Shown here: piece by piece, positions 1-64,000 of the stretch
How positions within the stretch are numbered: the stretch's first letter is position 1
Layout of the letters: each line of letters begins with the position of its first letter
Assembly (NCBI GenBank): GCA_043784925.1
Contig: JAYVXU010000025.1
Span: 22,649-86,648 of the forward strand
Length of the DNA: 64,000 bases
Direction of reading: 5' to 3'
Origin: Candidatus Adlerbacteria bacterium
GTDB lineage: Bacteria; Patescibacteriota; Minisyncoccia; Phycocordibacterales; SBAW01
The notes under the pieces: model-generated
Databases searched by the model: none
Told to the model about the DNA's origin: nothing
Seen by the model: only the letters and a program-made list of their open reading frames with translations
Program-made: the position numbers and the translations under genes

Positions 1-45
1 CAAAAATATGCAGAGTGGCTTGGCTCCCTCAAACATTAGTAATAT

Positions 46-75
46 AAAACACCCGAGGATTTCCTTGGGTGTTTT
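46..75. terminator. Bidirectional rho-independent terminator hairpin AAAACACCC-N12-GGGTGTTTT
   Basis: 9-bp perfect inverted repeat at 46-54 and 67-75, flanked by A-run and T-run. It lies just downstream of the minus-strand gene ending at 117. Confidence 0.6.
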
Positions 76-116
76 ATAACTACATCTTCTATATAGGAGA
101 AGATGAGTGAAGAATT

Positions 117-374
117 TTATTCCTCTTCGCGGTTTGAACTGCGGGAAGAAGTATTTCCTTCTTCTGATAAGGATGAACTTTTTCCTCCGCCGTGAGATGC
201 TTTACCACCTTTTTGGCCTGCTTTGCGAGCTTCCTCAGAATCCCATTCGTGAGCGTTTCCGCTTTGATGTGCCGCTTTGCCTCCTTGGCTTGCAATTTCT
301 CGCTGCTTATCTTCGTCCATGCTTGCAAAACCTCGCTTATCACTATTATTATTTTCGCTGTTGTTATTTGCCAT
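117..374 (-). CDS. KGG-repeat general stress protein (YciG/GsiB-like)
   Basis: 85 aa, very hydrophilic, with repeated GGKxxxxxG / KGGK motifs (GGKAAHQSG, QKGGKASHGGG) typical of the KGG stress-induced repeat family. Confidence 0.6.
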   Translation of the reverse strand: MANNNSENNNSDKRGFASMDEDKQREIASQGGKAAHQSGNAHEWDSEEARKAGQKGGKASHGGGKSSSLSEEGNTSSRSSNREEE

Positions 375-496
375 AGTATTTTATTAGTTTGTTTAATAAT
401 TGCCCAAGCTAATAATTATCTGCGCGACCTATAGATAACTATACGTGAGTCAATATTAAGAAGAGATTAAGCTCAGGAAAAGACTTCACGAAAGCA

Positions 497-1093
497 TTAG
501 TCAAGCATTGTGTCTGCAAGCCCTAGTTGAATGAGTTCAGGAGGAGTGAGTATTGTTTCTTGCTCCATCATCTCGAGCACATCTTTTTGAGTGAGTTTGC
601 CATGAGAATTGTCTGATACAATTTCCGCATACTGCGAATCTTTAATACGGTCTTCCTTAGCCATCATTTCTAAATCATGAGCAGTCAACCTTTTAGTATC
701 TTCAAATACTCTTCCCGCCAAATGGAGAAGCATGGTGGTGTGTTTAGTTATAAAACGAGTTTCGCCCGCAAGAAAGAGAATAACCCCGGATGAATCAACG
801 TCTCCGGAGCCGATGGTCACTAGTCTGGGTTTTAAAATGACACGAACGGTGTCGTAAAAACTCATACCAATACCTGAAGGTCCTCCTGCTGAGGTTACAA
901 GAAGTATGATTTCTTTTTCTGGTGCTATGAGGAGTAAATCTTTAATTGCGCGGAGTGCTTTTTCGTTGGCGGTATTGTTGACGTTTCCGTAGTACTCCAC
1001 CATTCGGGCCGGAGAGAACCCAGGAGAACTAGTGGAAATGGGGTACAGGTCAGGTGCAATACTGGATTTATGGGTGAATTGTTTTTGTACCAT
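497..1093 (-). CDS. ClpP-family (S14) serine protease-like protein
   Basis: 198 aa. The motif VTSAGGPSGIGMSFYDTV matches ClpP INSPGGxVTAGLAIYDTM. IGSGDVDSSGVILFLAGE matches ClpP CIGQAASMGSLLLAAG. A histidine follows in MLLHLAG. Confidence 0.65.
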   Translation of the reverse strand: MVQKQFTHKSSIAPDLYPISTSSPGFSPARMVEYYGNVNNTANEKALRAIKDLLLIAPEKEIILLVTSAGGPSGIGMSFYDTVRVILKPRLVTIGSGDVDSSGVILFLAGETRFITKHTTMLLHLAGRVFEDTKRLTAHDLEMMAKEDRIKDSQYAEIVSDNSHGKLTQKDVLEMMEQETILTPPELIQLGLADTMLD

Positions 1094-1171
1094 TACTTCT
1101 TAGTATACGGACCTCAAAAGCACATGCAAGCTGGACAATAAATTTATAAAAAGTACATGCGAACTTTAAAA

Positions 1172-1765
1172 TTATGAGTTTTTCTTTGCTTTCCACCACT
1201 GAATGATTACCGGTAATGCAGATATAAAAATAATGAGCGCGATTATTGGATACAAATAGTGGTCGATGCCGGGAATAGTCTTGCCAAGGAAATATCCAAG
1301 CAAGGTAATTCCTGCTCCCCACAGGGTGCCCCCAATCATGTTGTATCGTAAAAAAGTTCGATAGGGCATTTTACCAACCCCTGCAAGAATGGGTGCAAAA
1401 GTTCGAACAACTGGAATAAACCTTGCGATTATAATTGTGGCTGCTCCATACAGAGTATAGTAGGCTTGAGTCTCTTCAAGGTATTTCTTTTTAAAAATTC
1501 GTGAATCTTTTTTGTTAAATAGCGCAGGCCCCACCTTTGCCCCAAACCAATATCCGACAGTGTCACCTAAAATTGCGGCTACCACTATTAATGTTACCAG
1601 CAAAACTATATTGAATTTCCCATCCGATGCTAGTAGTCCGACGCTAAAAAGTACACTATCTCCCGGCAAAAAGAAGCCAAAAAAAAGTCCTGATTCTGCA
1701 AAGATAAGCACAAAAAGGCCAATATAGCCAAACGATAATATAAGGTTGGTGAGCGCTCCAGACAT
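1172..1765 (-). CDS. DedA/SNARE-associated family membrane protein
   Basis: 197 aa, multi-TM, with the DedA signature FLPGDSVLF...G. Confidence 0.75.
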   Translation of the reverse strand: MSGALTNLILSFGYIGLFVLIFAESGLFFGFFLPGDSVLFSVGLLASDGKFNIVLLVTLIVVAAILGDTVGYWFGAKVGPALFNKKDSRIFKKKYLEETQAYYTLYGAATIIIARFIPVVRTFAPILAGVGKMPYRTFLRYNMIGGTLWGAGITLLGYFLGKTIPGIDHYLYPIIALIIFISALPVIIQWWKAKKNS

Positions 1766-1854
1766 ATACTTTGAGCCTAACCTACCTGTGCGTAATATAC
1801 AACAACACTCCTCTATTGTGGAGTGTTGTTTGCAGAGCGTTTAATAGGGTCGAC

Positions 1855-2925
1855 TTACGGTATAACAGTGATGGTGGTATAGCCTGTGATACCAGAGGTT
1901 TGTCCCATGAAGTGGTACATCTTGCTACCTAGAGCTGAGGGTACTGACATAGAACCAGTCGAGAATGAGCCCGTACTATTGGTAAACGCATCACCTACTT
2001 TTGCTCCATTCATCATGATTGACACATGTTCTTCGCGACCAAAATGGAGCATGACCATACCGTCGGTGTCATTTTTCATGTCCAGAGTTATAGTGCTGCT
2101 GCTCGCGTTCAGTGATACAAGGTTTTGTGCATCATTATTTGGAATGAGCGTTGGCGGAGTAAAACGGATTGTTCCAAAATGGAATCCTGTGGGCTGCATA
2201 TTTTCGGTCACCGTGATTATTGTGCTGCTTCCAGCGTGGGTCAGAGGAATGTCGTAGTCGGAAATATCCAAACAAGTGCTTGAGGAAATAGTGCCGTCCA
2301 TATTGACATCAAGGTTTACATTTGACTCGCAAATTTTATGTGACATAAATGTACCGTCCGTAAGAGTTTTTGTCGTGGTGCCATTCATCACCTGGAAACT
2401 ATAATTAGTACGGGGTGAAGAAACAGTGCCTGCCATAGCTTCATTTCCCAAAAGTCCAGTAGTTGGACAATTAAGCACAGTACTAGCAAGGGCGGCTATT
2501 GGTCCTTTTCCTGCTTCAAGACTTAAGAAGTCTGGAAGAGAAGTGATATTTGAGCATAGATGCTTCATGATCGTGATGTGATAGGTCATGGGCATAGTTG
2601 AGCTGGATGTAGTAGTTCCCGAGGATTGAGTCGAAGTGCTCATTGTACTAGTGGAAGTTGAAGAGCCAGTGACTCCATCCATGCCCATTGTGGTGGGTGT
2701 AGTCCCACTACTGGTACCCATACCCATGTTCATAGTGGTACTGGTCCCAGTGGTAGAAGTTGTAGTAGAAGCCATGCCCATGGTAGACGAGGCGCTACTT
2801 GTGGTATTTTGCTCAGCACGTGCCGACTGGGAATGTGTTGAGTTGAATAATACTAATGTGATAATAGCTAAAACTGCTACCGCAAGTATCAGTTGTAACT
2901 TTGTTCTTTGCTGTGAAGTAATCAT
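1855..2925 (-). CDS. Secreted or membrane-anchored Met/Thr/Ser-rich protein (MGM/MNM repeats), hypothetical
   Basis: 356 aa with an N-terminal TM/signal segment, then a low-complexity stretch full of TMGM, MNMGMG and MxM motifs, then a C-terminal globular region. Confidence 0.55.
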   Translation of the reverse strand: MITSQQRTKLQLILAVAVLAIITLVLFNSTHSQSARAEQNTTSSASSTMGMASTTTSTTGTSTTMNMGMGTSSGTTPTTMGMDGVTGSSTSTSTMSTSTQSSGTTTSSSTMPMTYHITIMKHLCSNITSLPDFLSLEAGKGPIAALASTVLNCPTTGLLGNEAMAGTVSSPRTNYSFQVMNGTTTKTLTDGTFMSHKICESNVNLDVNMDGTISSSTCLDISDYDIPLTHAGSSTIITVTENMQPTGFHFGTIRFTPPTLIPNNDAQNLVSLNASSSTITLDMKNDTDGMVMLHFGREEHVSIMMNGAKVGDAFTNSTGSFSTGSMSVPSALGSKMYHFMGQTSGITGYTTITVIP

Positions 2926-3088
2926 AAGTACTAAAGTTAAAGAATAATGTATACAGGCATTAACAAGTAATAACTCACACGTTGCGATGATAGGTTAAAA
3001 TATCGCATTAATAGTGAGCCTGTATATCAGTGCATAGCGGTAGCTATGTGATAGCGAGATGAACAAGATATGGTAGAGTGCAAATCGT

Positions 3089-3820
3089 ATGTTAGAGATT
3101 AAAGATCTACAGAAAAAGTATGGAAACAAAACTGCTGTTGATGGCGTATCCTTTCGTGTATCTCCGGGAGAAATTGTAGGGCTTCTGGGGCCCAATGGGG
3201 CCGGCAAAACTACCCTTTTTACGATGATACTAGGAGTGCTGGAACCAACAGGAGGGAGAATTAAAATCAATGGTTTTGACCTCTCTACAAGTCGGGCACA
3301 GGCCTTGGCGCAAGCAAATTTTGTTGCAGTATATGCACAACTTCCCGGCAACCTTACCATAGTCCAGAATCTTCGTGTTTTTGGTATGCTCTATAGTGTC
3401 GAACATCTTGAGGATCGTATTAAAGAAATGCTAGAAGAATTTGACCTTACTTCGTATGCGCATACTAAATGCGGCGTACTTTCGTCAGGTGAGCAAACTC
3501 GCGTAGGTTTAGCAAAAGCGTTTTTAAGCTCACCCAAAGTACTACTTTTGGACGAACCCACGGCATCCTTGGACCCAAGTACTGCACAAATAGTGCGAGA
3601 AAAAATTAAAGCTTACGCTGCAAAAGGGGACCGATGTGTTTTGTGGACATCGCACGCAATGCATGAGGTTGTAGATGTGTGCGACCGTGTTATTTTTTTA
3701 TCCAAAGGCAAAACACTGCTGGAAGGGGACCCAAAAACACTTCCAAAGGAGTATGGAAAGGAAAATTTAGAGGCACTCTTTATCGCAGTTGCTCGTGAAC
3801 CTCTTTTTCTTACACAATAA
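3089..3820 (+). CDS. ABC transporter ATP-binding protein
   Basis: Walker A GPNGAGKTT, ABC signature LSSGEQTR, Walker B LLLDEPTASLD. Confidence 0.9.
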   Translation: MLEIKDLQKKYGNKTAVDGVSFRVSPGEIVGLLGPNGAGKTTLFTMILGVLEPTGGRIKINGFDLSTSRAQALAQANFVAVYAQLPGNLTIVQNLRVFGMLYSVEHLEDRIKEMLEEFDLTSYAHTKCGVLSSGEQTRVGLAKAFLSSPKVLLLDEPTASLDPSTAQIVREKIKAYAAKGDRCVLWTSHAMHEVVDVCDRVIFLSKGKTLLEGDPKTLPKEYGKENLEALFIAVAREPLFLTQ

Positions 3821-3822
3821 CT

Positions 3823-4623
3823 ATGAATATAAACCGTATTACTGCTTTATGTCTTCGACAGTGGTATCTCATACGAGACAACCCAACGCGACTTATACAA
3901 ATTTTTGGTTGGGTGTTTTTTGATATCCTACTCTGGGGCTTTTTAAGTCAGTATCTGTCCCATTTGGTCGGAGGTGACCAGACGTTTACTCCACTATTTT
4001 TAGGGGGCGTGTTGGTGTGGTATTTTTCGACCCGTGTTATGCATGGCATAGCAACCGCTTTTTTTGAAGATGTGTGGGCACAAAATTTCTTTAATCTTTT
4101 TGCCTCCCCCCTTGGTTTAGGAGAGTATGCGTTGGCGCTTGTTGCCACAGGCATGGCAACAAGTGTCATTGGCCTTTTGTTTATGATCGTAATTGCAAAA
4201 GTATTTTTCGGATTTTCTATCCTCGCCTATGGGATATACGTAATACCCCTACTTTTGATTTTGTTTTTAAATGGAGTAGCACTTGGTATTTTTGCAGCAG
4301 CATTGGTGCTACGCTTTGGTCCTGCTGCAGAATGGTTTGTGTGGCCAATTCCGGAGATGTTGTCTCCGCTTGTGGGCGTTTTTTACCCGGTAGCAGTTTT
4401 GCCTTTTTGGATGCAGGGAATGTCTCGAGCCCTGCCTCCCACCTATGTATTTGAAAATATTCGAACAATTGTAACAGGAGGGCAGGTATCTACCCCGAGT
4501 TTACTCCTGGCTTCGGTCTTGGGGATTATCTATTGCGCCGTCTCCTACCTTTACTTTGCCCGGGTATATCGTTTGGCGGTTAAAAATGGACTTATTGCGA
4601 GATATAGTTCAGAAAGTTTTTGA
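3823..4623 (+). CDS. ABC-2 family transporter permease
   Basis: 266 aa, six predicted TM segments, starts 3 nt after the upstream ATPase gene (operon). Confidence 0.8.
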   Translation: MNINRITALCLRQWYLIRDNPTRLIQIFGWVFFDILLWGFLSQYLSHLVGGDQTFTPLFLGGVLVWYFSTRVMHGIATAFFEDVWAQNFFNLFASPLGLGEYALALVATGMATSVIGLLFMIVIAKVFFGFSILAYGIYVIPLLLILFLNGVALGIFAAALVLRFGPAAEWFVWPIPEMLSPLVGVFYPVAVLPFWMQGMSRALPPTYVFENIRTIVTGGQVSTPSLLLASVLGIIYCAVSYLYFARVYRLAVKNGLIARYSSESF

Positions 4624-4625
4624 TG

Positions 4626-4654
4626 TTGACAAAAATTGTTTTGTTTGCTAATGT
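4626..4654 (+). promoter_or_regulatory. Sigma70-like promoter (TTGACA-17-TAATGT)
   Basis: -35 TTGACA at 4626-4631, 17-nt spacer, -10 TAATGT at 4649-4654, 7 nt before the ATG at 4662. Confidence 0.5.
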
Positions 4655-4661
4655 GTAGTCT

Positions 4662-4868
4662 ATGGAGAAAAAAGAAATAGCGAAGCCAGCTATACCGGAG
4701 AAGCGTCATTCGCCCCTTCGGGAACCGCGAAAGACCTTCCAGCAAGACGGACACTGGATAGAGAAGCCGGAAAAAACGGCTATTTTGATCTGTGTGTGCG
4801 GCAATAGATATCTCAAAACAAGGCGCAATCAGCTCTTGTGTTTGCGTTGTGTTTCTCTCTCAAAATAG
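4662..4868 (+). CDS. Small Cys-containing protein (CxC...CxxC, possible zinc ribbon), hypothetical
   Basis: 68 aa with CVCGNRY...CLRC. A canonical promoter lies immediately upstream. Confidence 0.4.
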   Translation: MEKKEIAKPAIPEKRHSPLREPRKTFQQDGHWIEKPEKTAILICVCGNRYLKTRRNQLLCLRCVSLSK

Positions 4869-4917
4869 GCCTTGTGCTATAGTAGTTGGGTACTAAATCT
4901 AACTCAAGAAAAAAGGT

Positions 4918-5469
4918 ATGAAAACATCGACAATGGTCTGGGTGCTTATAGTTGTGCTGGTGGCTCTTATGCTCGGGTTTTACGTTTGGAACCAAGGAAG
5001 CGCTTCAACGATAGTGCCAACAGCTCAAACCGAGCCTACAGCCGAGGTATCTCCAACCGGTCAGACGCAAGTCAACACAAACCCAAACGGTGCTAATTAT
5101 CAGTCCGCACCAACGACTACGGAGGCCAGCACCTCAGTTTCGACCGATACCTCAAAACTTCCGATGACGGCGAAGGTTACGTATGATGGGAAAAATTTCT
5201 CTCCTACAAATGTCACTATTGCTAAGGGAGGCACTGTTACCTTTACGGACATTGCGGGAAGTAAAATGTGGGTAGCCGCCGATCCTCACCCATCACATAC
5301 AAACTACGACAATACGACTCGCGCTCAGCATTGTGCGACGGGTGCTACAGCATCGTTTGACCAGTGTGCCCCTTCTGCCTCATACACATTCACGTTTAGT
5401 AAGGTTGGAGCATGGAGTTATCATGACCATATGAATGCTGTTGCAGAGGGTATGATTACGGTCAAATAA
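4918..5469 (+). CDS. Membrane-anchored cupredoxin-like (blue copper) domain protein
   Basis: 183 aa with an N-terminal TM and a T/S-rich linker. The C-terminal domain has His...Cys...His...Met spacing (PHPSH ... DQCAP ... YHDHMNAVAEGMITV) typical of plastocyanin/amicyanin-type copper sites. Confidence 0.45.
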   Translation: MKTSTMVWVLIVVLVALMLGFYVWNQGSASTIVPTAQTEPTAEVSPTGQTQVNTNPNGANYQSAPTTTEASTSVSTDTSKLPMTAKVTYDGKNFSPTNVTIAKGGTVTFTDIAGSKMWVAADPHPSHTNYDNTTRAQHCATGATASFDQCAPSASYTFTFSKVGAWSYHDHMNAVAEGMITVK

Positions 5470-5509
5470 GACAGAGCTGCAGTGAACTAAGTTTAAAAGA
5501 ACATAAAAA

Positions 5510-5534
5510 GTCGCTCTCAGTCGAGCGACTTTTT
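5510..5534 (+). terminator. Rho-independent terminator
   Basis: GTCGCTC-TCAGTC-GAGCGAC hairpin followed by TTTTT. Confidence 0.7.
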
Positions 5535-5577
5535 ATGTTGTATAAAATATTAAACAGCCATTCCGTACTGTATACTA

Positions 5578-6549
5578 GTGAACACAATGGATGAGTCTTT
5601 AGGGGCGATGTTTAAACAAAATAAGGGGTTAGGAATGCTCTGTCTCGGACTTCTAGTATTTTTGTCGGGTGCTCTTCTTGTATGGAAATATCAGAATAAT
5701 CCGCTCATGGCCCGCCTGTTGGGAAAAAATGTACACATGGTCCCAAAAAGCAGTGCGAAACTTATAAGCCAGGCTACGTATACGTGCAAGGAAGGAAAGA
5801 CAATAGGAGCATCGTTTTTTGAACCAGACAGTGGGGAAGTAGACTCCAAAGGGAGTGTCATCCTGAGTTTACAAGATGGTAGGTCTCTGACTCTGCTCCA
5901 CGCCCAATCAGGTTCGGGAGCACGGTATGCAAACTCGGACGAAAGCTTTGTTTTTTGGAATAAAGGGAACACTGCGTTTATTCAAGAAGGAATCCCCGCT
6001 GTCGAAACATACTCAGGATGTGTCGCGGCAAGTCATGTGGCCGGCAGCGAAAATTGGCAAGTTTTCTCTCCCACTAATCAAGCGTGGTCGGTGAGGTACC
6101 CTCCCCAGTATCAGCTGAAAAAGGATTATATTTTTGAAAGTTTGCAGGGTGCATCGTCTTCAGTGCCAGGGGTTAAGTTTGCAATACCCGCCAGTCTATA
6201 CCAAGGTACAAACATGTCGGGGTTTGACACCGGGGTCTCGGTCGAGCAGTGGACGGGCTCATCAACCTGCCTTGCGACAATTTTTTTGTCTGACCAAGTT
6301 GCAGAAAAAACAATAACCGACATGAATGTTGAGTATTCAGTAGCAACATTTAGTGATGCTGGAGCAGGCAACTTTTATGAGCAAAAAGTGTATGCTATCA
6401 AAAACTCAAATCCTTGCACCGCAGTTCGATATTTTATCCACTCCACCAACATTGGCAATTATTCTAAAGGGGCTGTGCAGGCCTTCAATAAAGAGGCTCT
6501 GCTGGCTCAGTTTGATACAATCCGTGAGTCTCTCATATTGGCACAATAG
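5578..6549 (+). CDS. Membrane-anchored protein with MliC-like (lysozyme-inhibitor) domain
   Basis: 323 aa with an N-terminal TM. The segment YTCKEGKTIGASFF...SLTLLHAQSGSGARYANSDESFVFWNKGNTAFIQEG matches the MliC family pattern (C...SGSGA.Y...F..KG..A). Confidence 0.5.
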   Translation: MNTMDESLGAMFKQNKGLGMLCLGLLVFLSGALLVWKYQNNPLMARLLGKNVHMVPKSSAKLISQATYTCKEGKTIGASFFEPDSGEVDSKGSVILSLQDGRSLTLLHAQSGSGARYANSDESFVFWNKGNTAFIQEGIPAVETYSGCVAASHVAGSENWQVFSPTNQAWSVRYPPQYQLKKDYIFESLQGASSSVPGVKFAIPASLYQGTNMSGFDTGVSVEQWTGSSTCLATIFLSDQVAEKTITDMNVEYSVATFSDAGAGNFYEQKVYAIKNSNPCTAVRYFIHSTNIGNYSKGAVQAFNKEALLAQFDTIRESLILAQ

Positions 6550-6592
6550 ATTTACCATTTTTAGTCGCCTTACTTTTGTATATAGTAGTGTG

Positions 6593-6970
6593 ATGTACGG
6601 TAGGCGAAATCGAAAACAATATTTGAAATTGCGTGAAGAAGCACGTCAATTGGTCAAGGCAAGAATTACCTACTATAACCAGCACTACCAAGTGCCCATC
6701 AAAAAAATTTTTATTAAAAATCACAAGTCACGGTGGGGAAGTTGTAGCCAAAAAGGAAACCTTAATTTCAATTACAAAGTAGTGCTTCTGCCTCCCATAC
6801 TTACCGACTACATTGTGGTCCACGAGTTATGTCATCTTAAGGAATTCAACCACTCGAAAAAGTTTTGGGCAAAAGTTGCTGAAACCATCCCAAACCATGT
6901 TGAGCTACGCCTGGAACTTCGCCGCCTGGAGCGTATAAAAATTGCCCAGACGAGTGTGTTGCGTAGCTAA
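6593..6970 (+). CDS. Short DUF45/YgjP/SprT-like HExxH metallopeptidase
   Basis: HELCHLKEFNHSKKFWAKV is the DUF45 zinc-hydrolase motif. The track start at 6353 lies inside the upstream gene, so I use the ATG at 6593 after the upstream stop at 6549. The protein is unusually short (125 aa) for this family. Confidence 0.5.
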   Translation: MYGRRNRKQYLKLREEARQLVKARITYYNQHYQVPIKKIFIKNHKSRWGSCSQKGNLNFNYKVVLLPPILTDYIVVHELCHLKEFNHSKKFWAKVAETIPNHVELRLELRRLERIKIAQTSVLRS

Positions 6971-7025
6971 GCTCGTTTGTATCTGATACTCTAGACGTAC
7001 TATTACTTACCCCAATGTACCCACT

Positions 7026-7313
7026 ATGGACCTCAATAAAGTACCAAAGCAGTTTTGTGAAAATGTAGTAATTGGGTTGTCGCAAGAGTTGTTTGTGATG
7101 GGTATGCTCAACGGAGAGGGGGGCTCTTTTTTTGCTCTTACTCCTCAACACATGAAGCGACTGTCTCAGTACTTAACGCACCAAATTGCAGAATACGAAA
7201 AAAACTTTGGTCCCATAAACGCACAGTGGACCCCGTTTGTGCAAAGCCCTATCCAAACCAAAGACTTAATTGGCGAAGAAGACACCGACGAAGACGAAGA
7301 ACTGTCGGGGTAA
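7026..7313 (+). CDS. DUF3467-like small protein
   Basis: 95 aa. The pattern ELFVMGML ... LTPQHMKRLSQYLTHQIAEYEKNFGPI resembles the DUF3467 consensus (FVLDF ... LSPEHAKRL ... YE..FG.I). Acidic C-terminal tail. Confidence 0.45.
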   Translation: MDLNKVPKQFCENVVIGLSQELFVMGMLNGEGGSFFALTPQHMKRLSQYLTHQIAEYEKNFGPINAQWTPFVQSPIQTKDLIGEEDTDEDEELSG

Positions 7314-7319
7314 TACTTT

Positions 7320-7598
7320 CTACTCAAACTCAGGGCTCCCGACTTTTTTGTGGTTTCGCATTTGCGAAAGAGGCATGTTGGGGTCGGTGTAATGGCGCAA
7401 TACGTGATAGGCCACGTATGCAAAAACTGCAAAAATAATTGCCCCCAGGCTCCATATAAAAAGTGCAATACTTAAGCGCAGAATTGGGTTAGTGGTGGTC
7501 TGCTCAACATTGGTGGCATACATTGCAAGCCAAACAAGTCCCACAAAAAGCCCCAGCCCACCCAATGCTACCGCAATACCTCCCAAAATTTGCTTCAT
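7320..7598 (-). CDS. Small membrane protein, hypothetical
   Basis: 92 aa with 2-3 TM helices, convergent with the upstream + gene. Confidence 0.45.
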   Translation of the reverse strand: MKQILGGIAVALGGLGLFVGLVWLAMYATNVEQTTTNPILRLSIALFIWSLGAIIFAVFAYVAYHVLRHYTDPNMPLSQMRNHKKVGSPEFE

Positions 7599-7780
7599 AC
7601 ACCTGTAGTATATGTTACCTCAATCTCTTTTTCTATATAGAATTACAATTGTCGGGAGCCTATTAAATCGTATTAGAACCTGTTTGGCGTATGGAGGAGT
7701 ATATAATTTTTGCTATTTCGATTTTACTGAGAGGGTTCTGAAGCCACTGGAGAGGGAAGCACAGGAAAAGATTAGAACCT

Positions 7781-7820
7781 AAAAGAAAAGAGCGCCCGCC
7801 GGTCAAAACCGTGGGCGCCC
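7781..7820 (-). terminator. Rho-independent terminator (minus strand) ending the GC-rich island
   Basis: Minus-strand read GGGCGCCCACGG-TTTTGA-CCGGCGGGCGC followed by TCTTTTCTTTT. Lies 27 nt after the stop of ORF 7847..8053. Confidence 0.65.
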
Positions 7821-7846
7821 TTATGACTCTGTTCGAGGATCGTTGC

Positions 7847-8053
7847 TTAGGCGGCGATGTGCAGCTTCGTCTCCTTGTGCTGACGCACTGCCATGCCGAG
7901 AGCCGCGATCGCCGTGACCATCTCGAGCACTTTCCACGCCGGCAACTCGACTATGACGTTGGAGCGACCGCCCGTGTCCTTGGACGATGTGTTGGTGAGG
8001 CCGTCGAGTGCAGAGAGTAATGTGCGGTTGCTTTTTCTGCAGAAGGGATTCAC
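7847..8053 (-). CDS. Anomalous GC-rich small ORF (68 aa, GTG start), hypothetical; possibly foreign fragment
   Basis: Local GC is about 60% against about 42% nearby. GC3 is strongly biased in the minus frame (about 80%). The ORF ends ...KLHIAA and is followed by a strong terminator. No recognisable family. Confidence 0.3.
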   Translation of the reverse strand: MNPFCRKSNRTLLSALDGLTNTSSKDTGGRSNVIVELPAWKVLEMVTAIAALGMAVRQHKETKLHIAA

Positions 8054-8212
8054 TGAACTAGTCCAAACAGAGCGATTGATAAAATCTATATACCAGGAGA
8101 CGGTGAGAGCTTGTCGCGAGTACCTACCAGCTTAAAATGTAGGCTCTCGATTAAATCAGAACGGTTCTCTGAGTCACTCAGACTTATGCTAAAGCATCCT
8201 TGGCTTGTTACT

Positions 8213-8383
8213 TGCCAGGCGTGGTCAGGGTTTTGCCACCAAACCTTGACTATAGAGGTTTCCCGCGTTGTAGGTGTCAAAGGAGTCACTAAAAGGGGAG
8301 GCTGCCTGAGCGGCAATAGGTAAACCAAACGTAACCAACAAACCAAAAAGGATACTTATGCTTGTATATAAAAAATTTTTCAT
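8213..8383 (-). CDS. Small secreted peptide (55 aa) with signal peptide, hypothetical
   Basis: MKNFLYTSISILFGLLVTFGLPIAAQAA signal peptide then 27 aa. Below the 60-aa ORF-track cutoff. Sits upstream of the GC-rich island. Confidence 0.3.
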
Positions 8384-8499
8384 GGCCGAACCCTACCACA
8401 GCTCACGTAAAAAACAGATTGACGTCGCGGATCTTTCGATACGTAACCTCTTTTAGCTCGCTGTCATTCCATTTTTAAGGATGTATGCTCCAGTATCTT

Positions 8500-8519
8500 A
8501 TACACATCAATTTGTGTAT
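8500..8519 (+). promoter_or_regulatory. Candidate LexA operator (ATACACA-N6-TGTGTAT) in lexA promoter region
   Basis: Perfect 7-bp inverted-repeat arms with a 6-bp spacer 40 nt upstream of the lexA ATG. Extra half-sites TGTGTAT at 8522-8528 and ATACACA at 8554-8560, the latter overlapping the start codon. Confidence 0.4.
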
Positions 8520-8559
8520 CTTGTGTATATTTTCATAAAACTATGCTATATTTATACAC

Positions 8560-9219
8560 ATGAACAGAGCATTGACATACAAGCAACAACGCGTACTGGA
8601 CGTTGTTAAAAATTATTTAGAAGTAACGAGTGCCTCACCAACCTTAGAACAATTGCGTACAAAATTGGGTTTTTCTTCTTTGCGCACAGTAGTGCAGTAC
8701 CTCGATATTCTTGAAGAAAAAGGGTATATAGTTCGTCATAGAGGTTTTAAGCGCAATATCGAACTTCGAAATGTTGATGGTGCGTGGGGGACAGTTTCTA
8801 TTCCTGTTATAGCAAATGTGGGTTGCGACGACCTGTCTGTCTTTGCGCAAGAAAAATGTGATGAATATATTGAAGTCGATAAGAGTATTGTCGACGAAGA
8901 AGAAGGAGGTATTGTTGCGGTACGTGCGATTGGAAATTCCATGAACGACGCGGGTATTAATACGGGGGACTATGTGCTGATACGCTTTACTAACCAGGCC
9001 CAAAATGGCGACCGAGTCGCAGCTATTGTTAATGACATGGTGACGGTGAAACGCCTCGAAAGGCGCGATGGGATGACGATTCTTTGGCCTGAATCTAAAG
9101 ATCCTAAGTTTAAGCCCATAATTTTGCGGGAAGACTTTAAGATTGCAGGAAAAGTGTTGTGTGTAATACCTGCTCCTGAGACTGAAATGACTGAAGTGGT
9201 GCCGCTTGATGAGTATTAA
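8560..9219 (+). CDS. lexA: LexA repressor (S24 peptidase family)
   Basis: N-terminal winged HTH. AIGNSMNDAGI carries the catalytic Ser in G-N-SM context. A catalytic Lys follows in VKRLE. The 219-aa length and overall pattern are classic LexA. Confidence 0.85.
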   Translation: MNRALTYKQQRVLDVVKNYLEVTSASPTLEQLRTKLGFSSLRTVVQYLDILEEKGYIVRHRGFKRNIELRNVDGAWGTVSIPVIANVGCDDLSVFAQEKCDEYIEVDKSIVDEEEGGIVAVRAIGNSMNDAGINTGDYVLIRFTNQAQNGDRVAAIVNDMVTVKRLERRDGMTILWPESKDPKFKPIILREDFKIAGKVLCVIPAPETEMTEVVPLDEY

Positions 9220-9280
9220 AACTCTCCTGTTACTCCAAGGTATACTACGGTATGAATAAGTCACGGGTTCGGTTTTTCTC

Positions 9281-10015
9281 TTGAGTAACTTACACTTTCA
9301 TCTTTATATGCGGCACTACATTTGTATACTCAAAAAAGTTGTAACTACTAGTATTGTTATGGGGGCGATTGTAGGCCTCTTTAGTATGTTGCTCATCACG
9401 TACGTTACGGTCAGTACCTATTCAAGCATTTTTGAAAATGTGGATGAAATATCAAATAAACCTGTAGCACTACTTCTTGGTGCTTCTGTTCGCTCAAGTG
9501 GGGCGCTTTCGCCTGTTTTAAAAGAAAGGGCGGATGCTGCGTATGAGCTCTATAGTAAAAAAAAGGTGCTCAAAATTTTAGTGAGTGGTGACAACAGCTC
9601 TCTTGCGTATGACGAAGTATATCCGGTCGGCAAGTATCTCATGAGCAAGGGAGTGCCCCAGGCAGATATATTCCTTGATTACGCGGGGTTTGATACCTAC
9701 AGCAGTGTATTTCGTGCAAAAAAAATATTTGGGGTAACCTCAATGATTATTGTGTCGCAAGCATTCCACCTCCCTCGTGCTTTGTTTATTGCCAGACATA
9801 TGGGTATTTCTGCTGTTGGCGTCGACGCTTCTCATTCGGGGGATTTGTATATAAACAATACATTGCGAGAAATCCCGGCGACAGTAAAAGCTTTTTTTGA
9901 TTTAGTTACTTACAGACAGCCTCGATATTTGGGTCCAAGTTTTAATGTTTTAGGAAGTGGCATTGCAACATGGGTGGGGCCCCGCACCGAAATGATTTAT
10001 TTTATACATGAGTAA
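9281..10015 (+). CDS. SanA/YdcF/DUF218 family membrane-anchored protein
   Basis: N-terminal TM, then the DUF218 core (LLLGASV...ILVSGD ... GVPQADIFLDYAGFDTYSS). The true start may be the internal Met at about 9359. Confidence 0.7.
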   Translation: MSNLHFHLYMRHYICILKKVVTTSIVMGAIVGLFSMLLITYVTVSTYSSIFENVDEISNKPVALLLGASVRSSGALSPVLKERADAAYELYSKKKVLKILVSGDNSSLAYDEVYPVGKYLMSKGVPQADIFLDYAGFDTYSSVFRAKKIFGVTSMIIVSQAFHLPRALFIARHMGISAVGVDASHSGDLYINNTLREIPATVKAFFDLVTYRQPRYLGPSFNVLGSGIATWVGPRTEMIYFIHE

Positions 10016-10126
10016 CAAAGTAGGGGATATTTCGGGCGTTCACAGGCTAGACTTGTAACCTGTGGAAATTATAAATTGAGAACGGTATACTATAGGTATG
10101 CTTACCAATAATAAAAACCAAGGTGT

Positions 10127-10444
10127 ATGTCTAATGTAATTAAAATTCTTATTGTAGTTGTTGTGCTGGCAGGCGGTGCATCGCTTGTAATGTGGAGTGG
10201 TGTGTTAAAACCAAAACCTGTAGTGTCAACTGCGCCTCCTGTGCAGCCGGTTACCGCTCCAGACCCTGCTCCCGCACCTCAGCCAGAAATGAATATGAAT
10301 GGTATGGCCGCCGCTAATGACGCTAATGACGCTGCTCTTGTTCAAGATATGGCTGCTATCGATACGCAAATACAAGGTTTAACTACTGACTCAGCTTCAG
10401 TAGATTCGAGCCTCAATGATAAATCTATGGCTCAAGCATACTAA
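10127..10444 (+). CDS. Small membrane-anchored Pro/Ala-rich protein, hypothetical
   Basis: 105 aa with an N-terminal TM and a PAPAPQP-rich linker. Confidence 0.4.
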   Translation: MSNVIKILIVVVVLAGGASLVMWSGVLKPKPVVSTAPPVQPVTAPDPAPAPQPEMNMNGMAAANDANDAALVQDMAAIDTQIQGLTTDSASVDSSLNDKSMAQAY

Positions 10445-11324
10445 TCACTACTATATTATGACTATCCAAACTCGAATTAAACTTGTACAACTCGCCACGC
10501 TCCTTGTAGGTGGCTCACTTCTTACTCCTGTGTTTGCTTATGCAGCAGGCGTAAATGTTACAACAGAAGCAAAAACTGCAGTTACTGCAGGCGCTGTGTC
10601 AGCCTCCTCCACAGCCTCAGTAAAGGTTGATGCTAAATTGCAACCTGCAATAGACAAGGCTGATAAAGAAATTGACCGACGAATTGCATCTTTAAATGAA
10701 CTCACGACACGCATTGATGCTACGCAGCGAGTTACTGCTGAGTTTAAACAAAAGCTAACGACAAATGTTCAAAATCACATCACAGGCCTTAACCAACTAA
10801 AAGCAAAAATTGATGCAGACACAGATGCTGCAACTTTGAAAACTGATATTAAAACTATTACCGAGTCCTACCGGGTATATATGCTTATAGTGCCTCAAGC
10901 ACGTATTGCAACTGCTGCTGACCGTGAAATTACTCTTATCACCATGATGAATCAGTTGGGAGCTAAGCTTCAGGCACGATTGTCGTCGGCCCAAAGTACC
11001 GGTGCAAATGTGACTGCGCTCCTCACTGCTTTGACCGACATGAGTAAAAAACTAAATGATGCGAGTACTCAAGCACAAGCTGCGGTGTCTGTGAGCTCTG
11101 CCTTGGCACCAGACGAAGGAGACAAAACAAAAATAACTCAAAACGCTGCTGCACTCAAAACAGCCCGCGCAGATATACAAAGTGCACACAAGGATCTTGT
11201 TGCAGCCCGCAAGGACGCAGAGGTTGTAACCAAGGGTCTTAAGGCCCTTCCTGCGGTCAGTGCTACTGCTAGTTCAACCACAAAAGTTAAAACTCCTGCC
11301 ACTACTTCAACCACAAGTCACTAA
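10416..11324 (+). CDS. Secreted Ala/Thr/Lys-rich coiled-coil protein, hypothetical
   Basis: Signal peptide (LLVGGSLLTPVFAYAAG) followed by a long heptad-like Ala/Gln/Lys/Thr-rich sequence. Likely start at the Met at about 10458. Confidence 0.5.
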   Translation: MINLWLKHTNHYYIMTIQTRIKLVQLATLLVGGSLLTPVFAYAAGVNVTTEAKTAVTAGAVSASSTASVKVDAKLQPAIDKADKEIDRRIASLNELTTRIDATQRVTAEFKQKLTTNVQNHITGLNQLKAKIDADTDAATLKTDIKTITESYRVYMLIVPQARIATAADREITLITMMNQLGAKLQARLSSAQSTGANVTALLTALTDMSKKLNDASTQAQAAVSVSSALAPDEGDKTKITQNAAALKTARADIQSAHKDLVAARKDAEVVTKGLKALPAVSATASSTTKVKTPATTSTTSH

Positions 11325-11377
11325 CTATTCTTTGACTCGTTCCAAAATGCTCCTACTCTGTAGGAGCATTTTGCGTT

Positions 11378-12433
11378 ATGCTAAAAAGAATGACAAATTT
11401 TCAAAAGGTTAGTGCATGGATAACTGCCGTGGGGGTAGGAATACTAGCGCCACTCGTGTCTTCTGCTCACGAGGTATATGTACTAACCCCAGAAGAAATA
11501 CACAAAGGCGTATCTTCTTTTTCGCCTAATCCTTTTCTTGCAATTTCAGAGCATGAATCACTTTTTGTGTTTTGGGGAATAGTTTCTTTTTTAGTTGTAG
11601 TTACCATATTTTGTTTCTCGCTTTTTCGAAGGGTTGAAAAAATGCTGTACCCCTCGTTTATGCGTATGAAACATTTTGCACCTTTAATTGTTCGTGTGAC
11701 GCTTGGCGTGTGTCTCATGACTAGTGCTTACTACAATAGTTTGTTTGGTCCGGAGTTGCCTCTTAGTACACTAACGAGCCCTGTAGCTTTATTTTTACAA
11801 ATAGCACTCTTTATATCTGGACTCTGTATTGCTCTGGGCTATCTAACCCGGCTCGCTGCACTTTTGGCTTTGTGTATATTTGGAGTGGGAGTCTTATTTT
11901 TTGGGGTATACATGGTTACCTATAGTAATTTTATAGGCGAAATGCTCTTGGTTGCAATTGTAGGAGGGGGCATAGTGTCGCTTGATGGTCAAAAGCAGGC
12001 CCGGCAAGTATGGCTTAAAAAAATTATTACGTATTTTGAGTCAAGAAGTTTTTTACTATTACGCATTGGGTTTGGTATGTCGGTTATGGCCGCAGCCGTA
12101 TATGCAAAATTTCTTCATAGTAACTTAGCGCTTGAAACGATTCAAAAATATTCTCTAACAAGCTACTTTCATTTCGACCCACTGTTTATAGTGCTCGGTG
12201 CTTTTATTATTGAAATACTCATTGGAGTATTTATCATACTAGGTGTGGAGCTTCGTTGGACCGCAATTTTCTTTCTTTTTTGGCTTAGTTTGTCAGTGGT
12301 GGTGTTTGGAGAGTCAGTGTGGCCGCACCTTGTATTGGTGGGGCTCAATCTTGCTCTTATATTCCATGGGTATGACCGCTACACTATTATTGGAAGATTT
12401 TTTACCCACCCTGACCGCGAACCAGTGTTGTAG
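11378..12433 (+). CDS. Polytopic membrane protein with tandem DoxX-like modules
   Basis: 351 aa and about 9 TM. Two repeats carry a DoxX-like LxRxxLG signature (LIVRVTLGVCL ; LLLRIGFGMSVMAAAVYAKF). Confidence 0.4.
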   Translation: MLKRMTNFQKVSAWITAVGVGILAPLVSSAHEVYVLTPEEIHKGVSSFSPNPFLAISEHESLFVFWGIVSFLVVVTIFCFSLFRRVEKMLYPSFMRMKHFAPLIVRVTLGVCLMTSAYYNSLFGPELPLSTLTSPVALFLQIALFISGLCIALGYLTRLAALLALCIFGVGVLFFGVYMVTYSNFIGEMLLVAIVGGGIVSLDGQKQARQVWLKKIITYFESRSFLLLRIGFGMSVMAAAVYAKFLHSNLALETIQKYSLTSYFHFDPLFIVLGAFIIEILIGVFIILGVELRWTAIFFLFWLSLSVVVFGESVWPHLVLVGLNLALIFHGYDRYTIIGRFFTHPDREPVL

Positions 12434-12453
12434 ACTATGCTACACTGGTTTCT

Positions 12454-12672
12454 ATGACGGAACTTACTCCAGAAATTGAGTCGAAACTTGATATGCTAGA
12501 AGCAAAGATCGACGCCCTGTATGTTTCTACAGAAAAAACGCGAAAAATTTTAAAGTGGACTGGCATTATTACTATTGCCACTTTTGTTATTCCTTTACTG
12601 CTAGCACCCCTTCTCATCCCGCTTCTCCCTGCCTTTTTCCAGTCGCAAGGAGTCGCTATCCCTGGACTATAG
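12454..12672 (+). CDS. Small coiled-coil plus TM protein, hypothetical
   Basis: 72 aa with a C-terminal TM segment. Confidence 0.35.
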   Translation: MTELTPEIESKLDMLEAKIDALYVSTEKTRKILKWTGIITIATFVIPLLLAPLLIPLLPAFFQSQGVAIPGL

Positions 12673-12772
12673 ACTAAAACTCCAACGACTTGCCTTATTT
12701 TAAAAAGGTGGTAGGATGCGCCGAGCTTCTTATTAGGGCCTGGTGCATTCTATTATCTAATCTATAAGTATT

Positions 12773-13681
12773 ATGTTGTTTTCTACATTTTCGCGTAAGG
12801 CTGTTTTTACCCTCGTACTCGCTCTCGCCGCTCTCCCCGTGCTTTCGTATGCTCAAAATTACAACTGCACGTACCCCTTTTATAATGGTACTGGCACCTG
12901 TGCCCAGCCTGGAATGCTACACGTCTATGTGGTTACTCTCCCTACTAGCAACCAGCCATCTCGCGTACCTGCAGACTTCACTGTGGTAGTGCATGCTCAG
13001 AGTGTGCCCCAGCAAACATTTGCGGGTTCACAAAGCGGCACCACCGTCACCCTCCAAGGTGCATATACTGTCGAAGTGCTTCCTATGCAAAATTACACCC
13101 AAACGTATTCTCGAGGTTGTACGGGGACCATATACTCACAAGAAGAAACATGTGTTATCACTATGAGCCCGAACTATGCGTATAGCGTGCCGGTGACACC
13201 TTACCAGTATCCATACCCTTACGCGCAAAATGTCTTAACCTGTGCGCCAGCGTACCAAACAGTGAGTCTTGGACAGAGTGTACACTTTACTGCAATCGGA
13301 GGCACGAACCCTTATACATGGTCTACGGGTCACTCTACATACCAAGCGATTGGCCCTGTCTTTAACACCGTACTTCAAAACTCTGGAGAGCAAACTGTCA
13401 GTGTCTCGAACGGAACACAAACAGCGGTATGTACTGTCAACGTAGTGGGCGGACATGGACCTGTGATGCCTCCACCTACAACTATTTCAACTATTTCAAA
13501 CACCACCATTGTAGGCCCTGCAACTTTTACTGCGCAATATGTGCCAGCACCAAGGCTTCCTAACACAGGATTTGGCCCAGCATCACTTGTTCAGTGGATA
13601 TTTGCTGTATTGGCACTAGCAGGTGTTGGTGTCCTCATAACTCCGTATGTTAGAAAATCGTTCGTATCCATTGCGCAATAA
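12773..13681 (+). CDS. LPXTG (LPNTG) cell-wall-anchored surface protein
   Basis: N-terminal signal peptide. The C-terminus has LPNTG, then a hydrophobic stretch (WIFAVLALAGVGVLI) and a positively charged tail (RKS), the canonical sortase sorting signal. Confidence 0.8.
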   Translation: MLFSTFSRKAVFTLVLALAALPVLSYAQNYNCTYPFYNGTGTCAQPGMLHVYVVTLPTSNQPSRVPADFTVVVHAQSVPQQTFAGSQSGTTVTLQGAYTVEVLPMQNYTQTYSRGCTGTIYSQEETCVITMSPNYAYSVPVTPYQYPYPYAQNVLTCAPAYQTVSLGQSVHFTAIGGTNPYTWSTGHSTYQAIGPVFNTVLQNSGEQTVSVSNGTQTAVCTVNVVGGHGPVMPPPTTISTISNTTIVGPATFTAQYVPAPRLPNTGFGPASLVQWIFAVLALAGVGVLITPYVRKSFVSIAQ

Positions 13682-14309
13682 TAACTATTCAAAAGTGCGT
13701 CAGTATATAGTCCACATAACCTGTGCTGTTTTGGGTGGGTTAGTGGTTGTGTATGGCGCAAATGACGTAGTACATAGAATACGAGCCTATCCACTTCAGA
13801 GTGCAGTTTCAAAGCCGGTTGTGACCGCAACCTCACCTATATACCTAGACAGTGCACCTGCACTTGTACCGGCACGTATTAGCGTGCCGGCAATTGGTGT
13901 TAATGCAGAAGTTGAAGAAGTTCAAAAAACAAAAGCAGGTGCTATGGCAACTCCAACAAAATTTAGTAATGTAGGTTGGTATACCCTCGGGGTTTCTCCT
14001 GGTGCTGCCGGGAATGCCGTATTTGATGGTCATGTAAATAACGCACTTACCAGGGCGGGTGTATTTGAACATCTCTCTTTAGTCAAAGTGGGGGATACTG
14101 TTGTGGTCATTAATGCGCAAGCACAAAGGCTTGTCTTTGTAGTGACTGATATAGAGGACTATACAAATGACGAAGCTCCACTAGAAAGAATATTTGCGAT
14201 TGACGGCCCGTCTGGTGTGGTACTTATAACCTGTGCAGGGGAGTGGGATGCTCATGCGAGGTCTTTCAATAAGCGTCTGGTGGTATACGCTCGACTCGTG
14301 TCGGAGTAG
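13647..14309 (+). CDS. Sortase (class E/F-like transpeptidase)
   Basis: N-terminal TM anchor, catalytic His in FDGHV, TLxTC motif as VLITCAG (catalytic Cys), downstream Arg. Overlaps the end of the LPNTG substrate gene. Confidence 0.8.
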   Translation: MLENRSYPLRNNNYSKVRQYIVHITCAVLGGLVVVYGANDVVHRIRAYPLQSAVSKPVVTATSPIYLDSAPALVPARISVPAIGVNAEVEEVQKTKAGAMATPTKFSNVGWYTLGVSPGAAGNAVFDGHVNNALTRAGVFEHLSLVKVGDTVVVINAQAQRLVFVVTDIEDYTNDEAPLERIFAIDGPSGVVLITCAGEWDAHARSFNKRLVVYARLVSE

Positions 14310-14458
14310 ATTCTGCAGATTGTGCTTTGACTGTGTTCATGGTATCCTAGCGCTGTTCCTAAGTAAGTTCTCCGGTCCGCAGTGCGGCAATGTAGGGGAG
14401 GTCGCCTTACGAGAAGAACGGGGCAAATAGCCCTATTAATTCATTCGATAGCGCAACT

Positions 14459-14719
14459 ATGGTACAAAAGTTATTTGTAGGTGGCATCCCGTGGAAAACC
14501 ACGAAGGAAGAGCTCCAAGATGCATTTGCTAAAGCAGGTGAAGTTGTCTCAGCATCCATTGTTATGGATCGTGAGACTCGCGAATCTCGCGGATTTGGCT
14601 TCATTGAGATGGCAGATGAGGCAGCAGCTGACAGCGCAATTGCCATGTGGAATGGCAAGGAGTTCGGAGGCCGCATGCTCAAAGTGGACTACGCTCGCCC
14701 TAAGGAAGGCCAGCAGTAA
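14459..14719 (+). CDS. RRM-type RNA-binding protein
   Basis: RNP2 LFVGGI and RNP1 RGFGFIEM motifs. 86 aa. Confidence 0.9.
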   Translation: MVQKLFVGGIPWKTTKEELQDAFAKAGEVVSASIVMDRETRESRGFGFIEMADEAAADSAIAMWNGKEFGGRMLKVDYARPKEGQQ

Positions 14720-14763
14720 CAACTGCCCCCTCTAATTCCGGCTCTCAGCCGAAATGCAAAAAA

Positions 14764-14794
14764 TCCCTCCATCAACTGATAGGGGGATTTTTTG
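14764..14794 (+). terminator. Rho-independent terminator
   Basis: ATCCCTCC-loop-GGGGGAT hairpin followed by TTTTTT. Confidence 0.65.
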
Positions 14795-14857
14795 GTATTA
14801 TGATAAGCAAAGCAAAATTTTTAAAAAAGTCTTCATCCGCACTTTTTTATAGTCGCT

Positions 14858-15802
14858 ATGCTCCTTAAAAAAGCGGCACGTCCCCACCTAGACTTTTTTA
14901 AAAATTTTGCTTTGCATCGTATGCCGCTTATTAAAGAAATTAAAAAATATTATACGGAGCATGGTCGCAGTCATTTGCCATGGCGGCAGACTCACGACCC
15001 TTACAAAGTTTTGGTGTCTGAAGTAATGCTCCAACAGACGCAAGTTGACAGGGTGCTTCCCAAATACGAAGTTTTCATAAAAAAGTTTCCCACAGCTACT
15101 GCACTTTCAAAAGCAAATCTTCACGACGTTCTCGCCCTTTGGAGCGGGCTTGGCTACAATCGGCGCGCAAAATTTTTGCATGAGGCAGCAAAAGTTGTGG
15201 TTGTAAAATATAAAGGAAAATTCCCTAAAGATGTTTTTGTACTAGAAAGTTTGCCCGGTGTAGGGCCATACACTGCAAGAGCAATCGCTGCCTTTGCCTA
15301 TAACCAGCCTGTGGTATTTATTGAAACAAATATACGCACTGTCTTTATGTATTTTAGTATTTTACAAAATAACAAAATAGAAAATAAATCTTTTTCTATG
15401 AAAAGTATTAAAAATAATTCTGAAAAAATTTCAGACACAGAATTGTTGCCACTCATAAAGTATGCACTCACTCGCTCAAAAATGCAGCCGAGAGATTTTT
15501 ATGCTGCACTTATGGACTATGGCTCCTACCTTAAGCAATCGGGGGTACGCCTGAACAGTAAAAGTAAACACTATACAAAGCAGCCAAAATTCAAAGGCTC
15601 GGCAAGGCAACTTCGCGGAGAAATCGTCCGGCAACTGCTCGTCACTTCTTTAACGAAGCAGAAACTTATTAGTGCTACCGCTCACGCTCTTAGAATAGAA
15701 GTCAATGAAATTGAAAATAGTCGAATTGAAAAAGAAATACTTGTGCTGCTCAAAGAAAATCTGATAGAGAAAAAAGCAAAAAAATTTGAAATTAAAAAAT
15801 AA
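14858..15802 (+). CDS. HhH-GPD base-excision DNA glycosylase (MutY/Nth family) lacking Fe-S cluster motif
   Basis: LPWRQTHDPYKVLVSEVMLQQTQVDRV and the GLGYNRRAKFL HhH-GPD motif. No Cx6Cx2Cx5C cluster. Lys-rich C-terminal tail. Confidence 0.7.
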   Translation: MLLKKAARPHLDFFKNFALHRMPLIKEIKKYYTEHGRSHLPWRQTHDPYKVLVSEVMLQQTQVDRVLPKYEVFIKKFPTATALSKANLHDVLALWSGLGYNRRAKFLHEAAKVVVVKYKGKFPKDVFVLESLPGVGPYTARAIAAFAYNQPVVFIETNIRTVFMYFSILQNNKIENKSFSMKSIKNNSEKISDTELLPLIKYALTRSKMQPRDFYAALMDYGSYLKQSGVRLNSKSKHYTKQPKFKGSARQLRGEIVRQLLVTSLTKQKLISATAHALRIEVNEIENSRIEKEILVLLKENLIEKKAKKFEIKK

Positions 15803-16170
15803 AACGCTGAATATTTCAGCGTTATCTGATGCACAACTTCTTCTTTGTGGTAGGGAACAAAAAGCCAAGCGCATAGGATGGATATTCCTTAACAAGCCAC
15901 TCGTTACTTTCGTACCCTTCGCCTCGATGCTCCTGACCAAGTTGGAAGTGGGATACAGAGATATCGAAGGTGAGTTGCCTCAGGGCACTATTGGGACAGC
16001 CTGATAAATGCTCGGGCAGAGAGTTTCGCTCTAGTCGGCAATATATGCACCATGATGCAACGTGCCCTTTGGTCGGGCCCTCTTCCATTTCTGAGGTTCC
16101 TTTGAATGGTTGCTGATTTTTGTTATACCAGGTACTATCCGATTTAGCCACTCACAAAGGAATAAGTAAT

Positions 16171-16485
16171 ATGAACAGTGTCGACATGCTGTTTGTGAAT
16201 ACCCCAGATGTTACAGAGCTACCAGGTATAAATGATGGGATTAGGGGAGTAATATTTGATGTGATGTATGAGTGTGGTATAGCAATTGCTGGCCAAGCGG
16301 ACGAAATATCCCTCAATTCAAGGTTAGAGACAGGGCAAGGTAAACACTGCTTTATCACAGTTGCGCTCGAGACTTCTGTTGACGAAAGTGTGAGGCGAGA
16401 GTGCGAGTCAAAACTCGCCATGGAAGTTCTTCAATATTTACCTGATGATGTAAATTGCACCGCTAGTATTCTTGAATGCGCTTAG
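16171..16485 (+). CDS. Hypothetical acidic protein
   Basis: Internal ATG with an AAGGA SD 10 nt upstream, so I prefer it over the track start at 16120. Followed directly by a terminator. Confidence 0.4.
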   Translation: MNSVDMLFVNTPDVTELPGINDGIRGVIFDVMYECGIAIAGQADEISLNSRLETGQGKHCFITVALETSVDESVRRECESKLAMEVLQYLPDDVNCTASILECA

Positions 16486-16493
16486 ATAACTTG

Positions 16494-16521
16494 TCTCCAC
16501 TAACACTGGAGATTTTTATTT
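16494..16521 (+). terminator. Rho-independent terminator
   Basis: TCTCCA-CTAACAC-TGGAGA hairpin followed by TTTTTATTT. Confidence 0.65.
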
Positions 16522-16543
16522 GAGCGTATTCCCTCTGATAAGA

Positions 16544-16571
16544 AAAAACCACTCAGCGAAGAGTGGTTTTT
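16544..16571. terminator. Bidirectional terminator hairpin
   Basis: AAAAACCACTC-AGCGAA-GAGTGGTTTTT, with A-run and T-run on either side. Serves the minus gene ending at 16589. Confidence 0.65.
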
Positions 16572-16588
16572 GTACCGAATTCTAAACC

Positions 16589-17110
16589 TCAATGAGGTTT
16601 AGAAGTAAAATTCACATACTCAAGATTTATTACAGGTATTTTAACAATACCCTTATCCGTAAAATGTATGATGAAACTACCCTTGGTATATGTAGTGTCT
16701 ATGTCTGTACAGGCAAGAAGTCCGGAGCGATCAGGAGAAAGGCTAAGAGACGTCCGATTACCCACAATACTTTTCAGGTCGAGAACCAATGTCTGCTGTG
16801 GAATTGTCCAGAGCAAATATTTGAGACAGAGGTCAAGACGGTACAAGGATCTGTCTGACGTATCTTCTACGGTGACCTTGCTTGTGCCTTTTTTAAGAGT
16901 ACATTTCAGCGTCCCATCCCAAGTGATCTGACATAGTACAACTCTTGTCTGCAAGAACCTGGCTCGTCCGAAGGACAAGTGTACCCTTCCGCCGCGTTCT
17001 TTAACAAGATGGTCAGTAGCGGCCACTAAAATCTGGGCCATTCTACTTTGTTCCCGAGCGTCCATGATAAAGCTCCTTGAACGTATCCCACGAGACGTCA
17101 ATGGGTCCAA
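16589..17110 (-). CDS. Hypothetical protein (173 aa), relatively GC-rich
   Basis: Long ORF bracketed by terminators. No recognisable family. Confidence 0.45.
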   Translation of the reverse strand: MDPLTSRGIRSRSFIMDAREQSRMAQILVAATDHLVKERGGRVHLSFGRARFLQTRVVLCQITWDGTLKCTLKKGTSKVTVEDTSDRSLYRLDLCLKYLLWTIPQQTLVLDLKSIVGNRTSLSLSPDRSGLLACTDIDTTYTKGSFIIHFTDKGIVKIPVINLEYVNFTSKPH

Positions 17111-17139
17111 AAATATAATACCTTAAATTATTTGTTTCG

Positions 17140-19029
17140 TCAAACGCCGAGTACGACCGGGATAACAATAGGGCGTTTGTTAGTTTTTTCGAAGAGGAAC
17201 CTGGCAACCGCGTCGGTCACGTTATTTTTGACGTAGTCGAAGTTAACCGGTTGCATGCCCTGCGTTGTGTCTTCAATAGTTTTTTTGATGATAAGGCGGG
17301 TTTGAGAAAGTAAGTCTTGATTTTCGCGCAAGTAGACAAAGCCGCGAGAAATAATGTCGGGGGACTTGCGAAGTTTACCGGTCTTGGGGTTGACGGTTGC
17401 TATGATGACAAACATACCTTCTTGGGCCAACACATTTCGGTCGCGAATAACCACTTCTTGGATGTCGCCGATCGAGAAGCCATCCACCAAGCGTAAACTA
17501 TTTGGAGCCATTACATTGAGGCGCACAAAGCTTTGGCCTTCGTCCTGGATCTCCAGTATTGCGCCGTTGTCAGGGATGACGATGTCGCTTTCAGCACGAC
17601 CACATGCTTTAGCAATGTCCGCGTGTACTCGTAACATGTAGTGGTAGCCGTGCAGGGGCATAAAAAATTTTGGGTTAATTTTGGAATGTATCCAAAATGT
17701 TTCGTCGCGGTTAGCATGGCCTGAAGCGTGGACCTCCATCGTGTCGCGGTGGACAATGCGTGCGCCCTGTCTACTTAGGTTGTCTTTGAGTTTTTGTACC
17801 GAGCGTTCGTTGCCGGGGATAACTGAAGAGGAAAGTACAACTGTGTCACCTTTTTTAATTTTGACATTTTTGTGAGTTTTGAGCGCAATACGCATCAGTG
17901 CCGCAAATTCGTCGCCCTGTGCCCCCGTGGCTAAAATAACTATCTTACTGTCGGGAAGACTCTCAAGTTGCTCGGCGCCTATAAACGTTTTGTCTGCTAC
18001 CTTGAGCATGCCCAAATGCTTTACTATTTCAATATTGACCTTCATGCTCCTTCCTTCGATAAGTACTTTTTTGCCACAGCGCTCAGCAGCTTCGAGCATG
18101 CGCATAATGCGCTCAAGTTGTGAAGAGAAGGTGCCGATGATAAGCCGGCCAGTCGCGTTGGTAATAATTTCGTCTAAGTTTTTTTGTACTACTCGCTCTG
18201 GCACCGAAAAACCTGGTTTGTCAACGTTTGTCGAGTCCGCAGCAAGAAAGAGCACTTTTTTGTCTTTAAAGTAGCCAAATTCTTTTTCTTCGGTTTCGGT
18301 CGGGATCCCCCCTAAGTGGTCCAAGCGCAAGTCGCCGGTAAATACACACTCGCCATAAGGGGTTTCTATAACAATACCCATTGAGTCGGGGATAGTATGG
18401 TAGACCGAGAAAAATTTAACCCGGATATTACCTGCTTTAATAGTGTCTTCTTTTTCAACCTCGTGGATATCGAGAGGTTTTAAATTTGGAAATTCTTCCT
18501 GGCGCTTGCGGATCATGACAGCAGTTAAACGTCGTGTAAAAATAGGTGGGTAGCCTATGCGGTCGATAACGTAGGGTATGGCGCCTATGTGGTCGAGGTG
18601 GCCGTGAGTGATAAACATACCGCGGATTTTGTGCTGTCGGTCTTCAAGATATTTGGTGTTTGGCAAAATATAGTCGATACCTGGTGTATCGTCTTCTTTA
18701 AATTGGAAACCACAATCGATAATAATAATGTCATCACCAAATTCGAAAGCGGTCATATTGCGGCCGATCTCTTCAACACCCCCCAAAGGAATTATACGGA
18801 TATTTCCTGCCTCAAGTGGGGGGATCTGTTGCTCGTCAGAATTTTGGCTTGCGTTTGTCGCGCCAGGCTCGGATATTTCACGAGGCGGCGGCGACTGATG
18901 CGGGCGGGGTCCATTATTGCGCCCACCACGGCGGTTGAGAGGGCGACGAGCGCCAAATTTGCGAGGTCCATTAGTGGGTTTACTGCCGGGTGAGCGGCGA
19001 GAATTTTGTGGTTTATTTTCTTGTTCCAT
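17140..19029 (-). CDS. rnj: Ribonuclease J (metallo-beta-lactamase/beta-CASP) with Arg/Gly-rich N-terminal extension
   Basis: IIPLGGVEEIGRNMTAFEF, HxHxDH motif FITHGHLDHIGAIPY, and beta-CASP plus RNase J C-terminal region. The N-terminal 75 aa are RG-rich and disordered. Confidence 0.9.
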   Translation of the reverse strand: MEQENKPQNSRRSPGSKPTNGPRKFGARRPLNRRGGRNNGPRPHQSPPPREISEPGATNASQNSDEQQIPPLEAGNIRIIPLGGVEEIGRNMTAFEFGDDIIIIDCGFQFKEDDTPGIDYILPNTKYLEDRQHKIRGMFITHGHLDHIGAIPYVIDRIGYPPIFTRRLTAVMIRKRQEEFPNLKPLDIHEVEKEDTIKAGNIRVKFFSVYHTIPDSMGIVIETPYGECVFTGDLRLDHLGGIPTETEEKEFGYFKDKKVLFLAADSTNVDKPGFSVPERVVQKNLDEIITNATGRLIIGTFSSQLERIMRMLEAAERCGKKVLIEGRSMKVNIEIVKHLGMLKVADKTFIGAEQLESLPDSKIVILATGAQGDEFAALMRIALKTHKNVKIKKGDTVVLSSSVIPGNERSVQKLKDNLSRQGARIVHRDTMEVHASGHANRDETFWIHSKINPKFFMPLHGYHYMLRVHADIAKACGRAESDIVIPDNGAILEIQDEGQSFVRLNVMAPNSLRLVDGFSIGDIQEVVIRDRNVLAQEGMFVIIATVNPKTGKLRKSPDIISRGFVYLRENQDLLSQTRLIIKKTIEDTTQGMQPVNFDYVKNNVTDAVARFLFEKTNKRPIVIPVVLGV

Positions 19030-19074
19030 AACGTGCTGCTTTAAATAATTAATAGGTTAGTGTCTCGATACTGA

Positions 19075-20823
19075 TTATCGTACGAAGATTGGCCATACGC
19101 GGTCAGTCTCACGATGCCAATTTGCTACGCTCAAAAATCTATCACTCGGGGTCTCTATAAATCCTAGATTAAGGCCCTGGATGTCTTTAGGAACAATATA
19201 CACGAAATCAGGCGCATAGAGAAATACAGCGGGGTGGTCGGAGTTAATTGCGTCAGTAAACTGTTTATATAGGGGTGCTTTTTGGGTGTCGTCAGATGTG
19301 CTTCGTACTTGAGACAGCAGTTTGTCTACGGCTGAGTTTGTGTACAGCGCAATATTGAGTCCTGGGTCTAAACGCTCAGACGAGCTCCAAAAGGCAAACA
19401 GATCAGGTTCGCGACCAATAACTTCGCCAAAGAGCAAAGCGTCGTATTTTCGAGGTCGTAGCACGTTTTGTGTTAAATCTCCTTGTTCGTATATATGTAC
19501 TTCAACTGACGCTCCCATCGCACTCCAAGCTTGGCGTATAAATTCGGCAGCAGTGCGCAACTCCGGCACATTGCTTGTGGACAGCGAAAGCTTAATTTTT
19601 TGCGTTTTTATATTTTTTCCGGTGCCTGTTGTTTTTTGAAGTACACCGTCTTGTCCTGGCTCCCATCCTGCAAGTATTAATTGGTTTTTAGCATCAACAG
19701 CTTTGTTGCTGCTTGAAGATGCGGTTGCCGTGGATTCAGTGGCAACACTCGGGGGCAAAGGTCCCGTCAATGGCGTGCCATACCCGTTGAGGACTTGTTT
19801 AACCAGTGTGGTGCGGTCAATTGCACTGTTCAGAGCAGCACGCACAGTCGGGTCACGCAACACCTCCGACTGATTTTGATTAAAGAATACAGCAAATACT
19901 CGATTAAGAGGGGCAGCTGCTAATCGCATGTGTGTAAGTTCAGGTACGCGGGCGGGCGAAATGCCACTTGCCGCGCTTACATCACCTTTTTTAACAGCGG
20001 TAATGAGCGCTTCTTCATTTTGATAAAAATGAAAAATAAGAGTACTTATGTATGGAGAATGAGGAAGAAAATGTTCATTGGCTTTGAGTGTAATAGATGA
20101 AGGAACACCAGAAGATGTACGGGCTACTGAGTCGACTTTGTACGGTCCGGAACCGACCGCATACATATTGAGGTTGCTATAGGCAAACTCCTCGTCCGAA
20201 ATATTTCCCCATAAATGTTCGGGCAAAATCCCCAACGTGAGGTTTTCGATAAAAGGAGCATATGCTTGTTTGAGAGTAAAAGAGACGACCCTGTCACTTA
20301 CTTTTTGAACCTGGATGCCGTTCCAGTTGGGACGCTCAGGGCTTTTGAGTGCTGAGTCTTGAGTTTTTGCAATAGTAAACACGATGTCGTCTGCCATAAC
20401 GGGTTTGTCGTCATGAAAAGTTGCAGTGGGTCGTAAGGTAAAAGTGTAAGTTTTACCATCAGGTGATATGGTGTATTTTTCCGCTAAATCTGGAACATAG
20501 GTGCCCTCAGGAGTGGCGCGAAGAAGGCCTGAAAACACGACGGCACTTACGTCATGGTCGGCATCAGATACTGCCAGTACTGGGTTTATAAAACGTGGAG
20601 CCCCAATCAAACCTTCGGAGTATGAACCGCCGTGGGTCGGCACTTCAACGAGTAAAGCATTGTTGAGCATGTACAGCAATATGCAGGAGCTCAGTACTAA
20701 GAGTGCAGAAAAAAATATAAATAAAAGCCGCCCGCTTGCTGAAAAGGAACGGATAGTTTCTTGGAGCGACCCTCGAGATACACGAGAGTCAGCCGGATCC
20801 GGGCTGCTGCGCATAAAGAGCAA
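19075..20823 (-). CDS. ABC transporter substrate-binding protein, family 5 (peptide/nickel), membrane-anchored
   Basis: SBP_bac_5-like motifs (YVPDLAEKYTISPDGKTYTFTLRPTATFHDDKPV...ADDIVFT). N-terminal TM. No cognate permease or ATPase in the window. Confidence 0.75.
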   Translation of the reverse strand: MLFMRSSPDPADSRVSRGSLQETIRSFSASGRLLFIFFSALLVLSSCILLYMLNNALLVEVPTHGGSYSEGLIGAPRFINPVLAVSDADHDVSAVVFSGLLRATPEGTYVPDLAEKYTISPDGKTYTFTLRPTATFHDDKPVMADDIVFTIAKTQDSALKSPERPNWNGIQVQKVSDRVVSFTLKQAYAPFIENLTLGILPEHLWGNISDEEFAYSNLNMYAVGSGPYKVDSVARTSSGVPSSITLKANEHFLPHSPYISTLIFHFYQNEEALITAVKKGDVSAASGISPARVPELTHMRLAAAPLNRVFAVFFNQNQSEVLRDPTVRAALNSAIDRTTLVKQVLNGYGTPLTGPLPPSVATESTATASSSSNKAVDAKNQLILAGWEPGQDGVLQKTTGTGKNIKTQKIKLSLSTSNVPELRTAAEFIRQAWSAMGASVEVHIYEQGDLTQNVLRPRKYDALLFGEVIGREPDLFAFWSSSERLDPGLNIALYTNSAVDKLLSQVRSTSDDTQKAPLYKQFTDAINSDHPAVFLYAPDFVYIVPKDIQGLNLGFIETPSDRFLSVANWHRETDRVWPIFVR

Positions 20824-20840
20824 TAATTAGTTGTCTAGTA

Positions 20841-21071
20841 TTAGTGAATGAGAAACGCCACAAATGACGAAACTACGAACAAAACGCCAATGACAATAGT
20901 TGCATAAAACAAATATTTCTCGCTGCCGCGACGGGTATGATAGGCGGCGCTAAAGTTGTCGCCCCCAAAAGCGCCTCCCAAGGCTGCTCCTGTTTGCTGC
21001 AAAAGCACACACCCAATGAGTGCGACAGAGAGAATGATTTGAATAAACGGCAATATGCCGTGCAATGTCAT
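20841..21071 (-). CDS. secG: Preprotein translocase subunit SecG
   Basis: MTLHGILPFIQIILSVALIGCVLLQQTGAALGGAFGG matches the SecG N-terminus (LLQQ.KG...G). Start taken at the ATG at 21071 rather than the upstream GTG. Confidence 0.75.
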   Translation of the reverse strand: MTLHGILPFIQIILSVALIGCVLLQQTGAALGGAFGGDNFSAAYHTRRGSEKYLFYATIVIGVLFVVSSFVAFLIH

Positions 21072-21078
21072 TACGGGC

Positions 21079-21106
21079 ACTATACCACAACAACTATTTC
21101 ATGCAA
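21079..21106 (-). promoter_or_regulatory. Sigma70-like promoter for secG (TTGCAT-16-TATAGT), near-leaderless
   Basis: On the minus strand, -35 TTGCAT and -10 TATAGT, ending 7 nt before the secG ATG. Confidence 0.45.
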
Positions 21107-21133
21107 ATAAAAAAAGCTCCCTCAGGAGCTTTG
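21107..21133 (-). terminator. Rho-independent terminator (minus strand)
   Basis: Minus read AAAGCTCC-TGAG-GGAGCTTTTTTTATTT. Confidence 0.7.
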
Positions 21134-21141
21134 GTGTGGGG

Positions 21142-21375
21142 TCAAAATCGGTGAGCAGTATGGTGACCTGAAGCGGGGTTGTGGCAGGGTAGGCGTTCGT
21201 TGTTAGCGTAAAATCCGCTAGCGGATAGGACGCGAGGACTCCGACAACGAGGACACCAAGCTAAGTACGTTCTAGTCTCGTTCTCTAGTTGTCGCGGGTT
21301 CCCACTTCTAAGGAGCATTTTTTGTACCCACCACAATTTGTTGAATAATTCACGAGCGTATGTTTCGTCGCGCAT
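21142..21375 (-). CDS. Small GC-rich ORF (77 aa) with CPRC...C.H motif; alternatively a structured ncRNA
   Basis: Perfect AGGAGG SD 6 nt upstream of the ATG at 21375, terminator directly downstream, local GC about 52%. No family recognised. Confidence 0.35.
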   Translation of the reverse strand: MRDETYARELFNKLWWVQKMLLRSGNPRQLENETRTYLAWCPRCRSPRVLSASGFYANNERLPCHNPASGHHTAHRF

Positions 21376-21425
21376 TACTTCCTCCTGTATCCTTTAACTT
21401 CAGATATATTACAACTAAAAACTAA

Positions 21426-22097
21426 TTAGTCAATATTTTTAGTGTTTTGCGAATGTAAGTACCTCTGTAGGGTTGGACTCCAAAAGACCCATAAGCCGTT
21501 TACTAAGACAAATATGGTTGGGAATATCCACCAGCTTTGGTCTATAAGCACAAGTGCAATAGTTAGGCATACAATTCCAACAACTATTTCCTCCACCGAG
21601 CGTTCGCTTGGTTTATACCACTTTTCTTGCAACCATACATCGTGGTCGTTTGGAATTAATTTATCGGGAGTAAAAGGGTAAAACCAATTAAGATACCCGT
21701 CACCCAGTGGATAGTCATGTAGGTAATGCCAGAGCAGGCAAATGATTGCCAACACTTCCCACACCATTGTTTTTTCAAACCCCACCCCGAATGTTCCCAC
21801 CACTGCTACCAAACTAAGTGTGGTGGGCATAAATTTGATCGGCCGGTGGAAATACGTAGTGTGATGGTCGTAGGTTATATGAGTTTTTGAAAGAATATCT
21901 TTAATAACATCAAAATCCGGAGCGAGCGCAAATATGCTCCCGATGAGTATGTACCACCAGGGGACAGACTCATGAAAGTGCAAGTACTCAGCCAATCTCC
22001 ACACGGCTGCAGCGACGAGGGCTCCGACACATAAATCCTGAAACCCTGCCATGCCATTTGCGATGAACCAGCGAAGAGTGTTGAGGTGTTTTATCAT
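21426..22097 (-). CDS. Polytopic membrane protein, possibly YdjM/DUF457-like metal-dependent hydrolase
   Basis: 223 aa, 4-5 TM, His/Asp-rich motifs (HFHESVPWW...APDFD; HDYPLGDGY). Confidence 0.35.
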   Translation of the reverse strand: MIKHLNTLRWFIANGMAGFQDLCVGALVAAAVWRLAEYLHFHESVPWWYILIGSIFALAPDFDVIKDILSKTHITYDHHTTYFHRPIKFMPTTLSLVAVVGTFGVGFEKTMVWEVLAIICLLWHYLHDYPLGDGYLNWFYPFTPDKLIPNDHDVWLQEKWYKPSERSVEEIVVGIVCLTIALVLIDQSWWIFPTIFVLVNGLWVFWSPTLQRYLHSQNTKNID

Positions 22098-22146
22098 GTA
22101 GTATCTCAGGTACGAATTCTTCCAATATCATGCGTGGTATTTTATT

Positions 22147-22169
22147 TTAGTCAACTAGTCGTTGACTAA
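22147..22169 (+). promoter_or_regulatory. Perfect inverted repeat TTAGTCAAC-N5-GTTGACTAA upstream of groES-groEL (candidate heat-shock operator)
   Basis: 9-bp perfect arms in the divergent intergenic region about 140 nt upstream of groES. Arm begins TTAG like CIRCE (TTAGCACTC-N9-GAGTGCTAA) but differs in sequence and spacer. Confidence 0.4.
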
Positions 22170-22307
22170 CCGCGTTTTTTGTCTATTATTGGCACGACTA
22201 CCAAAGTAGTGGGGCATTTTTATTACCAATCTAACCTAAGTGCTTGAAAACCTGCTGCATAGCTATTACCTGTAACGCAGCATTATTTCGGCTAAATTCT
22301 ATAATCT

Positions 22308-22745
22308 ATGAAAAAAAATACTAAAGCAAAAAGTGCTAAAAAGGTGTCAAAACCAGTCAGCAAGAAAAGGGGCAGTAAATCAAAAGTCTCTAAAGTAATC
22401 GAGGTGTCTGTTGTGCCCGGAGCTGCGGAGACCCCCGCCCAAAACTCAGTTGGTATATCTCCTTTGGGCGACCGCGTCGTGGTTAAGGCTCTATCACCTG
22501 AGGAGTCGGGCACCTTGATGGCGTTTGGGATAGTTATCCCTGACTCCTCTAAAGAAAAACCCGAGCAAGGCACCGTGGTGGCAGTGGGCCCTGGAAAGCG
22601 CTCCGAAGACGGGACAAGGCAAGAGTTGTCGGTCCAAGTTGGAGACAAAGTTATGTTTTCTAAATATGGTTTTGACGAAGTTAAAGTAGGGGGAGTTGAA
22701 TACTTGATCGTTCCAGAATCGAGCATCTTAGCAATTATTCAATAA
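22308..22745 (+). CDS. groES: Co-chaperonin GroES (with Lys-rich N-terminal extension or mis-called start)
   Basis: The C-terminal 95 aa (ISPLGDRVVVK ... VGDKVMFSKYG ... EYLIVPESSILAI) is canonical GroES. The track ORF adds about 45 Lys-rich residues. Alternative in-frame GTG starts at 22404 and 22413. Confidence 0.85.
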   Translation: MKKNTKAKSAKKVSKPVSKKRGSKSKVSKVIEVSVVPGAAETPAQNSVGISPLGDRVVVKALSPEESGTLMAFGIVIPDSSKEKPEQGTVVAVGPGKRSEDGTRQELSVQVGDKVMFSKYGFDEVKVGGVEYLIVPESSILAIIQ

Positions 22746-22754
22746 CAAAATCAC

Positions 22755-24416
22755 ATGGCAAAACAAATAATTTTCAACGAACGAGCACGCCGCATGCTCA
22801 AGAGTGGTATCGACAAAGCTTCTAATGCGGTCAAAATTACCTTAGGTCCAAAAGGCCGAAATGTGGCACTTGATAAAGGCTATGGTGGCCCCACAATCAC
22901 CAACGACGGCGTCTCGATTGCAAAAGAGATCTCATTTTCAAATAAATTTGAAAATATGGGGGCAGAGATAGTAAAAGAAGTTGCCTCAAAAACAAATGAC
23001 ATCGCAGGCGACGGAACCACCACTTCTGTCGTGTTGCTCCAGTCTTTGATCGAAGAGGGCATGAAGCACACGGAAATGGGACTCTCGGCCATGGGAGTTC
23101 GTGCCGGCATTGAAAAGGCTGCAGCCGAAGCTATTGAAGCTCTGCGCTCTTCTGCTAAAAAAATCCAAACAGATGAAGAAATTCGCCAAGTGGCAACAAT
23201 TTCAGCTGAGTCCGAGGAAATCGGTACTATAATTGCTGACACTATCAAAGAAGTAGGTAAGGACGGTGTTGTCACAGTTGAAGAGTCACAGTCGCTGGGA
23301 ATCGAGAAAGAAGTTGTCGAAGGGCTCGAGTTCGACAAGGGGTATGTGTCGCCATACATGGTGACCGACACTTCTCGCATGGAGGCAAGTTACAAGGACC
23401 CCCTTGTTTTAATCACCGACAAAAAAGTTTCCTCAATTCAAGAAATCCTGCCCCTTTTGGAGAAAATCGGGCAAAGCGGCAAAAAAGACTTGGTAGTCAT
23501 CGCAGACGATGTAGAAGGTGAAGCTCTTACAACGTTTGTATTAAGTAAACTTCGCGGCTCGTTTAATGTGCTCGGTATCAAAGCTCCAGGCTACGGTGAC
23601 CGCAAAAAAGAAATGCTCCAAGACATTGCCGTCATGACGGGCGCTACGGTCATTTCGGACGATGTGGGTATTAAATTCGACGCTGCAACGCTCGACATGC
23701 TTGGACGCGCTTCAAAAATTATTGCAACCAAGGAGTCTACCGTTATCGTCGGTGGTAAAGGCGATAAAAAAGCAATCGACGAGCGAATCGAGCAAATCCG
23801 CGCCCAAATCAAAAATACTGACTCAAAGTTTGACAAGGAAAAGTTTGAAGAAAGGTTGGCAAAACTCTCGGGTGGTGTTGCTGTCATTCGCGTTGGAGCT
23901 GCAACCGAAACCGAGATGAAATATCTCAAACTTAAAATCGAAGACGCTGTAAACGCAACCAAAGCAGCTATTGAAGAGGGGATAGTCCCCGGCGGCGGCA
24001 CTGCACTGGTTAAAGCCGCACAAAAAGTACAGGAGTCATATGGAAAGCAAAAGGAAAAAATGACCCCGGATATGCGTGTGGGGTATGAAGTGCTTCTTCG
24101 AGCACTCGAGATGCCACTTCGACAAATTGCTATTAACGCAGGCGTGGACCCAGGTGTTGTTGTTGATAAAGTTAAAAATGCAAAAGGTAATGCCGGGTAT
24201 GACGCAGTTAACGACACTGTTGTAGCCGACATGCTTGTCGCAGGAATTGTAGACCCGGTTAAGGTCTCTCGAACAGGGCTTGAGCGTGCAGCATCAGCCG
24301 CTGCCATGCTCCTTACAACCGAAGCTCTTATTGCAGATGAGCCAAAAGACGAAAAAGAGCCGATGGGTGGAGGTATGCCAGGTGGCATGGGAGGAATGGG
24401 TGACATGGACTACTAA
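22755..24416 (+). CDS. groEL: Chaperonin GroEL
   Basis: 553 aa. AAVEEGIVPGGG and a C-terminal GGM repeat (GGGMPGGMGGMGDMDY). Confidence 0.95.
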   Translation: MAKQIIFNERARRMLKSGIDKASNAVKITLGPKGRNVALDKGYGGPTITNDGVSIAKEISFSNKFENMGAEIVKEVASKTNDIAGDGTTTSVVLLQSLIEEGMKHTEMGLSAMGVRAGIEKAAAEAIEALRSSAKKIQTDEEIRQVATISAESEEIGTIIADTIKEVGKDGVVTVEESQSLGIEKEVVEGLEFDKGYVSPYMVTDTSRMEASYKDPLVLITDKKVSSIQEILPLLEKIGQSGKKDLVVIADDVEGEALTTFVLSKLRGSFNVLGIKAPGYGDRKKEMLQDIAVMTGATVISDDVGIKFDAATLDMLGRASKIIATKESTVIVGGKGDKKAIDERIEQIRAQIKNTDSKFDKEKFEERLAKLSGGVAVIRVGAATETEMKYLKLKIEDAVNATKAAIEEGIVPGGGTALVKAAQKVQESYGKQKEKMTPDMRVGYEVLLRALEMPLRQIAINAGVDPGVVVDKVKNAKGNAGYDAVNDTVVADMLVAGIVDPVKVSRTGLERAASAAAMLLTTEALIADEPKDEKEPMGGGMPGGMGGMGDMDY

Positions 24417-24445
24417 CCCGACATACGCATAAACTAAAATATAGA

Positions 24446-24475
24446 ACCCCCGGAGCAAAGTTGCTCGGGGGTTTT
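24446..24475. terminator. Bidirectional rho-independent terminator
   Basis: CCCCCGGAGCAA-AGT-TTGCTCGGGGG hairpin followed by TTTTGTTG. Between convergent groEL and gene 24503..24811. Confidence 0.75.
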
Positions 24476-24502
24476 GTTGCTAAAATACGCAAGAAGGGTG
24501 GG

Positions 24503-24811
24503 TTAATGCTTTTTTCCGAACGCCTTTTTCCATATAAATATGAAAATTGCGATCGCGATAATCGCGTTCATCCACGTATCAAGAAGGTGGAGTGTAAAGC
24601 CGGCAAATTGTATGCCCGCCTCTCCTACCGCTAGCCCCAAGTGGTAAGCAGCGACAGGTTTGATGTTGGTAAAGTAATGATTGCAAAGGTAGTTAATCGC
24701 AATCAATACCCCAAGTGGCATAACCACATGGTAAAAAAAGTTCCGCGGCGAGCCTAAAAAGTAGCCATGCCACGCGCCTTTCTTCCTCTCTTCTTTTTTT
24801 TCTTCAGCCAT
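24503..24811 (-). CDS. Small membrane protein, hypothetical
   Basis: 102 aa, 2-3 TM, Lys/Glu-rich N-terminus. Confidence 0.45.
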   Translation of the reverse strand: MAEEKKEERKKGAWHGYFLGSPRNFFYHVVMPLGVLIAINYLCNHYFTNIKPVAAYHLGLAVGEAGIQFAGFTLHLLDTWMNAIIAIAIFIFIWKKAFGKKH

Positions 24812-24913
24812 CGGTGGATCCTTCCAAAGAACGGGGTTTGAATATATTATACACCCTTTAGTTTAAATGTCAAGTACTCCTTGCTGTATGGAGAAGTGTG
24901 GTATTATTGACGC

Positions 24914-25471
24914 ATGATTTTATATATAGTTTTAGGGGTCGCGGCTTTACTAGTTATGTTTATCTGGTATTCGTACAATCATTTAGTAACACTCGGTCAA
25001 AATACTAAAGAGGCGTGGGCAGACATTGACGTACAACTTAAACGTCGTTACGACCTTATCCCAAACCTACTAGAGACGGTGAAAGGCTATGCAGCTCACG
25101 AAAAAACTACTCTTGAAGGGGTAACTGCTGCTAGAAGCGCCGCTATGAACGCACAAGGTCCAGAGGCAAAAGCTCAAGCAGAAAATATGCTCTCGGGCGC
25201 GCTTAAAAGTATTTTTGCCCTTTCCGAAGCGTACCCCGACTTAAAAGCCAACCAAAACTTCCTTTCCTTACAAGCCGAGTTGTCTGATACCGAAAACAAG
25301 ATCCAAGCTGCCCGACGCTTTTACAACGGCAATGTGCGTGACCTCTCAACGGCTATGCAAGTATTCCCTGGGAATATCATTGCAAACATGTTTCACTTTG
25401 AATCTCAAAAGTTTTTTGAATTGGACGGAGCCGACGCAGCAGCCCGCGAACCGGTTGCAGTTAAGTTCTAA
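24914..25471 (+). CDS. lemA: LemA family protein
   Basis: N-terminal TM. EAWADIDVQLKRRYDLIPNLLETVKGYAAHEKTTLE matches the LemA signature. Confidence 0.85.
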   Translation: MILYIVLGVAALLVMFIWYSYNHLVTLGQNTKEAWADIDVQLKRRYDLIPNLLETVKGYAAHEKTTLEGVTAARSAAMNAQGPEAKAQAENMLSGALKSIFALSEAYPDLKANQNFLSLQAELSDTENKIQAARRFYNGNVRDLSTAMQVFPGNIIANMFHFESQKFFELDGADAAAREPVAVKF

Positions 25472-25483
25472 ATTTCTCCTTTC

Positions 25484-27193
25484 ATGACTAGGTATTTTAC
25501 TTCTCTCCTTGGACTTCTTTTTGTCGGTGCTTTATTGTGGATTCCTCAGGTTCATGCACAAAGTGCGGACGAGCGCATAGACCGGTTTGATGTAGCTGTA
25601 GCCATTAAGTCCGACTCAACGTTTGATGTTACCGAAACTATTCATTACAACTTTGGCACCACCGAGCATCATGGGATCTTTCGTGACATCCCTGTTGTAT
25701 ATTCAACACAAGCAGGCAACAAATCTATTGGAGTTGGCTCAGTTAGTGTGCAAGACGAAAAAGGAAAGCCGTATCCTTTTGCCACATCTCGAATTGGCTC
25801 AAATATTGAGTTTAAAATTGGTGACCCTAATGTGCTTGTGTCAGGAAGCAAAACGTACGTGCTTCACTACACTGTAGCTCGGGCAATTGGTTATTTTCCC
25901 CAATATGACGAAATATATTGGAACGTCACAGGAAATAGTTGGAAGGTCCCAATAACGGAAGCCTCTGCGACTGTACTCTTGCCGCAGTCGACTGACCCGT
26001 CACAATTGAAACTCTCCTGCTACCAAGGAGCTGCAGGTAGTAATGAAACGTGCACCAGTAAGGCCAATGGTTCGGGCGAAAATGTTTTTGCCATAACGCG
26101 GGAGCTTCGTGCTGGAGAAGGGTTAACTATTGCACTTGGGTTTCCGCTGGGTATAGTGCATCATCCGACATTCCTTGAAAATCTTTTAGCGTTTATAAAA
26201 GACAACTTTGTTCTTTTTGTTCCAATACTCGTGTTTGTTGGCATGTTGTACCTTTGGTATACAAAAGGGCGCGACCCCCGTGGTAGGGGTACTATAATCC
26301 CCGAATACGAAGCTCCTGACCACTTAACGCCGGTTGAAATGTTAGCACTTTTAAAAACGGGTGCCACAAACGAAGCAGTGTCGGCCGAAATTGTGTACTT
26401 GGCCACACAAGGATATCTTCATATTAAGAGGACTGAGCAAAAAATTTTAGGCATTTTCAACTCCAATGAGTATACGCTCACAAAACAAAAAGATGGTGGG
26501 GATTTAGGAGTATTTGATAAAACTTTATTCAATGGGTTATTCAAAGAGGGGAATGAAGTAAAAGTTTCTGACCTTAAAGAAAAATTTTATCTAACAGCAA
26601 CACAAGTAAAAACAGAAGTGCTGCAGTCTTTAGTGCAAAAAAAATATTATGTGCGGGACCCAAACGCAACCCGCATGAGATATGTGACTGTGGGTGTAAT
26701 CATATTGTTTGGAAGTATTTGGGGTGGTAGTGTGCTTGGGCTCGCGGCTGGGGTAAGTGGGATCATGAGTGGGTTATTGATTTTAGGGTTTGGATTTTTT
26801 ATGCCTGCTGTTACAAAGGAAGGTGCTCTTGCAAGAGAGTATAGTCGAGGACTTAAATTGTATTTAGAGGTTGCAGAAAAGGATCGTATTAACTTTCATA
26901 ATGCTCCCGAAAAAAGTCCGGAGCTGTTTGAGAAACTATTGCCCTATGCGATGGTCCTCGGCGTTGAGGTTGCCTGGGCCGGGCAATTTGAAGGAATGTA
27001 CACTCAACCACCAAGTTGGTACTCGGACCAGAGTTTGACGGGCTTTAACAGTATTGTGTTTGCGCATTCGATGCATTCGTTTAACTCTGTAGCAGCTACA
27101 ACGCTTGCTTCTGCACCCGGTGGAGGCTCGGGTTCGGGTGGAGGCGGATTTTCTGGAGGTGGTATGGGAGGAGGTGGCGGTGGAAGCTGGTAG
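25484..27193 (+). CDS. DUF2207-family membrane protein (LemA partner) with Gly-rich C-terminus
   Basis: 569 aa, signal peptide, extracellular domain, TM helices, C-terminal GGGSGSGGGGFSGGGMGGGGGGSW. LemA-DUF2207 adjacency is conserved. Confidence 0.7.
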   Translation: MTRYFTSLLGLLFVGALLWIPQVHAQSADERIDRFDVAVAIKSDSTFDVTETIHYNFGTTEHHGIFRDIPVVYSTQAGNKSIGVGSVSVQDEKGKPYPFATSRIGSNIEFKIGDPNVLVSGSKTYVLHYTVARAIGYFPQYDEIYWNVTGNSWKVPITEASATVLLPQSTDPSQLKLSCYQGAAGSNETCTSKANGSGENVFAITRELRAGEGLTIALGFPLGIVHHPTFLENLLAFIKDNFVLFVPILVFVGMLYLWYTKGRDPRGRGTIIPEYEAPDHLTPVEMLALLKTGATNEAVSAEIVYLATQGYLHIKRTEQKILGIFNSNEYTLTKQKDGGDLGVFDKTLFNGLFKEGNEVKVSDLKEKFYLTATQVKTEVLQSLVQKKYYVRDPNATRMRYVTVGVIILFGSIWGGSVLGLAAGVSGIMSGLLILGFGFFMPAVTKEGALAREYSRGLKLYLEVAEKDRINFHNAPEKSPELFEKLLPYAMVLGVEVAWAGQFEGMYTQPPSWYSDQSLTGFNSIVFAHSMHSFNSVAATTLASAPGGGSGSGGGGFSGGGMGGGGGGSW

Positions 27194-27277
27194 TTTCTAG
27201 GATAGGTATAATCATATACTTACTTTTGAAACTGTATTAATGGGTACTGAGCCAGGTGGCCTTGAATCACTGTATGT

Positions 27278-27514
27278 TTGTGGTACGATTCCAGTATGAG
27301 TGAAAAACTACTAGAAATCTTACAGCGAGCACAAGATTGGCCAGAGGCCGATCAGCAAGAACTAGCAGATTTTGCAAGCGATATTGAGATGCGCGCTAGT
27401 GGAGCATACACTGCCACATCCGACGAGCTTCAAGCGCTTGATGAGGCTGATGCAAGTGGCCCGACTACTCCTGCCCGGATGCAAGAGATATACAAGAAAT
27501 TTTCATCCATATGA
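27278..27514 (+). CDS. Type II antitoxin (addiction-module component, acidic helical)
   Basis: 78 aa, acidic. LLEILQRAQDWPEADQQELADF resembles the putative addiction module component family. 4-nt ATGA overlap with the downstream toxin. Confidence 0.55.
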   Translation: MWYDSSMSEKLLEILQRAQDWPEADQQELADFASDIEMRASGAYTATSDELQALDEADASGPTTPARMQEIYKKFSSI

Positions 27515-27801
27515 AAATTGAGTATTCTCTAAAATATTCGAATGATTTAGAGAATATTCTTGAGCGAAGTACCCAATATGGAGCACGAGTTACACGCGAA
27601 TTAACGAACTATATCTATTTAGAAATTGAAAGAATCGCCTCTTTTCCGGAGAGTGCTAAAACTTTGTCAAATAGAGAGGGTGTCCGAGTTCTGTTTCTTG
27701 TCCGATTTCCATTCGCAATATTTTATAAAGTATTCCCTGATAGGATTTATATTCAACATATTCAACACACCGCCCGCCTACCTTGGCGGGAGGTCAAATA
27801 A
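27511..27801 (+). CDS. RelE/ParE-family toxin
   Basis: 96 aa. The C-terminal FYKVFPDRIYIQHIQHTAR matches the ParE/RelE pattern (Y.v....i.I.rI.H..R). Confidence 0.6.
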   Translation: MKIEYSLKYSNDLENILERSTQYGARVTRELTNYIYLEIERIASFPESAKTLSNREGVRVLFLVRFPFAIFYKVFPDRIYIQHIQHTARLPWREVK

Positions 27802-27810
27802 AATAAGAAC

Positions 27811-28716
27811 ATGGCTACCCTCTATACACACAAAGCTGAAAATATTTCTAAGACCTGGGCACTCATGTTTGTTTTTTTGTGTATTGTGATTGCGATAGGG
27901 TGGGCAATTTCCTATTATTTTCACAACCCGGGTATTCTTGTAATCGCGGTTATTTTTGCAGTGGTGATGAATATTTTTAGCTACTGGTTTTCGGACACCG
28001 TGGTGATCGCGATGGCGCGTGCTAGACCTGCGGACGGGCCACAATATTTGGAACTTAATCGAATTATCGAAAATCTTTCCATTACCGCTGGGTTGCCTAA
28101 ACCAAAAGTATATATAGTAGACGACGCGGCACCCAACGCCTTTGCAACTGGGCGAAATGCAACACACGCCTCAGTTGCAGTCACGACTGGGCTTTTGCAA
28201 ATAATGAATCACCAAGAGCTTGAAGGAGTGTTGGCCCACGAGCTCTCGCATATCGGGAATCGTGACATGCTGGTGTCGACTGTAGCTGTTGTGTTGGTTG
28301 GGTTTGTAACTATTATTGCAGATTTTTTTTGGCGCTCAACATTTTTGGGAGGTGGTCGAGACCGTGAAGAAAAACAAAATCCACTTGTTGCTGTGTTGGC
28401 AATTGCACTTGTTGTTTTGGCCCCTATTTTTGCAACACTGCTACAGCTGGCGATTTCCAGACGCCGCGAATTTTTAGCTGATACATCGGGTGCGCTCTTG
28501 ACCCGCTACCCCGAGGGCTTAGCCTCCGCGCTCCAAAAAATAGGGACGTACTCACTGCCCATGCAAACGGCTAATAACGCAACAGCTCACTTGTATATAT
28601 CGAATCCTTTTGGTGGTGGTGAAGCCCGAAGTTTTATAACTAAACTCTTTTCCACCCACCCACCTATTGAAGAGCGAATCAAAGCGCTAGTTGGCGATAA
28701 CCGGTCGAATTCATAG
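27811..28716 (+). CDS. htpX: Protease HtpX (M48 zinc metalloprotease)
   Basis: HELSHIGNRD HExxH motif, N-terminal TM pair, C-terminal TM pair. 301 aa. Confidence 0.9.
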   Translation: MATLYTHKAENISKTWALMFVFLCIVIAIGWAISYYFHNPGILVIAVIFAVVMNIFSYWFSDTVVIAMARARPADGPQYLELNRIIENLSITAGLPKPKVYIVDDAAPNAFATGRNATHASVAVTTGLLQIMNHQELEGVLAHELSHIGNRDMLVSTVAVVLVGFVTIIADFFWRSTFLGGGRDREEKQNPLVAVLAIALVVLAPIFATLLQLAISRRREFLADTSGALLTRYPEGLASALQKIGTYSLPMQTANNATAHLYISNPFGGGEARSFITKLFSTHPPIEERIKALVGDNRSNS

Positions 28717-28768
28717 TTCTATTGACTAGAGCAGCAGGTGCTGTATAACAAAAACGGCACTGTGTACT

Positions 28769-29029
28769 TTGCATAGGTATATAGGTGTCAACGTCCTAAG
28801 AAGTAAACGGAGAAAAACCTTGCCTAATCGCCGTACAAAAGAGGCTTTCGCAGCTATTCGCAAACAAAGAAAAAATGATATGGGTGGTTGCCTTAATGTA
28901 CCCTTAGCTCAGGCTACGCTCCGGGCTGTTGGGTCCCATATCAAACGCTCTCCGACCACTCTAACGCTTGACTGGAAAAGGCTCGAGAGGTCCATGGTTC
29001 ACTATGGTGACCCCGGCAACGAAGAATAA
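28769..29029 (+). CDS. Hypothetical basic protein
   Basis: 86 aa, Arg/Lys-rich. Terminator follows. Confidence 0.3.
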   Translation: MHRYIGVNVLRSKRRKTLPNRRTKEAFAAIRKQRKNDMGGCLNVPLAQATLRAVGSHIKRSPTTLTLDWKRLERSMVHYGDPGNEE

Positions 29030-29061
29030 TTTGCAGCAGGTCTAAGCGACCTCAAGTTCAA

Positions 29062-29090
29062 AGCCGAGCAACCTATGCTCGGCTTTTTTA
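29062..29090 (+). terminator. Rho-independent terminator
   Basis: AGCCGAGC-AACCTAT-GCTCGGCT followed by TTTTTTATTT. The track ATG at 29075 lies inside this hairpin, so it is not the real start of the next gene. Confidence 0.75.
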
Positions 29091-29137
29091 TTTATACACA
29101 AGGGCTCTTTACAACCTCTGTTATACTAAAAGTATAT

Positions 29138-31885
29138 ATGGAGAACTCAAGGAGGCTTGAGGTTGAAAAAATGCGAGACTCGGCTCGCGCTGAATTAGTG
29201 CAACTCCAAGAAAGGGCCGCGCATATTGAAGCACAACTAGAGCGCGAGTCTTCGCTCGAGTCTGGTGTGGCGCACGACCGGTCAGTAGACCGAGCTGTCG
29301 GGGAAGTATGGCAGAGAAGCGCACAGGTGCCGTCGCCTGCTATTTTGCCGCGAGTGTCCGTGCACCCGCAGGCTTTCACTTTAAAGCTGGCGCCTGAAGA
29401 ACATGACGAAAAAATGGGAGAAATTTTGCATGTGTTGCAAGAGAAAGGAGTCTCAAGCGCTATACAATATGCCGAAAAAGTAGGGAACCCACATTTGATA
29501 GACGACTTCCATCGTGTGCTTGTAGAGTGGATACATGAAGGTTTGCCGGCGCCCAAAATTAATTCGAGCTACGGACATGCACTCACGCTGACACTCTATG
29601 AAGTAACGGTCTCAAAAATAGACAAAGAAAACGAGCGAAGTAGTGACCCGGCGCGAGCGATGCATGAGTTTGTGTCGCTCATGGACCAGGTGTATCGAAG
29701 TATGCATCAAATGAATGCCAACAAGGGCGAATATTTTTCCTTTGAGATAGCAAACCCTGCGGGCAATTTGCAAACGAGCATTTATGTTGCGGTCCCCACG
29801 GCGCGCAAGTCTTTGTTTGAAAAAAACCTTTTGTCCTTGTATCCACACGCAAGGCTAGTCGAGAGACACGATGACTACAATGCTTTTTTTAATGGTTCGG
29901 CGACGGCCGCTGCAGAAGCGTATCTGACGGAGCGCCCTATATATGGTCTGCGCACCTATGAAGCTTTTTCAAGCGACCCTTTGGACGTCCTTATTAATTC
30001 ACTTTCCAAACTTGACGCAGCACATGAGGGAGCGGCTATCCAATATATTATTTCGCCACGAGATCATGGATATTTGAAACGCTTTCGAACGGCTCTCCAA
30101 AAAATCCATTCAGGCGCGCCACTGTGGCATGCAACAAATGTGAAGACAGGGTTCATGGGGTTTGTGCAAGACGTAAGTCGAGCTTTTTCCAAGCCAACTG
30201 TGGCCGCGGAGCATGAACGAGTGCGTCCGGACGACCCACGACTCAAAAATATTGAACATAAAATCTCAAGCCCAATTTTTATGGGCCACATACGCGTTGT
30301 TGCTTCGGCCGCAACTCCTATACGCGCTAAAACTATTTTAGAAGATATTGAAGCGGCGTTTCAGCAATTTGCAGACACCTCAGGAAACACTATCCGTTTT
30401 AAAGAAATTCCGGAGCGCAAAATTAAAAAGTTTGCCGAGCTTTTTTCATACCGCGTTCCAGGTAGCCACCCCATGCCTCTTTCGACAACTGAACTTGCGA
30501 CACTCGCTCACTTGCCAGGAGGAGACAGTAAACTTGCCGCACCAGAACTTCGCCAGGAAAAAAGTAATGTGGCACCTCCTCCTCCTGAGTTAGAGCACAC
30601 CGGAGCAGTGCTTGGAGTCAATACGTTCCGAGGCAATACTAAAGAAATTTACATAGCTCCTGAAGATCGTTTGCGCCATATGTACGTGATAGGGCAAACA
30701 GGGACAGGAAAATCCACGCTTCTTAAAAATGTAATATTACAAGACATACGCTCTGGGGCGGGAGTCTGCATGATAGACCCGCACGGCAATGATGTGCTCG
30801 ATATTTTGGCGTCGGTACCTCCTGAGCGCATTAAAGACGTTATCTATTTTGACCCAGGGGAAACCGCTCGGCCCATGGGGCTTAATATGTTGGAGTTTGA
30901 CCCAGCACGACCTGAGCAAAAAACGCTTGTTGTAGATGAGCTCTTAGGAATATTTAAAAAATTATTTGGTGCTGTGCCAGAAAGTATGGGCCCAGCGTTT
31001 GAACAGTATTTCCGCAATGCAGCACTCCTGGTGATGGAGGCGCCAGAGCTAGGCAGCACTCTCATGGACATTTCGCGCATATTTTCGGACGATGATTTTC
31101 GTGCAAAAAAACTGGCGGCATGTAAAAACCCAATTGTGCTTCGTTTTTGGCAAGACATAGCTATGAAGACAACTGGCGAGCAAGGACTAGAGAATTACGC
31201 ACCCTATGTAACAAACAAATTTGATGCGTTTACGACCAACGAAATTGTGCGCCCGATTATTGCACAGCAAAAGTCATCGTTTAACTTCCGCGATATTATG
31301 GACTCACGAAAGATTTTGCTCGTTAATTTGGCGAAAGGCCGCATTGGCGACATGAACGCAAACTTGCTGGGCTTGGTTATTGTTGGGAAGTTCCTCCTCG
31401 CGGCCTTGTCCCGTGCCGACTCTGTTGGGAAGGATTTGCCTCCTTTTTATTTGCATATAGACGAATTCCAAAACTTCACGACGCCGTCTATTGCTACCAT
31501 TTTTTCGGAAGCTCGAAAGTACAAGCTTTCGCTTACGGTCGCGCATCAATTTATAGCGCAGCTAACCGACGAAATTAAAGACGCTGTGTTTGGTAACGTC
31601 GGCACGATTTGCGCGTTTCGAGTAGGGGCGACTGATGCCGAGTATTTAGAAAAGCAATTTGCCCCAACCTTTAAACAAAGTGACCTCATGAATGTAGACA
31701 ATCGAAACGCCTACCTCAAACTCCTCGTTAAAGGCCGACCTGCAACCCCTTTTAATATTGAAACCCTACCGTTCCCTGATGTGCAGTTGGAGCATGTGGA
31801 CCGAATTCGCGAACTTTCTGGGCTCATGTATGGACGCCCCCGCGCGGAAGTAGAAGCTGAAATAGCCAAAACTCTCTCGTTATAA
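29138..31885 (+). CDS. Large soluble P-loop ATPase of the TraG/VirD4/HerA-FtsK superfamily with about 470-aa N-terminal domain of unknown function
   Basis: Walker A IGQTGTGKST. DPHGN. Walker B-like LHIDEFQNF. ARKYKLSLTVAHQFIAQL resembles the T4CP/TraG sensor region (RKyG..l.l.tQs.sQL). No N-terminal TM helices, unlike classical coupling proteins. Start is the ATG at 29138, or 29171 which has a GAGGT SD. Confidence 0.6.
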   Translation: MENSRRLEVEKMRDSARAELVQLQERAAHIEAQLERESSLESGVAHDRSVDRAVGEVWQRSAQVPSPAILPRVSVHPQAFTLKLAPEEHDEKMGEILHVLQEKGVSSAIQYAEKVGNPHLIDDFHRVLVEWIHEGLPAPKINSSYGHALTLTLYEVTVSKIDKENERSSDPARAMHEFVSLMDQVYRSMHQMNANKGEYFSFEIANPAGNLQTSIYVAVPTARKSLFEKNLLSLYPHARLVERHDDYNAFFNGSATAAAEAYLTERPIYGLRTYEAFSSDPLDVLINSLSKLDAAHEGAAIQYIISPRDHGYLKRFRTALQKIHSGAPLWHATNVKTGFMGFVQDVSRAFSKPTVAAEHERVRPDDPRLKNIEHKISSPIFMGHIRVVASAATPIRAKTILEDIEAAFQQFADTSGNTIRFKEIPERKIKKFAELFSYRVPGSHPMPLSTTELATLAHLPGGDSKLAAPELRQEKSNVAPPPPELEHTGAVLGVNTFRGNTKEIYIAPEDRLRHMYVIGQTGTGKSTLLKNVILQDIRSGAGVCMIDPHGNDVLDILASVPPERIKDVIYFDPGETARPMGLNMLEFDPARPEQKTLVVDELLGIFKKLFGAVPESMGPAFEQYFRNAALLVMEAPELGSTLMDISRIFSDDDFRAKKLAACKNPIVLRFWQDIAMKTTGEQGLENYAPYVTNKFDAFTTNEIVRPIIAQQKSSFNFRDIMDSRKILLVNLAKGRIGDMNANLLGLVIVGKFLLAALSRADSVGKDLPPFYLHIDEFQNFTTPSIATIFSEARKYKLSLTVAHQFIAQLTDEIKDAVFGNVGTICAFRVGATDAEYLEKQFAPTFKQSDLMNVDNRNAYLKLLVKGRPATPFNIETLPFPDVQLEHVDRIRELSGLMYGRPRAEVEAEIAKTLSL

Positions 31886-31950
31886 CCATGCCTTCCCTTG
31901 CAGTTAGAGAAAGAAAGGTATAATTACAGTATATTTTTATATAAATTTGT

Positions 31951-34326
31951 ATGAGTGAACATCAACCCCTTAGGGATAGAAGAGATAGAAGAGATAGAAG
32001 GAATGATGAATCCTCAATCCCTAAACATACACAAACTCTATCTACCCCTGTAGCTAGTGAGGGAGAGAGGAATGCCCCTAATAGAGAAGGTCGAGAAAGT
32101 GAGGAAGCAAACTCATCTTCTCCCAAACATGATACATTTAGTTGGAGTGAAGAATTGGGTACTAGGTTAAATAGTGAGGGTTTTTCTCAAGAGGAAATAT
32201 CTTTTATTCAAGGAGCAATGGTTGGGAAGAAGACCTCTAAAAAACATTTATTGAGTGTCATTGCTCTTAGTAAGGGGTTGTCTGATTTATCCGAAGAAGG
32301 AAAAGAAATGCGTAGGGAAGTGGTAGTTGAACCTGATTTTGAGTTAGAAAATTTTGCAACAATTAAAAAATTTGAGTCAATTCTTAACACCACTTCACAA
32401 GTTGCGTCTGCACCTGAACCGCCGGACCTTGCAAGAAGTGTGCCTTTTGAACCCACTGCGGCTCCTGCTGTTGCAGTGTCCTTGCCGCCAGACAACTTTC
32501 CTATTTCGAACGAGGTTCTTCATGAAGTAGCAAAAAAAATTGTTGAGCAAGAAAGAAAAGGTACAGCACAACCTAAGACTCAGACTGCTCCAGCTACGCC
32601 AGAAGTTACAAAAGATACTATTGAAATTTCTCCCGAGAGTTTAGGCTTAAGTTCAAAAATGTCCTTTATTGATGGCCCAACCTCCTCTGCGCAGGTTGAG
32701 TCGGAAATGCCTCCGGTCGAGCTAGTTGAACCACCTCACCCTGAGTTTGTTTTGAATTTAAAAAAATCAGGGCAATGGCAGACCCTGCCCTCAGGGATAA
32801 CGTCTTTAACCGATGTACAAATTCCAGAAAATACCCAAAACGTAACGTACCGCGCAGGCCCAGAAGGTGTATTGCAGGTTAAATGGACACGCGTACCACC
32901 AGAGAAATCTTCTTCAAAAAAGCCTTCCAAATCTAAAAAGGAAGAATCTGTTTCTCCAGGACCCATAAAGGTAAATTCTGAAGTATCTCCGGTAGAGCAA
33001 GGGGAAAGTGGTTCCACAACTCCAGAAGTAGCTCCAGCAACCCAACCTGTTACTAAACCCATTGCGGAGGTTAATCCAATTACAGGTCAAGAGAAGATGA
33101 GGAAAGAATTTAAAAACCACTTTGGGGAAGATACTTTTGTTACGGCAGACCCTAAAGCTGTAGACTCAAATATTGAAAAAAATACCAAAGAGTGGCGAGA
33201 ACATTTTGGAGAAGATGTTTTTGTTGAAGCTGATGCACCCGAAGCTTCGGTAGAGGCTAAAATAATTCCCCCATGGTATAGCAAATTTCCTAATTGGGTT
33301 AAGGATCAAAAGGAAAATATAAATCAAGAAGCACTTACAAGAGGAGGTGAGAGGGGCGTGAATGCTGTGCGAAAAACAGGGGAGTGGTACAAAAAACAAA
33401 ACCCCTGGATAAAAGTTGGGGTAGGAGGAGCTTTGATAGGACTTGGGCTTGGGGGAGGAGCGATTGGTGGAAGTCTCGGAGGCACAATATTTGCAATCGG
33501 TTTTACAGGTAAAGTTGTACAAAGGGGCTTGGCTGCTTCAGGAGCTTTTGTTCTTGCAGAAAGTATGTCGCGAGGATTAAGTAAAGATAAACAGCTTGAT
33601 AAAGTTTTTCTCAAAGATAAACATACACAACGTGGGCTGGCTGCGGCGGTACTCACCCTTGCTATGCCCTCAATATTTTCCTACACCGGAGCAGGAACAA
33701 TTGTGGGCCAAAAACTATCACTTGCTGGTAGTTGGTTATCAACCAATTTTGTATCTGCAACTAGATTTATAGGAGAATCCCAATTAGCAGGTGCATATCC
33801 GGCTGGTGTAGCGGTAGCACCTGTGGGCTTAACTCAGGTCGATTTATCCGATCCTGTTCAAACCGAGAAATTTACTGCACGGGCTAAAGGTCCAATACCC
33901 CACCTTACTCCTCCAAACCCTGCACCTGGAGTACCTATCACCCCATCCGCACCACCCAACGTTTCGGGCAGAATATTAGATACGCTTCAAGGAGCAAAAG
34001 TTACAAGTGGAAGCAATTTATGGAACACAATCTCAGGTACTCTTCCTTCTGAGCTTAATACGGCGCAACGTCAAAATGCGGTAGGGAATATCATACAGTG
34101 GCTTCGTGATAACCCGAACGCGCATAAAGATATACCTAACCTAACCAAAGTTATAGTTGGTACTCCACTCAGTAGTCTCCAGATTCCTCCGGAAGTTCTT
34201 CAAAACATTTATGATCATGCAAAAAATCCTCAAGTAAAATTAGGTACACTTTCCCTCGGGCCAGAAGCAACGCCAAAAACTACTTTAAAAGAAACTTTAG
34301 AGCAAGTAGCTAAAGAGCAGCATTAA
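31951..34326 (+). CDS. Large bitopic/polytopic protein with RDRRD repeat N-terminus, internal duplicated motif and Gly-rich TM block
   Basis: 791 aa. N-terminus RDRRDRRDRRNDE. Duplicated EFKNHFGEDTFVTADPKA / EWREHFGEDVFVEADAPEA. Central GVGGALIGLGLGGGAIGGSLGGTIFAIGFTG TM region. Pro-rich C-terminal domain. In operon with the ATPase. Confidence 0.55.
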   Translation: MSEHQPLRDRRDRRDRRNDESSIPKHTQTLSTPVASEGERNAPNREGRESEEANSSSPKHDTFSWSEELGTRLNSEGFSQEEISFIQGAMVGKKTSKKHLLSVIALSKGLSDLSEEGKEMRREVVVEPDFELENFATIKKFESILNTTSQVASAPEPPDLARSVPFEPTAAPAVAVSLPPDNFPISNEVLHEVAKKIVEQERKGTAQPKTQTAPATPEVTKDTIEISPESLGLSSKMSFIDGPTSSAQVESEMPPVELVEPPHPEFVLNLKKSGQWQTLPSGITSLTDVQIPENTQNVTYRAGPEGVLQVKWTRVPPEKSSSKKPSKSKKEESVSPGPIKVNSEVSPVEQGESGSTTPEVAPATQPVTKPIAEVNPITGQEKMRKEFKNHFGEDTFVTADPKAVDSNIEKNTKEWREHFGEDVFVEADAPEASVEAKIIPPWYSKFPNWVKDQKENINQEALTRGGERGVNAVRKTGEWYKKQNPWIKVGVGGALIGLGLGGGAIGGSLGGTIFAIGFTGKVVQRGLAASGAFVLAESMSRGLSKDKQLDKVFLKDKHTQRGLAAAVLTLAMPSIFSYTGAGTIVGQKLSLAGSWLSTNFVSATRFIGESQLAGAYPAGVAVAPVGLTQVDLSDPVQTEKFTARAKGPIPHLTPPNPAPGVPITPSAPPNVSGRILDTLQGAKVTSGSNLWNTISGTLPSELNTAQRQNAVGNIIQWLRDNPNAHKDIPNLTKVIVGTPLSSLQIPPEVLQNIYDHAKNPQVKLGTLSLGPEATPKTTLKETLEQVAKEQH

Positions 34327-34349
34327 CGGTAGGAGCGCCAACGGAAGTT

Positions 34350-34721
34350 ATGACCTCGCCAGGGGATGCAACAACGCTTGCCGCTATGGTTGGTTCACCA
34401 AGTGAAATGCCTCTTAATATAAGCTCTGAAACTATTGCCGACTATGCAATAAATAAATTTGGTGATGCTCAGAAAGGAGGATTTTTTAGTAAACTTTTTG
34501 GATCAAAGTTGGTTTCAAATATAGACTGGTCGAAGGTGAGTAAGTTACCAGCCTCGACCATTTTCGATGGAACCCCCAATAAATTCCTTACTCCAGTCCA
34601 GTTAGCCACACTTAAAGCTGACCTTTTGTCAGTACACAATAAAGTAGTTGGCCTTGATCTCAGCCATAAAACAGTGGAGGAGGTTATTAAAGTTGGTTTA
34701 GAAAAGAGGATACTGACCTAG
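34350..34721 (+). CDS. Hypothetical protein (123 aa), operon member
   Basis: Tightly spaced (23 nt) after the 791-aa gene, same strand. Confidence 0.45.
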   Translation: MTSPGDATTLAAMVGSPSEMPLNISSETIADYAINKFGDAQKGGFFSKLFGSKLVSNIDWSKVSKLPASTIFDGTPNKFLTPVQLATLKADLLSVHNKVVGLDLSHKTVEEVIKVGLEKRILT

Positions 34722-34763
34722 AATCCAAATTGAAGTGTGAAATTATTTAGATAAGTAAACAAT

Positions 34764-35075
34764 ATGCCAATAGAAACCATACAAAAGATGTTAGCAGAGC
34801 AATTGGGGGTAGGGGACGCTCCGCCCGAAGTACAAGTGGCCGTTGTTGATGAAATAGGGGGCTTGGCTCTTGAGCGATTGACCATGCTTATATTTGCGCA
34901 ATTGTCTGAAGTGGACCGAGCGGCGTTTGAGAAGCTACAAGACTCCAAGGACTCCTCTGGTATGCAAAATTTAATTACACAAAAGGTGCCAAACTTAGAG
35001 CAACTCACGAGTGAAGCCATAAAAACCGAAATACAAGCTTTTCAAGAGTTTCAAAAAGCACTTCCTAACGACTAG
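34764..35075 (+). CDS. Small acidic helical protein (103 aa), operon member
   Basis: Same strand, 42-nt gap. No family recognised. Confidence 0.45.
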   Translation: MPIETIQKMLAEQLGVGDAPPEVQVAVVDEIGGLALERLTMLIFAQLSEVDRAAFEKLQDSKDSSGMQNLITQKVPNLEQLTSEAIKTEIQAFQEFQKALPND

Positions 35076-35172
35076 CATGTCTTCATCGTCTTAATATCAT
35101 CGTGCAACAATTATTTTATCAAAGATAGGTTGTATTGAATCTTGTGTGCGAGTATTCTTATATTGAAGCGCT

Positions 35173-36465
35173 ATGAGTAAAAAAAGTTTACATAACTTAT
35201 TTGTAAGTAGCCTAGGCTTAGGAGCTCTCTTTTTTATTGGTATACTCGTGAGTACCGCCGGTATTCCAAGCACAACAAATGCAGAAAGTGTACCGCATCC
35301 TCCTCCGGTTATCTCCTCAATCTCTTCTTCGCCTAGTGACACGACCGCGATTATCACCTGGACAACGAGTGTGCCCGCAGATTCGCAAGTCGTGTTTGGC
35401 GTTTCCACTTTGAATAGCGTATTTTCTGAATTGCGTACGGCCCCGGTTACCAACCACTCGGTTGTTATTACCGACCTTAAGCCCAACACCCAGTACCACT
35501 TCCAAGTATTATCTCAAAACGCCGCAAGTCCGGACGCAAGTTCTGGCTTAGGTATTTCTGACGATGGAGTCTTCACAACCCAAGCTGCTCATACTACCTC
35601 AGCACCCGAGTCCGATGGTGTACATACCAATGACTCTTCCTCAGGGGCACCTCCAATAGCCAACTTTAATCTACCGGTTATTTCGCAATTATTGTCGACA
35701 ACAACCGACATAAGTGCGACAGTCACCTGGAATACCGACCAGCCAGCCACAGGGCAAATATTTTTTGGCACTTCTAGTTCGTACACGAACACAAGCTCAT
35801 TTACGAACGCATTTCAAAAAGATCACTCGATTGTGGTAAACAATCTCCTTCCTAATACGGAGTACCACTTCAACGTATATTCCGGAACGCAAGTTGGGGT
35901 AGCAAGTTCTAGTGACTATGTGTTCAAAACACAAACCCCTATTTCAAATCCTGTTGTGTCTACCGAGCCGCCTCCACCCGTAGCACCTCCTAATGCTGAA
36001 ATAGCATCCCTCAGGCAGGAGATAGAAGGTATGAAGCATCGGATGAATTTGTTTGAACGTATATTGGCTTGGATATTAGGCTACCCAGTTGATAACTTCG
36101 ACGCTAACCATTCGGCTACTCCACCTGCAACTCCTGCCACAGGACTTCCGCCAGTAAGCACGCCTTCTCCAACTCCACCTGCTACTCCCGCTCCTGAGGC
36201 AACCCCGAACACCGCAACAATTGGCCAAAATGGAGCTACCTATGCTCCTGGTGCATCCGTTGATTTTAGTGGTAAAAATTTTGGCCACGAAGAGTCGGTG
36301 ATCATCACAAAAGGGGGTGCGAGTGTTCGTCAGGTACACGCAGACGGAGGAGGTAACTTTTCGTCCGGATCTATCACGCTTCCGACTGACGCAGGAGCAT
36401 ACCAGTATGTTTTTACGGGTGAGCAGAGCCATATTTCAGCCACCGCTTCAATTACAGTTAAATAG
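35173..36465 (+). CDS. Surface protein with two fibronectin-III / purple-acid-phosphatase-N-like domains, coiled coil and Pro/Thr linker
   Basis: Signal/TM. Two repeats (TAIITWTTSVPADSQVVFGVS...NTQYHFQV ; ISATVTWNTDQPATGQIFFGTS...NTEYHFNV). Then TPPATPATGLPPVSTPSPTPPATPAPEATP linker and a C-terminal domain. Confidence 0.6.
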   Translation: MSKKSLHNLFVSSLGLGALFFIGILVSTAGIPSTTNAESVPHPPPVISSISSSPSDTTAIITWTTSVPADSQVVFGVSTLNSVFSELRTAPVTNHSVVITDLKPNTQYHFQVLSQNAASPDASSGLGISDDGVFTTQAAHTTSAPESDGVHTNDSSSGAPPIANFNLPVISQLLSTTTDISATVTWNTDQPATGQIFFGTSSSYTNTSSFTNAFQKDHSIVVNNLLPNTEYHFNVYSGTQVGVASSSDYVFKTQTPISNPVVSTEPPPPVAPPNAEIASLRQEIEGMKHRMNLFERILAWILGYPVDNFDANHSATPPATPATGLPPVSTPSPTPPATPAPEATPNTATIGQNGATYAPGASVDFSGKNFGHEESVIITKGGASVRQVHADGGGNFSSGSITLPTDAGAYQYVFTGEQSHISATASITVK

Positions 36466-36479
36466 TTACGACATCATAC

Positions 36480-36508
36480 TTGACAATACGCAAGGAAGGA
36501 GGTAGTAT
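36480..36508 (+). promoter_or_regulatory. Sigma70-like promoter TTGACA-17-TAGTAT with about 150-nt structured leader
   Basis: -35 at 36480-36485, -10 at 36503-36508. The leader contains hairpins CCGTCGTGTACGG and GGGTAT-N7-ATACCC upstream of the GT2 gene. Confidence 0.45.
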
Positions 36509-36653
36509 CCTCTCACACGCCGTCGTGTACGGTTGATGAACTTCAGACAAGCTTAATACAAGCTCAAGTATAGTCACTTGAGGTTTGGGTATACTCAAAA
36601 TACCCTGACTATCCTTGTGTCTGGATATATGAAAACACATGAATTATTAACCG

Positions 36654-37799
36654 ATGCACGCAAATCAAAAGAAACCAATTATGCAACCCATTACACTCAG
36701 TTTATTTTTTCCAACCTACAACGAGGAAAAAAATATAGAAGAAACTATTTTGCGCACCATTCAGGTGGTAGAAGATTCGCCATATATATCTGACTATGAG
36801 CTTATTGTGGTTAATGATGGGAGTTCGGATGCCACCAAAATAATTGCCGAAAATTTGGCCCTCGAGCATCCGCATGTCAGAGTCATTAACCACGAAAAGA
36901 ATAGTGGCTATGGTGCTGCCCTTAAAACAGGTATTACAGAAGCTCGTATGGACTATGTCTTTTTTACCGATGCAGACTTACAGTTTGACATCATCGAACT
37001 CCAGAACCTCCTAGTGCATTTGCCTGAATATAAAGTAGTGATAGGGTATCGAGCCCCCCGGCAAGACCCCGCTATGCGCCTTCTCAACGCATGGGTGTGG
37101 AACAAGCTCAACCGAATACTATTTGGCCTCAAAATTCGAGATATTGATTGTGCTTTTAAATTATTTAAACGCGAAAATGTACAAGCCCTCTCGCTTCAGT
37201 CACGGGGTGCAATGATCAGTGCTGAAACACTTATACGCCTTACTCGAGAAGGAGTGGTTATTAAAGAAGTTCCTGTATCTCATTTGCCCCGTAAGGCAGG
37301 TTCTCCAACAGGTGCAAAGTTGTCAGTTATTTTGCGTGCTATGCAAGAGATGGCGGAATTATATCGAGGTGAACTTGGTAGCATAACCCAAAAAGAAGCA
37401 CTCAAATTTATGACTGTTGGAGTACTCAATACTCTTTTGGATGCTGCTTTCTACATATTGCTGACACGAGGAACTGTTCTATTTGCAGACCATTTAGTTG
37501 TGGCAAAATTTCTTTCATTCCTTGCAGGCACTGTTTCGTCACTCCTTATTAATCGTTACTGGACGTTTGGAATGCGCTCACGATTGACATGGAGCGAAGT
37601 TGCACGTTTTTACGCGATGACCTCTGTGTCTATTGCTATAAACGTAGCGCTAATGAACTTCTTTGTGAGTATGGGTATATATGACTTAGTGGCACTCTGC
37701 ATCACCACAGTATTTACATTTATGGCTAACTTCACCCTTTCTAAAATGTGGGTGTTTAAGAAGCGAGAAGCAGAGAAACAACTTATTCATCAAGCATAA
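36654..37799 (+). CDS. GT2 polyprenyl-phosphate glycosyltransferase fused to GtrA-like membrane domain
   Basis: LIVVNDGSSDAT, GYGAALKTG, FFTDADLQFD (DxD region). C-terminal 4-TM GtrA-like module. Possible start at the ATG at 36681. Confidence 0.8.
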   Translation: MHANQKKPIMQPITLSLFFPTYNEEKNIEETILRTIQVVEDSPYISDYELIVVNDGSSDATKIIAENLALEHPHVRVINHEKNSGYGAALKTGITEARMDYVFFTDADLQFDIIELQNLLVHLPEYKVVIGYRAPRQDPAMRLLNAWVWNKLNRILFGLKIRDIDCAFKLFKRENVQALSLQSRGAMISAETLIRLTREGVVIKEVPVSHLPRKAGSPTGAKLSVILRAMQEMAELYRGELGSITQKEALKFMTVGVLNTLLDAAFYILLTRGTVLFADHLVVAKFLSFLAGTVSSLLINRYWTFGMRSRLTWSEVARFYAMTSVSIAINVALMNFFVSMGIYDLVALCITTVFTFMANFTLSKMWVFKKREAEKQLIHQA

Positions 37800-37806
37800 G
37801 CTATAT

Positions 37807-38262
37807 ATGAAAAAAACAACTCTACAACTTACTCTTTTCATCGGAATCATTTTGATGAGTGTGGGAACTCCTGCATTTGCTGCTACAAAAACACACATCA
37901 AAAAGCATACTTCAAACACAGGAACTCAGGTAGTAGTGCCTCCTTCTTCGACTAGTGCTGCGTCTTCATCTGAGGCACAAGGATCTACAGAACTTCAGAG
38001 TACCTCTACCACTACTTCCCATGAGTACGCTGCAGCAGTTCTTGGCGTAACTCTAGGTTCCCCAGATTCTAATCAGCCAGGTGCTCCCGTATATTCGCTT
38101 TCTAATAAGTTGACTCTACTGCAAACACAAGTGTACACGGTCCTTATACTACTCCTTGTGGTGCTTGGTATTTTCCTTATAAGTGAGTTAGACATTGTTG
38201 AAGCTTCTGCTTTACTTCGACAGGTATTTACCGGACCCCAGAGTCGTCGCGCGCTACAATAA
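37807..38262 (+). CDS. Secreted Ser/Thr-rich protein with C-terminal TM, hypothetical
   Basis: 151 aa, signal peptide, S/T-rich tract, C-terminal hydrophobic helix. Confidence 0.45.
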   Translation: MKKTTLQLTLFIGIILMSVGTPAFAATKTHIKKHTSNTGTQVVVPPSSTSAASSSEAQGSTELQSTSTTTSHEYAAAVLGVTLGSPDSNQPGAPVYSLSNKLTLLQTQVYTVLILLLVVLGIFLISELDIVEASALLRQVFTGPQSRRALQ

Positions 38263-38274
38263 ATTATTTCCACT

Positions 38275-39498
38275 ATGATTACTCGACTATTCGGCTCAAT
38301 ACTGCTATGTATCGCACTCATATTGGCGGTTGTTGTTGTATACCGAAATAGTGGAGCGGGGGAAGTGCCTCTTATCTTTTCTCCGGTGCAGTTGCTCAGT
38401 GCTACATGGCTTACGTACACTCAGTCGTATGTAGAGCCTAATACCTATCGAACAATTGATACCCAAAGAGGTGTCACCACTTCGGAAGGTCAGAGTTACA
38501 CGATGCTTCGCTCAGCATGGATGGCTGATAGAAAAACCTTTGACGGGTCTTGGAAATGGACTCAAACAAATATGTATCATACCAACGATCACTTGCTTGC
38601 ATGGTTATGGGGAAAAAAACCAGACGGTACCTACGGAGTCCTTCTTGAACAAAATGGCGAAACAAGTGCAAGTGACGCTGACACTGACCTAGCGTTGTCC
38701 CTGGTGTTTGCGTACGCGCGTTGGCAAGACCCACAGTATTTAGTGGACGCTCGAAATATTATCCAAGACATCTGGGCAAAAGAAGTTATCGAAATTAATG
38801 GTGAGCCTTATTTGACTGCGGATGATCTTGAAAAGAATTCTAAAGGTGAATACGCGATAATTAACCCATCCTACTTGAGCCCGGCCGCATATAAAATATT
38901 TGCCCAAGTTGACCCCGCACACCCCTGGAGTCGGGTAGCTGACACATCGTACAAGCTCCTAGCACAAAGTATTGATTTACCGTTTGATACACCGGGGAGT
39001 GCGCATCTTCCACCTGATTGGATACAAATTGACAAAAAGACTGGGGATATATCAGCAATTGAAAATACTACAAATACCTCTCGTTTTGGTTTCGATGCTT
39101 TGCGTGTGCCGTATCGCGTAGCACTTGACTGGGAGTGGTTTAAGGACGAACGTGCTAAAAGTACACTTCAAAAAATGAATTTCCTGTCCTTGCAGTGGAA
39201 TAAAAACCACACACTCTCTTCAACCTATACCCACGATGGCCAAGTCTTTACTGCGTCTGAGGCTCCAGCTATGTATGGAGGCACAATTGGGTACTTCATC
39301 GTGGCTGGACCAGCGAGTGTTGCCTCAGATGTGTATCATCAAAAATTAGTATTTTTGTATGATCCTGGAGCAAACACCTGGAAAGAACCGCTTTCCTACT
39401 ATGACGATAACTGGGTTTGGTTTGGCATCGCACTGTATAACCACCTTCTGCCTAACCTTGCCGCTTCACTTCCACCTTCTGCCTTTATTCAAAATTAA
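38275..39498 (+). CDS. Glycoside hydrolase family 8 (BcsZ-like endo-beta-1,4-glucanase), membrane-anchored
   Basis: N-terminal TM. TSEGQSYTML matches GH8 EGQSYGM. ASDADTDLA matches the GH8 A(S/T)D(A/G)D.D motif. Confidence 0.7.
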   Translation: MITRLFGSILLCIALILAVVVVYRNSGAGEVPLIFSPVQLLSATWLTYTQSYVEPNTYRTIDTQRGVTTSEGQSYTMLRSAWMADRKTFDGSWKWTQTNMYHTNDHLLAWLWGKKPDGTYGVLLEQNGETSASDADTDLALSLVFAYARWQDPQYLVDARNIIQDIWAKEVIEINGEPYLTADDLEKNSKGEYAIINPSYLSPAAYKIFAQVDPAHPWSRVADTSYKLLAQSIDLPFDTPGSAHLPPDWIQIDKKTGDISAIENTTNTSRFGFDALRVPYRVALDWEWFKDERAKSTLQKMNFLSLQWNKNHTLSSTYTHDGQVFTASEAPAMYGGTIGYFIVAGPASVASDVYHQKLVFLYDPGANTWKEPLSYYDDNWVWFGIALYNHLLPNLAASLPPSAFIQN

Positions 39499-39518
39499 TA
39501 ACTAATATAAGCACTACC

Positions 39519-41090
39519 ATGAGCCCGTACGAAGAAAAAGACTACATACACATGAAAAAGGATTTCCTTAAGACAGATGCTCCAAAAGCATTACTTATTT
39601 TCAATGCATTTTTTGCAGGGTTGTATTTTGTGATGATCACTTTCTTTTTTACGGTGGATAATAAAATCCTTTTTTATCTTCTTGTAGCGGGGGAAGTGTT
39701 TCACCTTTGGCAAGTATTTACTTTCCTTTACACCATTTGGGACACTTCGTACGTGTCTCCAAAAACAACACGTACCAGGCCGGGGGTCGACGTGTTCATT
39801 ACCGTAGCGGGGGAGCCGGTCGAGTTAGTTGAAAAAACAATTACGGCAGCTCAAGCCATGAACTATCCAGATTTTGAAATTCATATTCTCAATGATGGTT
39901 TTGTAGCAAATCGTGATAATTGGCGAGACATTGAGGCTCTTTCCTCGCGCCTTGGGGTGCATTGTATTACCCGCACGATCCCCGGAGGTGCAAAGGCGGG
40001 GAACATTAACAATGCTTTGAAGTTGACTGAGCGTCCTTTGGTTGCTATTTTTGACGCCGACCATGTGCCACATTCTGATTTCTTAACAAAAACAGCTGCA
40101 TACTTTACCGACGCAAAGGTTGGGTTTGTGCAGACCCCACAGTTTTACAAAAACTATGCAGAAAATTATTTAACGCGTAGCTCCTGGGAACAACAAGAGC
40201 TCTTCTTTGGGCCTATATGTAAAGGAAAAAATAGACTCAATAGTGCAACTATGTGCGGCACTAATATGCTTATTTCTCGCACGGCCCTTGAGGTTGTCGG
40301 AGGCATGTATACTGAGTCGATTGCAGAAGATTTTGTGACGGGGCTTATAATGCACTCTCGGGGGTATCGCTCTGTATACCATGGCGAAGTACTTGCAGAA
40401 GGCCTTGCCACTGAGGATCTTCTTTCCTACTCAAAACAACAATTTAGATGGGCACGTGGGGCTTTGGATGTTATCTTTCGCTTTAATCCATTCTTTATGC
40501 GGGGCCTGACGTTTGCGCAAAGAATCCAGTACATTTCTTCAGCAAGTTTCTATCTGTCAGGAATTTTCGTCGTGATAGATGCACTCCTTCCCATCGTCTA
40601 CTTCTTTACGGGTCAGGTTGCGGTCCATTTAAACAGCATGTTGCTTGCGACCATATTCTTGCCATACTTCTTCTTGACTATGTATGTGATCCAACGCTCT
40701 TCAAACTTTACCTTTACCTTTCCGAGCCTCGGATTTTCCATGGGTGGATTTAATATCCATCTTCGCGCCTTGTACTCGGCGGTAACATTCCAAAAAGCAG
40801 CATTTTCTATTACTCAAAAATATAAAGAAGAAGGGAACTTCCTCCCCTTGGTGAAGTGGCATATAGCCTACATTGTGCTTGTGGTTGTTGGAGTTGGGGT
40901 TGCGTTTGTCCGCGAAGGTTTGTCTGCATCGCTTATAAATAACGCTGCGTGGGGATTGCTCAATAGTATTGTCCTCATACCGTTCATTAAGGCCGCACTT
41001 CCTGACCGCGCAGATTCTCCAGCTTTAGCTATGCCCAAACCACACCTGCAGCTTCGAAAGAAAAAAATATATGGCACAACTGAGAACTAA
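39519..41090 (+). CDS. Cellulose-synthase-like GT2 processive glycosyltransferase (no PilZ domain)
   Basis: DAD/DxD motifs (IFDADHVP), QQFRWARG = QxxRW, multiple TM flanking. C-terminus lacks RxxxR/DxSxxG PilZ motifs. Confidence 0.75.
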   Translation: MSPYEEKDYIHMKKDFLKTDAPKALLIFNAFFAGLYFVMITFFFTVDNKILFYLLVAGEVFHLWQVFTFLYTIWDTSYVSPKTTRTRPGVDVFITVAGEPVELVEKTITAAQAMNYPDFEIHILNDGFVANRDNWRDIEALSSRLGVHCITRTIPGGAKAGNINNALKLTERPLVAIFDADHVPHSDFLTKTAAYFTDAKVGFVQTPQFYKNYAENYLTRSSWEQQELFFGPICKGKNRLNSATMCGTNMLISRTALEVVGGMYTESIAEDFVTGLIMHSRGYRSVYHGEVLAEGLATEDLLSYSKQQFRWARGALDVIFRFNPFFMRGLTFAQRIQYISSASFYLSGIFVVIDALLPIVYFFTGQVAVHLNSMLLATIFLPYFFLTMYVIQRSSNFTFTFPSLGFSMGGFNIHLRALYSAVTFQKAAFSITQKYKEEGNFLPLVKWHIAYIVLVVVGVGVAFVREGLSASLINNAAWGLLNSIVLIPFIKAALPDRADSPALAMPKPHLQLRKKKIYGTTEN

Positions 41091-42594
41091 AACAATCGCG
41101 CTACTACTCACTATGATGAGTGTGCCCATACTTCTGTCGTACTTTTTCTTCATGAGTCAAAGTTTACGACTCGATGAGTCGCAAAGTTTGTGGCAAACCA
41201 GTCGAAACGTACTTGATATATTTTCCATTGTAGCAGGTGACGTCCATGTTCCTCTGTTCCACATATTGCTCCATTTTTGGATTCTTCTCTTTGGAGAAAC
41301 AGTGCAAATTGCTCGAGGTATGTCGCTTTTCTTCTTCCTTTTGAGTATCCCCGCGCTGTATGTGCTCGGGAAGTACGCCTATGACCGAACGGTCGGACTT
41401 TTTGCTGCGCTCCTTTTTTCTATTTCTCCATTCATGAATTGGTATGGAAATGAGATACGAATGTACACCTTGTTTACTTTTTGTGTGATTTTAAATCATT
41501 TCTTTTTTCTGCATATTTTTAAAGCAAATCTATCTAAAGTCACACCGCAAAATCGAAAAATCAAAGATAGTATGTGGGTCGGCTATACCCTCACTGCAGT
41601 TGTCGGTGTTTTTTCGCACTACTTCTTCTTCCTTATTTTGGCGTCGCAGCTTGTATTTTATTTTTTGCGTCGAGACTTGTTTTCGTCAGGCACTCTACAG
41701 AGGTTGGGAGTGGCAGCAGCCGTAGTGCTCGGCACCATTGCTCCTTGGGGTTGGTACGTGCTCCATAAAGGCCAGGCAGCTTTTCAAGAACCAACACTTG
41801 GCACACCAACAACGGTTAACTTGTTTAGTTCAGTTGCTCAATTTATGTTTGGTTTCCAAAGTGACAAGATAAACACTTTCTTCCTTTCTCTCTGGCCCGT
41901 GAGTGTGATCTTTGGTCTGTTTGCTTTACGGCGAGGTCAAAAAATGCAGCCAGAGACCGAATATTTTCTGGTGGCCGTTGTGGTACCTTTTTTCCTCGCT
42001 TTCTTTGGAAGTTTTATACTGGCTCCTATCTTTGTGAGCCGCTATTTAATATTTACCGTACCACCATTGTACCTCCTTATCTCAAAGGTCTGTAGTAATT
42101 ATTCTCCACGGATGGCCACGACACTTCGGTATGTGCTTGTTGGGGTCATGATATGTACTTTGCTTATTGAAATCGCAAATTCGCAAGCTCCCGTTAAAGA
42201 GAATTATAAAGATGCTGCGCAATATTTAACAACACACGCAACAGTGCAAGATGTGATTGTGTTGTCGGCCCCTTTTACCATATATCCTATTCAATATTAT
42301 TATCGCGGTGCGGTACCGGTGAAGACATTGCCTGAATGGAATCAGTATGCGTACGGACCTATACCATCGTTTAATGAGTCGACTCTTCCCGCGCAAGCAA
42401 CAGAGGTTGCTGACAAAAGTCAAAATCTGTACCTACTTCTCAGCTATGACCAAGGATACGAAAATAAAATTCGCGTGTATTTCGACACACATTACCAGCG
42501 TACTGACCAAAAGAACTTTTCTAATGGGTTAAATCTGTATGTGTATCGTTTGCGGTATGACACCGGTTTGTCGGCCATAAGTTCCAATAAATAA
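41071..42594 (+). CDS. GT-C fold glycosyltransferase (GT39/PMT_2, ArnT-like)
   Basis: 507 aa, polytopic. Early motif YVLGKYAYDRTVGLFAALLFSISPFMNWYG typical of the PMT_2 family. Overlaps the upstream gene by 20 nt. Confidence 0.6.
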   Translation: MAQLRTKTIALLLTMMSVPILLSYFFFMSQSLRLDESQSLWQTSRNVLDIFSIVAGDVHVPLFHILLHFWILLFGETVQIARGMSLFFFLLSIPALYVLGKYAYDRTVGLFAALLFSISPFMNWYGNEIRMYTLFTFCVILNHFFFLHIFKANLSKVTPQNRKIKDSMWVGYTLTAVVGVFSHYFFFLILASQLVFYFLRRDLFSSGTLQRLGVAAAVVLGTIAPWGWYVLHKGQAAFQEPTLGTPTTVNLFSSVAQFMFGFQSDKINTFFLSLWPVSVIFGLFALRRGQKMQPETEYFLVAVVVPFFLAFFGSFILAPIFVSRYLIFTVPPLYLLISKVCSNYSPRMATTLRYVLVGVMICTLLIEIANSQAPVKENYKDAAQYLTTHATVQDVIVLSAPFTIYPIQYYYRGAVPVKTLPEWNQYAYGPIPSFNESTLPAQATEVADKSQNLYLLLSYDQGYENKIRVYFDTHYQRTDQKNFSNGLNLYVYRLRYDTGLSAISSNK

Positions 42595-42605
42595 AAAAGC
42601 AGGTG

Positions 42606-43364
42606 CTACTCCTCCTGTGTAAGAGTCAAAAGGGAAGCAGCGCTCCATGCTTGCACGCAACATGCTCCTTGACCACATAGGTCAGGGCTTAAGAGTCGTT
42701 TAACAACATGAGGAATGTATTCGGTTTTGAGTATGCAGTCAAGTGAGCCGTCCTGAGCTTTTGTTGTAGCAAAAAAACAATGTCCCATACTTGACCGAGC
42801 GGAGGTAAGTGGACGGCCCGTACCATCGAGTGCAAACGCTAATGATATAGGTCCAGCGCCGTGCAATATAAACGACTGATTGAACCTCTCTTTAAGCGCC
42901 ATTGCTTCCTGTATGAGCTCCTGACCACGCGTAGTATCAGAATGTAGAATAATTAGATACCCCATGCGTGTAAAGCTGCGTACGCGTACCCTCGGGCCTC
43001 TACTGGGGCTATTGGATATTGTGGTCGTTCGTCATAATTTTCAAAAAATACTGATTCTGTTGAATCCATCCAACTTTGCGTGCGAAGTACACCCAAATGT
43101 ACGTTTTGGGTCGTACGCGAGCCCTAAGTTGAGTAATGTCCAATAATTAACTCCATACAGATCTTTCACACGCGCTTCACGAAGTGCGCGAGGGTAGACA
43201 GATTCAAGCCGGGACGAGCTCATAGAGTCGCCAGATGCAAAAAGGGTTACCTCGTGCGCTCGTCGTACTAGCTCTTCTGTAAGTCCATATACAACTCTTT
43301 CAGTACCACCATATTTTTTAGGTGGTACGCGCTCCGCTATGGGAGCGATCTGTGCAGATTTTCA
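42606..43364 (-). pseudogene. Degraded GT4 glycosyltransferase (frameshifts plus internal deletions)
   Basis: Minus-strand translation shows MKI then a +1 shift into APIAERVPPKKYGGTERVVYGLTEELVRRAHEVTLFASGDS (GT4 N-terminal domain), stops, and a C-terminal piece with the GT4 EAMA motif (GQELIQEAMALKE). Total under 760 nt against about 1.1 kb for an intact GT4. Confidence 0.5.
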
Positions 43365-44564
43365 TTACCGCTCTACAATGTCGTAGTCAGATGAATGCTT
43401 TATGAAGACTAAATCGACATAGAGGATGCCGATGGCTATAAGCATCATAACGCTAGGGATCCTCAAATCCGGATGTAGGCCTGCGAACCAAGATACTTGA
43501 GATAAATAGGGCATGTATGCCACTAATGAAGCGCCAACAATAAATACGGGTATAAACCAGCGAGATGGTCTATAGAAGACATATATAACGGAAAAGAGAT
43601 CTGCTAAATAAAAATATCGCTCATGCATGCGAGGAAGTAAGTAAGGGAGTACTGCCACACAGAGGGTGGAAATAAGCACGAGAGTCGGCACATTCATTTC
43701 TTTTTTCAGATATACATATACGGTAATAATCAGAGCACAGAGGATAGCCACAACAAGACCAGCGGCAAATAAAGTTTGCTCAGAAAGGCCAAAAATATCG
43801 GCATGTAGTATCGCAAATATATTTTGAGCCGAGACACTAAGAGATGTGTACTCACTGGACTGGCGAGCGTACACCAGCAAAAGGTCGCCCAGTGACCCGC
43901 CGCCAAGCCGGGCGGGGATTATGGATAGAAAATAAATGCAAGGAATAGCTAGTAAATATCCAGCACTACTTTCTTTTCGCAAACAATAGCCAATGAGCAC
44001 GGGTAAGAAAAATATTGCTTGTAACTTGCAAGAAAGAGCAACAGACAAACTGACCACGGCCGAAAGGGGCATGTCGCGAATAATAAAGTAGAGGCAAAGT
44101 ACTACCCCGGCCGCATATATAGAGTCAGACTGTCCCCAAGTGGCACCGTTAAGCACCAGGGTCGGAATAGAAAACATTACCGCAAATATAAAAAATAATT
44201 TTTCTTTGGGGTAGTTTTCTTTCGTGGTGTATTTAATCAGTCTATAAGTTATGTATGCGATGAGGACGTCAAACAAGACGGACATGGTTTTAGTGCTGTA
44301 GAGGCTGGATACGGGAATAAAGGTGAGGAGTTTGAGAAGATATAAGTAGAGTGGAGCATAATCAGAAAAACGCTGGGTAAATGCAGTAAGTCCTGGGTGC
44401 TCTTGGAGTACGACAAACCACTTGCTTACAAAGTAAATGTAATCCGAGGTCTGAATAGGGTAGGAGATTAACCTAAAAAGTACTGACAGTATAAGTAGTG
44501 CACTTCCACCAAAGTAGCCCGTCCATATGGAAGGGCTACTGCGAGGCGTTGTCCCCAATAGCAT
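43365..44564 (-). CDS. Polytopic membrane protein, GT-C-like (DUF2029/mannosyltransferase-like), hypothetical
   Basis: 399 aa, about 10 TM helices, within a glycosyltransferase cluster. Confidence 0.4.
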   Translation of the reverse strand: MLLGTTPRSSPSIWTGYFGGSALLILSVLFRLISYPIQTSDYIYFVSKWFVVLQEHPGLTAFTQRFSDYAPLYLYLLKLLTFIPVSSLYSTKTMSVLFDVLIAYITYRLIKYTTKENYPKEKLFFIFAVMFSIPTLVLNGATWGQSDSIYAAGVVLCLYFIIRDMPLSAVVSLSVALSCKLQAIFFLPVLIGYCLRKESSAGYLLAIPCIYFLSIIPARLGGGSLGDLLLVYARQSSEYTSLSVSAQNIFAILHADIFGLSEQTLFAAGLVVAILCALIITVYVYLKKEMNVPTLVLISTLCVAVLPYLLPRMHERYFYLADLFSVIYVFYRPSRWFIPVFIVGASLVAYMPYLSQVSWFAGLHPDLRIPSVMMLIAIGILYVDLVFIKHSSDYDIVER

Positions 44565-44613
44565 GTCTCTACTGTAACATCTATTCTAGAACTTTCAAGT
44601 GACAGGACCGGTA

Positions 44614-45990
44614 CTAGTGCTGAGCGTTTTGTACTAATTTCACTGCGTAATCAGGCCACCAAGTACCTGCACCTGGGCCACCGTTACAATACCCGTCACT
44701 TTCTCCTGGGACTTTAAGCCATAAGTAGGCGTCTATAAGCGGGTTCCCACTTGCCGATGTGGGGGTGGGCCCAATAGCGCTTCCTGTTGGGTTACACCAC
44801 TGCCCATTACTTCCAGCGCCATTGCGAGAAGTATCAATGATAAAATGTTTCCCCCCAACTTTCTGACTCACGTCACCCCCGTACTGAGCTTCGTTGTTGG
44901 TTGAAATAAAGTTTGAAACATTGACGGCAAAACCGTCTGCATTTTTTATGCCTGCATCATTTAGTCTTTGGCCCATAACTCCTGCTTCTATCCAGTTAGA
45001 ATGTCCGGCATCAATGTAAACTTTGGTATTAGCATTCCTTTTGAGAATAGAAGTTGCTTGTGAGATGAGGGATAAACGGGTTGACTGGTCGTTTGATGAT
45101 AAGCATCCCATCTGAGACAAAGCGTCAGGTTCAAGTATAACTATCGCTTTTCCTGAGCCAATGCCCTGGGCCAAGTTGGTAATCCAGTTTATATACCCGT
45201 CTGGGTTGTTTGAGCCACCACTTGAGTAACCTCCACAGTCGCGCTGAGGGATATTATAGGCCACCAGAAGGGCTGCAGTATTTTGATTTGTAGCTGCTGA
45301 CACTAAAGCGCGAACATCGTTTTGAACATTACTGTTCCAATCTCCAAACCATTTTGCCGTTGGTTGTGTAGCGAGCAAGTTCATGGCTGAAGAACCGGTG
45401 GGGTAATTTTGCCAAACGCTTTTTTGTTGGGCAGCTTTTGAATTTGGGTCTACGTATAATTTAATATCTTGAACGGGGTTTTGAGTTATATTCGGTGTAG
45501 GCAGGGGAGAGGGCGCAGGAGTTGGCGCAAGTTGGGGCGCAGGAGCCGGAGTAAAACTTGCAGTACTTACGGGGTCGATGTACACCGCAACTGATTGCTG
45601 TCCTATTATCACACCATTTTTTCGCGCAATAAAGTTAATGCTGTATGGACCATTGCCGTGCCAATTCCACGCGGTCACATCAACGGAGGCTTCTTTGTGT
45701 GGGTAACCGACGGAAGAGGTGTCCATAACATTCCACTTTCCTCCGTCAACTTCCCAGAGCATGTCATATTGAGATGCGTCTAGCCCAGTGACGACGGCTT
45801 TAAAAGGCTGCACTCCTTGCAAGTGAGCACCACTGGTTGGCCACCATACTTCGATAGGCATAGATGCTGCGTGTGCTGATAGAGGAATTGCACTAGTAAA
45901 GATAAAACTAAAAATTGTTACTACTGATAAAATTACATTACTAATTATTTTTTTACTATATGGATTTATTTTTTCAATCATCATTGTCAC
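44614..45990 (-). CDS. Secreted glycoside hydrolase family 6 (cellulase) with N-terminal beta-rich domain and Pro-rich linker
   Basis: GH6 signature 1 VAYNIPQRDCGG (V.Y..P.RDC) and signature 2 VILEPDALSQ (EPD[SA]L). PAPAPQLAPTPAPSPLPTP linker. N-terminal TM/signal. Confidence 0.8.
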   Translation of the reverse strand: MTMMIEKINPYSKKIISNVILSVVTIFSFIFTSAIPLSAHAASMPIEVWWPTSGAHLQGVQPFKAVVTGLDASQYDMLWEVDGGKWNVMDTSSVGYPHKEASVDVTAWNWHGNGPYSINFIARKNGVIIGQQSVAVYIDPVSTASFTPAPAPQLAPTPAPSPLPTPNITQNPVQDIKLYVDPNSKAAQQKSVWQNYPTGSSAMNLLATQPTAKWFGDWNSNVQNDVRALVSAATNQNTAALLVAYNIPQRDCGGYSSGGSNNPDGYINWITNLAQGIGSGKAIVILEPDALSQMGCLSSNDQSTRLSLISQATSILKRNANTKVYIDAGHSNWIEAGVMGQRLNDAGIKNADGFAVNVSNFISTNNEAQYGGDVSQKVGGKHFIIDTSRNGAGSNGQWCNPTGSAIGPTPTSASGNPLIDAYLWLKVPGESDGYCNGGPGAGTWWPDYAVKLVQNAQH

Positions 45991-46179
45991 TACAAAGTGT
46001 AGCGTTGATGAAAGATTGACAGCAATAGAATTTGTATCCTCAGATGAAGATTTGATTAAAAAGCTTTATATAGAGCCTCAGGATATCTTCATAAATGAAG
46101 CTGAAGAACACATTTGTCTGAATTTTGTCTTTTTTCACATCAGATTCAGGTACTTTTGCGATAGTAACTGAAGTCTGCA

Positions 46180-46223
46180 GAACGACTTAAGAACGACTTA
46201 AAAGAGATACCAAAGAGATACCA
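46180..46223. repeat. Two pairs of perfect 11-bp tandem direct repeats (GAACGACTTAA x2, AAGAGATACCA x2)
   Basis: Read directly: 46180-46190 = 46191-46201, and 46202-46212 = 46213-46223. Helical-turn periodicity. Located between the HK/RR operon 3' end and the GH6 gene upstream region. Confidence 0.8.
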
Positions 46224-46266
46224 ATTAATTTATTTTTTACACATTTAGCTCAACTCGTTACACTAT

Positions 46267-47337
46267 TTAGAAATACCCTCCTTTTTTATATTGAGAAAAA
46301 TCCATAGTAATTTCATTTTCACGTTGTTCTTGAGCTTCAGCTGGGGAAGGAGCGATTGTATAGCGAGCAGGTTTGGAAGGAAAATGCACTAAAACAGTAG
46401 TGCCTTGATTAGCAACACTTTTGATAGTTATTTTCCCTCTATGTACGCGCACTAACTCGCTTGCGATAGTAAGTCCTAACCCACTACCCGTTTTAAGCAC
46501 TGTTCTGTCGCGCGAAGTGTCCACTCTATAAAAAGGGTCAAATATGTGCGCAAGATCTTTGGGTGCAATACCAATACCACGGTCTGCTACTGAAAAAACT
46601 ATAGTGCCTCTGTGGTCGGGTTTGACGGACACCACAACCGTTATGCCGCGTCCCTGGGGGGTGTAGCTAATGGCATTTTTTATAATGTTTGTCATTATCT
46701 GCTCGAGCGCAGTTGCATTGCCCCATACAATCCGTGACTTATGTTTCTCGAGCGTGAGGTATACCTCCCTTTCTTTCGCAAAGTCAGAAAGATGATCGGC
46801 TACCTGGTCGAGCAAGGGACCCAAATCAATTTTGGAAAATTCAATTCTCTCAGGACGAGTCAAGGCGTTAAGTGAAAGAAGATTGTTTATTATGTCCGAG
46901 ATTCGCTCGAGTTCGCGCAATACTTCGCTATGCACTTCAAGAGTAGATTCAGGGAGTGTGTCGTCCAGAAGCGCTACTTCAGTCGAGGTCTTAATGGTGG
47001 ACAAGGGGGTACGAAGTTCGTGAGCAATGTTACTGATAAATAATTTTTGATAGTAAAGTATTTCTCGAACCGGTTTAAGAGCAATAGCAGCAAACAGAAG
47101 GGTGCACCCAACAGCACCTATTAGTAGGGCTGCAAAAGCAAAGGCGCTATAGTGCGGCAACCGGGTACTTACAAGGAATGCAAAAAGGCACGTGCTTGCA
47201 AATCCAATTGAAAGAGCACTTAGATTTAAGATAGTGCGGAAAAAGAGATCATTCTTGTACCTCCCCCGTAAGCCGATACCCGACTCCGCGTACTGTCTCA
47301 AAAAGTCTCGCACTGTCTTGTCCTGTATCTGAGCCAT
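46267..47337 (-). CDS. Sensor histidine kinase
   Basis: Two N-terminal TM, H-box AHELRTPL, HATPase_c motifs (GLGLTIASELV). Overlaps the RR gene 3' end by 89 nt. Alternative GTG/TTG starts also overlap. Confidence 0.85.
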   Translation of the reverse strand: MAQIQDKTVRDFLRQYAESGIGLRGRYKNDLFFRTILNLSALSIGFASTCLFAFLVSTRLPHYSAFAFAALLIGAVGCTLLFAAIALKPVREILYYQKLFISNIAHELRTPLSTIKTSTEVALLDDTLPESTLEVHSEVLRELERISDIINNLLSLNALTRPERIEFSKIDLGPLLDQVADHLSDFAKEREVYLTLEKHKSRIVWGNATALEQIMTNIIKNAISYTPQGRGITVVVSVKPDHRGTIVFSVADRGIGIAPKDLAHIFDPFYRVDTSRDRTVLKTGSGLGLTIASELVRVHRGKITIKSVANQGTTVLVHFPSKPARYTIAPSPAEAQEQRENEITMDFSQYKKGGYF

Positions 47338-47950
47338 GTTCTAATTTTTTTCGTAAGTTTTTCATATGAACATCAAGCACGTTGCTCCACGAGAGGGAAT
47401 TGAAATCCCATACATGGTCAAACAAAAATTCTCGTGAAAGTACTTTGTTTGGCTCGCGCATAAAACACTCAAGAAGTGCGAATTCTTTAAGGGTCAACGA
47501 CACTTCAGCCCCGTCTTGTCGTACAACTCGGGTGCCGGTATCCATCTCGAGTGGCCCTACTTTAATAACTACAGACTTGGTGAGTGCAGGCCTTCGAAGT
47601 ACTGAATTCATGCGAGCAAGCAATTCTCCAAAAGAGAAAGGTTTGACGATATAGTCGTCGGCACCTTTATTGAGTAGGTCTATTTTGTGTTCGGTTTCGT
47701 TGCGCGCCGTCAAAATAATAATAGGGGTGGTAACATTTTCGCTTCGCACTTTTTCGGTAATCATTTCACCTCCAATACCAGGTAGCATAAGATCAAGGAT
47801 AATAAGGTCGTACTCGTCTCGGTAGAGTAAAATTCGGCTCAACGCTTTTTCGCTGTCAGACAACCAGTCTACAGCGTAGCCTTTCATTTCAAGGCCTTTT
47901 TTGAGAGCCTTTGCAAGCTTCTCTTCGTCTTCAACTATAAGTAGATGCAT
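47249..47950 (-). CDS. OmpR-family response regulator
   Basis: Receiver domain (LIVEDEEKLAKAL...DLMLPG) plus winged-helix C-terminal domain (VWDFN...RLTGEV). Confidence 0.85.
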   Translation of the reverse strand: MHLLIVEDEEKLAKALKKGLEMKGYAVDWLSDSEKALSRILLYRDEYDLIILDLMLPGIGGEMITEKVRSENVTTPIIILTARNETEHKIDLLNKGADDYIVKPFSFGELLARMNSVLRRPALTKSVVIKVGPLEMDTGTRVVRQDGAEVSLTLKEFALLECFMREPNKVLSREFLFDHVWDFNSLSWSNVLDVHMKNLRKKLEHGSDTGQDSARLFETVRGVGYRLTGEVQE

Positions 47951-47986
47951 ACTAAATTTCTTAAATTAATTATTTCTGAAGTTACT

Positions 47987-48139
47987 CTACGCAATAGGAT
48001 TTTTTCCTTGAATAAGTCGCAAAAGCACCATAATAATTGCTATTACAAGCAGGATATGGATGAGGGAGCCCACAACGTGGAACGCCACTACTCCCAGGAG
48101 CCACAAGATCACAAGAATAGCTGCTATCGTGTACAACAT
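47987..48139 (-). CDS. Lmo0937-family small membrane protein (50 aa)
   Basis: MLYTIAAILVILWLLGVVAFHVVGSLIHILLVIAIIMVLLRLIQGKNPIA matches the conserved about 50-aa two-TM family. Below the ORF-track length cutoff. Confidence 0.6.
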   Translation of the reverse strand: MLYTIAAILVILWLLGVVAFHVVGSLIHILLVIAIIMVLLRLIQGKNPIA

Positions 48140-48228
48140 AATTTTGAGTTTAGTTAATAATACACTCTATTATCTTCATAAACCACATGTGGGAAACATG
48201 AAGAAACCAGATAAGGTTAAAAAAACCC

Positions 48229-50283
48229 TTATTTTTCAACGTATTGTTGAGTTGTGGGATGCAAATGTAGAGATCCCTCCGAACCATTAATTGTTACTGT
48301 TGTGCCGGGTTTATAAGGAGTGTTTGAATGGTCTATGACGACCGGTATTTGGTATTCCCGCGCCACAATTGCCAAATGTGAAAGTATTCCTCCTTCGCGG
48401 GAAATAATCCCGGCAATGGTGCCCATGTATTGAGTCAGTTCAGGGACAAGGCGATCAACAAGTAAAATGCTCCCAGGAATGATTGGGCCAGACAGGTCGC
48501 ATATAAATCCTGTCGCCACACCCGTAGACACTCCAATGACTGCTGTGTTTTGTGGTTCTAACACACTCGCTATTACTGAAGGCAATATGTACCGTGACTC
48601 TGCTTCAAATTTTTTCTTGCGAGCCTCAAGTTGTGCGCTATCAAATTGCATATTTTTTATTTCATCTAAATGTAGGAAATATACAAGTGAAAGGTCAGCA
48701 AGCTTGCCCTCTATATGTTTTATTAATGCTTTTCGCAGTCCGTTCATTGCTAGAACGCTGAGCCGCCGCCCTTCTTCTCGAAGTTCTGCATATTCTTGCG
48801 CCATAACAACAGTAGGTTGCAGCTTTTCCTTTATTGCTGGAAGAAGAGTTGACCATATCTCAATTTCAGTATGGGTTTTGCTTGTAGACGAGATGCTATT
48901 GGCAGTAAAAGGGGACTCGTCTCCTATGTTTATAGAATTACCTAGTAAAGTTGAAAATACTTCTATTAATGAGGGATCAAGTGGATAGGATTTGTTCAGA
49001 GGAAGGGAAATAAATTCAGAAGATGTTCCTATTGAAGAGGTTAGAGCCTCCATAATTTTAAGTGCTTTATCCGCAAGCACGTTCACCATAAAAACTTGCT
49101 CATATATTTGGTCAAAACGAACGAGCCATAGAGCCCACCCTTTCTCTCCTTTGAGTTCTTCTACAAGTTCTTTCATACTTGCCCGCAACTGTGCACGAAG
49201 TGCAGCAGGCGGTTGTAGAGGTAGTTTTTTGAATCGTTGGATATTTTTATGGCTGGTCCAAATGCCGCTTAATTGTCCTACGTGAGGGGTAAGTGTTTTT
49301 CCTCCAAAATAGGAATAGGCAGGAAAAAATTGTTTGATCTCTTTTTCTTTATCTATATAGGGGTGTGAGACAAACTCACGAAATATGGTATCTGCTTTAA
49401 ATTCTATCTGTAAGGATTTGTATACTCTCCCAATCGCCCCCTGTTGTGTATGGAGTAACTGTAAAATTTCATAGGAAAGCGGTGTGGATTGTACGAACGC
49501 TTCGCTCAAGGTTGTTTGGTCAAAATAATATGGCGGGTCTTTTACTTCTTGCTCAATGAAGCAGTATCCTTCATACCGCTCGCGCGACACGGTGGTTACC
49601 GGGCGAGTTTGGACAATGTATAATTTGTGATCTGACGCGAGCACCCACTCTATATCTTGAGGGAAGTTATATTTTTTTTCGATTTGCTCGGCCGCGACTG
49701 TTAGTCGCTGTAAACCAGGAAATAATTCTTTTATGATGGGGGAATTGTGTACCATTGAAACTCTTTCAACTGGACCGCCACCTACCACTTTATTTTCTGT
49801 ACCTTTCGTCCACTCCACAATCATTTCCCGTCCAACAATTGGATTTCGAGTAAACACCACGCCTGCGTATTCGGGTTCAATATATTTTTGGATAATAATT
49901 GAAAATGGTTTTGTGTCAGTTGCTGAGCCTTTGATTTGCGCATCATGAATAACTTCCATGATCGCGGTGCCAATTTCCGAGGCCTTAATATTGAGGAGGC
50001 TTTTAAATTGTCCCGCTTGTGAGTGGGTAGCCTGGTCCTCACTGAGAGCTGCAGAACGCACAGCAAATCTCATCGTGTTGAGCGACTCTGCTTCTTTTGT
50101 GACGTTGATAAGAATTAGCTCTGCTCCTTCAGAGTCCTTACCCATTTGTTCGACTACAGCCGCACGAATAACAACAAAGGGTGGGACGGTAAACCCGGCT
50201 TGAATAAGCTCAGCCAAACGCACTGCTTTTGCTCCTATCCCAGTTGCGTTCCTTAGTATCTCCTCACTACTAGTTGTCACCAT
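48229..50283 (-). CDS. PEP-synthase/rifampicin-phosphotransferase-like protein (PPDK_N ATP-grasp domain plus C-terminal PEP-utilizer swivel domain)
   Basis: The N-terminal about 240 aa match the pyruvate phosphate dikinase AMP/ATP-binding domain. The C-terminus GGILSHLAIVAREYQIPVV has the phospho-His mobile domain. No PEP/pyruvate-binding TIM barrel. Confidence 0.7.
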   Translation of the reverse strand: MVTTSSEEILRNATGIGAKAVRLAELIQAGFTVPPFVVIRAAVVEQMGKDSEGAELILINVTKEAESLNTMRFAVRSAALSEDQATHSQAGQFKSLLNIKASEIGTAIMEVIHDAQIKGSATDTKPFSIIIQKYIEPEYAGVVFTRNPIVGREMIVEWTKGTENKVVGGGPVERVSMVHNSPIIKELFPGLQRLTVAAEQIEKKYNFPQDIEWVLASDHKLYIVQTRPVTTVSRERYEGYCFIEQEVKDPPYYFDQTTLSEAFVQSTPLSYEILQLLHTQQGAIGRVYKSLQIEFKADTIFREFVSHPYIDKEKEIKQFFPAYSYFGGKTLTPHVGQLSGIWTSHKNIQRFKKLPLQPPAALRAQLRASMKELVEELKGEKGWALWLVRFDQIYEQVFMVNVLADKALKIMEALTSSIGTSSEFISLPLNKSYPLDPSLIEVFSTLLGNSINIGDESPFTANSISSTSKTHTEIEIWSTLLPAIKEKLQPTVVMAQEYAELREEGRRLSVLAMNGLRKALIKHIEGKLADLSLVYFLHLDEIKNMQFDSAQLEARKKKFEAESRYILPSVIASVLEPQNTAVIGVSTGVATGFICDLSGPIIPGSILLVDRLVPELTQYMGTIAGIISREGGILSHLAIVAREYQIPVVIDHSNTPYKPGTTVTINGSEGSLHLHPTTQQYVEK

Positions 50284-51493
50284 ATTTTTTATAGAATCCT
50301 ACACCTGACACCGTGTGCGCTACTCCTTGGTCGAGCAGTGTGCCTTCAACATATCCCTTTGTTGACCCTACTTCGAAAGGTGTACGAAGGCTGACGTTAA
50401 TATTTTCAATAGCAAGCTCGGGAATGTTGCCCGTAAAGTTGTGAAGCTGGTCGGAATACAAAAGGACACCAGTAAATGCTTTACGGGAGCTTGCGCTTAA
50501 GTTACGTCGAAGCGCCCAAAGGTGGGACGAGTAATGAGGTGATTCCTCTGTCACCCGTGACTTATCTAAAAGATAAAATGTACCCACTTCATCCCAAAGT
50601 ACAATTTGCGTTGCATCTGATTTGAGTTCATTGAACCCCTCAAAAAATATAGTAGGACGGGAGTCTGTAGAATAAATTCGTTGATATAAAACCTTGCCAC
50701 TAATTGTGTCGTGCGAACTTTGAACTGTAGCATCTCCTACACTTATATACTCAGTATTTTCGGGTTCGTTTTTAACTAAAAAATCTCCTTGTAGCTCACT
50801 TGTTTTCATACTATAAGTAACCCCATTGCGAGTAAACGAAAAATTAAATCTCTCCCGCGATGAATGGTCGGGGGCTACTTGACGTGCAAATGTTGTAAAT
50901 AAAAGAGTGGGCAATACAGAGGGTTCAGGAGATAGTTGGCTCTCGTATCCTTTACTCGTATTTTCAGCATTAATTGTTGATAATAAATAGTAATGTAAAA
51001 AACTTCCATGTGGTTGCTCAACCCGATTTGCAAAGATTTCCAACACCAGTGGCTCCCCATTTGTTTTATGGCCCACAAACATAAACCTATCTGAATAAAA
51101 TTGATGACCGCTTGTAGTTTGAGTGCCAGGTGTAGTAGTTGCAGTGGTCGGTGTTGGATAATAATAAACGATTGGAGTTTGGGGTCGAAATACATGGAGA
51201 AGTCCATACGACCACAGGGCGAGTATGGTCAGAGTTGCACAAAATAAAAATAGCCACCTCATTCGTGTGTTGTGAAAAAGCTGACTTATCATTGGGGTAA
51301 TTGATGCGAATGTTCCTAAAACAATTGCTCCAACAAAAGCCCACGCCTGGCCCACTTGGCTTCCTAATGAAAATAGGACATCTGGTGGCAAAACTGCAAA
51401 AGTCGGCTGGGGGAGCGCACTCACTCCAACCAAGACTCCTAAAAATAAAAATCCCATTTGCAAAAAAGAAACCCTGCTCATTTCCTCAAGCAT
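50270..51493 (-). CDS. Membrane protein (3 N-terminal TM plus extracytoplasmic domain), hypothetical; translationally coupled to the PPDK-like gene
   Basis: 407 aa. 14-nt overlap with the downstream gene. No family recognised. Confidence 0.45.
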   Translation of the reverse strand: MLEEMSRVSFLQMGFLFLGVLVGVSALPQPTFAVLPPDVLFSLGSQVGQAWAFVGAIVLGTFASITPMISQLFHNTRMRWLFLFCATLTILALWSYGLLHVFRPQTPIVYYYPTPTTATTTPGTQTTSGHQFYSDRFMFVGHKTNGEPLVLEIFANRVEQPHGSFLHYYLLSTINAENTSKGYESQLSPEPSVLPTLLFTTFARQVAPDHSSRERFNFSFTRNGVTYSMKTSELQGDFLVKNEPENTEYISVGDATVQSSHDTISGKVLYQRIYSTDSRPTIFFEGFNELKSDATQIVLWDEVGTFYLLDKSRVTEESPHYSSHLWALRRNLSASSRKAFTGVLLYSDQLHNFTGNIPELAIENINVSLRTPFEVGSTKGYVEGTLLDQGVAHTVSGVGFYKKYGDN

Positions 51494-51575
51494 AGCATGG
51501 AGTAAATAACCCCTTATTTGTTGGAGTAATTAAGGCGTGGTAGAGTGCGAGTATTATTTTTAGTATGTATATAGT

Positions 51576-52034
51576 ATGACGCACACAGAAGTGAGGGAGA
51601 GACCGGTTTTGTTATTTATTGGAGTCGTGTTGCTACTAATAGGAATCTACGGGGCCCTTCGAACCGTCATTAACATGGTAGCTTTTGAAAAATATCCCCA
51701 AACGGGAGTTATAGGAGCTGTGCCTTGGAGCGGTATACAGCCGGCACCTAGTTATCAGCGGGAGCAAGATTGCGAAACTTCCTACGTATATACTCCTCAG
51801 TTATTTTATGAAAAGGACGGGGTGACAAGTCGTACACCAAACGCAGACGAGAAGCTTCAAATGGAGCAACAGAAGCAATTAAATGATACCCAACTAAAAA
51901 ATTGTATCTCAGGAGTAAAAGAGGCGCGTGATGTTGCAAAAATAAATGATATAACCCAGTCGCTGCTACTCTTGTTTCTCGGTGGGAGTGTGCTGCTTTA
52001 CCGCCGTATTTTAAAGCTGGCTTCTTGCATATAA
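51576..52034 (+). CDS. Small bitopic membrane protein, hypothetical
   Basis: 152 aa with N- and C-terminal TM helices. Confidence 0.4.
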   Translation: MTHTEVRERPVLLFIGVVLLLIGIYGALRTVINMVAFEKYPQTGVIGAVPWSGIQPAPSYQREQDCETSYVYTPQLFYEKDGVTSRTPNADEKLQMEQQKQLNDTQLKNCISGVKEARDVAKINDITQSLLLLFLGGSVLLYRRILKLASCI

Positions 52035-52118
52035 ATCTGTAAAAAGTTGACAGGTGCCGGGTTTTGTGATACACCCATTAAGGGTGGGGATTATCCTCAA
52101 TCCTAAACGGAGGGCCAC

Positions 52119-52541
52119 ATGGCCAACAAACCAGATCTTCAAGTTCTCGCTACCCTTGCCGGGCCGCGTATCGGGCGTCTTTCGAAAGCGGAATTGACCG
52201 CTACGAATGTGGCAAAGATTTTATCTATCCTCGAAATGGGGTTGGAAAGATTTCAAGCCGCACCCGTTGTTTCTACAAAAGCGCGTGCTCAGTCCCCGGA
52301 TCGGATTCAAGAGGAGGTGAACAACGATCTCCTCACGTGCCGCGAATGTGGGCGGGAGATGAAAATGTTGAAACGCCACATTTGGACCGAGCACCGGCTG
52401 ACCCCTGACAATTACCGGGATAAGTATCGCTTAACGGCTGACAGCTCTATGACGGCGCCAGGGTACGCAGCGGTTCGCTCTCACTTGGCGAAAGAGTCAG
52501 GTCTTGGTAAGAGTAACACCAAGGGTGTGGGGCGAAATTAG
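52119..52541 (+). CDS. Ros/MucR-family zinc-finger transcriptional regulator
   Basis: CRECGREMKMLKRHIWTEHRLTPDNYRDKYRL is the Ros/MucR C2H2-like zinc finger plus the conserved YR.K motif. Confidence 0.75.
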   Translation: MANKPDLQVLATLAGPRIGRLSKAELTATNVAKILSILEMGLERFQAAPVVSTKARAQSPDRIQEEVNNDLLTCRECGREMKMLKRHIWTEHRLTPDNYRDKYRLTADSSMTAPGYAAVRSHLAKESGLGKSNTKGVGRN

Positions 52542-52572
52542 GCTCACTGATTGCAGCGTTCGGTACTGTTTA

Positions 52573-52616
52573 TAGCTCGGCCCGGGGTAACACCCTAGGC
52601 CGAGCTATTTTATTTT
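52573..52616 (+). terminator. Rho-independent terminator
   Basis: TAGCTCGGCC-N15-GGCCGAGCTA, a 10-bp perfect stem, followed by TTTTATTTT. Confidence 0.75.
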
Positions 52617-52649
52617 CAAATTAGTTTCAAGTGGTTATAATAGCCTTAT

Positions 52650-53540
52650 ATGCAAAAAATAACACCACATTTTTGGTTTAACACCGAAGCGAAGGAAGCT
52701 ACTGCCTTTTACACCACTCTTTTTCCTGACTCAAAAGTGACAAGCGTGACCACAATTACTGATACACCTTCTGGCGATTGCGATATTGTGACTTTTGATT
52801 TGGCAGGGCAAAATTTTATGGCTATAAGTGCGGGGCCTTATTTTACACTCAACCCTTCAATCTCCTTGTTTGTTGTATTTAACCAGGAGTCTGAAATTGA
52901 AGAGGTTTGGAATAAGCTTAGCGATGGAGGCAAGATTTTGATGCCATACGACACTTATCCATGGGCTCAAAAATACGGTTGGCTTCAAGATAAATATGGT
53001 TTGTCATGGCAACTGTCCATGAGCGGGCCCCACAAACTCGAGCAGAAAATTACTCCTATGTTCATGTTTACGCAGGCGCAAGCGGGCAAAGCAAAAGAGG
53101 CAATTGAAGTGTATACAAATATTTTCCCTAATTCAAAAATAGAAATGCTCGTGCCTTACGAAAAAGGAGAAGGGGATACTGAAGGATTTTTGAAGCATGC
53201 GCGCTTTATATTAGCCGGACAAAATTTCATGGCCATGGATAGCTCTGGAAAGCACGAATTTATCTTTAATGAAGCTGTGTCTATGGTTGTCACCTGTGAC
53301 ACCCAAGAAGAAATTGATAGGTATTGGGAGAAATTATCTGCAGTGCCGGAGGCAGAGCAATGTGGTTGGCTCAAAGACCAGTTTGGTGTTTCGTGGCAAA
53401 TTGTCCCTACTGTACTGAGGGAAATGATGACCAAGGGCACATCAGAGCAAAGAGGGAGAGTTACTCAAGCATTCCTTAAGATGAAAAAATTTAATATTAA
53501 AACTTTAGAAGAAGCCTTTCAAAACGCACAAGACTTTTAG
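52650..53540 (+). CDS. Tandem PhnB-like / 3-demethylubiquinone-9 3-methyltransferase-domain (VOC/glyoxalase superfamily) protein
   Basis: Two repeats beginning KITPHFWF... and KITPMFMF... with the conserved D.FGVSWQI / DKYGLSWQL endings. Confidence 0.7.
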   Translation: MQKITPHFWFNTEAKEATAFYTTLFPDSKVTSVTTITDTPSGDCDIVTFDLAGQNFMAISAGPYFTLNPSISLFVVFNQESEIEEVWNKLSDGGKILMPYDTYPWAQKYGWLQDKYGLSWQLSMSGPHKLEQKITPMFMFTQAQAGKAKEAIEVYTNIFPNSKIEMLVPYEKGEGDTEGFLKHARFILAGQNFMAMDSSGKHEFIFNEAVSMVVTCDTQEEIDRYWEKLSAVPEAEQCGWLKDQFGVSWQIVPTVLREMMTKGTSEQRGRVTQAFLKMKKFNIKTLEEAFQNAQDF

Positions 53541-53999
53541 ATGCTTCAAAAAATAAAAACTAAAAATGCGTTTGACCCACGCTTCACACCGGAACTTACT
53601 CCAAAAGAAACGCTTGAACTCGGGGTTTTTGGTGGAGTATATTTTGGGGATAAGCCTAAAGAATTTCCCCAAGACTGGTTTAAAAACGCAAAATTGTCAC
53701 CCGATGGAAAGCGGCATAAGGAACTCAATTATTTCAAGGTGCATGCGAGTCAATCGCTAGCGGTGTGGCAAGCGAAGGGTTGGATACACCCGCAAGATCC
53801 ACGGGGGTGGTTTGAGTGGTACTGCAGGTACTACTTAGGACGCCGAACAGAAGATGATGAGAGGCAAATTAAACGGTGGGTCGCCATGCGAAGACACATA
53901 GCTCAAATTAAAAATAATTGCCGCACGGGCGACCTATTCTGCCGACCTGGCCAAAGACAAACCCTCCTCCACTGGGCCTATGACTCCAGAGTGATGTAA
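53541..53999 (+). CDS. Conserved hypothetical protein (152 aa)
   Basis: Starts 1 nt after the PhnB-like gene. W/Y/R-rich motif GWFEWYCRYYLGRR. No family confidently recognised. Confidence 0.4.
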   Translation: MLQKIKTKNAFDPRFTPELTPKETLELGVFGGVYFGDKPKEFPQDWFKNAKLSPDGKRHKELNYFKVHASQSLAVWQAKGWIHPQDPRGWFEWYCRYYLGRRTEDDERQIKRWVAMRRHIAQIKNNCRTGDLFCRPGQRQTLLHWAYDSRVM

Positions 54000-54012
54000 A
54001 AAAGTTTAAAAA

Positions 54013-54228
54013 TTATTTAGAATACTTTTCGTACCAGGTATTCACAAAAATTTCTGAGGGGTCGTATTTCTTTTTTGCAGCAAAAAAAGCATCAACTTCG
54101 GGGTATGCCTTGTGTAATTGTTCTTGTGAATAGTACAGCTGATAATGTAGATAAAATGTGCCTCCTGCATTTTCGGCAAGATCTATAAGATCGGTCGTAG
54201 TTTTCTGCGAGTGTGAGGTAATACTGCA
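54013..54228 (-). pseudogene. Remnant C-terminus of an FAD-linked oxidase (ALO / gulonolactone-oxidase-like C-terminal domain)
   Basis: The minus frame encodes ...DLIDLAENAGGTFYLHYQLYYSQEQLHKAYPEVDAFFAAKKKYDPSEIFVNTWYEKYSK* with no start codon. It begins immediately after the stop of the DUF2177 gene. Confidence 0.45.
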
Positions 54229-54624
54229 TCATCCAATTTTACTCATAATAAAATATGTGATGGTCGACACGGATGCGGCTAATACTGCTCCCCATATCAA
54301 ATCAACAAGGGTGACCAACAAAGGCCAATCCCGGGCAACCGCTAAATTAGTAAGGTCATAGGTTGCGTAACACACCAAACCGAATAGGGCACCAAAAAGT
54401 AGAGCGTGCGTCCACGAACCTTTTTCGACAGCAGGAGTAATAACAAACACGACCAATCCCGAGATAAAAATCAGATAAAAAATAATTGCTGCCGCCCAAT
54501 TTATATCCGCTTTCATTAAGCCGCCAATTTGGGCCCGATAAAAATTCTTTGCAATGAGACCAAGCCAAAGCATATCGATGGCAAAAAAAACTGGAAGTGC
54601 TATAGCGTAAAGTTTTATAAACAT
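54229..54624 (-). CDS. DUF2177-like membrane protein
   Basis: 131 aa, 4 TM, N-terminal MFIKLYAIALPVFFAIDMLWLG pattern. Confidence 0.45.
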   Translation of the reverse strand: MFIKLYAIALPVFFAIDMLWLGLIAKNFYRAQIGGLMKADINWAAAIIFYLIFISGLVVFVITPAVEKGSWTHALLFGALFGLVCYATYDLTNLAVARDWPLLVTLVDLIWGAVLAASVSTITYFIMSKIG

Positions 54625-54734
54625 AGTGTGGGTTTATTTTTAATACGAAACTATTTAAACATTTTAGTAAAATATCGAAGGAAGATGTTTGTGCACTATT
54701 TGTTTATACGGTTATAGTATAGTCAAAAAATCTT

Positions 54735-55451
54735 TTGATAGCTATATTTGGTCTAGAACCTCCGCTGCGTGTTAAACTTAAACTCATGAAAAAAGTTTTG
54801 TACACCCTTTCTTTCCTAATTGGACTCTCCTTTATTTTATTTACAGCTTATTTTTTAACGCAAGATTTCCCTATATACGATAGGTTCTATAGTCCTCAAG
54901 TAAGAAATGAGAGGGACTTAAAAAGAATCAGGCTCAGTTTGCCCAAGCAAGTTGGTGACTTTGTGCTCCAAGTATCTCTCAAAAATTCAGACATAATTCA
55001 AATATATGAAGGGTGTTTTGATAAATATAGCCAGGGTACAGTAGATGAGTCGCTTGCGGTGTTGTGCGAAAGAGAAATTATTGCAAGGTATAAAAATCCT
55101 CGGAGTGATAAAGAAATGACTGTTGATTTCCTTTCAAACTTCAAGAGTTTGGACGATTATAATTCGCATATAAATAAGTCATTCATTGAAAAGCAGTTAC
55201 ATGGATATAAGATTTTTCGTTTTAAAACCGAGACGGATAACGAAGTTCTCTGGTATCCAGAGGAGAAAAGAAATTTGGTTTTAAATAGTTTAGGTTGGTA
55301 TCCTAAAAAACTCATTACGACCATAGGTGTGCAACAATCAAAAATTATAAGCTTACCTGATGGTGGAGTGAGTACTGATCTAAGAGAACCTATAGATACA
55401 GAAAGCCCCGTTATTTTATATTTTCTAGAAAAATACCCACCCAAAAAATAA
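54735..55451 (+). CDS. Membrane-anchored hypothetical protein
   Basis: 238 aa with an N-terminal TM (LYTLSFLIGLSFILFTAYFL). Confidence 0.4.
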   Translation: MIAIFGLEPPLRVKLKLMKKVLYTLSFLIGLSFILFTAYFLTQDFPIYDRFYSPQVRNERDLKRIRLSLPKQVGDFVLQVSLKNSDIIQIYEGCFDKYSQGTVDESLAVLCEREIIARYKNPRSDKEMTVDFLSNFKSLDDYNSHINKSFIEKQLHGYKIFRFKTETDNEVLWYPEEKRNLVLNSLGWYPKKLITTIGVQQSKIISLPDGGVSTDLREPIDTESPVILYFLEKYPPKK

Positions 55452-55580
55452 AAGATACTTATGTGTTTTAGGATGCGTCAAGTTTGCGTTATTTTGATTG
55501 AAAAGATGTAGGACAGAGCTAATCCTTTCAATGTTTTATACAAAACTTAAACTCTGGAGTTGGGTGCTTATTCGCTATGT

Positions 55581-55609
55581 TTGACAGAAGGATCCAATAG
55601 AAATATACT
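55581..55609 (+). promoter_or_regulatory. Sigma70-like promoter TTGACA-17-TATACT for arsR (near-leaderless)
   Basis: -35 at 55581-55586, -10 at 55604-55609, about 8 nt before the in-frame GTG at 55617. Confidence 0.5.
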
Positions 55610-55628
55610 TAACAATGTGGTTAAGTAT
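55605..55628 (+). promoter_or_regulatory. Candidate ArsR operator: inverted repeat ATACTTAAC-N6-GTTAAGTAT overlapping -10 and start codon
   Basis: Perfect 9-bp arms. The position implies autoregulation. Confidence 0.45.
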
Positions 55629-55946
55629 AGGACAGAGGAAATTTTTGCGGCTTTAGGGCAACCAATACGCAGGCAAATGGTCGAGAAGTTGGCTCGGCAG
55701 GGGAGTATGTCAATCTCTCTGATGGCAGAGCCATTTGCAATCTCTCTTCCTGCTGCGCTCAAGCATACGCAAGTGCTTGAAGAGTGCGGTTTGATCACTC
55801 GCGCAAAGCTTGGGCGCGTGCAGTATTGCACGCTCAATCCCCAAGCTTTTGAAGAAGTGGTGGGCTGGCTCATGGTGCAACAGTCATTTTGGGACAAGAG
55901 TTTTGATAGGCTCGAAAAACACTTTACTCATAATAAAAAGAAATAA
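55617..55946 (+). CDS. ArsR/SmtB-family transcriptional regulator
   Basis: HTH region IFAALGQPIRRQMVEKLARQGSMSISLMAEPFAISLPAALKHTQVLEECGLI. Start moved to the in-frame GTG at 55617, because the track start at 55560 would place the promoter and operator inside the CDS. Confidence 0.75.
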   Translation: MVKYRTEEIFAALGQPIRRQMVEKLARQGSMSISLMAEPFAISLPAALKHTQVLEECGLITRAKLGRVQYCTLNPQAFEEVVGWLMVQQSFWDKSFDRLEKHFTHNKKK

Positions 55947-55949
55947 GCT

Positions 55950-56390
55950 ATGGCTGAAATTGGATTCACGACCACACGCACATTTAATGCTTCTCCGGAA
56001 GAAGTGTTTGAAGCGTGGACTAATCCCGAAGAGTTGGCCCGTTGGCATGGCCCCGAAGGGTTTACAAATGTTATACATTTGCATGATCTGCGTGAAGGAG
56101 GCGAATATCGCCTTACTATGAAGTCGCCGGATGGAAAGGACCATAGTTTGCGTGGGCAGTTTAAGACAATTGAAAAGCCTACTCGACTTGTCTTTACTTG
56201 GCAGTGGGAAGAGGGTGGGAAGGACGACACGCTTGGACATGAAACTCTAGTGACGGTGGAGCTTAAGCCCAAAGGTACAAAAACAGAAATGACCTTCACA
56301 CACTCTGGTTTTACTAGTGAAGAAGCGAAAAAAGGGCATGAAGACGGTTGGACAAGCAGCTTTAAGAAGCTCGAAGCGTTGTATAGCTAG
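55950..56390 (+). CDS. SRPBCC/AHSA1-domain protein (Activator of Hsp90 ATPase homolog-like)
   Basis: EEVFEAWTNPEELARWHGPEGF... is the typical AHSA1 family. 4-nt gap after arsR (operon). Confidence 0.8.
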   Translation: MAEIGFTTTRTFNASPEEVFEAWTNPEELARWHGPEGFTNVIHLHDLREGGEYRLTMKSPDGKDHSLRGQFKTIEKPTRLVFTWQWEEGGKDDTLGHETLVTVELKPKGTKTEMTFTHSGFTSEEAKKGHEDGWTSSFKKLEALYS

Positions 56391-56433
56391 ATTCGAAAAT
56401 AATAGATATTTATTACAATAACAAAAACAATAT

Positions 56434-56769
56434 ATGAAAAAATATATAGCACTGTATCTCGCCCCTGTTTCCGCAATGGAGCAAATGATGAAAAATTCAT
56501 CACCTGAAGATAGGAAAAAAGGCATGGAAGCGTGGATGGGTTGGGCAAAGGGCTTAGGGTCGTCGATGGTAGAGTTGGGAACTCCTCTTGGTCATAATAA
56601 AAAAGTGACTCCTGAGGGAGTGTCAGATACTAAAAACGACGTCTGCGGGTATTCAATAGTAGAAGCAGAGTCTCACGATGCCGCAACTGAATTTTTTAAA
56701 AACAGCCCACACCTTCAAATCCCTGGTGCGTCAGTCGATGTGCTCGAGTGCATGTCGATGAACATGTAA
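56434..56769 (+). CDS. YciI-like/Dabb-fold small protein, hypothetical
   Basis: 111 aa. Weak resemblance to YCII-related domain proteins. Confidence 0.35.
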   Translation: MKKYIALYLAPVSAMEQMMKNSSPEDRKKGMEAWMGWAKGLGSSMVELGTPLGHNKKVTPEGVSDTKNDVCGYSIVEAESHDAATEFFKNSPHLQIPGASVDVLECMSMNM

Positions 56770-56790
56770 GTAAAAGAAAAAAGCTTTACA

Positions 56791-56820
56791 AAAAGACAGT
56801 CAAGAATGGCTGTCTTTTTG
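56791..56820. terminator. Rho-independent terminator
   Basis: AAAAGACAG-N10-CTGTCTTTT. Confidence 0.65.
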
Positions 56821-56944
56821 GTTGTATAATCTGAAAGAATTTTTGCGCCCAACTAATTCGACCTACATTAAAAGGTGTTCCTGTTTTGAGAATGAGACAT
56901 TAAAACCATATAGTCTATATTGCAAAGGTTTTTCACATGCTATA

Positions 56945-56964
56945 TTGTTCGCATATGCGAACAA
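56945..56964 (+). promoter_or_regulatory. Perfect 20-bp palindrome TTGTTCGCATATGCGAACAA centred on the mntR start codon (candidate MntR/DtxR operator)
   Basis: Perfect 10+10 palindrome. Putative promoter TTGAGA-17-TATAGT at 56886-56914 upstream. Confidence 0.5.
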
Positions 56965-57371
56965 ATACTTTGACGTCGGTTAAAGAAGATTATTTGCGTG
57001 CAATTTTTCTTATACAAGAAAAAAATGACCATTCAATAAAGCTGGTTAACGTCGCAGATAGACTTGGCCTCAGTCGCTCGACTGTTACCGAGCGCATTCA
57101 AGAACTAATTGCGCAAGGATATTTGGTACGCAAAGAATCATCACAGCTTGCATTTACTAAGCGTGGATTTACCGCTGCAAAAAAACTAACGCACAAGCAC
57201 CGTATGATAGAAGTTTTTTTGCACGACGTATTGCACATTCCTAAAAACAAAGTTCATGCAGAAGCTCACAAACTTGAGCACGCGATGAGCGACGAGGTGA
57301 TCAAAAAACTAGGGTCCTTTCTTGGCAATCCGCTCTACGACTCTCACGGCAAACCTATCCCTCCTTTATAA
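56955..57371 (+). CDS. mntR: DtxR/MntR-family metal-dependent transcriptional regulator
   Basis: [52 protein letters not shown] winged HTH, then a metal-binding helical region with H/E residues. Start moved to the ATG at 56955 (the track has 56937). Confidence 0.8.
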
Positions 57372-57376
57372 AAAAT

Positions 57377-58666
57377 ATGAACAATGACAACTTTGGACTT
57401 GCAAAAAAAATACCCGTACCCCTGCGAGGGAGTTTTCTTGCTAAACTTTTTGCTTTTTCCGGACCCGGATATTTAGTTGCGGTTGGATACATGGACCCTG
57501 GCAATTGGGCGACAGATCTTGCAGGAGGTGCACAGTTTGGGTACGCACTTTTGTTTGTCGTATTGCTCTCCAACTTGATAGCAATGCTTTTGCAGCATCT
57601 GGCAGCAAAATTGGGTGTGGTGACAGGGCTCGATCTTGCACAAATATCACACGGATTTCCTAAACCGCTTCGTATTTTACTTTGGCTTTCCGCCGAACTC
57701 ATGATCATTGCGTGCGACATCGCCGAGGTTATAGGCTCTGCTATTGCACTACAATTATTGTTTCATATCCCGCTTGTATTCGGCATTGTAATCACTGCAC
57801 TCGACGTTTTACTATTACTCCTTTTACAAAACAAAGGATTCAGGTATTTAGAGGCATTGGTCATAACTTTGATCGCTACCATTTTTGCTTGTTTTGTTGT
57901 CGAAGTGTTTATGGCGAATCCGGCAGTGGTGCCGCTTTTAGCAGGATTTATCCCTTCTACAAAGATATTTACAAACCCAAACATGCTGTATATAGCACTC
58001 GGCATCATTGGTGCCACAGTGATGCCGCACAACTTGTATCTACATTCATCTATTGTAAAAACTCGTGAACATGGCAAGGATTCTGCAGGAAAAAAAGAGG
58101 CTATATTTTTCTCGACACTGGATTCCACGATAGCACTCTCACTCGCCTTTTTTGTAAACGCAGCAATATTAATTGTCGCTGCATCAGTCTTTCATTTTTC
58201 TGGACATCAAAATGTAAGTGACATTAGCGAAGCGTTCCGGTTGCTCGCGCCTCTTTTGGGGTTTGGTGCGGCAGGTGTTGTATTTGCGGTGGCTCTGTTA
58301 GCTTCGGGACAAAACTCTACGCTCACCGGTACGCTTGCGGGACAAATCATAATGGAGGGATTCTTACATATCACACTTAAACCTTGGATACGTCGATTGA
58401 TAACGCGCCTTTTGGCGATAGTGCCAGCCATCATGGTCGCAATCTATTATGGCGAAAGTGGAACAGGGAGGTTGCTTATATTGAGCCAAGTTATCCTAAG
58501 TATTCAATTGCCGTTCGCGGTTATTCCTCTTGTTTATTTTACGAGCAAGAAAAAGTACATGGGAGAATTTACAAATTCGCTTTGGCTCACCGTGCTCTCA
58601 TCTATCATTGCTGTGTGCCTTGTCGGGCTCAATCTCTGGCTTATCGTGAGCGCAATTTTTACTTAG
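57377..58666 (+). CDS. mntH: NRAMP-family divalent metal (Mn2+/Fe2+) transporter
   Basis: [28 protein letters not shown] is the NRAMP signature. 11-12 TM helices. Confidence 0.9.
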
Positions 58667-58667
58667 C

Positions 58668-58883
58668 CTAGGAAATTTGAGTACGGGTCGACGCGCACTT
58701 ATTAAGTTCAATTTGAATAAGGATCATCGCAACAGGGGCAATAACCACATACAAAAGGAACCAAAGAATCGGGTTATTGTCCTTTTTTACAAACATAGAA
58801 AAACCTTCCGAGTAGCGATATAAAAAATAAATATTTACTAGGGGAATTATAACAAGCCATGCTGTGGGTATTTTTGCACCCAA
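58668..58883 (-). CDS. DUF4234-like small membrane protein (probable frameshift near start, see findings)
   Basis: The track ORF begins at a TTG. The same frame extends upstream with no ATG and contains TFGIYAVYWLF, the DUF4234 hallmark. An ATG at 58993 is in another frame. Confidence 0.45.
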   Translation of the reverse strand: MGAKIPTAWLVIIPLVNIYFLYRYSEGFSMFVKKDNNPILWFLLYVVIAPVAMILIQIELNKCASTRTQIS

Positions 58884-59201
58884 GCTATTTATTTCTTCTG
58901 TTGTTGCAAATAGCCAGTAGACCGCATAAATACCGAAGGTAATAATAGAGAGGATAATAATGGCTGAGGGCCACGTTGTTTAATTTTCTTCATACTTTTA
59001 TTAGTATAGCAGACGCGGGCAGTGTCCCCGTAATACAAAATGTATCAAACGGCTTAATATTTTTCGGGTCGTATAAGTTATCGGTAACTACGCGGTTTAA
59101 TCGTATGACGAAATATATCCCGCACACAAGGAACAAAAACATACTATATATTAATACTTATGAAAATATGGTGACCGTGAACCGCCCCCATTTCCTCAAA
59201 T

Positions 59202-61265
59202 TTAAGGCTTATGTGCACCGAAGATCACTTCGGGAAATTGTTTTGTATGTCCATCAAGCAATATTGTCGTAGATCCCATTAATTCTTTGTCGAAGAATGC
59301 CACCGAGTACGCATTAACTATAGTATGCGCACGCTCTGCACCTATCGGTCCACTGATCCCAATAATTGGCAAAAACGGTGATAGCAGGTCGAGGTCAGTT
59401 AAATCAATATGGAACATTCCAGGTACCTGCACGAAGTAGCCATCTCCTGGCAAACTATCATACACTGAGCGCATAGTTGTCTGGGTTTGCTCGATATCCT
59501 TCTCTGCCCAGCCACCAGCTGTTTGTCTTTCGAGCCGCATTGTGGCGACAGGTCGTGTAATGAACATACTTGGCTGCTGCAGGTACTTCTGGACCACATT
59601 GGCGGTCATGGCAACATCCTCAATCAAGCAGGCCTTGAGGCGGGGGTCTTTCAAGCAGGCCTCGGCGCTAACCGTACCGCCGAGTGACATTCCAAACACC
59701 CCAGTATGCTGTAGATCTAGTTTACCGGTCAGGATATTTTTCGGGTCAGTTATGTTTATAGAAGCTAGCTGATCAAGCGTGAAGCTGACATCCTGCACAA
59801 AATACGGGATGATACCAATCGGCATTGCCCGACCGTTCAGCTGCGGTATTGTCTCAGCTGGACTGAAACTCTGATGGATCAAAGGTTGCATCACATTATC
59901 CACTGGTGGTACAACTATTTGATGTCCATCTGGAAAAACCACCGATGCGGCAGCGCCGGGTTGATCTAGTCCCACGACGATGTAGCCATGTGAGACCATC
60001 TCCTCAACCTGAAAGGTATTCATCTGACGATAGCCAGTGAGTCCTTCTAGAAAAATGAGCACCGGGTAGCTCTGTTTATTATTTGCTACCGGTACAGACT
60101 CAGCAGTATGCGTAGTAACGTATTTAAGTTGTGTTAATGCAAAATTTGGCAGACTGTGCAACTGTGCTAAAGCTGCAGTAACAACGTCGGCATCTTGTAT
60201 GTACAGAGCACGGGGTTGTGACGAGTCATACGTTGCGGGATACCAAACTTGCACCATAAGTTCGCGATGGTCGTTAGCGTCGGTTGTGAAAAGTTCCGGA
60301 CGAGTCGCATCGACCCAGTGATAGGTTACGGTGCCAATCGCGTATGGCCCCGTTGGTTTTGGAAAGCGGAACGCAGGGAGCACTGTCGATAACAAAACGG
60401 AAAGCATCACTCCGAGTACACCAACCCCAAGTATCAAGCTAGTAACAACTTTCTTTATTAGTTTCTGTTTTGTGAAGTTGAACCGAGCCAATGTTTGCGG
60501 ACCCCATAAGACCACCACGACTACTGCCACAGCCGCAGTGATCAAACCTGCTATGCGCATATCGTAATATGAGCCACTTATTGGAAAGAGCTGCCACGCG
60601 AGATTTATCATCGCGTGATAGAGAGCTGCGACAAAGACGCTCTTGCCTGTGTTGTTATAAATCCAGGTCATGATGACTCGAGTTGACACCGTGCCAAGAG
60701 ACCACCACGCGATGAACCAAAGCGATCGAGGTACTTCCAAAAGCGGCAGCCAATGCCATACCGCCCAGAATGTTCCGAGGACAAGTGCCCCGCCGAGTGC
60801 CCCAAAACGCTGCTGCAACGGATCAATCGCGTATCCTGTCCATCCCAATTCCTCGCCGAGAGTAAAGACGAAGAACATAATATAAAGTACGAGCGTGGTT
60901 ACAATCGATAACGACGGAATTGGTACCGACGCCCCCGAGAGACGCATTACAAAAAACATTAAGAAACTTATACCGAGAGGGATAAGGATAGTCGATATAT
61001 ACCAAATATTGTTTTTGACTGGCTTGAAGTCGAAGGATCTCTGTAGAAGCTCCTTCACGCCTGTAAGCCTTTGTTCTCGGTAAGCAAAAAAAGCAGCCGC
61101 GATCACTGGGCAGATAACTGCGAGCCCGGCCAATGGGATGCCAGGTAGCAGTTGGATATGTGTCAAAGTGCCGACCAGCAAGAACGGAATAGAGAGAACA
61201 TAGACCAAAACAAAAAACTTAAAGGGTGATTTCGTCATACTGTGCTCTGACAGCGTATGGCGCAT
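59202..61265 (-). CDS. Fusion: CPBP (CAAX protease/Abi) intramembrane metalloprotease domain plus alpha/beta hydrolase (PAF-acetylhydrolase-like) domain
   Basis: The N-terminal about 270 aa are polytopic with EELGWTGY (EExxxR-like) and FWAVWH motifs typical of CPBP. The C-terminal about 400 aa carry GVFGMSLGG (GxSxG nucleophile elbow) and a PAF-AH/dienelactone-hydrolase-like fold. Confidence 0.6.
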   Translation of the reverse strand: MRHTLSEHSMTKSPFKFFVLVYVLSIPFLLVGTLTHIQLLPGIPLAGLAVICPVIAAAFFAYREQRLTGVKELLQRSFDFKPVKNNIWYISTILIPLGISFLMFFVMRLSGASVPIPSLSIVTTLVLYIMFFVFTLGEELGWTGYAIDPLQQRFGALGGALVLGTFWAVWHWLPLLEVPRSLWFIAWWSLGTVSTRVIMTWIYNNTGKSVFVAALYHAMINLAWQLFPISGSYYDMRIAGLITAAVAVVVVVLWGPQTLARFNFTKQKLIKKVVTSLILGVGVLGVMLSVLLSTVLPAFRFPKPTGPYAIGTVTYHWVDATRPELFTTDANDHRELMVQVWYPATYDSSQPRALYIQDADVVTAALAQLHSLPNFALTQLKYVTTHTAESVPVANNKQSYPVLIFLEGLTGYRQMNTFQVEEMVSHGYIVVGLDQPGAAASVVFPDGHQIVVPPVDNVMQPLIHQSFSPAETIPQLNGRAMPIGIIPYFVQDVSFTLDQLASINITDPKNILTGKLDLQHTGVFGMSLGGTVSAEACLKDPRLKACLIEDVAMTANVVQKYLQQPSMFITRPVATMRLERQTAGGWAEKDIEQTQTTMRSVYDSLPGDGYFVQVPGMFHIDLTDLDLLSPFLPIIGISGPIGAERAHTIVNAYSVAFFDKELMGSTTILLDGHTKQFPEVIFGAHKP

Positions 61266-61332
61266 AAGTGCAATGCAGCGGATTCGACAAAAAGAAGAAT
61301 ACCGAGGATGACATGCGGATTCATATAAATTT

Positions 61333-61590
61333 TTAGGCGGTCTCAGAATCCTTTTTGACTACCACAATAGTGCATTTAGTCACGAGTGCCGCTATTGCCC
61401 CGACCGCTGCAAGTACAGGAAGTAAAACAGCTCCTATTGTGCCGATGGTAAGGGGTATTTCTATAAGCGATTTTCCCTCCTCATTCTTTATGATAATGCG
61501 GCGGGCATTTCCCGCCTGTATGAGTTCTTTAACTTTCTTTAAAAGCTCTTCTCCATTTAAACTGAACTCTTCTTGATTTTCTTTTGCCAT
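61333..61590 (-). CDS. DUF4342-like small protein
   Basis: 85 aa. The pattern EELLKKVKELIQAGNARRIIIKNEEGKSLIEIPLTIGTIGAVLLPVLAAVGAIAALVTKCTIVV matches DUF4342. Confidence 0.5.
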   Translation of the reverse strand: MAKENQEEFSLNGEELLKKVKELIQAGNARRIIIKNEEGKSLIEIPLTIGTIGAVLLPVLAAVGAIAALVTKCTIVVVKKDSETA

Positions 61591-61870
61591 GGCTTCAGTA
61601 TACCTCTATCACATGAATTACAGCCTAACTCCGCTTTTTAATTTAAAACAAAAAACCACCTGGAATATGGGGACAGTCATGCTCTGTAGAAAACACCTAG
61701 GTACGCACAATCATCACATTGTGTACAAACAACCGCAGCATCATCTCTCGACACTGGCTCCAGCAGGTACGAGCACGTAGCAAAGAAAGGTACCTGACAC
61801 CATTTCTCACAACTGTACGACCTTTTTTGGTGTGTTGCATGTGGGGCGGGGGTGCCATAGGATGAGTGTA

Positions 61871-64000
61871 TGACAGCGGCCGATGGTGCTTTGGTGCGCC
61901 AAATACTTGAGGCTTATTGTGGTTTTGATGTGTTTTCTCGCGGGTCGAAATATGCAAAAGAGGGCCGAGCCTTAGTGACGTCGCACAGCGGCGGGGGCGA
62001 ATATATTCGTGTTGAGGGGGTGGTGTATGGTTCAAGGGAGTATGAGGTTTTGCTTTTGGTGAATTTGAAAGCAAAACAAATAACCAACTTTGAGTGTTCG
62101 TGCCCGTATGCCGACTCGGGAGACATCTGCAAACACATTGTGGCACTAGGGCTTGTATTTTTAGAAAATCAAAAAAATGCCTTTGATCCCGCACGGCAAA
62201 TTGCACCTCCTCCCAACTTTTTTTCGCCTTCGCTCTGGGAGCCCACGCCCCCTCAGCCGCAACCGCAGTCGCTTCCTCCTGTGCAGCCGCAATCGATACA
62301 AAGCGGGCAGGTGCTTGCTCCTGAAGATGTTCGTGACCTCCTTGCCAAACTTGGTATAGACAGCAACTTACTTTCAGAAAATGCTTTGCAAGAATTAAGT
62401 GTCGCTGCGTTTGCAAAATCATCTTTTGCCGCTATCCCGGTGCCCATACCAATCAAAGCTGTATCACAACCACCAAAAAAAGCTGCGCCACAAAAAACAT
62501 TTACCGAAAAATATAATTTAGTGCTACGTCCTCGACACGGTGGAGTGCTCGACCGGCCCTATTTTGTACGCAGTGATGCGCGACGGTATATGAGTTGGCA
62601 CCAAGAAGTTTCTCTTGCGCCAAAATCGCTCCTTCGACAAGAAACGCACCTGAGTGATGATGAGCGTGCGCTTCTGGAGCTGATGTCCACTCTTGGCGAA
62701 AGTACCCAAGAAGAATATACCTCTGACGATCCATACGACATCGCGGCTGTTGTAGTTGCCGCTCACAGGGCCCATGTGTGCCTGGTGCAAAGTGAGCTTG
62801 TGCGGGGCGCGTTTGTCCAATATGAGTGGCAAGAGTCTGAGCGATTTGAAGTCGTGCTCAAACTACTTCAAAAAACTTTTGATGATACTATGTTTCGCGA
62901 AAAGTATATATGTAGTGTGATTGAGCTTGAGCTGCCTCAATTTTTGAACATGAAAGGTGTGTTTTCACACGGCAGCGACGGTGGGCTTGTTGTGGTATAC
63001 AAAAAGACAGTGCGGGTGCTGCCGCTCACTTTCGCCACGGCACGCATAGTGGCGCGCGCACTGCAGCAGGGACAAATGGACATGTATGGATATGGGTTTG
63101 ATAGGTTTGGCAAAAAAGCCGAGTTGCGCTCTTGCACTGAATTGAGCGAAGACGAGTATGTGCACTTGAATAGTATCAGTCATGATCTCGAGACGCATTG
63201 CGCACTTACCTCCACACTCCCTAAGCGCTATGGTGTGGTTAAACATGAGGCTAAACCGGTTATTGTTGTTGACTACGATTCTTCGCAGTCAACCCTTGCA
63301 GTACTTCCGTCGGTCGACTACGGAGCGGTTGTGTTGCCGGTGTCAGACATTCTGTATCGCTCGAGTAATAAAAGAAAAGATTTGATGCGACGAAACGGTA
63401 CTGCATTTGGCGGTATAAGCACAGTGGTACGAGTGCAAGAGGGTGAAGTGCACTATGCACATACCGACCATGGGTTGGAAGTTAAGATGTTTAACTTGGG
63501 CGAAAAAACTGGAGAGAAGTTGGGGCTCACGCGCCGGAGCCGTGCGGTATATAAAGGAGACAAACAAATCGAAAAGTGGACCCTAGACTTTTTGCCCGAG
63601 CTTCAAAAATTGCCGTTTGAGATTCGCTATGTGCACGACGTGCCCGACATACAGCGCACTGAATTTCGTGCCAATTTTGATATACAAGGAAGCCTCCAGC
63701 AAGACTGGTTGGCATTTGACCTAGAGCTCTATTGCGGGGAAGAGCGAGTGCAACTGTCAGACATCGAAGCATATCTTAAAGAAGGAGGGTCGCTTCTTAA
63801 AACAAAGGATGGCCGTTTGTTCAAAATAACCAACCCCGAAACCATCACCCGATTGCTTGAGTTGTTGGCGCATTTTAAAAAAGGAAAGGGTGGCACCTAC
63901 GAGGGGAAAGCATTCCATGCGCCTGCACTTTCTGCCATGGCACAGTCGTCGAAGCATTATACGACGCAAATTTCAAAAAGTTTTTCGAAATTCTTTACAG
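61871..64000 (+). CDS. SWIM zinc-finger protein, probable N-terminal part of a SWIM/SNF2-associated helicase (partial, continues past window end)
   Basis: I translated the region by eye from the ATG at 61871 and found no stop through 64000 (over 709 codons). It is absent from the ORF track, presumably because it has no stop within the window. FECSCPYADSGDICKHIVA is a SWIM CxC...CxH zinc finger. GC about 52%, higher than the surroundings. Confidence 0.6.

Follow-up and report, generated by a model that had tools for sequence, protein, structure and literature searches.

The DNA analysed here, hereafter the window, is a stretch of 64,000 nucleotides (64 kb) from a Candidatus Adlerbacteria genome. 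It carries a lexA gene (8560..9219) whose product is 89-93% identical to LexA of Candidatus Adlerbacteria MAGs, and the interval upstream of this gene holds an insert with a GC-rich island in it. The features of this interval are the following:

7314..8487, no strand assigned: strain-specific DNA of ~1.17 kb, flanked by the DUF3467 gene (7026..7313) on one side and by the conserved lexA promoter on the other
7320..7598, minus strand: mem92, gene of a 92-aa small membrane protein, with native-like codon usage and downstream of the terminator
7781..7822, minus strand: intrinsic-terminator-like hairpin (10+4 bp, GC-rich) and T-tract, covered by a sub-threshold ctRNA_p42d match
7847..8017, minus strand: 3' remnant of a foreign gene, with its last 55-56 codons and stop codon (7847-7849) and a GC3 of ~0.8
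8018..8053, minus strand: read-in codons of the 68-aa ORF, GTG MNPFCRKSNRTL, that is its first 12-13 codons, with native GC and no homology to the family described below
8054..8224, minus strand: spacer with no convincing coding signal and many stops in the signal-peptide frame
8225..8383, minus strand: 52-aa signal-peptide ORF, with a predicted Sec-type signal peptide (..PIAAQA|AS..) followed by a tail of 25 residues

By computing GC content along the window, we found that positions 7800-7999 reach 60.5% GC (0.605) against 0.39-0.46 in the flanks, in agreement with the jump to ~60% reported in the initial annotation. The highest 250-nt value of the entire window (mean 0.44, sd 0.045) is 0.604 and starts at 7791, the next peaks (0.58) lying within long ORFs at ~18.75 and ~29.15 kb. 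The minus-strand ORF 7847..8053 encodes 68 aa from a GTG start to a C-terminal end ...KLHIAA*, with GC1/GC2/GC3 values of 0.54/0.45/0.78 and a GC3 of 0.84 in its core. Hence the ~80% GC3 attributed to this open frame was correct (0.78 vs a host GC3 of 0.40 ± 0.046, with a maximum of 0.49 over 29 long host ORFs). A strong 3-base GC periodicity runs across the island, which indicates coding ancestry. On the other hand, the earlier statement that the three frames are open on both strands was overstated, since 3/6 frames have stops inside the island. Between 7800 and 8050, two plus frames carry three stops each (7824/7848/7881 and 7915/7954/7996) and a minus frame is interrupted at 7953; the frames that stay open across the island core are the true one, a second minus frame and a single plus frame. 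We also noticed that the gene caller used on a Logan contig covering this region predicted a 65-aa ORF on the strand opposite to the remnant (L001 796-993, which is window 7823-8020, plus strand). This ORF is a shadow ORF, as is typical of GC3-rich sequence.

The GC-rich hairpin and T-tract described earlier after the stop codon are indeed present. The hairpin (7822->7788 on the minus strand) starts ~24-26 nt past the stop codon and is directly followed by the T-tract UCUUUUCUUUU; its dG is -25.2 kcal/mol (z -4.5) and none of 200 shuffles folded equally well. It escaped a simple consensus terminator scan owing to an internal bulge. A GC-rich region in an AT-richer genome with a terminator behind it could also be a structured non-coding RNA, with GC-rich helices that look like an ORF, as was proposed initially, and the plus strand indeed folds with a z of -2.2. 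We give this possibility almost no credence. First, the minus strand, which is the one carrying the terminator, folds no better than shuffled sequences (z -0.86). Second, an Rfam scan, suggested together with the RNA idea, returned zero matches at the gathering threshold in the 64-kb window, and the best relaxed match (ctRNA_p42d, 22.8 bits vs a threshold of 50) covers nothing more than the hairpin and the U-tract. Third, the 3-base GC periodicity, the protein homology and the synonymous-biased substitutions described below (dN/dS 0.23-0.29) all speak for coding ancestry.

We then searched for relatives of the 68-aa ORF. An exact-word (word-index) protein search against a collection of 5.8 billion proteins gave no match, the ORF not even being a called gene there, so that an exhaustive phmmer search was needed for detecting the family. 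Run on 1.84 billion representatives, phmmer gave proteins of 188 aa (E = 6e-11), 134 aa (1.5e-8) and 193 aa (2.4e-7) whose extreme C-termini match residues 14-68 of the ORF, and a second search found P0001 (186 aa) with 82% identity over its last 56 residues. The alignment of ORF residues 13/14-68 with the last 55-56 residues of the family is ungapped, the identity to the protein P0007 encoded on contig L060 being 76%. The homology extends to DNA, in ungapped matches spanning 165-172 bases: window 8013..7849 is 85% identical to contig L056, and window 8015..7844 is 82% identical to L060. It is limited by the stop codon at one end and by an abrupt break at ~8014-8017 at the other, the very point where GC drops to the host level. 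By comparing six members with 7300-8600 by tblastn, we found the last 55-56 residues as the sole match; the N-terminal ~130 residues are missing from all frames. The break together with the missing N-terminal part shows that the 68-aa ORF combines 12-13 unrelated codons with the last 55-56 codons of a foreign gene. Blastn and tblastn searches against phage and plasmid collections gave no significant match.

What the window keeps is the C-terminal module of the family, L..L..S....G...V....PAWK..E..TA...L ... AA-stop, including the LPAWKVLEM-TAI-AL helix and the invariant terminal Ala-Ala. What it lacks, compared to a full length of ~186 aa, is the HTFPNGD beta domain and the middle helices, with the invariant M54, YLGE and P..W. 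All 17 invariant columns of alignment A3 (17/17) fall within the span of the fragment and the window has the conserved residue at each of them, as it must, given that A3 includes the window fragment itself. Substitutions between the fragment and the members are biased to synonymous sites, with a dN/dS of 0.23-0.29 against intact members and of 0.30 between intact members. Judged from its sequence, the island is therefore a truncated remnant rather than a member gene of this family. The horizontally acquired gene fragment considered at the outset is thus demonstrated by the phmmer match (E 6e-11) and the 82% identity to P0001, and further by the DNA homology to the 3' ends of full-length Paceibacteria genes and by the absence of the insert from close relatives (see below).

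The family itself is an orphan one. A profile search recovered 15 sequence clusters among 5.8 billion proteins, and all named members, P0001 and P0007 among them, are called 'hypothetical protein'. Members are 185-203 aa long, except for a truncated copy of 134 aa (P0003), and share a beta-rich HTFPNGD domain at the N-terminus, a long C-terminal helix that contains the invariant PAWK, and Ala-Ala as last residues. In full-length members the N-terminal 130 residues are conserved and lack a signal peptide. We found no match to the family in Pfam, PHROGs, PADLOC or PDB sequences, nor did viral contigs contain relatives of it. AlphaFold2 modelled P0007 poorly (pLDDT 60), and a Foldseek comparison of the model to the PDB gave no meaningful match. 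In alignment A6, the C-terminus is Ala-Ala in 14/15 members as well as in the window fragment (7850-7855), and Val-Ala in the remaining one. This ending resembles, we presume, ssrA-like ClpXP degrons. The 134-aa P0003 (L059 1-517) is a decayed copy in which most of the N-terminal domain is deleted, ..GLTVFTVSYG.. being still readable in frame upstream, past a stop codon.

Some of the full-length genes are found in other Paceibacteria (candidate-phyla-radiation bacteria), on chromosomal contigs where they stand next to genes for ParB, peptide deformylase (def), DsbB, YkuD, TypA and a DEAD-box helicase, and these neighbours are 45-72% identical to Adlerbacteria/Paceibacterota genes. For one member, the gene order is constant in 16 contigs from many samples. 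Such chromosomal contigs with Adlerbacteria/Paceibacterota-like neighbours point to other Paceibacteria, of ~50% GC, as donors. Since the family genes have a GC3 of 0.66-0.86, the 'foreign' look of the fragment comes from a gene that is itself GC3-rich in its hosts. Likewise, the family gene at L069 6001-6597 has a GC3 of 0.81 vs 0.38-0.53 in 12 neighbouring genes, the copy in L062 (3001-3561) reaches 0.86, and further GC3-rich copies are found at L060 7998-8558 and L061 7974-8558. This excess over most neighbours is seen in several hosts despite only 38-45% identity between members, and could reflect repeated transfer or GC-biased gene conversion. We also observed that P0014 lies directly downstream of a gene for an HTH_38+rve (IS30-type) transposase (L069 4938-5927, L070 2116-3105) and that a gene for an IS200-like Y1 transposase lies ~5 kb from the L061 member, which hints that the family travels with mobile elements.

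A hairpin followed by a T-tract is also found ~25-30 nt past the family stop codons in L057, L061 and L058. These hairpins are homologous neither to each other nor to the one in the window; their shared position nonetheless makes it plausible that the window hairpin is the imported gene's own terminator.

To place the insert, we compared the surroundings of lexA in related genomes. L004 and L005 have ygjP-like, DUF3467 and lexA in this order, with a DUF3467-lexA gap of only ~120-130 nt, and the ~1.17-kb insert is absent from both. At the same spot, the equally close relative L003 carries a different cargo of ~1.45 kb (1188-2640) with unrelated ORFs of 168 and 121 aa that have no Pfam or PADLOC match. 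More broadly, the ygjP-lexA interval varies from ~70 nt to ~5.6 kb across Paceibacteria (L003-L046), DNA-level conservation is limited to the lexA promoter (8490-8560), and the 55-codon fragment was not found in any of 53 related lexA loci. The insert has no flanking repeats beyond short chance-level ones, no transposase domain, no integrase and no tRNA; ARAGORN found zero tRNA genes in the 64-kb window.

Two further observations concern the genes on either side. First, ATACACA-N6-TGTGTAT, a perfect palindrome, is located immediately before lexA (8498-8520), with further TGTGTAT / ATACACA copies nearby (8552-8564). It occurs once in the 64-kb window and its bases are invariant in four Adlerbacteria loci (including L003, L004 and L005), making it a candidate LexA operator (SOS box). 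Second, the 205-aa ORF of the YgjP-like metallopeptidase (6353-6970) overlaps the preceding 323-aa MliC-domain ORF (5578..6549). Given that the relatives' YgjP-like protein has 128 aa and the N-terminus MLMRRNRIQYLKLRE, the gene in the window probably starts at an internal Met near 6590 (MYGRRNRKQYLKLREEA).

An abrupt change in composition over a short foreign segment, in a gene whose relatives are present in similar metagenomes, is also what would be seen if ~240 nt from a GC-richer organism of the same sample had been misspliced into the contig, and a chimeric assembly or contamination had been put forward in the initial annotation. This is hardly credible here. Over 7028..14421, which includes both junctions, the window is matched with 100% identity by a separately built Logan contig of 7,394 bp recorded for 2 samples, so that two false joins within 240 nt would have had to arise alike in two assemblers, and the site of the segment varies in other genomes too. 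Because the Logan assembly is base-for-base the same, a chimera is not what we retain.

Two more features are found in the rest of the insert, mem92 and the signal-peptide ORF. The codon score of mem92 (0.223) equals the mean of true genes, and its product has weak matches to membrane-protein families and nothing stronger, with no relatives in related loci or in viral contigs. As announced, a signal-peptide ORF lies upstream of the 68-aa ORF on the same strand; its extent had to be corrected from 8213..8383 (55 aa) to 8225..8383 (52 aa), and its distance to the GTG from ~160 to 171 nt. Its translation, MKNFLYTSISILFGLLVTFGLPIAAQA|AS, shows by eye an N-terminal Lys, a hydrophobic core and an A-x-A motif, and its codon score (0.224) equals the true-gene mean, a value reached by 1.3% of spurious ORFs. 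No homologues of the 52-aa ORF were found, and the signal-peptide region has no relatives in viral contigs either. The ORF may encode a small secreted peptide or be the 5' stub of a lost gene. Upstream of 32 native genes, Shine-Dalgarno (SD) complementarity is close to nil (median duplex energy ~0 kcal/mol), which suggests that translation initiation in this genome is independent of Shine-Dalgarno pairing; the missing SD before the GTG is hence uninformative on translation.

Between these two ORFs, an 86-aa frame (8086..8346) has a codon score of -0.03, and 31% of spurious ORFs score as high; we found no homologue of it. We considered that the signal-peptide ORF might be frameshifted into this frame, giving a LamG-like secreted protein, and rejected it on its spurious-ORF codon statistics and lack of homologues. 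A wider version of the idea would join the 86-aa frame to both the signal peptide upstream and the GC-rich tail downstream, as one decayed secreted protein of ~178 aa broken by two compensating frameshifts. In its favour, the ORFs 8383.. and 8053.. have their reading frame in common (mod 3 = 1), and the middle frame is open for 86 codons. We hold this version to be very improbable: the shared frame is a 1-in-3 coincidence, the middle frame scores as a spurious ORF, GC and homology break sharply at ~8015, and the conserved N-terminal 130 residues of full-length members are different and lack a signal peptide.

Taking these observations together, we regard it as likely that the island is a non-functional, recently acquired, 5'-truncated remnant of a foreign gene. 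A GC3-rich gene of the orphan family, circulating in Paceibacteria, would have entered the variable site between DUF3467 and lexA, coming along within the 1.17-kb insert or being added to it. The first ~130 codons would later have been lost through a deletion or an illegitimate recombination at ~8014-8017, leaving the last 55-56 codons, the stop codon and, we infer, the gene's own terminator. The 68-aa 'ORF' would exist solely because 12-13 unrelated upstream codons are, by chance, free of stops in that frame. The terminator is probably the one part that still works, by ending the transcript of the signal-peptide ORF and insulating mem92 downstream. As the GC and GC3 signature of the donor has not yet drifted to the host composition, the event would be recent. 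The family copy in L059, with its in-frame stop and N-terminal deletion, is a precedent for such decay. In this reading, the homology, the point of truncation, the missing insert in relatives and the match between independent assemblies are direct results, and the lost function, the recency and the part played by the terminator are inferred. Against a mere relic speak the intact frame of the fragment and the residue kept at each invariant family position that it covers. Its dN/dS is no higher than between intact members and hence gives no sign of relaxed selection, and the values of 0.23-0.29 fit a very recent truncation as well as continued function.

The same features, together with the retained terminator, could mean that the C-terminal module has been kept as a functional mini-protein of 55-68 aa, made of a long helix with the invariant PAWK and a C-terminal Ala-Ala, its expression relying on the signal-peptide transcript or on a start of its own. 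In addition, the AlphaFold model of a full-length member predicts, with low confidence, a single helix for residues 157-185. We consider a functional mini-protein unlikely, because the same data are expected after a recent truncation and a GC3 that is still undiluted speaks for a recent event. Also, read-in of unrelated sequence accounts for the first 12-13 codons, the fragment was found in 0/53 related lexA loci, the exact-word search found no protein resembling the 68-aa ORF among 5.8 billion, and the Logan gene caller picked the opposite strand. More broadly, it is improbable that the fragment is more than junk, be it a functional module that was retained or a silent 3' cassette belonging to an orphan family that is a GC3 outlier in several hosts. 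If it were, the GC3 pattern could mean frequent recombination or GC-biased gene conversion between copies, and the stub beside lexA could be a recombination donor, or a small degron-tagged (Ala-Ala) peptide under SOS conditions.

Reading the island as a truncated foreign gene remnant has several consequences. First, it should be marked in annotations as a pseudogene remnant, and neither as a 68-aa gene nor as a 65-aa gene on the opposite strand. Second, Paceibacteria are often thought to exchange few genes, and the remnant would document recent gene flow between lineages of these small-genome bacteria. Third, the interval upstream of lexA is shown to be variable in Adlerbacteria. Fourth, the donor family is a small puzzle in its own right, being rare, ending in Ala-Ala and having a GC3 above most neighbours in several hosts.

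With respect to known systems, the window hairpin resembles Rho-independent terminators in having a GC-rich stem-loop directly followed by a U-tract ~25 nt after a stop codon, and differs from those of intact genes in that this predicted terminator now stands behind a truncated gene. An insertion sequence, a MITE or an integrative element would be marked by terminal inverted repeats, a target-site duplication or a transposase or integrase gene; the insertion site in this genome is devoid of integrase, transposase, tRNA and flanking repeats. The island shares with acquired gene remnants in variable regions its foreign composition, its truncation at one end, its absence from sister genomes and its location in an interval of variable length. 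Horizontally acquired remnants of this sort, sitting in variable regions, are a familiar type of feature.

Follow-up and report, generated by a model that had tools for sequence, protein, structure and literature searches.

VirB4 docks through its N-terminal domain on the tails of VirB3 and VirB8, as in the structures of the R388 type IV secretion system (T4SS). There is also precedent for type IV coupling proteins (T4CPs) that carry no membrane anchor and have membrane partners (PMC7434980, PMC12857230). VirD4-type T4CP homologues have already been reported as widespread in Patescibacteria, with matches in 2,918 of 3,035 genomes, and exaptation was suggested (excerpts of PMC12102498, Quinonero-Coronel et al. 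2025). According to the same excerpts they are mostly distant from virB4, just 148 of 5,713 T4CP homologues being near it. The excerpts hold no description of a VirB4-like N-terminal domain, a small fused partner or a link between a GEWYKKQ-block protein and DUF5663, and a text search of the literature for DUF8128 and DUF5663 returned no paper.

Gene layout of the locus

We analysed a 64,000-nt stretch of Candidatus Adlerbacteria DNA (the window). The locus holds five co-directional + strand ORFs (29075-31885, 31951-34326, 34350-34721, 34764-35075 and 35173-36465), separated by 65, 23, 42 and 97 nt. The initial annotation read these as a five-gene operon. The shared strand and short gaps stand, but by comparison with relatives a frameshift has split one gene into two of the ORFs, and the FN3 gene drops out. 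The conserved unit is three genes, encoding the ATPase, a large membrane protein and a DUF5663 protein (Table 1). The sequence motifs that had been quoted were all found: GQTGTGKST, DPHGN, HIDEFQNF and LSLTVAHQF, RDRRDRRDRR, the duplicate EFKNHFGEDTFV / EWREHFGEDVFV and the Gly-rich hydrophobic block.

The upstream HtpX / 340-nt spacer unit ends in a strong terminator-like hairpin. The loop of this hairpin holds the first ATG (29075) of the 936-aa ORF, whose first 21 codons overlap the hairpin. Homologues of the ATPase begin at 'ME..', equivalent to M22 of this ORF. The ATPase gene is therefore 29138-31885, encoding 915 aa.

Table 1. Features of the locus (window coordinates).
Feature	Position	Strand	Description
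Terminator-like hairpin	29060..29095	+	11-bp stem, 6 G-C pairs, then T-run; stem-loop 29060-29086
Orphan T4CP-family ATPase	29138..31885	+	915 aa from M22; database Pfam: DUF8128 + DUF87
ATPase N-terminal extension	29138..29545	+	aa 1-135: coiled coil, disordered linker, three-helix domain (LQEKGV..NPHLIDDFHRVLVEW)
DUF8128 domain	29585..30547	+	aa 150-470; VirB4 N-terminal-domain fold
TrwB/VirD4-type P-loop ATPase domain	30605..31777	+	aa 490-880
Walker A GQTGTGKS	30692-30715	+	ATPase domain
All-alpha insertion of ATPase domain	30917-31309	+	aa 594-724
Walker B DE	31460-31465	+	inside HIDEFQNF (31454-31477)
Large membrane protein gene, split	31951..34721	+	intact 923 aa; here 791-aa + 123-aa ORFs
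Duplicated short motif [EK][FW][KR]xHFGED	33106..33246	+	charged, TM-free N-terminal part
Conserved membrane block	33379..33708	+	GEWYKKQxxW, 34-residue Gly-rich hydrophobic stretch, K/R-rich loop, 25-residue hydrophobic stretch
Conserved beta-alpha..alpha-beta stretch	33994..34191	+	V.kGs.lW...I.pG..i.L, presumed external part
DUF5663 (PF18908) protein	34764..35075	+	103 aa, acidic, helical
FN3 surface protein	35173..36465	+	430 aa; adjacent gene, outside conserved unit

A single ORF spans the regions of the second and third ORFs in L003/L087 and P0117-P0120, and in L091, a contig from a near-identical strain, one extra C between window positions 34314 and 34315 restores a 923-aa ORF. On these alignments a single gene, with a 1-nt deletion at 34314/34315, accounts for the 791-aa and 123-aa ORFs; the membrane protein may be inactive here, or the frameshift may stem from misassembly. 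The 123-aa product, previously taken for a small soluble adaptor, is thus the C-terminal part of the membrane protein. The 791-aa product has the arginine-rich N terminus, duplicated motif and Gly-rich membrane block ascribed to it but is not the complete protein. Elsewhere the duplicated motif occurs, in one or two copies, in the closest relatives only (P0118-P0120). Membrane topology was predicted from the positive-inside rule, which suggests an N-in, hairpin, C-out arrangement, and from hydropathy, which peaks at a Kyte-Doolittle value of 1.57. The conserved stretch in the presumed external part looks LysM-like, a resemblance that is not established.

The 430-aa protein has a signal anchor, the two FN3 / Pur_ac_phosph_N domains it had been credited with, Pro-rich linkers and an Ig-like C terminus. 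Its proposed place in the module did not hold up. The gene is missing at this position in a sister species despite GroEL-to-DUF5663 synteny, lies beside the ATPase in none of 82 other loci and has its own promoter-like site after the 97-nt gap.

Domains, relatives and linkage of the ATPase

The N-terminal extension of the ATPase is collinear with a free-standing protein of 125-146 aa in other lineages, whose gene lies directly upstream of a TM-anchored form of the ATPase. The extension is therefore a gene fusion. The domain that follows, earlier said to belong to no recognisable family, is assigned to PF26449 (DUF8128) in the precomputed annotation of the identical database protein P0001; a local Pfam search of the ATPase did not report DUF8128. 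The description of a TraG/VirD4-type ATPase without a TM anchor was borne out: the core is of TrwB/VirD4 type, and no TM helix was found at the N terminus or elsewhere. The best PDB sequence-profile matches of the core are TrwB (3.8e-7) and DotL (1.2e-4), with fold TM-scores of 0.60-0.65 normalised to TrwB and 0.55-0.65 normalised to canonical T4CP targets. Curated TraD/VirD4 NCBIfam models are matched far under cut-off (49 versus 366 bits). Foldseek and profile comparisons, put forward earlier as a check, assign the protein a TrwB-like core and a VirB4-like N-domain. Catalytic motifs are intact and invariant among 80 homologues. The all-alpha insertion (mean column identity 0.76) is as conserved as the catalytic core (0.75-0.80), which argues for a conserved partner or substrate.

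More than 514 relatives of the ATPase were found. The family is near-universal in Patescibacteria and sited among housekeeping genes, with one ATPase per locus. Many homologues are located between secY-adk-map and ndk, while others neighbour ribosomal, secY, dnaX and gyrBA genes. Relatives of VirB4, VirB6 and relaxase were absent within 10 kb of the ATPase in 83 Patescibacteria loci, and relatives of the VirB4, TrbL, PrgI and relaxase of an actinobacterial ICE occurred neither in these loci (0/83) nor in the window. In that ICE, from Planomonospora alba, the ATPase relative P0109 lies between VirB4 and a Replic_Relax relaxase. The Bacillus plasmid relatives, which like the window ATPase have no TM helix, adjoin a relaxase and TcpE- and VirB4-like genes. 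These ICE and plasmid relatives are true coupling proteins. The locus was at first not assigned to any described system type, but its ATPase falls in the coupling-protein subfamily that serves actinobacterial ICEs and conjugative plasmids of Bacillus.

DUF5663 adjoins the ATPase in 11 of 83 loci. An HMM of the membrane protein's conserved block adds L081 and L013, and L093 carries the pair beside the ATPase in convergent orientation. In all, about 14 of 85 loci have the membrane protein and DUF5663 next to the ATPase; they cover both deep ATPase clades and three arrangements (pair downstream, upstream or inverted), the DUF5663 gene always being directly 3' of the membrane protein gene. This gene-neighbourhood search upheld the proposed linkage of the ATPase to the membrane protein and the 103-aa protein, since their adjacency recurs in distant Patescibacteria lineages with varied gene orders. 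About 70 of the 85 ATPase loci lack both the big protein and DUF5663 in their vicinity. In L086 the pair occurs with no ATPase within 8 kb. Its two members are therefore linked more closely to each other than to the ATPase, and part of the linkage to the ATPase could be inherited synteny. Unrelated, non-syntenic contexts had been named as evidence against a module. Most homologues do lie in unrelated housekeeping contexts, which in part counts against the module as first proposed; adjacency to the partners recurs in distant lineages.

Proposed use of the three-gene unit

The explanation we favour, at roughly even confidence for the whole, is that an anchor-less coupling-protein motor is docked to a membrane partner in a conserved, non-conjugative use. 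The ATPase would be a hexamer-type translocase of the T4CP lineage that shed the single membrane helix kept by relatives and absorbed a small helical partner at its N terminus. The membrane protein, fast-evolving, would comprise a long charged cytoplasmic N-part, a Gly-rich hairpin with one further helix and an external C-part, and the FN3 gene would be an unrelated neighbour. Recruitment of the soluble ATPase by the cytoplasmic part of the membrane protein would resemble both VirB4 docking via the N-domain on VirB3/VirB8 tails and anchor-less coupling proteins that need a membrane partner, such as TraJ of pIP501. The small, acidic DUF5663 protein would be a cytoplasmic accessory or adaptor. 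Chromosomal, vertically inherited and with no relaxase, VirB4 or VirB6 nearby, the unit would probably perform a conserved task in the cell, which would be to move DNA, or a protein substrate that is itself conserved, at or across the membrane. An ultra-small Patescibacteria cell would carry a soluble motor of coupling-protein descent with no conjugation machinery nearby.

Distinctly less probable is that the ATPase is the real coupling protein of a Patescibacteria VirB4-type T4SS encoded elsewhere, its neighbours being accessory or irrelevant. It does descend from true T4CPs, its VirB4-like N-domain could allow docking to the same platform at the inner membrane and, in the excerpts of PMC12102498, T4CP genes are often distant from virB4, with a VirB4 cluster present in most Patescibacteria. 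Yet the same excerpts give T4CP homologues in 2,918 genomes versus VirB4 in 2,417, and report that in Ca. Southlakia epibionticum T4SS genes are essential whereas the t4cp homologue, perhaps of this subfamily, is dispensable for epibiotic growth. That dispensability would also weigh against the favoured reading. The T4SS cluster of that organism has no recognisable coupling protein (PMC10633639). Absence of T4SS genes within 10 kb in the 83 loci also speaks against a remote T4SS, as do the housekeeping contexts and the highly conserved all-alpha insertion, which do not resemble an effector-specificity module. The housekeeping contexts would suit an ATPase acting alone as a DNA translocase, for FtsK-like clearance at division or as a DNA-uptake motor, with adjacency as inherited synteny. 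We consider this unlikely, even though the protein is a member of the FtsK/HerA/TrwB superfamily, found almost universally as one strongly conserved copy per locus, and the L093 pair sits behind ftsW-mraY-dacA-scpAB. The ATPase has neither the FtsK N-terminal TM domain nor, among its Pfam matches, an FtsK gamma-domain family; its FtsK_SpoIIIE match covers the P-loop only and scores below cut-off (21.3 versus 24). Three arrangements in separate clades are, moreover, poorly explained by pure inheritance.

A dedicated five-gene operon for surface assembly or translocation, with scaffold, two adaptors and FN3 surface protein, is very improbable. Strand and spacing would fit, and in the near-identical strain the FN3 gene again comes after DUF5663, but one 'adaptor' is a piece of the membrane protein, and the absences of the FN3 gene and its promoter-like site set it apart. 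We give still less credence to the idea that the locus is what remains of an integrated conjugative element after decay. The closest non-Patescibacteria relatives do reside on ICEs, plasmids and phages, and a ParDE-like pair lies 1.3 kb upstream. Against this, the window contains no integrase, relaxase or MPF gene and no break in base composition, GroEL-LemA-DUF2207-HtpX synteny is kept in the sister species, the catalytic motifs are intact, and the ATPase clades differ in architecture and context, consistent with vertical descent.

Comparison with known systems

TrwB (R388), VirD4, DotL and Cag-beta share the P-loop core and all-alpha insertion with the window ATPase. Canonical T4CPs, however, have a two-helix TM domain right before the ATPase domain and no VirB4-like N-domain, whereas the window ATPase lacks any TM helix and is longer by about 470 residues. 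Its full-length Foldseek alignment with VirB4 / TrwK covers both domains (E 1e-15), but the sequence model TIGR00929 is barely matched (18.8 bits, cut-off 643), a separate VirB4 is present alongside the ICE and plasmid relatives, and no VirB3-like gene adjoins the window ATPase. In pIP501 TraJ with TraI, and in TraG-TraJ pairs, the coupling protein, which has no membrane domain of its own or depends on a partner, likewise relies on a neighbouring membrane protein (PMC7434980, PMC12857230). There the partner is small, with two to five helices; the window partner has about 920 aa and a large external part, is joined by DUF5663 and is not on a plasmid.

The same DUF8128 plus TrwB-like layout is found in P0109 and in the Bacillus subtilis/licheniformis plasmid 'DUF87 domain-containing protein', at 23-33% identity to the window ATPase. 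The Bacillus proteins align over ~75% of the length and P0109, annotated DUF8128, over ~48% (C-terminal half). These mobile-element proteins have a Replic_Relax relaxase and VirB3/VirB4/VirB6-like genes as immediate neighbours; the window ATPase, by contrast, lacks such neighbours, is chromosomal and carries a fused coiled-coil/three-helix extension. Judged from matches to T4CP models, its family is probably among the Patescibacteria T4CP homologues in the excerpts of PMC12102498, nearly all far from virB4, and the near-virB4 counts given there agree with the orphan status we observe in 83 loci.

Gene models and surroundings of the ATPase

The initial annotation had described a run of five genes, and five ORFs do follow one another on the plus strand at 29075-36465, with gaps of 65, 23, 42 and 97 nt; all of the motifs it quoted are found in the sequence. 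Base composition across the region is unremarkable, and the window contains neither tRNA genes nor Rfam families at gathering score. Upstream lie the genes for GroEL, LemA, a DUF2207 protein, a ParDE-like pair and the protease HtpX; downstream is a cell-surface glycan cluster. In the sister species a MazG-like gene (103 aa) occupies the place of the ParDE-like pair between DUF2207 and HtpX. Among the matches listed, the closest public relative of the ATPase comes from a Candidatus Adlerbacteria MAG (76% identity), which places the organism among the Paceibacteria of the Patescibacteria.

Two changes to the gene models follow from comparison with relatives: the start codon of the ATPase is corrected and two ORFs are merged into one gene. 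A terminator-like hairpin surrounds the first ATG of the 936-aa ORF originally proposed for the ATPase, homologue alignments start at residue 20 and the homologues open with 'ME', equivalent to M22. The real gene is therefore shorter and leaves out the initial 21 codons, whose product is hydrophobic. Two ORFs formerly counted separately (791 and 123 aa) belong to a single gene, that of the large membrane protein. The Adlerbacteria relative and four relatives from the database each have one ORF spanning the equivalents of both, and the two frames of the window overlap by just ~12 nt. In the contig L091 of a near-identical strain (DUF5663 protein 98% identical), one more C, lying between 34314 and 34315 of the window, yields a continuous ORF, so that the intact protein would have 788 + 12 + 123 = 923 aa. 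The window's 1-nt deletion at this point would be either a real frameshift or an assembly error.

Coordinates of features in the window and in the other loci compared
Locus	Coordinates	Strand	Feature
Window	27278-27801		ParDE-like toxin-antitoxin pair: 78-aa acidic ORF, 4-nt overlap with 96-aa protein (ParE_toxin Pfam match)
Window	28717-29095		340-nt stretch behind HtpX; sole ORF weak, basic, TTG start; terminator hairpin at end
Window	29060-29086		Strong terminator-like hairpin, 11-bp stem and T-run
Window	29138-31885	+	ATPase, 915 aa
Window	31951-34721	+	Large membrane protein (791-aa and 123-aa ORFs)
Window	34764-35075	+	DUF5663 protein, 103 aa
Window	35173-36465	+	FN3 protein, 430 aa
Window	36654-45990		Glycan cluster: GT2-GtrA fusion, 151-aa Ser/Thr-rich membrane protein, GH8, cellulose-synthase-like GT2, PMT_2-like glycosyltransferase, 399-aa protein, GH6
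L002	13398-18294		~4.9 kb downstream of ATPase-ndk, no called gene; ORF scan finds short ORFs only
L067	12330-14084		Large partner, four tandem copies of EEWSEKDEMFERYDGRGQKNQEEEKQ
L093	10107-12170	−	Large partner, three tandem copies of KDYSIFTGPHATGAGIDPRTE
L094	3558-6215		ATPase relative, Bacillus plasmid
L095	6111-8852		ATPase relative, Bacillus plasmid

The 340-nt stretch before the ATPase is missing in the sister species. An Rfam search of it returned no family at gathering score; a sub-threshold minus-strand match to cow-rumen-4 (27 bits vs 48.5) falls on the terminator hairpin, and the fold z-score is -1.6. The stretch may encode a small RNA or have been a gene that has since decayed.

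The FN3 protein, initially grouped with the ATPase, is not part of the unit, as it is missing in the sister species and at the other loci and has its own promoter-like site, located in the 97-nt gap before the gene. It is signal-anchored and has two FN3 domains (Pfam fn3 63.6 bits, Pur_ac_phosph_N 39.1 bits, two stretches each). The gene is kept in the near-identical strain. The sister species keeps the gene order from GroEL as far as the DUF5663 gene, after which synteny breaks, with reverse-strand genes and a Fic protein replacing the FN3 gene, and at no other locus examined was an FN3 protein found beside the ATPase. It may instead belong with the glycan cluster.

A coupling-protein ATPase with a VirB4-like N-terminal domain

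The window encodes an intact motor ATPase of type IV coupling protein (T4CP) descent, with a VirB4-like N-domain, no anchor and a fused small partner. Its assignment to the TraG/VirD4 type is upheld by Pfam matches to DUF87 (28 bits, cut-off 23.2) and TraG-D_C (23.9 bits, cut-off 22), and Walker A (GQTGTGKS) and Walker B (hhhhDE) are invariant across 80 ATPase sequences. Matches to the T4SS-DNA_transf, TrwB_AAD_bind and TraD models lie under their cut-offs (Pfam/NCBIfam); TrwB_AAD_bind, weak in the window's protein (E 0.018, local Pfam), is precomputed for many relatives. The best NCBIfam TraD/VirD4 match, TIGR03743, reaches 49.4 bits where 366 are required, other models scoring lower. A profile of 80 homologues matches TrwB (3.8e-7, the best) and DotL among PDB sequences, and VirB4 is not among these matches. 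The VirB4 model TIGR00929 scores 18.8 bits (cut-off 643), placing the ATPase outside that sequence family, and no VirB3-like small two-TM protein lies beside it.

The N-domain had been thought to have no recognisable family. However, PF26449 (DUF8128) and DUF87 are precomputed for P0001, the identical database protein, and DUF8128 for nearly all homologues; it was not among the matches from the local Pfam copy. The AlphaFold2 model of the full ATPase is confident (mean pLDDT 87), and TrwK/VirB4 heads its Foldseek matches with alignments over ~900 columns. HerA follows, limited to the ATPase core, and then TrwB, Cag-beta and DotL, aligned through the ATPase half alone. All nine Foldseek matches at E<1e-3 are TrwK chains. 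With sequence matches pointing to T4CPs and the predicted fold to TrwK, the protein combines an N-domain of the VirB4 type with an ATPase of the coupling-protein type. We found no description of a VirB4-type fold for DUF8128 in the searchable literature.

Between the strands of Walker A and Walker B, the predicted model also contains an all-alpha insertion of eight helices (aa 594-724). Across 77 Patescibacteria sequences this insertion is conserved as strongly as the catalytic core, a sign that its putative partner or substrate is conserved and not a variable cargo. Consistent with the earlier observation that an N-terminal TM anchor is lacking, no hydrophobic segment occurs before aa 700, and the single one flagged lies within the ATPase core. 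'T4CP lacking TMD' is a recognised subgroup (PMC7434980); the existence of anchor-less coupling proteins and the status of this family as 'T4CP homologues' are already known.

Other identities were considered and rejected. FtsK_SpoIIIE matches the P-loop only (21.3 bits vs 24), with no TM helix and no gamma-domain match. HerA-NurA is excluded by an N-domain that is VirB4-like, not a HAS-barrel, and by the lack of a nuclease next to the ATPase. For a defence system, PADLOC gives just a partial mad8/HerA match at the level of the P-loop.

The ATPase family within and outside Patescibacteria

Patescibacteria represent a large share of bacterial diversity and have tiny genomes, despite which the ATPase family is kept as a core gene. 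A scan of species-representative genomes identified more than 514 relatives, from which 80 loci spanning many classes were fetched. The ATPase takes two forms, one of ~800 aa with a single N-terminal TM helix, as in the sister clades of the window's protein, and one of ~920 aa without it, as in the window. In front of the short form lies the gene of a small soluble protein (125-146 aa). Residues 1-150 of the long form align collinearly with this protein, through a coiled coil, a linker and the three-helix domain KGV..A..dPy.LD.FHD.L. Given this collinearity, the long form is a fusion with the small protein that replaced the anchor. No description of split and fused forms of the partner was found in the searchable literature. 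One clade has another small-protein family (150-178 aa, motif IPGVNKFFLEQEAKIKTDKI), unrelated to the first, encoded just upstream of the TM-anchored ATPase, frequently with dnaX right downstream (loci L064-L066, L073, L074, L077, L078 and L082).

Beyond Patescibacteria, the relative P0109 from Planomonospora alba comprises one TM helix, DUF8128 and the ATPase, and resides within a textbook actinobacterial ICE (integrase, excisionase-like HTH, T4SS pilin, TrbL-like, PrgI/VirB3, VirB4, P0109, Replic_Relax relaxase and NlpC/P60 hydrolase, in this order). About 290 Bacillus plasmid records carry a 'DUF87' protein 23-25% identical to the window's ATPase with both domains covered and, like it, without an N-terminal TM helix. 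In both plasmids that we opened the relative lies directly upstream of a Replic_Relax protein, with TcpE/VirB4-like transfer genes following. PLSDB types 335 of 497 matching plasmid records as non-mobilizable, including these two despite their transfer genes. Phage relatives (records H16-H25) of the same architecture come from SPO1-like phages and from phage G, in which the protein is gp156 (phrog_5156, function unknown). From these ICE, plasmid and phage contexts, the DUF8128-type ATPase lineage is therefore a genuine subfamily of coupling proteins from monoderm mobile elements. A T4CP lineage with a VirB4-type N-domain, common to Bacillus plasmids, actinobacterial ICEs and SPO1-like phages, bears on the divergence of VirB4 and VirD4.

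The neighbours of the Patescibacteria ATPases are overwhelmingly housekeeping genes: the end of the ribosomal superoperon (secY-adk-map) and then ndk, as well as dnaX, gyrBA, TGT and a membrane FKBP. Relatives of the ICE's VirB4, TrbL, PrgI and Replic_Relax relaxase are absent within 10 kb at 83 Patescibacteria loci, as are relaxase families from the window genes scanned. Nor does the 64-kb window, or the 10 kb around any of the 83 loci, contain a VirB4-based mating-pair-formation apparatus. Judged within the window and 10-kb flanks, this branch is an orphan coupling protein. The lack of nearby conjugation genes agrees with Quinonero-Coronel et al. (PMC12102498), who report about two coupling-protein homologues per Patescibacteria genome, with no known role (5,713 VirD4-type homologues in 2,918 of 3,035 genomes, just 148 near virB4), and call their exaptation 'not ruled out'. 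Wang et al. (PMC10633639) remark on the absence of a recognisable coupling protein from the essential T4SS cluster of Saccharibacteria.

The membrane-protein/DUF5663 pair and its possible role

The ATPase is recurrently linked to the large membrane protein and the DUF5663 protein. Locally the 103-aa protein reaches 20.7 bits with the DUF5663 model, narrowly short of the 23.7 required. The database protein P0112 (98% identical) and four other homologues have precomputed PF18908 annotations, confirming membership, and a relative in L086 scores 28.9 bits. A word-index search with the 103-aa protein found five close homologues only, and that with the 791-aa protein, saturated by low-complexity words, found none. 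An iterated profile places DUF5663 proteins in 11 of the 83 loci, in each case 1-3 genes away from the ATPase, with the gene of a large protein directly in front. Against the PDB, the sole matches of the DUF5663 profile are summed weak ones to repeated protein A three-helix constructs, treated as helical or compositional resemblance. A relationship to the small fused partner domain was rejected (hhalign probability 0.1%).

The large proteins have little common sequence and one architecture. A long charged coiled-coil leads to a GEWYKKQPxWKK-like motif and a 34-residue Gly-rich hydrophobic stretch, then a K/R-rich loop, a second hydrophobic stretch, Pro-rich linkers, a V.kG..lW...I.pG..i.L segment that is conserved, and a C-terminal module, the counterpart of the window's 123-aa ORF. 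An HMM of the block brings in two more loci, L081 and L013. An exhaustive HMMER search with the membrane and C-terminal part gave only 20 matches at E<1e-3 among 1.84 billion representatives; the family evolves too fast for sequence searches. Such fast evolution is typical of surface-exposed proteins. In the external part, segments from 2 of 10 relatives match the first 12 positions of the LysM model only (E 0.01-0.05, under cut-off). Some large partners carry lineage-specific tandem repeats (see table), and large proteins beside the ATPase in some other loci are unrelated, for example ClpB in L052.

The pair adjoins the ATPase in differing arrangements. In L093 (ATPase 63% identical) it reads in the opposite direction and closes an ftsW-mraY-dacA-scpBA string, and in the L046/L049/L081 clade it is upstream. 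On a neighbour-joining tree both deep branches show the association, as do 7 of the 11 sequences in the subclade that includes the window's protein. A reciprocal context test with a narrow alignment in a metagenome scan returned two loci, at one metagenomic locus the pair occurs with no ATPase, and ~70 ATPase loci are without the pair. We conclude that the membrane protein and DUF5663 protein are a tight pair whose link to the ATPase is recurrent, not obligatory. The searchable literature yielded no description of this association.

The chances that the three genes form a functional unit are, in our judgement, evenly balanced. In such a unit the ATPase would form a ring and work at the membrane, to which the membrane protein would recruit it through its cytoplasmic part; the lineage-specific duplicated HFGED motif or the K/R-rich loop are candidate contact sites, and the DUF5663 protein is a probable accessory. 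VirB4 docks on VirB3/VirB8 in the R388 T4SS structures, and the recruitment proposed here would be analogous. It would likewise resemble that of anchor-less TraJ, which depends on TraI (PMC7434980, PMC12857230). Hydropathy and the positive-inside rule predict an N-in, hairpin, C-out topology for the membrane protein. Ordinary coupling to a distant VirB4 system we regard as rather unlikely. A stand-alone DNA translocase is distinctly improbable.

The most far-reaching form of the three-gene unit would be a previously undescribed minimal translocation machine, Patescibacteria-specific, derived from a coupling protein and independent of a VirB4 T4SS, that moves DNA or a conserved protein over a single membrane; we consider this unlikely. 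Patescibacteria must import building blocks from a host, and such a machine, if real, would matter for organisms so dependent.

Apart from that reading, the family now offers three testable handles: a VirB4-like docking domain, a partner separate or fused by lineage, and a candidate membrane receptor pair.

Follow-up and report, generated by a model that had tools for sequence, protein, structure and literature searches.

What does a tight group of glycosyltransferase and glycoside hydrolase genes do in the genome of an ultra-small bacterium of the CPR/Patescibacteria, and does it constitute an island, as an earlier note made from the sequence had it? The ORF listing of the window, i.e., the entire 64-kb stretch of DNA analyzed here, contains all seven carbohydrate genes where that note had placed them, and their family assignments (a GT2 fused to GtrA, a GH8, a PilZ-less BcsA-like GT2, an ArnT/PMT_2-like GT-C, a decayed GT4, a GT87-like GT-C and a GH6) are borne out by Pfam, NCBIfam, the alignment to BcsA and PDB matches of the GH8 and GH6. 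The island label fares less well: the G+C content is 0.43–0.45 over the cluster as against 0.38–0.48 over the window, the 64-kb window contains no tRNA, and the gene order is syntenic in relatives. Thus, the gene set is a conserved chromosomal cluster of this genome rather than an island.

The extent of this conservation emerged from a survey of 80 species-level CPR loci, the relatives being those with exact peptide words in common with the query. The GH8 gene adjoins the BcsA-like synthase in 75 of these and the GT-C gene does so in 76, the three being on one strand in the order GH8–synthase–GT-C in 65 loci and GH8–GT-C–synthase in eight, with most gaps between these core genes falling between -20 and +15 nt. 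Recurrence in 75–76 of 80 species places this clustering far above chance. A promoter-like site on the plus strand (TTGACA-17-TAGTAT, 36480..36508; 10/12 matches) lies 146 nt 5′ of the first plus-strand gene of the operon; it is the top-scoring site within 35–47 kb and is suggestive only, as the number of such sites in that interval does not exceed the shuffled expectation. An OmpR-type response regulator (47249–47950) and a histidine kinase (46267–47337), both identified by Pfam on the minus strand, are directly upstream of the GH6 gene and codirectional with it. This pair recurs in the flanks of four surveyed loci (L001, L009, L038 and L041), where its distance and orientation vary, and is a possible, weakly associated transcriptional control of the cluster.

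The synthase (39519..41090, plus strand; Pfam Cellulose_synt and Glyco_tranf_2_3) is a six-TM processive GT2 of the BcsA type. Rhodobacter sphaeroides BcsA aligns with it at E=2e-49 over BcsA residues 81–566, ending before the PilZ domain, and the structure prediction proposed earlier as a check concurs: the AF2 model (pLDDT 89.5) matches BcsA in Foldseek with TM scores of 0.79–0.82. Its TM helices span residues 23–43, 49–73, 332–364, 373–394, 442–466 and 470–493, followed by a disordered C-terminal tail (494–523) with no PilZ domain, an absence on which Pfam, the BcsA alignment and the model agree. The QxxRW signature noted previously is present as QQFRW, and along with NDG, DAD(H), CGTN, AED and the gating loop FSITQK is kept in 74–76 of 76 synthase orthologues. 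One NCBI homologue record (P0241) begins at M12 of the synthase, corresponding to position 39552. Pfam detects no BcsB gene in the cluster; lacking both PilZ and BcsB, the synthase would not be gated by c-di-GMP in the manner of BcsA.

The gene that follows (41071..42594, plus strand) overlaps the 3′ end of the synthase gene by 20 nt and codes for a GT-C with a multi-helix membrane domain and a C-terminal α/β extracytoplasmic domain. Its Pfam PMT_2 score (23.2 bits) is under the cut-off of 26.1, and the assignment comes from motif conservation and from its AF2 model (pLDDT 89.6), whose top Foldseek matches are ArnT (5ezm/5f15), then STT3, AglB, ALG12 and Pmt4. The earlier designation as a GT39 is too specific, as there is no Pfam match to PMT (PF02366) or MIR and the closest fold is ArnT; the defensible name is a PMT_2/ArnT-like GT-C. 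The 74 orthologues, which span 29–74% identity, all have the catalytic loop-1 motif L34-D35-E36-x-Q38 together with P61, W124, R130, H183, R324 and Y325, and 73 of them retain H59. Moreover, the synthase and GT-C are fused into single ORFs of about 1000 aa in two genomes (L018, 56% GC; L035, 32.5% GC), and in the metagenomic cluster representatives P0361, P0363, P0364, P0369, P0382 and P0379. In these, the cytoplasmic C-terminus of the synthase leads via about 22 residues into the first GT-C helix, from which we infer that both parts keep their native topology with neighboring membrane domains. Other proteins (P0371 and P0375) fuse a DPM1-like GT2 to the synthase; in the high-GC relative L084, the P0371 gene is followed by those for a PMT-type GT-C and a GH8.

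Taken with the adjacency in 76 of 80 loci and the 20-nt overlap, these fusions make it most likely that the synthase and GT-C form one machine, contrary to the earlier view of glucan synthesis running in parallel with protein or lipid glycosylation; we found no description of such a partnership in the literature. The physical proximity seen in the fusions might also mean that the GT-C is mainly structural, a replacement for BcsB or GlxA that stabilizes the channel and guides the chain with little or no glycosyl transfer. BcsA requires the BcsB membrane anchor and CslA requires GlxA (PMC11022532), and the cluster encodes no BcsB. We deem this very improbable, because the invariance of L-D-E-x-Q and of the Arg, His and Tyr residues that are candidates for binding phosphate, over so wide a range of identity, is unexpected for a scaffold, and many lineages carry a linked or fused gene for a lipid-sugar synthase.

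If the synthase and GT-C indeed act as one machine, what is its polymer? Two hydrolases bear on this. The GH8 (38275..39498, plus strand; Pfam Glyco_hydro_8, 1.1e-40) is a membrane-anchored, BcsZ/CMCax-like endoglucanase, with BcsZ as its best NCBIfam match (1.7e-37, under the equivalog cut-off) and the cellulose-operon enzymes CMCax (1wzz) and Escherichia coli BcsZ (3qxf) as its top PDB matches, along with 5gy3; the catalytic Glu of SEGQ and the Asp of ASDAD are each found in 70 of 71 orthologues. The GH6 (44614..45990, minus strand; Pfam Glyco_hydro_6, 4.2e-60) is a secreted or anchored endoglucanase combining an N-terminal hydrophobic signal, a domain of about 90 aa, a Pro-rich linker and a catalytic domain (residues 187–437) in which RDC, EPDAL, DAGH, NVSN and PGESDG motifs are readable. 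Its best PDB matches are Mycobacterium tuberculosis Cel6 (1uoz/1up0, E~1e-64) and Thermobifida fusca E2 (1tml). Thus, the synthesis and remodeling of a β-1,4-glucan-like exopolymer proposed earlier is in keeping with a GH8 nearest to BcsZ/CMCax and an endoglucanase-type GH6.

The same machine might instead make a β-mannan or glucomannan, a mixed-linkage glucan or an amino-sugar polymer, which we regard as possible but clearly less probable. The acceptor-binding motif of BcsA is FFCGS, in place of which the synthase has CGTN, so that its sugar specificity could differ. Its score against the NCBIfam cellulose-synthase equivalog is 260.6, far below the cut-off of 699.1. High-GC relatives of the synthase::GT-C fusion adjoin a GH26 (a mannanase family) rather than a GH8, suggesting that the wider family probably makes more than one polymer, and a GH5 is also paired with distant fusion relatives. 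Nor is a GH8 neighbor proof of cellulose, because PssZ, a GH8 of Listeria, has an exopolysaccharide other than a glucan as its substrate, and the family includes chitosanases, xylanases and licheninases. Against this, BcsA is the closest solved relative of the synthase by a wide margin, the NCBIfam PgaC and NodC models reaching only 1e-15 to 1e-10; the GH8 is nearest to the cellulose-operon clade; and the closest characterized relatives of the GH6 are β-1,4-endoglucanases. On these sequence relationships, the polymer of this CPR envelope machine would most likely be a β-1,4-glucan, i.e., cellulose-like.

The earlier note also raised the cellulose of a host or partner as a possible target of the GH6. 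Extended to both hydrolases, this would have the GH8 and GH6 attack host, partner or plant-detritus cellulose for feeding or invasion, with the GT2 product being unrelated. The GH6 is secreted and endoglucanase-like, carries an extra N-terminal domain and linker as in free cellulases, and is missing from 46 of the 80 loci, placing it outside the core. However, it is present within the ~10-kb flanks of the core in the other 34, usually in convergent orientation, and in Streptomyces the synthase CslA is paired with a GH6, CslZ (PMC9040799). The GH8, for its part, is tied to the synthase in nearly all loci and is closest to biosynthetic enzymes, while Pfam identifies no sugar transporter, β-glucosidase or cellobiose phosphorylase in the cluster or directly beside it. 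Hence, a catabolic role is improbable, and action on the cell's own polymer is favored.

The operon is headed by a DPM1/GtrB-like GT2 fused to GtrA (36654..37799, plus strand; Pfam Glycos_transf_2, 2.9e-29, and GtrA_DPMS_TM, 1.8e-18), with the GT2 occupying residues 16–176 and a four-helix GtrA-type membrane domain residues 251–368. Its nearest NCBIfam models (AglJ, ArnC, PgfS, DPhHxTase and PpgS) are all under their equivalog cut-offs, and we predict that it makes a polyprenyl-phosphate-sugar and brings its own flippase-like module. Of the 80 loci, 22 have a GT2 with GtrA no more than 4 kb from the core. In five others a GT2 occurs with or beside LPG_synthase_TM (MprF-type flippase-like) at that place, a non-homologous replacement; 42 show neither a GT2, GtrA-bearing or not, nor a flippase-like gene within 4 kb. 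Between this gene and the GH8 gene lies an ORF absent from the earlier note (37807..38262, plus strand), whose position directly upstream of GH8 is conserved. It encodes a 151-aa secreted, tail-anchored protein with a signal peptide, an S/T-rich low-complexity region, a conserved juxtamembrane motif and a C-terminal TM helix, and has no Pfam or NCBIfam match. An HMM built from 11 of these tails recovered eight more ORFs at the same position, and Y-x4-6-L-x-P/A-x2-T-x2-L followed by a TM helix was counted by eye in about 32 of 71 assessable loci. In most WWE3 loci no such protein was detected upstream of GH8, four of seven having no qualifying ORF and the other three no ORF with a hydrophobic tail. 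This protein is a candidate small synthase subunit that could correspond to the TM anchor of BcsB, or it may itself be a substrate for glycosylation.

The latter option belongs to a reading of the operon as two systems, a BcsA-like/GH8 β-glucan pathway and Ppm/Pmt-style protein O-glycosylation, in which the GT2-GtrA makes a polyprenyl-P-hexose and the GT-C targets the Ser/Thr-rich 151-aa protein or an Fn3 protein encoded upstream of the cluster (35173–36465) with long S/T/P-rich linkers. Ser/Thr-rich proteins are the classical substrates of PMT-type enzymes, and such a protein is encoded two genes upstream, which speaks against the polymer as the GT-C acceptor. The GT-C is a member of the PMT_2 superfamily, PgfS, among the nearest matches of the GT2, comes from a protein-glycosylation system, and many loci encode an S/T/P-rich form of the small protein. 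Nevertheless, we consider two systems unlikely: the fusions and the near-universal adjacency, with coding sequences that overlap or almost abut, point to a single machine, minimal 55–64-aa forms of the small protein lack the S/T-rich part while the GT-C is still kept, most WWE3 loci retain the triad without a detected small protein, and the PMT and MIR domains are missing.

On the opposite strand, a second multi-TM GT-C (43365..44564, minus strand) has no Pfam match of its own; however, 37 of its 41 homologues (39–59% identity) match PF09594 (GT87) and eight match Alg6_Alg8, marking it as GT87/DUF2029-like ("Gpi18-like mannosyltransferase"). D40-Y41 in its first loop is invariant and it bears a HERYFY motif; it is accessory, as just 6 of the 80 loci have it near the core. 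Its stop codon overlaps the ATG of the GT4 remnant (TAATG; 43092..43365, minus strand), the N-terminal ~85 aa of a Glyco_transf_4 protein (29.9 bits; cut-off 28.5) with a +1 frameshift in an A-run after codon 3 and the remainder of the gene deleted. While the decayed GT4 noted before is real, the region also holds a separate relic, about the C-terminal quarter (~160 aa, one internal frameshift) of an archaeal-type amylo-α-1,6-glucosidase (GDE; 42606..43090, minus strand), read by three-frame translation and matching 7vma_A (E=1.5e-11, residues 360–458 of 620; Pfam GDE_C only E=0.19). The two look like a decayed α-glucan gene pair unrelated to the β-glucan system.

In the machine that we propose, the six-TM GT2 would polymerize a cytoplasmic nucleotide-sugar (UDP-glucose by analogy with BcsA) and extrude the chain via its own channel. 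The GT-C, made from the overlapping gene, would be an obligate partner at that channel, using, on the outside of the membrane, a polyprenyl-phosphate-sugar that the GT2-GtrA would make and probably also flip. As the emerging glucan can chemically only be an acceptor for the GT-C, co-synthetic decoration, i.e., branching, is the most likely outcome. The logic would be that of BcsG, which draws on a lipid donor to decorate cellulose, or of GtrB/GtrA/GT-C systems, which decorate wall polymers. The membrane-anchored GH8 and secreted GH6 would trim or release chains, the small tail-anchored protein may serve as a structural subunit in place of the BcsB TM anchor, and another sugar may come from the GT87-like GT-C. 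There is precedent for such an arrangement in Streptomyces CslA, which likewise dispenses with BcsB and works with another partner, GlxA, and the GH6 CslZ (PMC11022532, PMC9040799). Going by gene content and homology, we give slightly better than even chances to the proposal that a synthase free of BcsB and PilZ exports a β-1,4-glucan-like polymer in these bacteria, with the GT-C most likely decorating it and GH8 and GH6 trimming it.

The cluster at 36480–45990 consists of two converging gene blocks. On the + strand, ORF listing and translation place five ORFs almost without intergenic space, namely a GT2-GtrA protein (36654–37799), a small tail-anchored protein (37807–38262), a GH8 hydrolase (38275–39498), a BcsA-like GT2 (39519–41090; hereinafter the synthase) and an ArnT/PMT_2-like GT-C protein (41071–42594), whose ORF overlaps that of the synthase by 20 nt. 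The convergent block on the - strand comprises a GH6 protein (45990–44614) and a GT87-like protein (44564–43365), the latter followed by 770 bp of disrupted frames, with an OmpR-type two-component pair being encoded upstream of the GH6 gene. The family calls made earlier from the sequence agree with Pfam, NCBIfam and PDB sequence searches. As an observation, the cluster described in the earlier note is therefore confirmed; its interpretation as a surface-glycan or beta-glucan island is supported in part, and it is the island that does not stand. The G+C content is flat (0.43–0.45 in the cluster vs 0.38–0.48 in the window), the 64-kb window contains no tRNA, and gene order is shared with relatives: the closest relative locus, L001, keeps it from an Fn3 protein through to the two-component system. 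A mobile or horizontally acquired island is thus rejected on even composition and synteny, and the cluster is a conserved chromosomal one. The rest of the window codes for ordinary chromosomal functions (ClpP, LexA, RNase J, GroEL, a sortase and a T4SS-type ATPase). No Rfam family was detected in the 64-kb window, and the number of promoters in a promoter/terminator scan was not above the shuffled expectation, only the site at 36480 being singled out.

Several neighbors of the cluster deserve mention in their own right. Adjoining it upstream is a gene (35173–36465, +) for a secreted 430-aa protein. Its two Fn3 domains belong to the type found N-terminally in purple acid phosphatases, its linkers are long and rich in S/T/P, and its C-terminal domain is without family assignment; its L001 counterpart shows 32% identity, and it is possibly a surface or glycosylated protein. 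Directly 5′ of this gene lies a block (29075–34721, +) coding for a 936-aa VirB4/TraG/HerA-type ATPase followed by 791-aa and 123-aa proteins without family match, which may be a type IV secretion or pilus-related block of the CPR. Further along, at 48229–51493 (-), a gene for a 684-aa PEP-utilising protein (PPDK_N plus mobile domain) overlaps one for a 407-aa protein without family match.

The synthase is a channel-forming BcsA-type enzyme lacking both PilZ and BcsB. It matches the Cellulose_synt and Glyco_tranf_2_3 models of Pfam, aligns with the Rhodobacter sphaeroides and Escherichia coli BcsA proteins at E~2e-49 and displays the expected motifs (NDG126, D179-A-D181-H, A-E270-D271 and Q307-Q-F-R310-W311), with NDG, DAD(H), CGTN, AED, QQFRW and F..T.K being retained in 74–76 of 76 orthologues. 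Its AF2 model (pLDDT 89.5, pTM 0.87) shows an N-terminal half with an amphipathic helix, two TM helices, the GT-A domain and the QQFRW interface helix, and a C-terminal half with two TM helices, interface helices, the FSITQK loop and the two last TM helices. The six TM helices in total and a gating loop (F429-S-I-T432-Q-K434) matching FxVTxK bear out the channel architecture suspected in the earlier note, as does Foldseek, which recovers the BcsA fold with TM-scores of 0.79–0.82 to the E. coli and R. sphaeroides proteins and plant CesA behind them. The absence of PilZ likewise holds: there is no PilZ match in Pfam, the BcsA alignment ends at residue 566, before PilZ, and the last TM helix is followed by a 30-residue disordered, low-confidence tail. 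No protein of the cluster or its flanks matches the BcsB family, the partner position of which is taken here by the GT-C. The best NCBIfam matches of the synthase, TIGR03030 (260.6 bits, cut-off 699.1) and NF008558 (196.8 bits, cut-off 992), nevertheless stay far under equivalog level, and CGTN stands in place of FFCGS, a caveat on the identity of the polymer. It is the GH8 and GH6 neighbors that suggest a beta-1,4-glucan made from UDP-glucose, and we consider a glucan the probable product.

The GT-C protein was labeled GT39 (PMT) in the earlier note, a label that finds no support: the protein has no match to PF02366 (PMT) or MIR domains in Pfam and reaches only 23.2 bits against PMT_2, under the 26.1 cut-off. 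PMT_2 is, however, the annotation on most of its homologues and is above cut-off in the fusion proteins described below. Its AF2 model (pLDDT 89.6, pTM 0.89) has a membrane domain of many helices and, C-terminal to it, an alpha/beta domain, and Foldseek places ArnT at the top (E=7e-8, whole-chain TM-score 0.56–0.60), followed by STT3, AglB, ALG12, ALG9 and Pmt4. This ArnT-fold protein has an intact catalytic loop: the first-loop motif L34-D35-E36-x-Q38 is invariant in 74/74 orthologues, as are P61, W124, R130, H183, R324 and Y325, with H59 present in 73/74. The residue pattern fits an active lipid-phosphate-sugar transferase rather than a scaffold. One role considered for such an enzyme, that of a ligase joining the glucan to an acceptor, was rejected by inference, since a glucan made by the synthase carries no lipid activation at its reducing end and therefore cannot serve as the GT-C donor.

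The GT-C is genetically tied to the synthase. We collected relatives of the synthase with one genome per GTDB species, nearly all of them MAGs of Patescibacteria/CPR and the closest (69–74% identity) labeled Adlerbacteria or Kaiserbacteria, and searched 80 loci by tblastn with the window proteins for components near the synthase gene. A GH8 gene adjoins that of the synthase in 75 and a PMT_2-like GT-C gene in 76 of the 80 loci, as compared to 37 with a nearby GT2 match (with or without GtrA), 34 with GH6 and 6 with the GT87-like protein. Analysis of ORF boundaries recovers the order GH8–synthase–GT-C in 65 loci and GH8–GT-C–synthase in 8; the three genes are all on the same strand, and most junctions measure between -20 and +15 nt. 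The loci carry labels from Paceibacteria/Parcubacteria, WWE3, Saccharibacteria, Microgenomates (Levy-, Davies- and Blackburnbacteria), Doudnabacteria, Wildermuthbacteria and Gracilibacteria, with GT-C identity falling to ~30% and G+C ranging from 32% to 67%. Given this spread over lineages, identities and composition, the triad is an old functional unit, for which neither chance nor recent transfer is an explanation. Three records labeled "uncultured Gammaproteobacteria" (L052, L056 and L062, the last from a 1.57-Mb contig) also carry a CPR-type triad at 46–48% identity and 40–44% GC; these labels look doubtful.

In some relatives the coupling extends to fusion. In loci L018 (56% GC) and L035 (32.5% GC), one ORF of 995–998 aa encodes both the synthase and the GT-C, and several ~1000-aa proteins were among the best matches when 1.84 billion cluster representatives were searched exhaustively with HMMER. 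By Pfam, the protein records P0361 (the L018 protein, HEY0908469.1), P0363, P0364, P0369 and P0382 are synthase::PMT_2 fusions, P0379 has two additional N-terminal MshEN domains, P0381 has an N-terminal Ser/Thr kinase domain fused to the synthase, and P0371 and P0375 have a DPM1-like GT2 fused at the N-terminus of the synthase; this GT2 shows 30% identity (E=3e-22) to the GT2 domain of the window GT2-GtrA. In the L035 fusion, a linker of ~22 residues leads from the C-terminus of the synthase, on the cytoplasmic side, into the first helix of the GT-C, from which we infer that both parts would keep their normal topology, with the membrane domains adjacent. The more distant locus L084 (61% GC, 5567–13142) codes for a kinase, a GT2::synthase fusion, a 697-aa PMT-type GT-C and a GH8. 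Its Pkinase gene lies immediately upstream of that for the DPM1-like GT2::synthase, and P0381 likewise points to a Ser/Thr kinase.

The hydrolase family beside the synthase varies with lineage. Synthase::GT-C fusions adjoin GH26 in L081 (67% GC), L083 (73% GC) and the P0369 contig, with GH5 present too in L081, and LPG_synthase_TM, GT4 or GGDEF genes are also found near these fusions. GH26, which here takes the place of GH8, is a mannanase family. Polymers of the beta-mannan type may be what the synthase family makes in some lineages, a further caveat on the glucan assignment, and the type of polymer may be readable from the hydrolase family. On the metagenomic contig L081 (6001–10521), a 1506-aa protein contains a pair of MshEN domains in addition to a BcsA-like synthase and a PMT_2 GT-C, and GGDEF, GH26 and GH5 genes lie nearby, which suggests c-di-GMP control of this protein via MshEN in place of PilZ. 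Synthase, GT-C, lipid-sugar GT2 and cognate hydrolase are thus associated beyond the CPR as well.

The operon is headed by a predicted GtrB/DPM1-like polyprenyl-phosphate glycosyltransferase, in which a GtrA four-helix domain follows the GT2 domain; both matches are above cut-off (Glycos_transf_2, 102.6 bits, 2.9e-29; GtrA_DPMS_TM, 67.3 bits, 1.8e-18). Within 4 kb of the core, GT2 and GtrA occur together in 22 of the 80 loci, a GT2 without partner in 11, a GT2 with LPG_synthase_TM in 3 and LPG_synthase_TM by itself in 2, with no donor gene found in the remaining 42. The donor genes of the more distant CPR lineages must sit elsewhere in the genome. Proteins with LPG_synthase_TM, an MprF-type flippase-like domain, occupy the GT2-GtrA slot upstream of GH8 in L051 (7811–8797), L061 (3253–4227) and L068 (7731–8726), the three checked with Pfam (E=1e-26 to 4e-28), and also in L054, L059 and L083. 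This appears to be a non-homologous substitution for the flippase-like part, GtrA. Together with the GT2::synthase fusions, it supports the making and flipping of a lipid-linked sugar for the GT-C.

The 151-aa product of the second ORF carries a signal peptide, a stretch rich in S/T and, at its C-terminus, a TM helix, and it matches no Pfam or NCBIfam family. Relatives show an ORF in the same slot directly upstream of GH8, the N-terminal S/T/P-rich part of which is highly variable in length and composition and is missing altogether from minimal forms of 55–64 aa (L001 8556–8738, L010 6002–6169 and L029 4227–4421). In contrast, the tail is conserved, reading roughly Y-x4-6-L-x-P/A-x2-T-x2-L and leading into the TM helix, behind which basic residues follow. 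An HMM seeded with 11 tails picked up a further 8 ORFs, each ending at the GH8 start, and with tails inspected by eye the protein is present in ~32/71 assessable loci; these counts come from the first-round HMM and manual inspection, the iterative HMM having drifted onto signal peptides. Because BcsA activity needs only the membrane anchor of BcsB, and CslA of Streptomyces requires an anchored GlxA (PMC11022532), we propose that the 151-aa protein may be a small structural subunit.

Both hydrolases are of the endoglucanase type, the GH8 being membrane-anchored and the GH6 secreted. The GH8 (Pfam 140.2 bits, cut-off 24, 1.1e-40) conserves its catalytic E71 (SEGQ) and the D134 of its ASDAD signature, each in 70/71 orthologues. 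Its nearest PDB entries are enzymes of cellulose operons (CMCax, 1wzz; BcsZ, 3qxf), and its best NCBIfam model is BcsZ at 129 bits, below the equivalog cut-off of 299; the GH8 family is not limited to cellulose, a further caveat on the polymer. The GH6 (Pfam 204.6 bits, cut-off 27, 4.2e-60) contains the motifs RDC, EPDAL, DAGH and PGESDG and best matches endoglucanases of ~290 aa in the PDB (1up0, 6fao and 1tml), which include the short endo-type Mycobacterium tuberculosis Cel6 and Thermobifida fusca E2. Ahead of its Pro-rich linker, an N-terminal domain of ~90 aa (residues ~45–135) without Pfam match may represent a new kind of carbohydrate-binding or Ig-like module.

The 399-aa multi-TM protein of the convergent block has no Pfam match itself at E<=0.01; among its homologues (39–59% identity), 37 of 41 match PF09594 GT87 (best E=2e-14), and some match Alg6/Alg8. 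The GT4 pseudogene reported behind it is real, but it is only one half of a decayed pair. Three-frame translation of 42606–43367 (-) shows a GT4 start codon overlapping the GT87 stop (TAATG), a +1 frameshift from an extra A in an A-run right behind the start and ~85 residues of a typical GT4 N-terminus (Glyco_transf_4, 29.9 bits, cut-off 28.5). What follows is about the C-terminal quarter (~160 aa) of another gene, itself frameshifted, which matches the archaeal-type amylo-alpha-1,6-glucosidase 7vma_A in the PDB sequence search (E=1.5e-11) and GDE_C of Pfam only at E=0.19. Through a deletion, the N-terminus of the GT4 now runs into the C-terminal portion of a GDE gene of archaeal type. An intact GT4 and GDE pair was not found in the flanks of the 80 relatives, L045 giving a single weak GT4 match. 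The simplest reading is that the pair is left over from alpha-glucan metabolism rather than from the beta-glucan system.

Drawing these threads together, we posit that the synthase would produce a beta-1,4-glucan-like chain and that the GT2-GtrA would provide a polyprenyl-phosphate sugar at the membrane's outer face. The GT-C would then move this sugar onto the emerging chain, which lacks a lipid-activated reducing end and would therefore be its acceptor and never its donor. The polymer would be trimmed by the GH8 and GH6, with regulation probably being transcriptional, for which the OmpR-type pair upstream of GH6 is a candidate, or constitutive, and not via c-di-GMP. The decorating role of the GT-C is put forward tentatively, as a possibility somewhat short of even odds. 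We regard as speculative and rather unlikely the broader proposal that the CPR and some high-GC bacteria have an unrecognised class of cellulose-type synthase complex, in which the GT-C, dependent on a polyprenyl-phosphate sugar, would be an integral subunit (in certain lineages by fusion) glycosylating the polymer at the channel exit, and a small tail-anchored protein would stand in for BcsB. On this proposal, the surface glycan, branched and similar to xyloglucan or galactomannan, would arise co-synthetically on the outside of the membrane, and in the CPR it could be the matrix through which they attach to host cells.

Synthase-dependent polysaccharide secretion is well studied for cellulose, alginate, PNAG and hyaluronan. 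To our knowledge, the known bacterial cellulose synthases use BcsB-type or GlxA-type partners, and their products are modified via BcsG or acetyltransferases. With the BcsA-BcsB-BcsZ systems the present cluster shares a homologous synthase core (GT-A domain, QxxRW, gating loop and six-helix channel) and the adjoining GH8 gene. E. coli BcsG, a membrane enzyme docked on BcsA and using a lipid donor to modify cellulose as it is made, further resembles the role proposed for the GT-C, although BcsG adds phosphoethanolamine, whereas the GT-C would add a sugar. The cluster differs in lacking PilZ, BcsB, BcsC and BcsG, in a synthase without the two N-terminal helices of BcsA, in scores below the NCBIfam equivalog cut-offs and in belonging to a single-membrane envelope. 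In Bacillus subtilis ydaJKLMN and Listeria pssA-E/pssZ, which direct synthase-dependent exopolysaccharides in Gram-positive bacteria, a GH8 is likewise encoded together with a BcsA-like GT2; these systems have c-di-GMP receptors (YdaK, PssE) and BcsB-like proteins (YdaN, PssD) but are not known to have a GT-C partner, and in Listeria the pss operon yields a ManNAc-Gal polymer rather than a glucan.

The donor branch recalls the three-component systems of extracytoplasmic glycosylation (GtrABC, CsbB/GtcA/YfhO, ArnC/ArnT and mycobacterial PpgS/Rv3779), in which a GtrB-like GT2, a GtrA-family flippase and a GT-C add single sugars to pre-made surface polymers outside the membrane. As in these, a DPM1/GtrB-like GT2 with GtrA is co-encoded with a PMT_2/ArnT-fold GT-C bearing the acidic loop-1 motif; unlike them, the GT2 and GtrA form one polypeptide, and the GT-C is coupled or fused to a processive synthase, whereas theirs act on O-antigen, teichoic acid, lipid A or arabinan. 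Full-text literature searches, the coverage of which is incomplete, turned up no account of a cellulose synthase in the CPR or of synthase–GT-C coupling, the only relevant precedent being that of Streptomyces. There, the BcsA-like, Gram-positive-type CslA requires a membrane-anchored partner other than BcsB, with a GH6 hydrolase alongside (PMC11022532, PMC9040799). The CslA-GlxA-CslZ system is thus comparable in its non-BcsB partner, its GH6 and the laying down of a glucan at the cell surface. It differs in that GlxA is a copper radical oxidase and not a GT-C, in lacking a GH8 and a lipid-sugar synthase, and in that CslA retains partial PilZ elements and responds to c-di-GMP (PMC11022532).

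What merits follow-up is hence the module of GH8, synthase and GT-C, often with the small tail-anchored protein, together with its fusions, and not an island. If the proposal is true, a GT-C hard-wired to a BcsA-type synthase would constitute a new route to a decorated beta-glycan, in which the backbone is made inside the cell from nucleotide sugars and the side groups are added outside from lipid-linked sugars. The natural synthase::GT-C fusions are constructs open to direct testing, and the switch between GH8 and GH26 across lineages offers a handle on the evolution of polymer specificity in the synthase family. The genomes of the CPR are tiny, and a life attached to other cells is assumed for these organisms; that they retain so tightly packed an export machine across many lineages makes the module a good candidate for a part in their adhesion or envelope biology.

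Follow-up and report, generated by a model that had tools for sequence, protein, structure and literature searches.

The 44 bp at positions 46180-46223 of the window, by which we mean the whole stretch of 64,000 nucleotides analysed here, are two unrelated 11-mers, each doubled, without one motif common to the four units. With moderate confidence, they may be read as a pair of recent tandem micro-duplications; the spacer around them would be fast-evolving and unconstrained, and has probably lost two genes with respect to a syntenic relative. The repeats are perfect, unique and non-conserved and do not match the DNA box of the adjacent regulator's family, and we infer that they arose by slippage and are neutral. 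An earlier note on this DNA had proposed them as a binding site of the adjacent OmpR-type regulator, a role that found no support in the tests made here; its fallback suggestion, a small duplication-prone element, is the reading preferred here.

The repeats lie between a two-component system and a GH6 gene on the minus strand, as the earlier note had placed them and as Pfam domains and coordinates confirm. The nearby genes, all of which are encoded on the minus strand, are the following:

48229-50283, minus strand: PEP-utilising-enzyme-like gene
47987-48139, minus strand: open reading frame (ORF) for a 50-aa lmo0937-family small membrane protein (NCBIfam NF033488, E 1e-16)
47249-47950, minus strand: OmpR/PhoB-family response regulator (Response_reg and Trans_reg_C domains)
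46267-47337, minus strand: histidine kinase (HisKA and HATPase_c domains)
44614-45984, minus strand: GH6 glycoside hydrolase with a signal peptide (Pfam PF01341, E 4e-60)
43365-44564, minus strand: GT87-like gene

The lmo0937-family ORF, which ends 36 nt ahead of the regulator gene, probably opens the two-component operon. The GH6 coding sequence starts with an ATG at 45984 or 45981, the latter being the start of the database gene call. The spacer between kinase and GH6 measures 276 bp, with about 30% G+C, and the repeats are found 43 nt past the kinase stop codon (46267-46269) and about 200-240 nt ahead of the GH6 start, their near edge being 196-199 nt from the ATG. GH6 is also part of a glycan-synthesis-like cluster (39519-45984) that includes a GT2/cellulose-synthase-like gene (39519-41090), a PMT_2 gene (41071-42594) and the GT87-like gene (43365-44564), and that is also found in a relative (L081-L083, see below); the setting is a hint that GH6 may process glucan of the cell itself, as opposed to degrading external cellulose. 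A GT4 glycosyltransferase pseudogene remnant occupies 42600-43365 in fragmented form, its initial ORF stopping after 15 codons and a 33-aa fragment (43224-43322) matching Pfam Glyco_transf_4 (E 3e-6).

On the plus strand, the 44 bp read GAACGACTTAA GAACGACTTAA AAGAGATACCA AAGAGATACCA, and both pairs are perfect:

46180-46190: repeat A, copy 1, GAACGACTTAA (TTAAGTCGTTC on the minus strand)
46191-46201: repeat A, copy 2, same as copy 1; the A pair reads TTTAAG-N5-CTTAAG on the minus strand
46202-46212: repeat B, copy 1, AAGAGATACCA (TGGTATCTCTT on the minus strand)
46213-46223: repeat B, copy 2, same as copy 1

The perfect 11-bp repeats in a 2+2 arrangement, already described in the earlier note, are confirmed by the sequence and by Tandem Repeats Finder, which returned period-11 perfect arrays at 46179-46201 and 46201-46224. 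They are not a product of chance, as two perfect tandems with units of at least 11 bp were observed versus 0.03 in first-order Markov (dinucleotide-frequency) randomizations of the window. The further claim of four units spaced by a helical turn holds for the 11-bp spacing but not for the units as a set: A and B are identical at 4/11 positions, that is, unrelated, and the spacing is an automatic consequence of the duplication of an 11-bp unit. For the same reason, the direct spacing of 10-11 bp between like half-sites comes trivially with each pair, being that of a duplicated 11-mer. Within each pair identity is 11/11, including positions that an OmpR-type protein would not contact. Other copies upstream of genes, for which the earlier note had suggested a search, were absent: neither 11-mer recurs with up to one mismatch near other genes of the 64-kb window, and across 1.83 Mb of related loci there is no excess of A, B, AA, BB or AB. 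An exact search of JGI metagenomes with the A-B junction 22-mer gave no match. A rotated form of the A unit (GTTCTTAAG) resembles both GTTCTTCAG of the conserved block described below and a segment of the kinase coding sequence, similarities that were set aside as chance-level, partly on the basis of our own estimate.

The mutational background of the region is consistent with a micro-duplication. Indeed, the window holds six perfect tandem duplications with units of at least 9 bp versus 0.39 expected (a 15-fold excess over its first-order Markov randomizations), and the related loci (1.83 Mb) hold six perfect 11-bp tandem duplications, so that duplications of 11 bp belong to the normal sequence turnover here. 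Four of those in the window are 9-bp duplications (10312-10333, 13479-13499, 27749-27767 and 31975-32000), three in-frame in ORFs and one intergenic, and the only non-triplet duplications with units of at least 9 bp are the two in the kinase-GH6 spacer. The repeats thus share with slippage micro-duplications the perfect head-to-tail copies, a junction microhomology of only 1-2 nt for each duplication, a non-triplet unit at a non-coding site, the lack of conservation, and a window with an excess of other perfect tandem duplications. They differ in that two different units of equal length abut (AABB), which independent slippage does not predict; an adjacent pair of different duplicated units of at least 10 bp is absent from the 1.83 Mb of related loci.

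Two tandem arrangements are of note. One of the six perfect 11-bp duplications of the related loci, in another Parcubacterium (L026 6974-6995, AATAATGAACA twice), lies across the GH6 start codon and creates a 3-codon mini-ORF before the real GH6 start. In the window, a second AABB-like pair is found at 15349-15379, where 8-bp units (GTATTTTA twice, then ACAAAATA twice) form halves that are near reverse complements, inside ORF 14858-15802 and within an apparent low-complexity insertion.

According to the preferred reading, the adjacent 11-bp segments A and B would have been duplicated, presumably in recent times, either independently or in a coupled manner, turning AB into AABB. Replication slippage or misaligned repair synthesis would be the most likely origin, because the microhomology at the junctions is so short, and the duplications may have persisted because nothing constrains the sequence of the spacer and an insertion of 11 bp, not being a multiple of three, is tolerable at a non-coding site. 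The exact abutting of two different 11-bp duplications weighs against this reading, as it would be very unlikely if they were independent, and a coupled mechanism or selection is possible; our guesses for the former are several slippage events during a single passage of replication, or staggered-nick repair occurring more than once. The equal unit lengths and the exact abutting, together with the gene loss in the surrounding region, could also be taken as what was left behind when a mobile element with 11-bp target-site duplications inserted and excised twice. We regard this as extremely improbable, since no transposase or terminal inverted repeats are found nearby and the excision of bacterial insertion sequences with both target copies intact is atypical.

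Comparison with relatives shows how little of the spacer is maintained. Homologues of GH6 and of the kinase are overwhelmingly found in metagenome-assembled genomes of Patescibacteria/Parcubacteria (Paceibacterota, Adlerbacteria, Kaiserbacteria), the proteins of the nearest relatives being only 55-62% identical. The best of 80 GH6 loci from GTDB genomes reach 57-61% amino-acid identity, with no close relative among them, and a homologue of the regulator-kinase pair is present within 5 kb of GH6 in a single one (L029), where the pair does not adjoin GH6. The shared arrangement is found only in the relative L081-L083 (regulator 84%, kinase 57% and GH6 57% identical), in the order regulator, kinase, an ORF of 66-71 aa, a 688-aa MASE1 hybrid kinase, GH6, GT87-like, PMT_2 and GT2/cellulose-synthase-like. 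In particular, the small Cys-containing ORF and the hybrid histidine kinase (L083 1277-3718) occupy the position that the repeats have in the window; both genes are missing from the window spacer and from the rest of the 64 kb, and blastn, tblastx and tblastn detected no remnants of either in the spacer, where only the GH6-proximal part matches L083. The spacer can thus be divided as follows:

46126-46266, minus strand: non-conserved, AT-rich part holding the repeats
45990-46120, minus strand: conserved GH6-upstream block of about 130 nt, common to six other Parcubacteria GH6 loci

The comparison with orthologous intergenic regions called for by the earlier note went against its proposal, as no counterpart of the repeats exists in L083 or in the five other aligned GH6 upstream regions. 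The block that is conserved in six other loci leaves the repeats out, and the neighbourhood shows gene decay, the GT4 pseudogene being an example; both observations favour the micro-duplication reading.

The conserved block adjoining GH6 is DNA that looks regulatory for this gene. It is found in L083 (3729-3856), L001 (6044-6168), L002 (707-823), L003 (1464-1592), L007 (65-194) and L025 (9565-9685), the last five aligned by a profile built from the window and L083 blocks, with nhmmer E values from 1e-7 to 1e-27. Across these seven Parcubacteria, window included, the GH6 proteins downstream of the block are only 48-61% identical to that of the window. The block is non-coding because indels break the reading frame, and no Rfam match with E up to 1 was obtained over 45800-46450. 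Two potential coding sequences were discarded on account of the frame-breaking indels that relatives carry in the block: an ORF of 51 aa on the plus strand (46016-46171), whose end falls 9 nt short of the repeats, and the leader peptide MCSSASFMKIS on the minus strand. Two conserved elements are promoter-like:

46020-46025, minus strand: conserved -35-like TTGCTG, part of the consensus TTGCnGTCAA (46016-46025 in the window)
45996-46001, minus strand: conserved -10-like TACACT, consensus TACAnT, 11 nt before the first ATG

Across loci, TACAnT is found 18 nt beyond TTGCnGTCAA and 7-11 nt ahead of the start codon, and this pair suggests a promoter with a very short leader, giving a near-leaderless mRNA, with a predicted GH6 transcription start near 45988-45990. 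Further upstream, the block has conserved TGAA/TTCA elements, including TTTCAG-N5-CTTCAT. The tandem repeats fall upstream of the block and outside it, at about -191 to -234 relative to the start that the conserved -10-like TACACT would predict.

The specificity of the regulator can be approached through its family. A scan of JGI metagenomes retrieved 80 loci with regulator orthologues (61-84% identity), and in none of them (0/80) was GH6 present within 6 kb of the orthologue; the regulator thus belongs to a two-component system that is widespread in Parcubacteria and is not dedicated to GH6. Upstream of 62/72 orthologues the box cTTCATgAAnnnTTCAkGTA is conserved, the fraction referring to non-redundant loci in which the best match of the whole locus falls within the 200 nt ahead of the regulator gene. 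The box, cTTCATgAAnnnTTCA(G/T)GTA, consists of two TTCA half-sites that are 11 bp apart, and in the orthologous loci (L084-L163) it lies 40-100 nt upstream of the regulator gene, with a -10-like nATACT or TATAGT following about 10 nt downstream. Its geometry is that of a classic autoregulated promoter of the OmpR/PhoB type, and it is probably an autoregulatory operator, although binding by the regulator itself is assumed from sequence. It resembles the HssR direct repeat GTTCATATT-N2-GTTCATATT. Transfer of the box to the regulator of the window is justified because conservation of the DNA-recognition helix (WSNVLDVHMKNLRKKL) reaches at least 90% across 81 orthologues.

A position weight matrix of the box was scanned over the window (about 128,000 positions), with the following sites of interest:

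43388-43407, minus strand: rank 1, CTTCATAAAGCATTCATCTG, 15.9 bits, just upstream of the GT4 pseudogene remnant and overlapping the 3' end of the GT87-like gene
46076-46095, plus strand: rank 2, CCTCAGGATATCTTCATAAA, 10.0 bits, within the conserved GH6 block and overlapping the 12-mer TTTATGAAGATA
46041-46060, minus strand: rank 12, TTTAATCAAATCTTCATCTG, 5.8 bits, in the GH6 block, centred near -61, its position kept in relatives
48184-48203, minus strand: rank 15, CTTCATGTTTCCCACATGTG, 5.2 bits, a degenerate box

The last of these stands 9 nt upstream of a -10-like GATAAT (48169-48174), ahead of the lmo0937-regulator-kinase operon. The box-like sites of the block recur at equal positions in relatives and score better than dinucleotide shuffles of the block (p about 0.01-0.02), and such sites show a 4-5-fold enrichment (P about 3e-4 to 2e-3) upstream of GH6 genes in Parcubacteria, between -300 and -25, which composition may confound. 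Box-like sites over the GH6 start codons of relatives were left out of this test, as ATGAA is the reverse complement of TTCAT. The exact 12-mer TTTATGAAGATA has just two occurrences in the 64 kb, both of them minus-strand: one belongs to the GH6 block (46084-46095), the other to the promoter region of the two-component system (48171-48182). It was rejected as a regulator box, since at the latter site it covers the promoter's spacer and -10. The two corresponding regions of the relative have CTTCATGAAAA in common.

The repeats do not belong with these sites. The matrix gives them -3.8 bits (A) and -13.8 bits (B), with ranks above 420 in the window, versus a median of 23.8 bits for the upstream regions of the 72 orthologues that served to derive the box, and repeat A has an A in place of the C of TTCA, which hardly varies in the box. 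Repeats and box are both direct repeats of 11-bp period at one locus, but the box is placed about 10 nt upstream of a -10 element and the repeats about 200 nt from one; at about -190 to -235 from the promoter-like element, they are also far from the -35 to -100, approximately, at which an operator would be expected. Moreover, they are missing in a relative whose regulator is 84% identical, have no second copy upstream of the regulator's own operon, and the regulator family is in general unlinked to GH6. On the other side are the 11-bp unit spacing, the site between the two-component genes and GH6, a faint echo of TTCA in the minus-strand series TTCT/TTCT/TTCA (46193, 46182 and 46172, 11 and 10 bp apart), and the box-like sites of the GH6-proximal block, from which the regulator may act on the GH6 promoter. 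All considered, we deem it decidedly unlikely that the adjacent OmpR-type regulator binds the repeats as a distal site and controls GH6 through them. As for the broader claim that the regulator controls GH6, the repeats and the orthologous loci devoid of GH6 do not sustain it, but the box-like TTCA half-sites in the conserved block do, and control of GH6 by the adjacent two-component system via this block instead of the repeats is plausible from sequence comparison.

The A pair deserves separate consideration, as on the minus strand, which is the gene-sense strand, it reads TTTAAG-TCGTT-CTTAAG and fits the CiaR box, whose consensus is NTTAAG-N5-TTTAAG (PMC3091779). The one deviation concerns base 1 of the second hexamer, which has been described as variable (PMC3091779). 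The A pair, and perhaps B, could thus be an operator of another OmpR-family regulator with a CiaR/PmrA-like specificity (TTAAG hexamers 11 bp apart), a fit that also counts against the micro-duplication reading. We find this unlikely; such an operator would work either on GH6, from a large upstream distance, or on a promoter within the spacer that has gone unrecognised. In CiaR promoters, the -10 element follows the second hexamer by 10 nt (PMC3091779), but at this distance from the A pair the sequence is GACTTC, which is no -10, and the nearest -10-like hexamer downstream, TACTAT (46161-46166), which would favour the proposal, comes 19 nt after the second hexamer. With 10 matches in the window versus 8.2 expected, the pattern TTAAG-N6-TTAAG shows no enrichment, the recognition helix of the adjacent regulator (NVLDVHMKNLRKKL) is different from that of CiaR (VVEVYVSKVRKKL), and the 64-kb window has no second OmpR-type regulator. 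Thus, the repeats share with CiaR-type operators the 11-bp period and the hexamers of the A pair and differ in lacking a -10 at 10 nt, other copies and conservation in relatives, in being identical even at spacer positions, and in that B is unrelated to A and has no known counterpart.

A variant of the operator idea is that AABB is a newborn pair of response-regulator operators, in which the tandem duplication of a single half-site over one helical turn would at once create a correctly phased direct repeat for an OmpR-family dimer, the A pair being a CiaR-type box. We consider it quite improbable, and the same holds for its extension, according to which GH6 would have been rewired in a reduced Parcubacteria genome after the loss of the intervening hybrid kinase.

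Each pair can also form a small RNA hairpin, which counts against the micro-duplication reading as well. The minus-strand RNA of the B pair folds as GGUAUC-UCUUU-GGUAUC, a 6-bp hairpin (-4.7 kcal/mol) followed by UCUUUU, and that of the A pair as UUAAG-UCGUU-CUUAA. Placed where the kinase transcript has its 3' end, the B hairpin and its U-rich tail could stabilise this RNA or serve as a weak intrinsic terminator, shielding GH6 from read-through, a proposal that gains from the UCUUUU tail, from the folding of the A pair and from the lack of any other terminator-like site between kinase and GH6. A small hairpin with a U-rich run 50-70 nt past a stop codon is indeed what the repeats have in common with intrinsic (Rho-independent) terminators. 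The difference lies in the stem, which is weak, two of its six pairs being G-U and two G-C, and which fails a consensus scan: the scan of the spacer for terminators and promoters returned nothing relevant, and the repeats do not contain the stable G+C-rich hairpin with a U tract that characterises an intrinsic terminator. The B hairpin has a z of -2.0, with 9/200 shuffles folding as well, and the 156-nt region folds no better than shuffles (z -0.89) on either strand. Given stems so weak, and with no scan flag, Rfam match or conservation, a terminator function is improbable.

The repeats could instead be a copy-number-variable (contingency-type) spacer, or a helically phased array of A/T tracts, that tunes the distance or the curvature of the GH6 promoter. 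Slippage is easy between two perfect copies, the helical phase is preserved with a unit of 11 bp, and A/T-rich segments recur every 11 bp at 46187-46240. Still, each unit has just two copies, the array is far from the promoter-like element, and the JGI metagenome search, in which data were very sparse, returned no variant allele; we hold this to be very unlikely.

As read here, that is, as micro-duplications, the repeats would be an ordinary mutational footprint and would matter little, while if they bound a regulator they would represent the birth of an operator by duplication of a helical turn. More useful are the inferred box cTTCATgAAnnnTTCAkGTA of a regulator that is 61-84% conserved across many Parcubacteria and the conserved promoter-proximal block of Parcubacteria GH6 genes. 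Literature searches returned nothing on regulator motifs of Patescibacteria or on GH6 regulation, and the cis-regulatory DNA of uncultivated, reduced genomes is almost uncharacterised; box and block may thus provide directly testable targets in these organisms.
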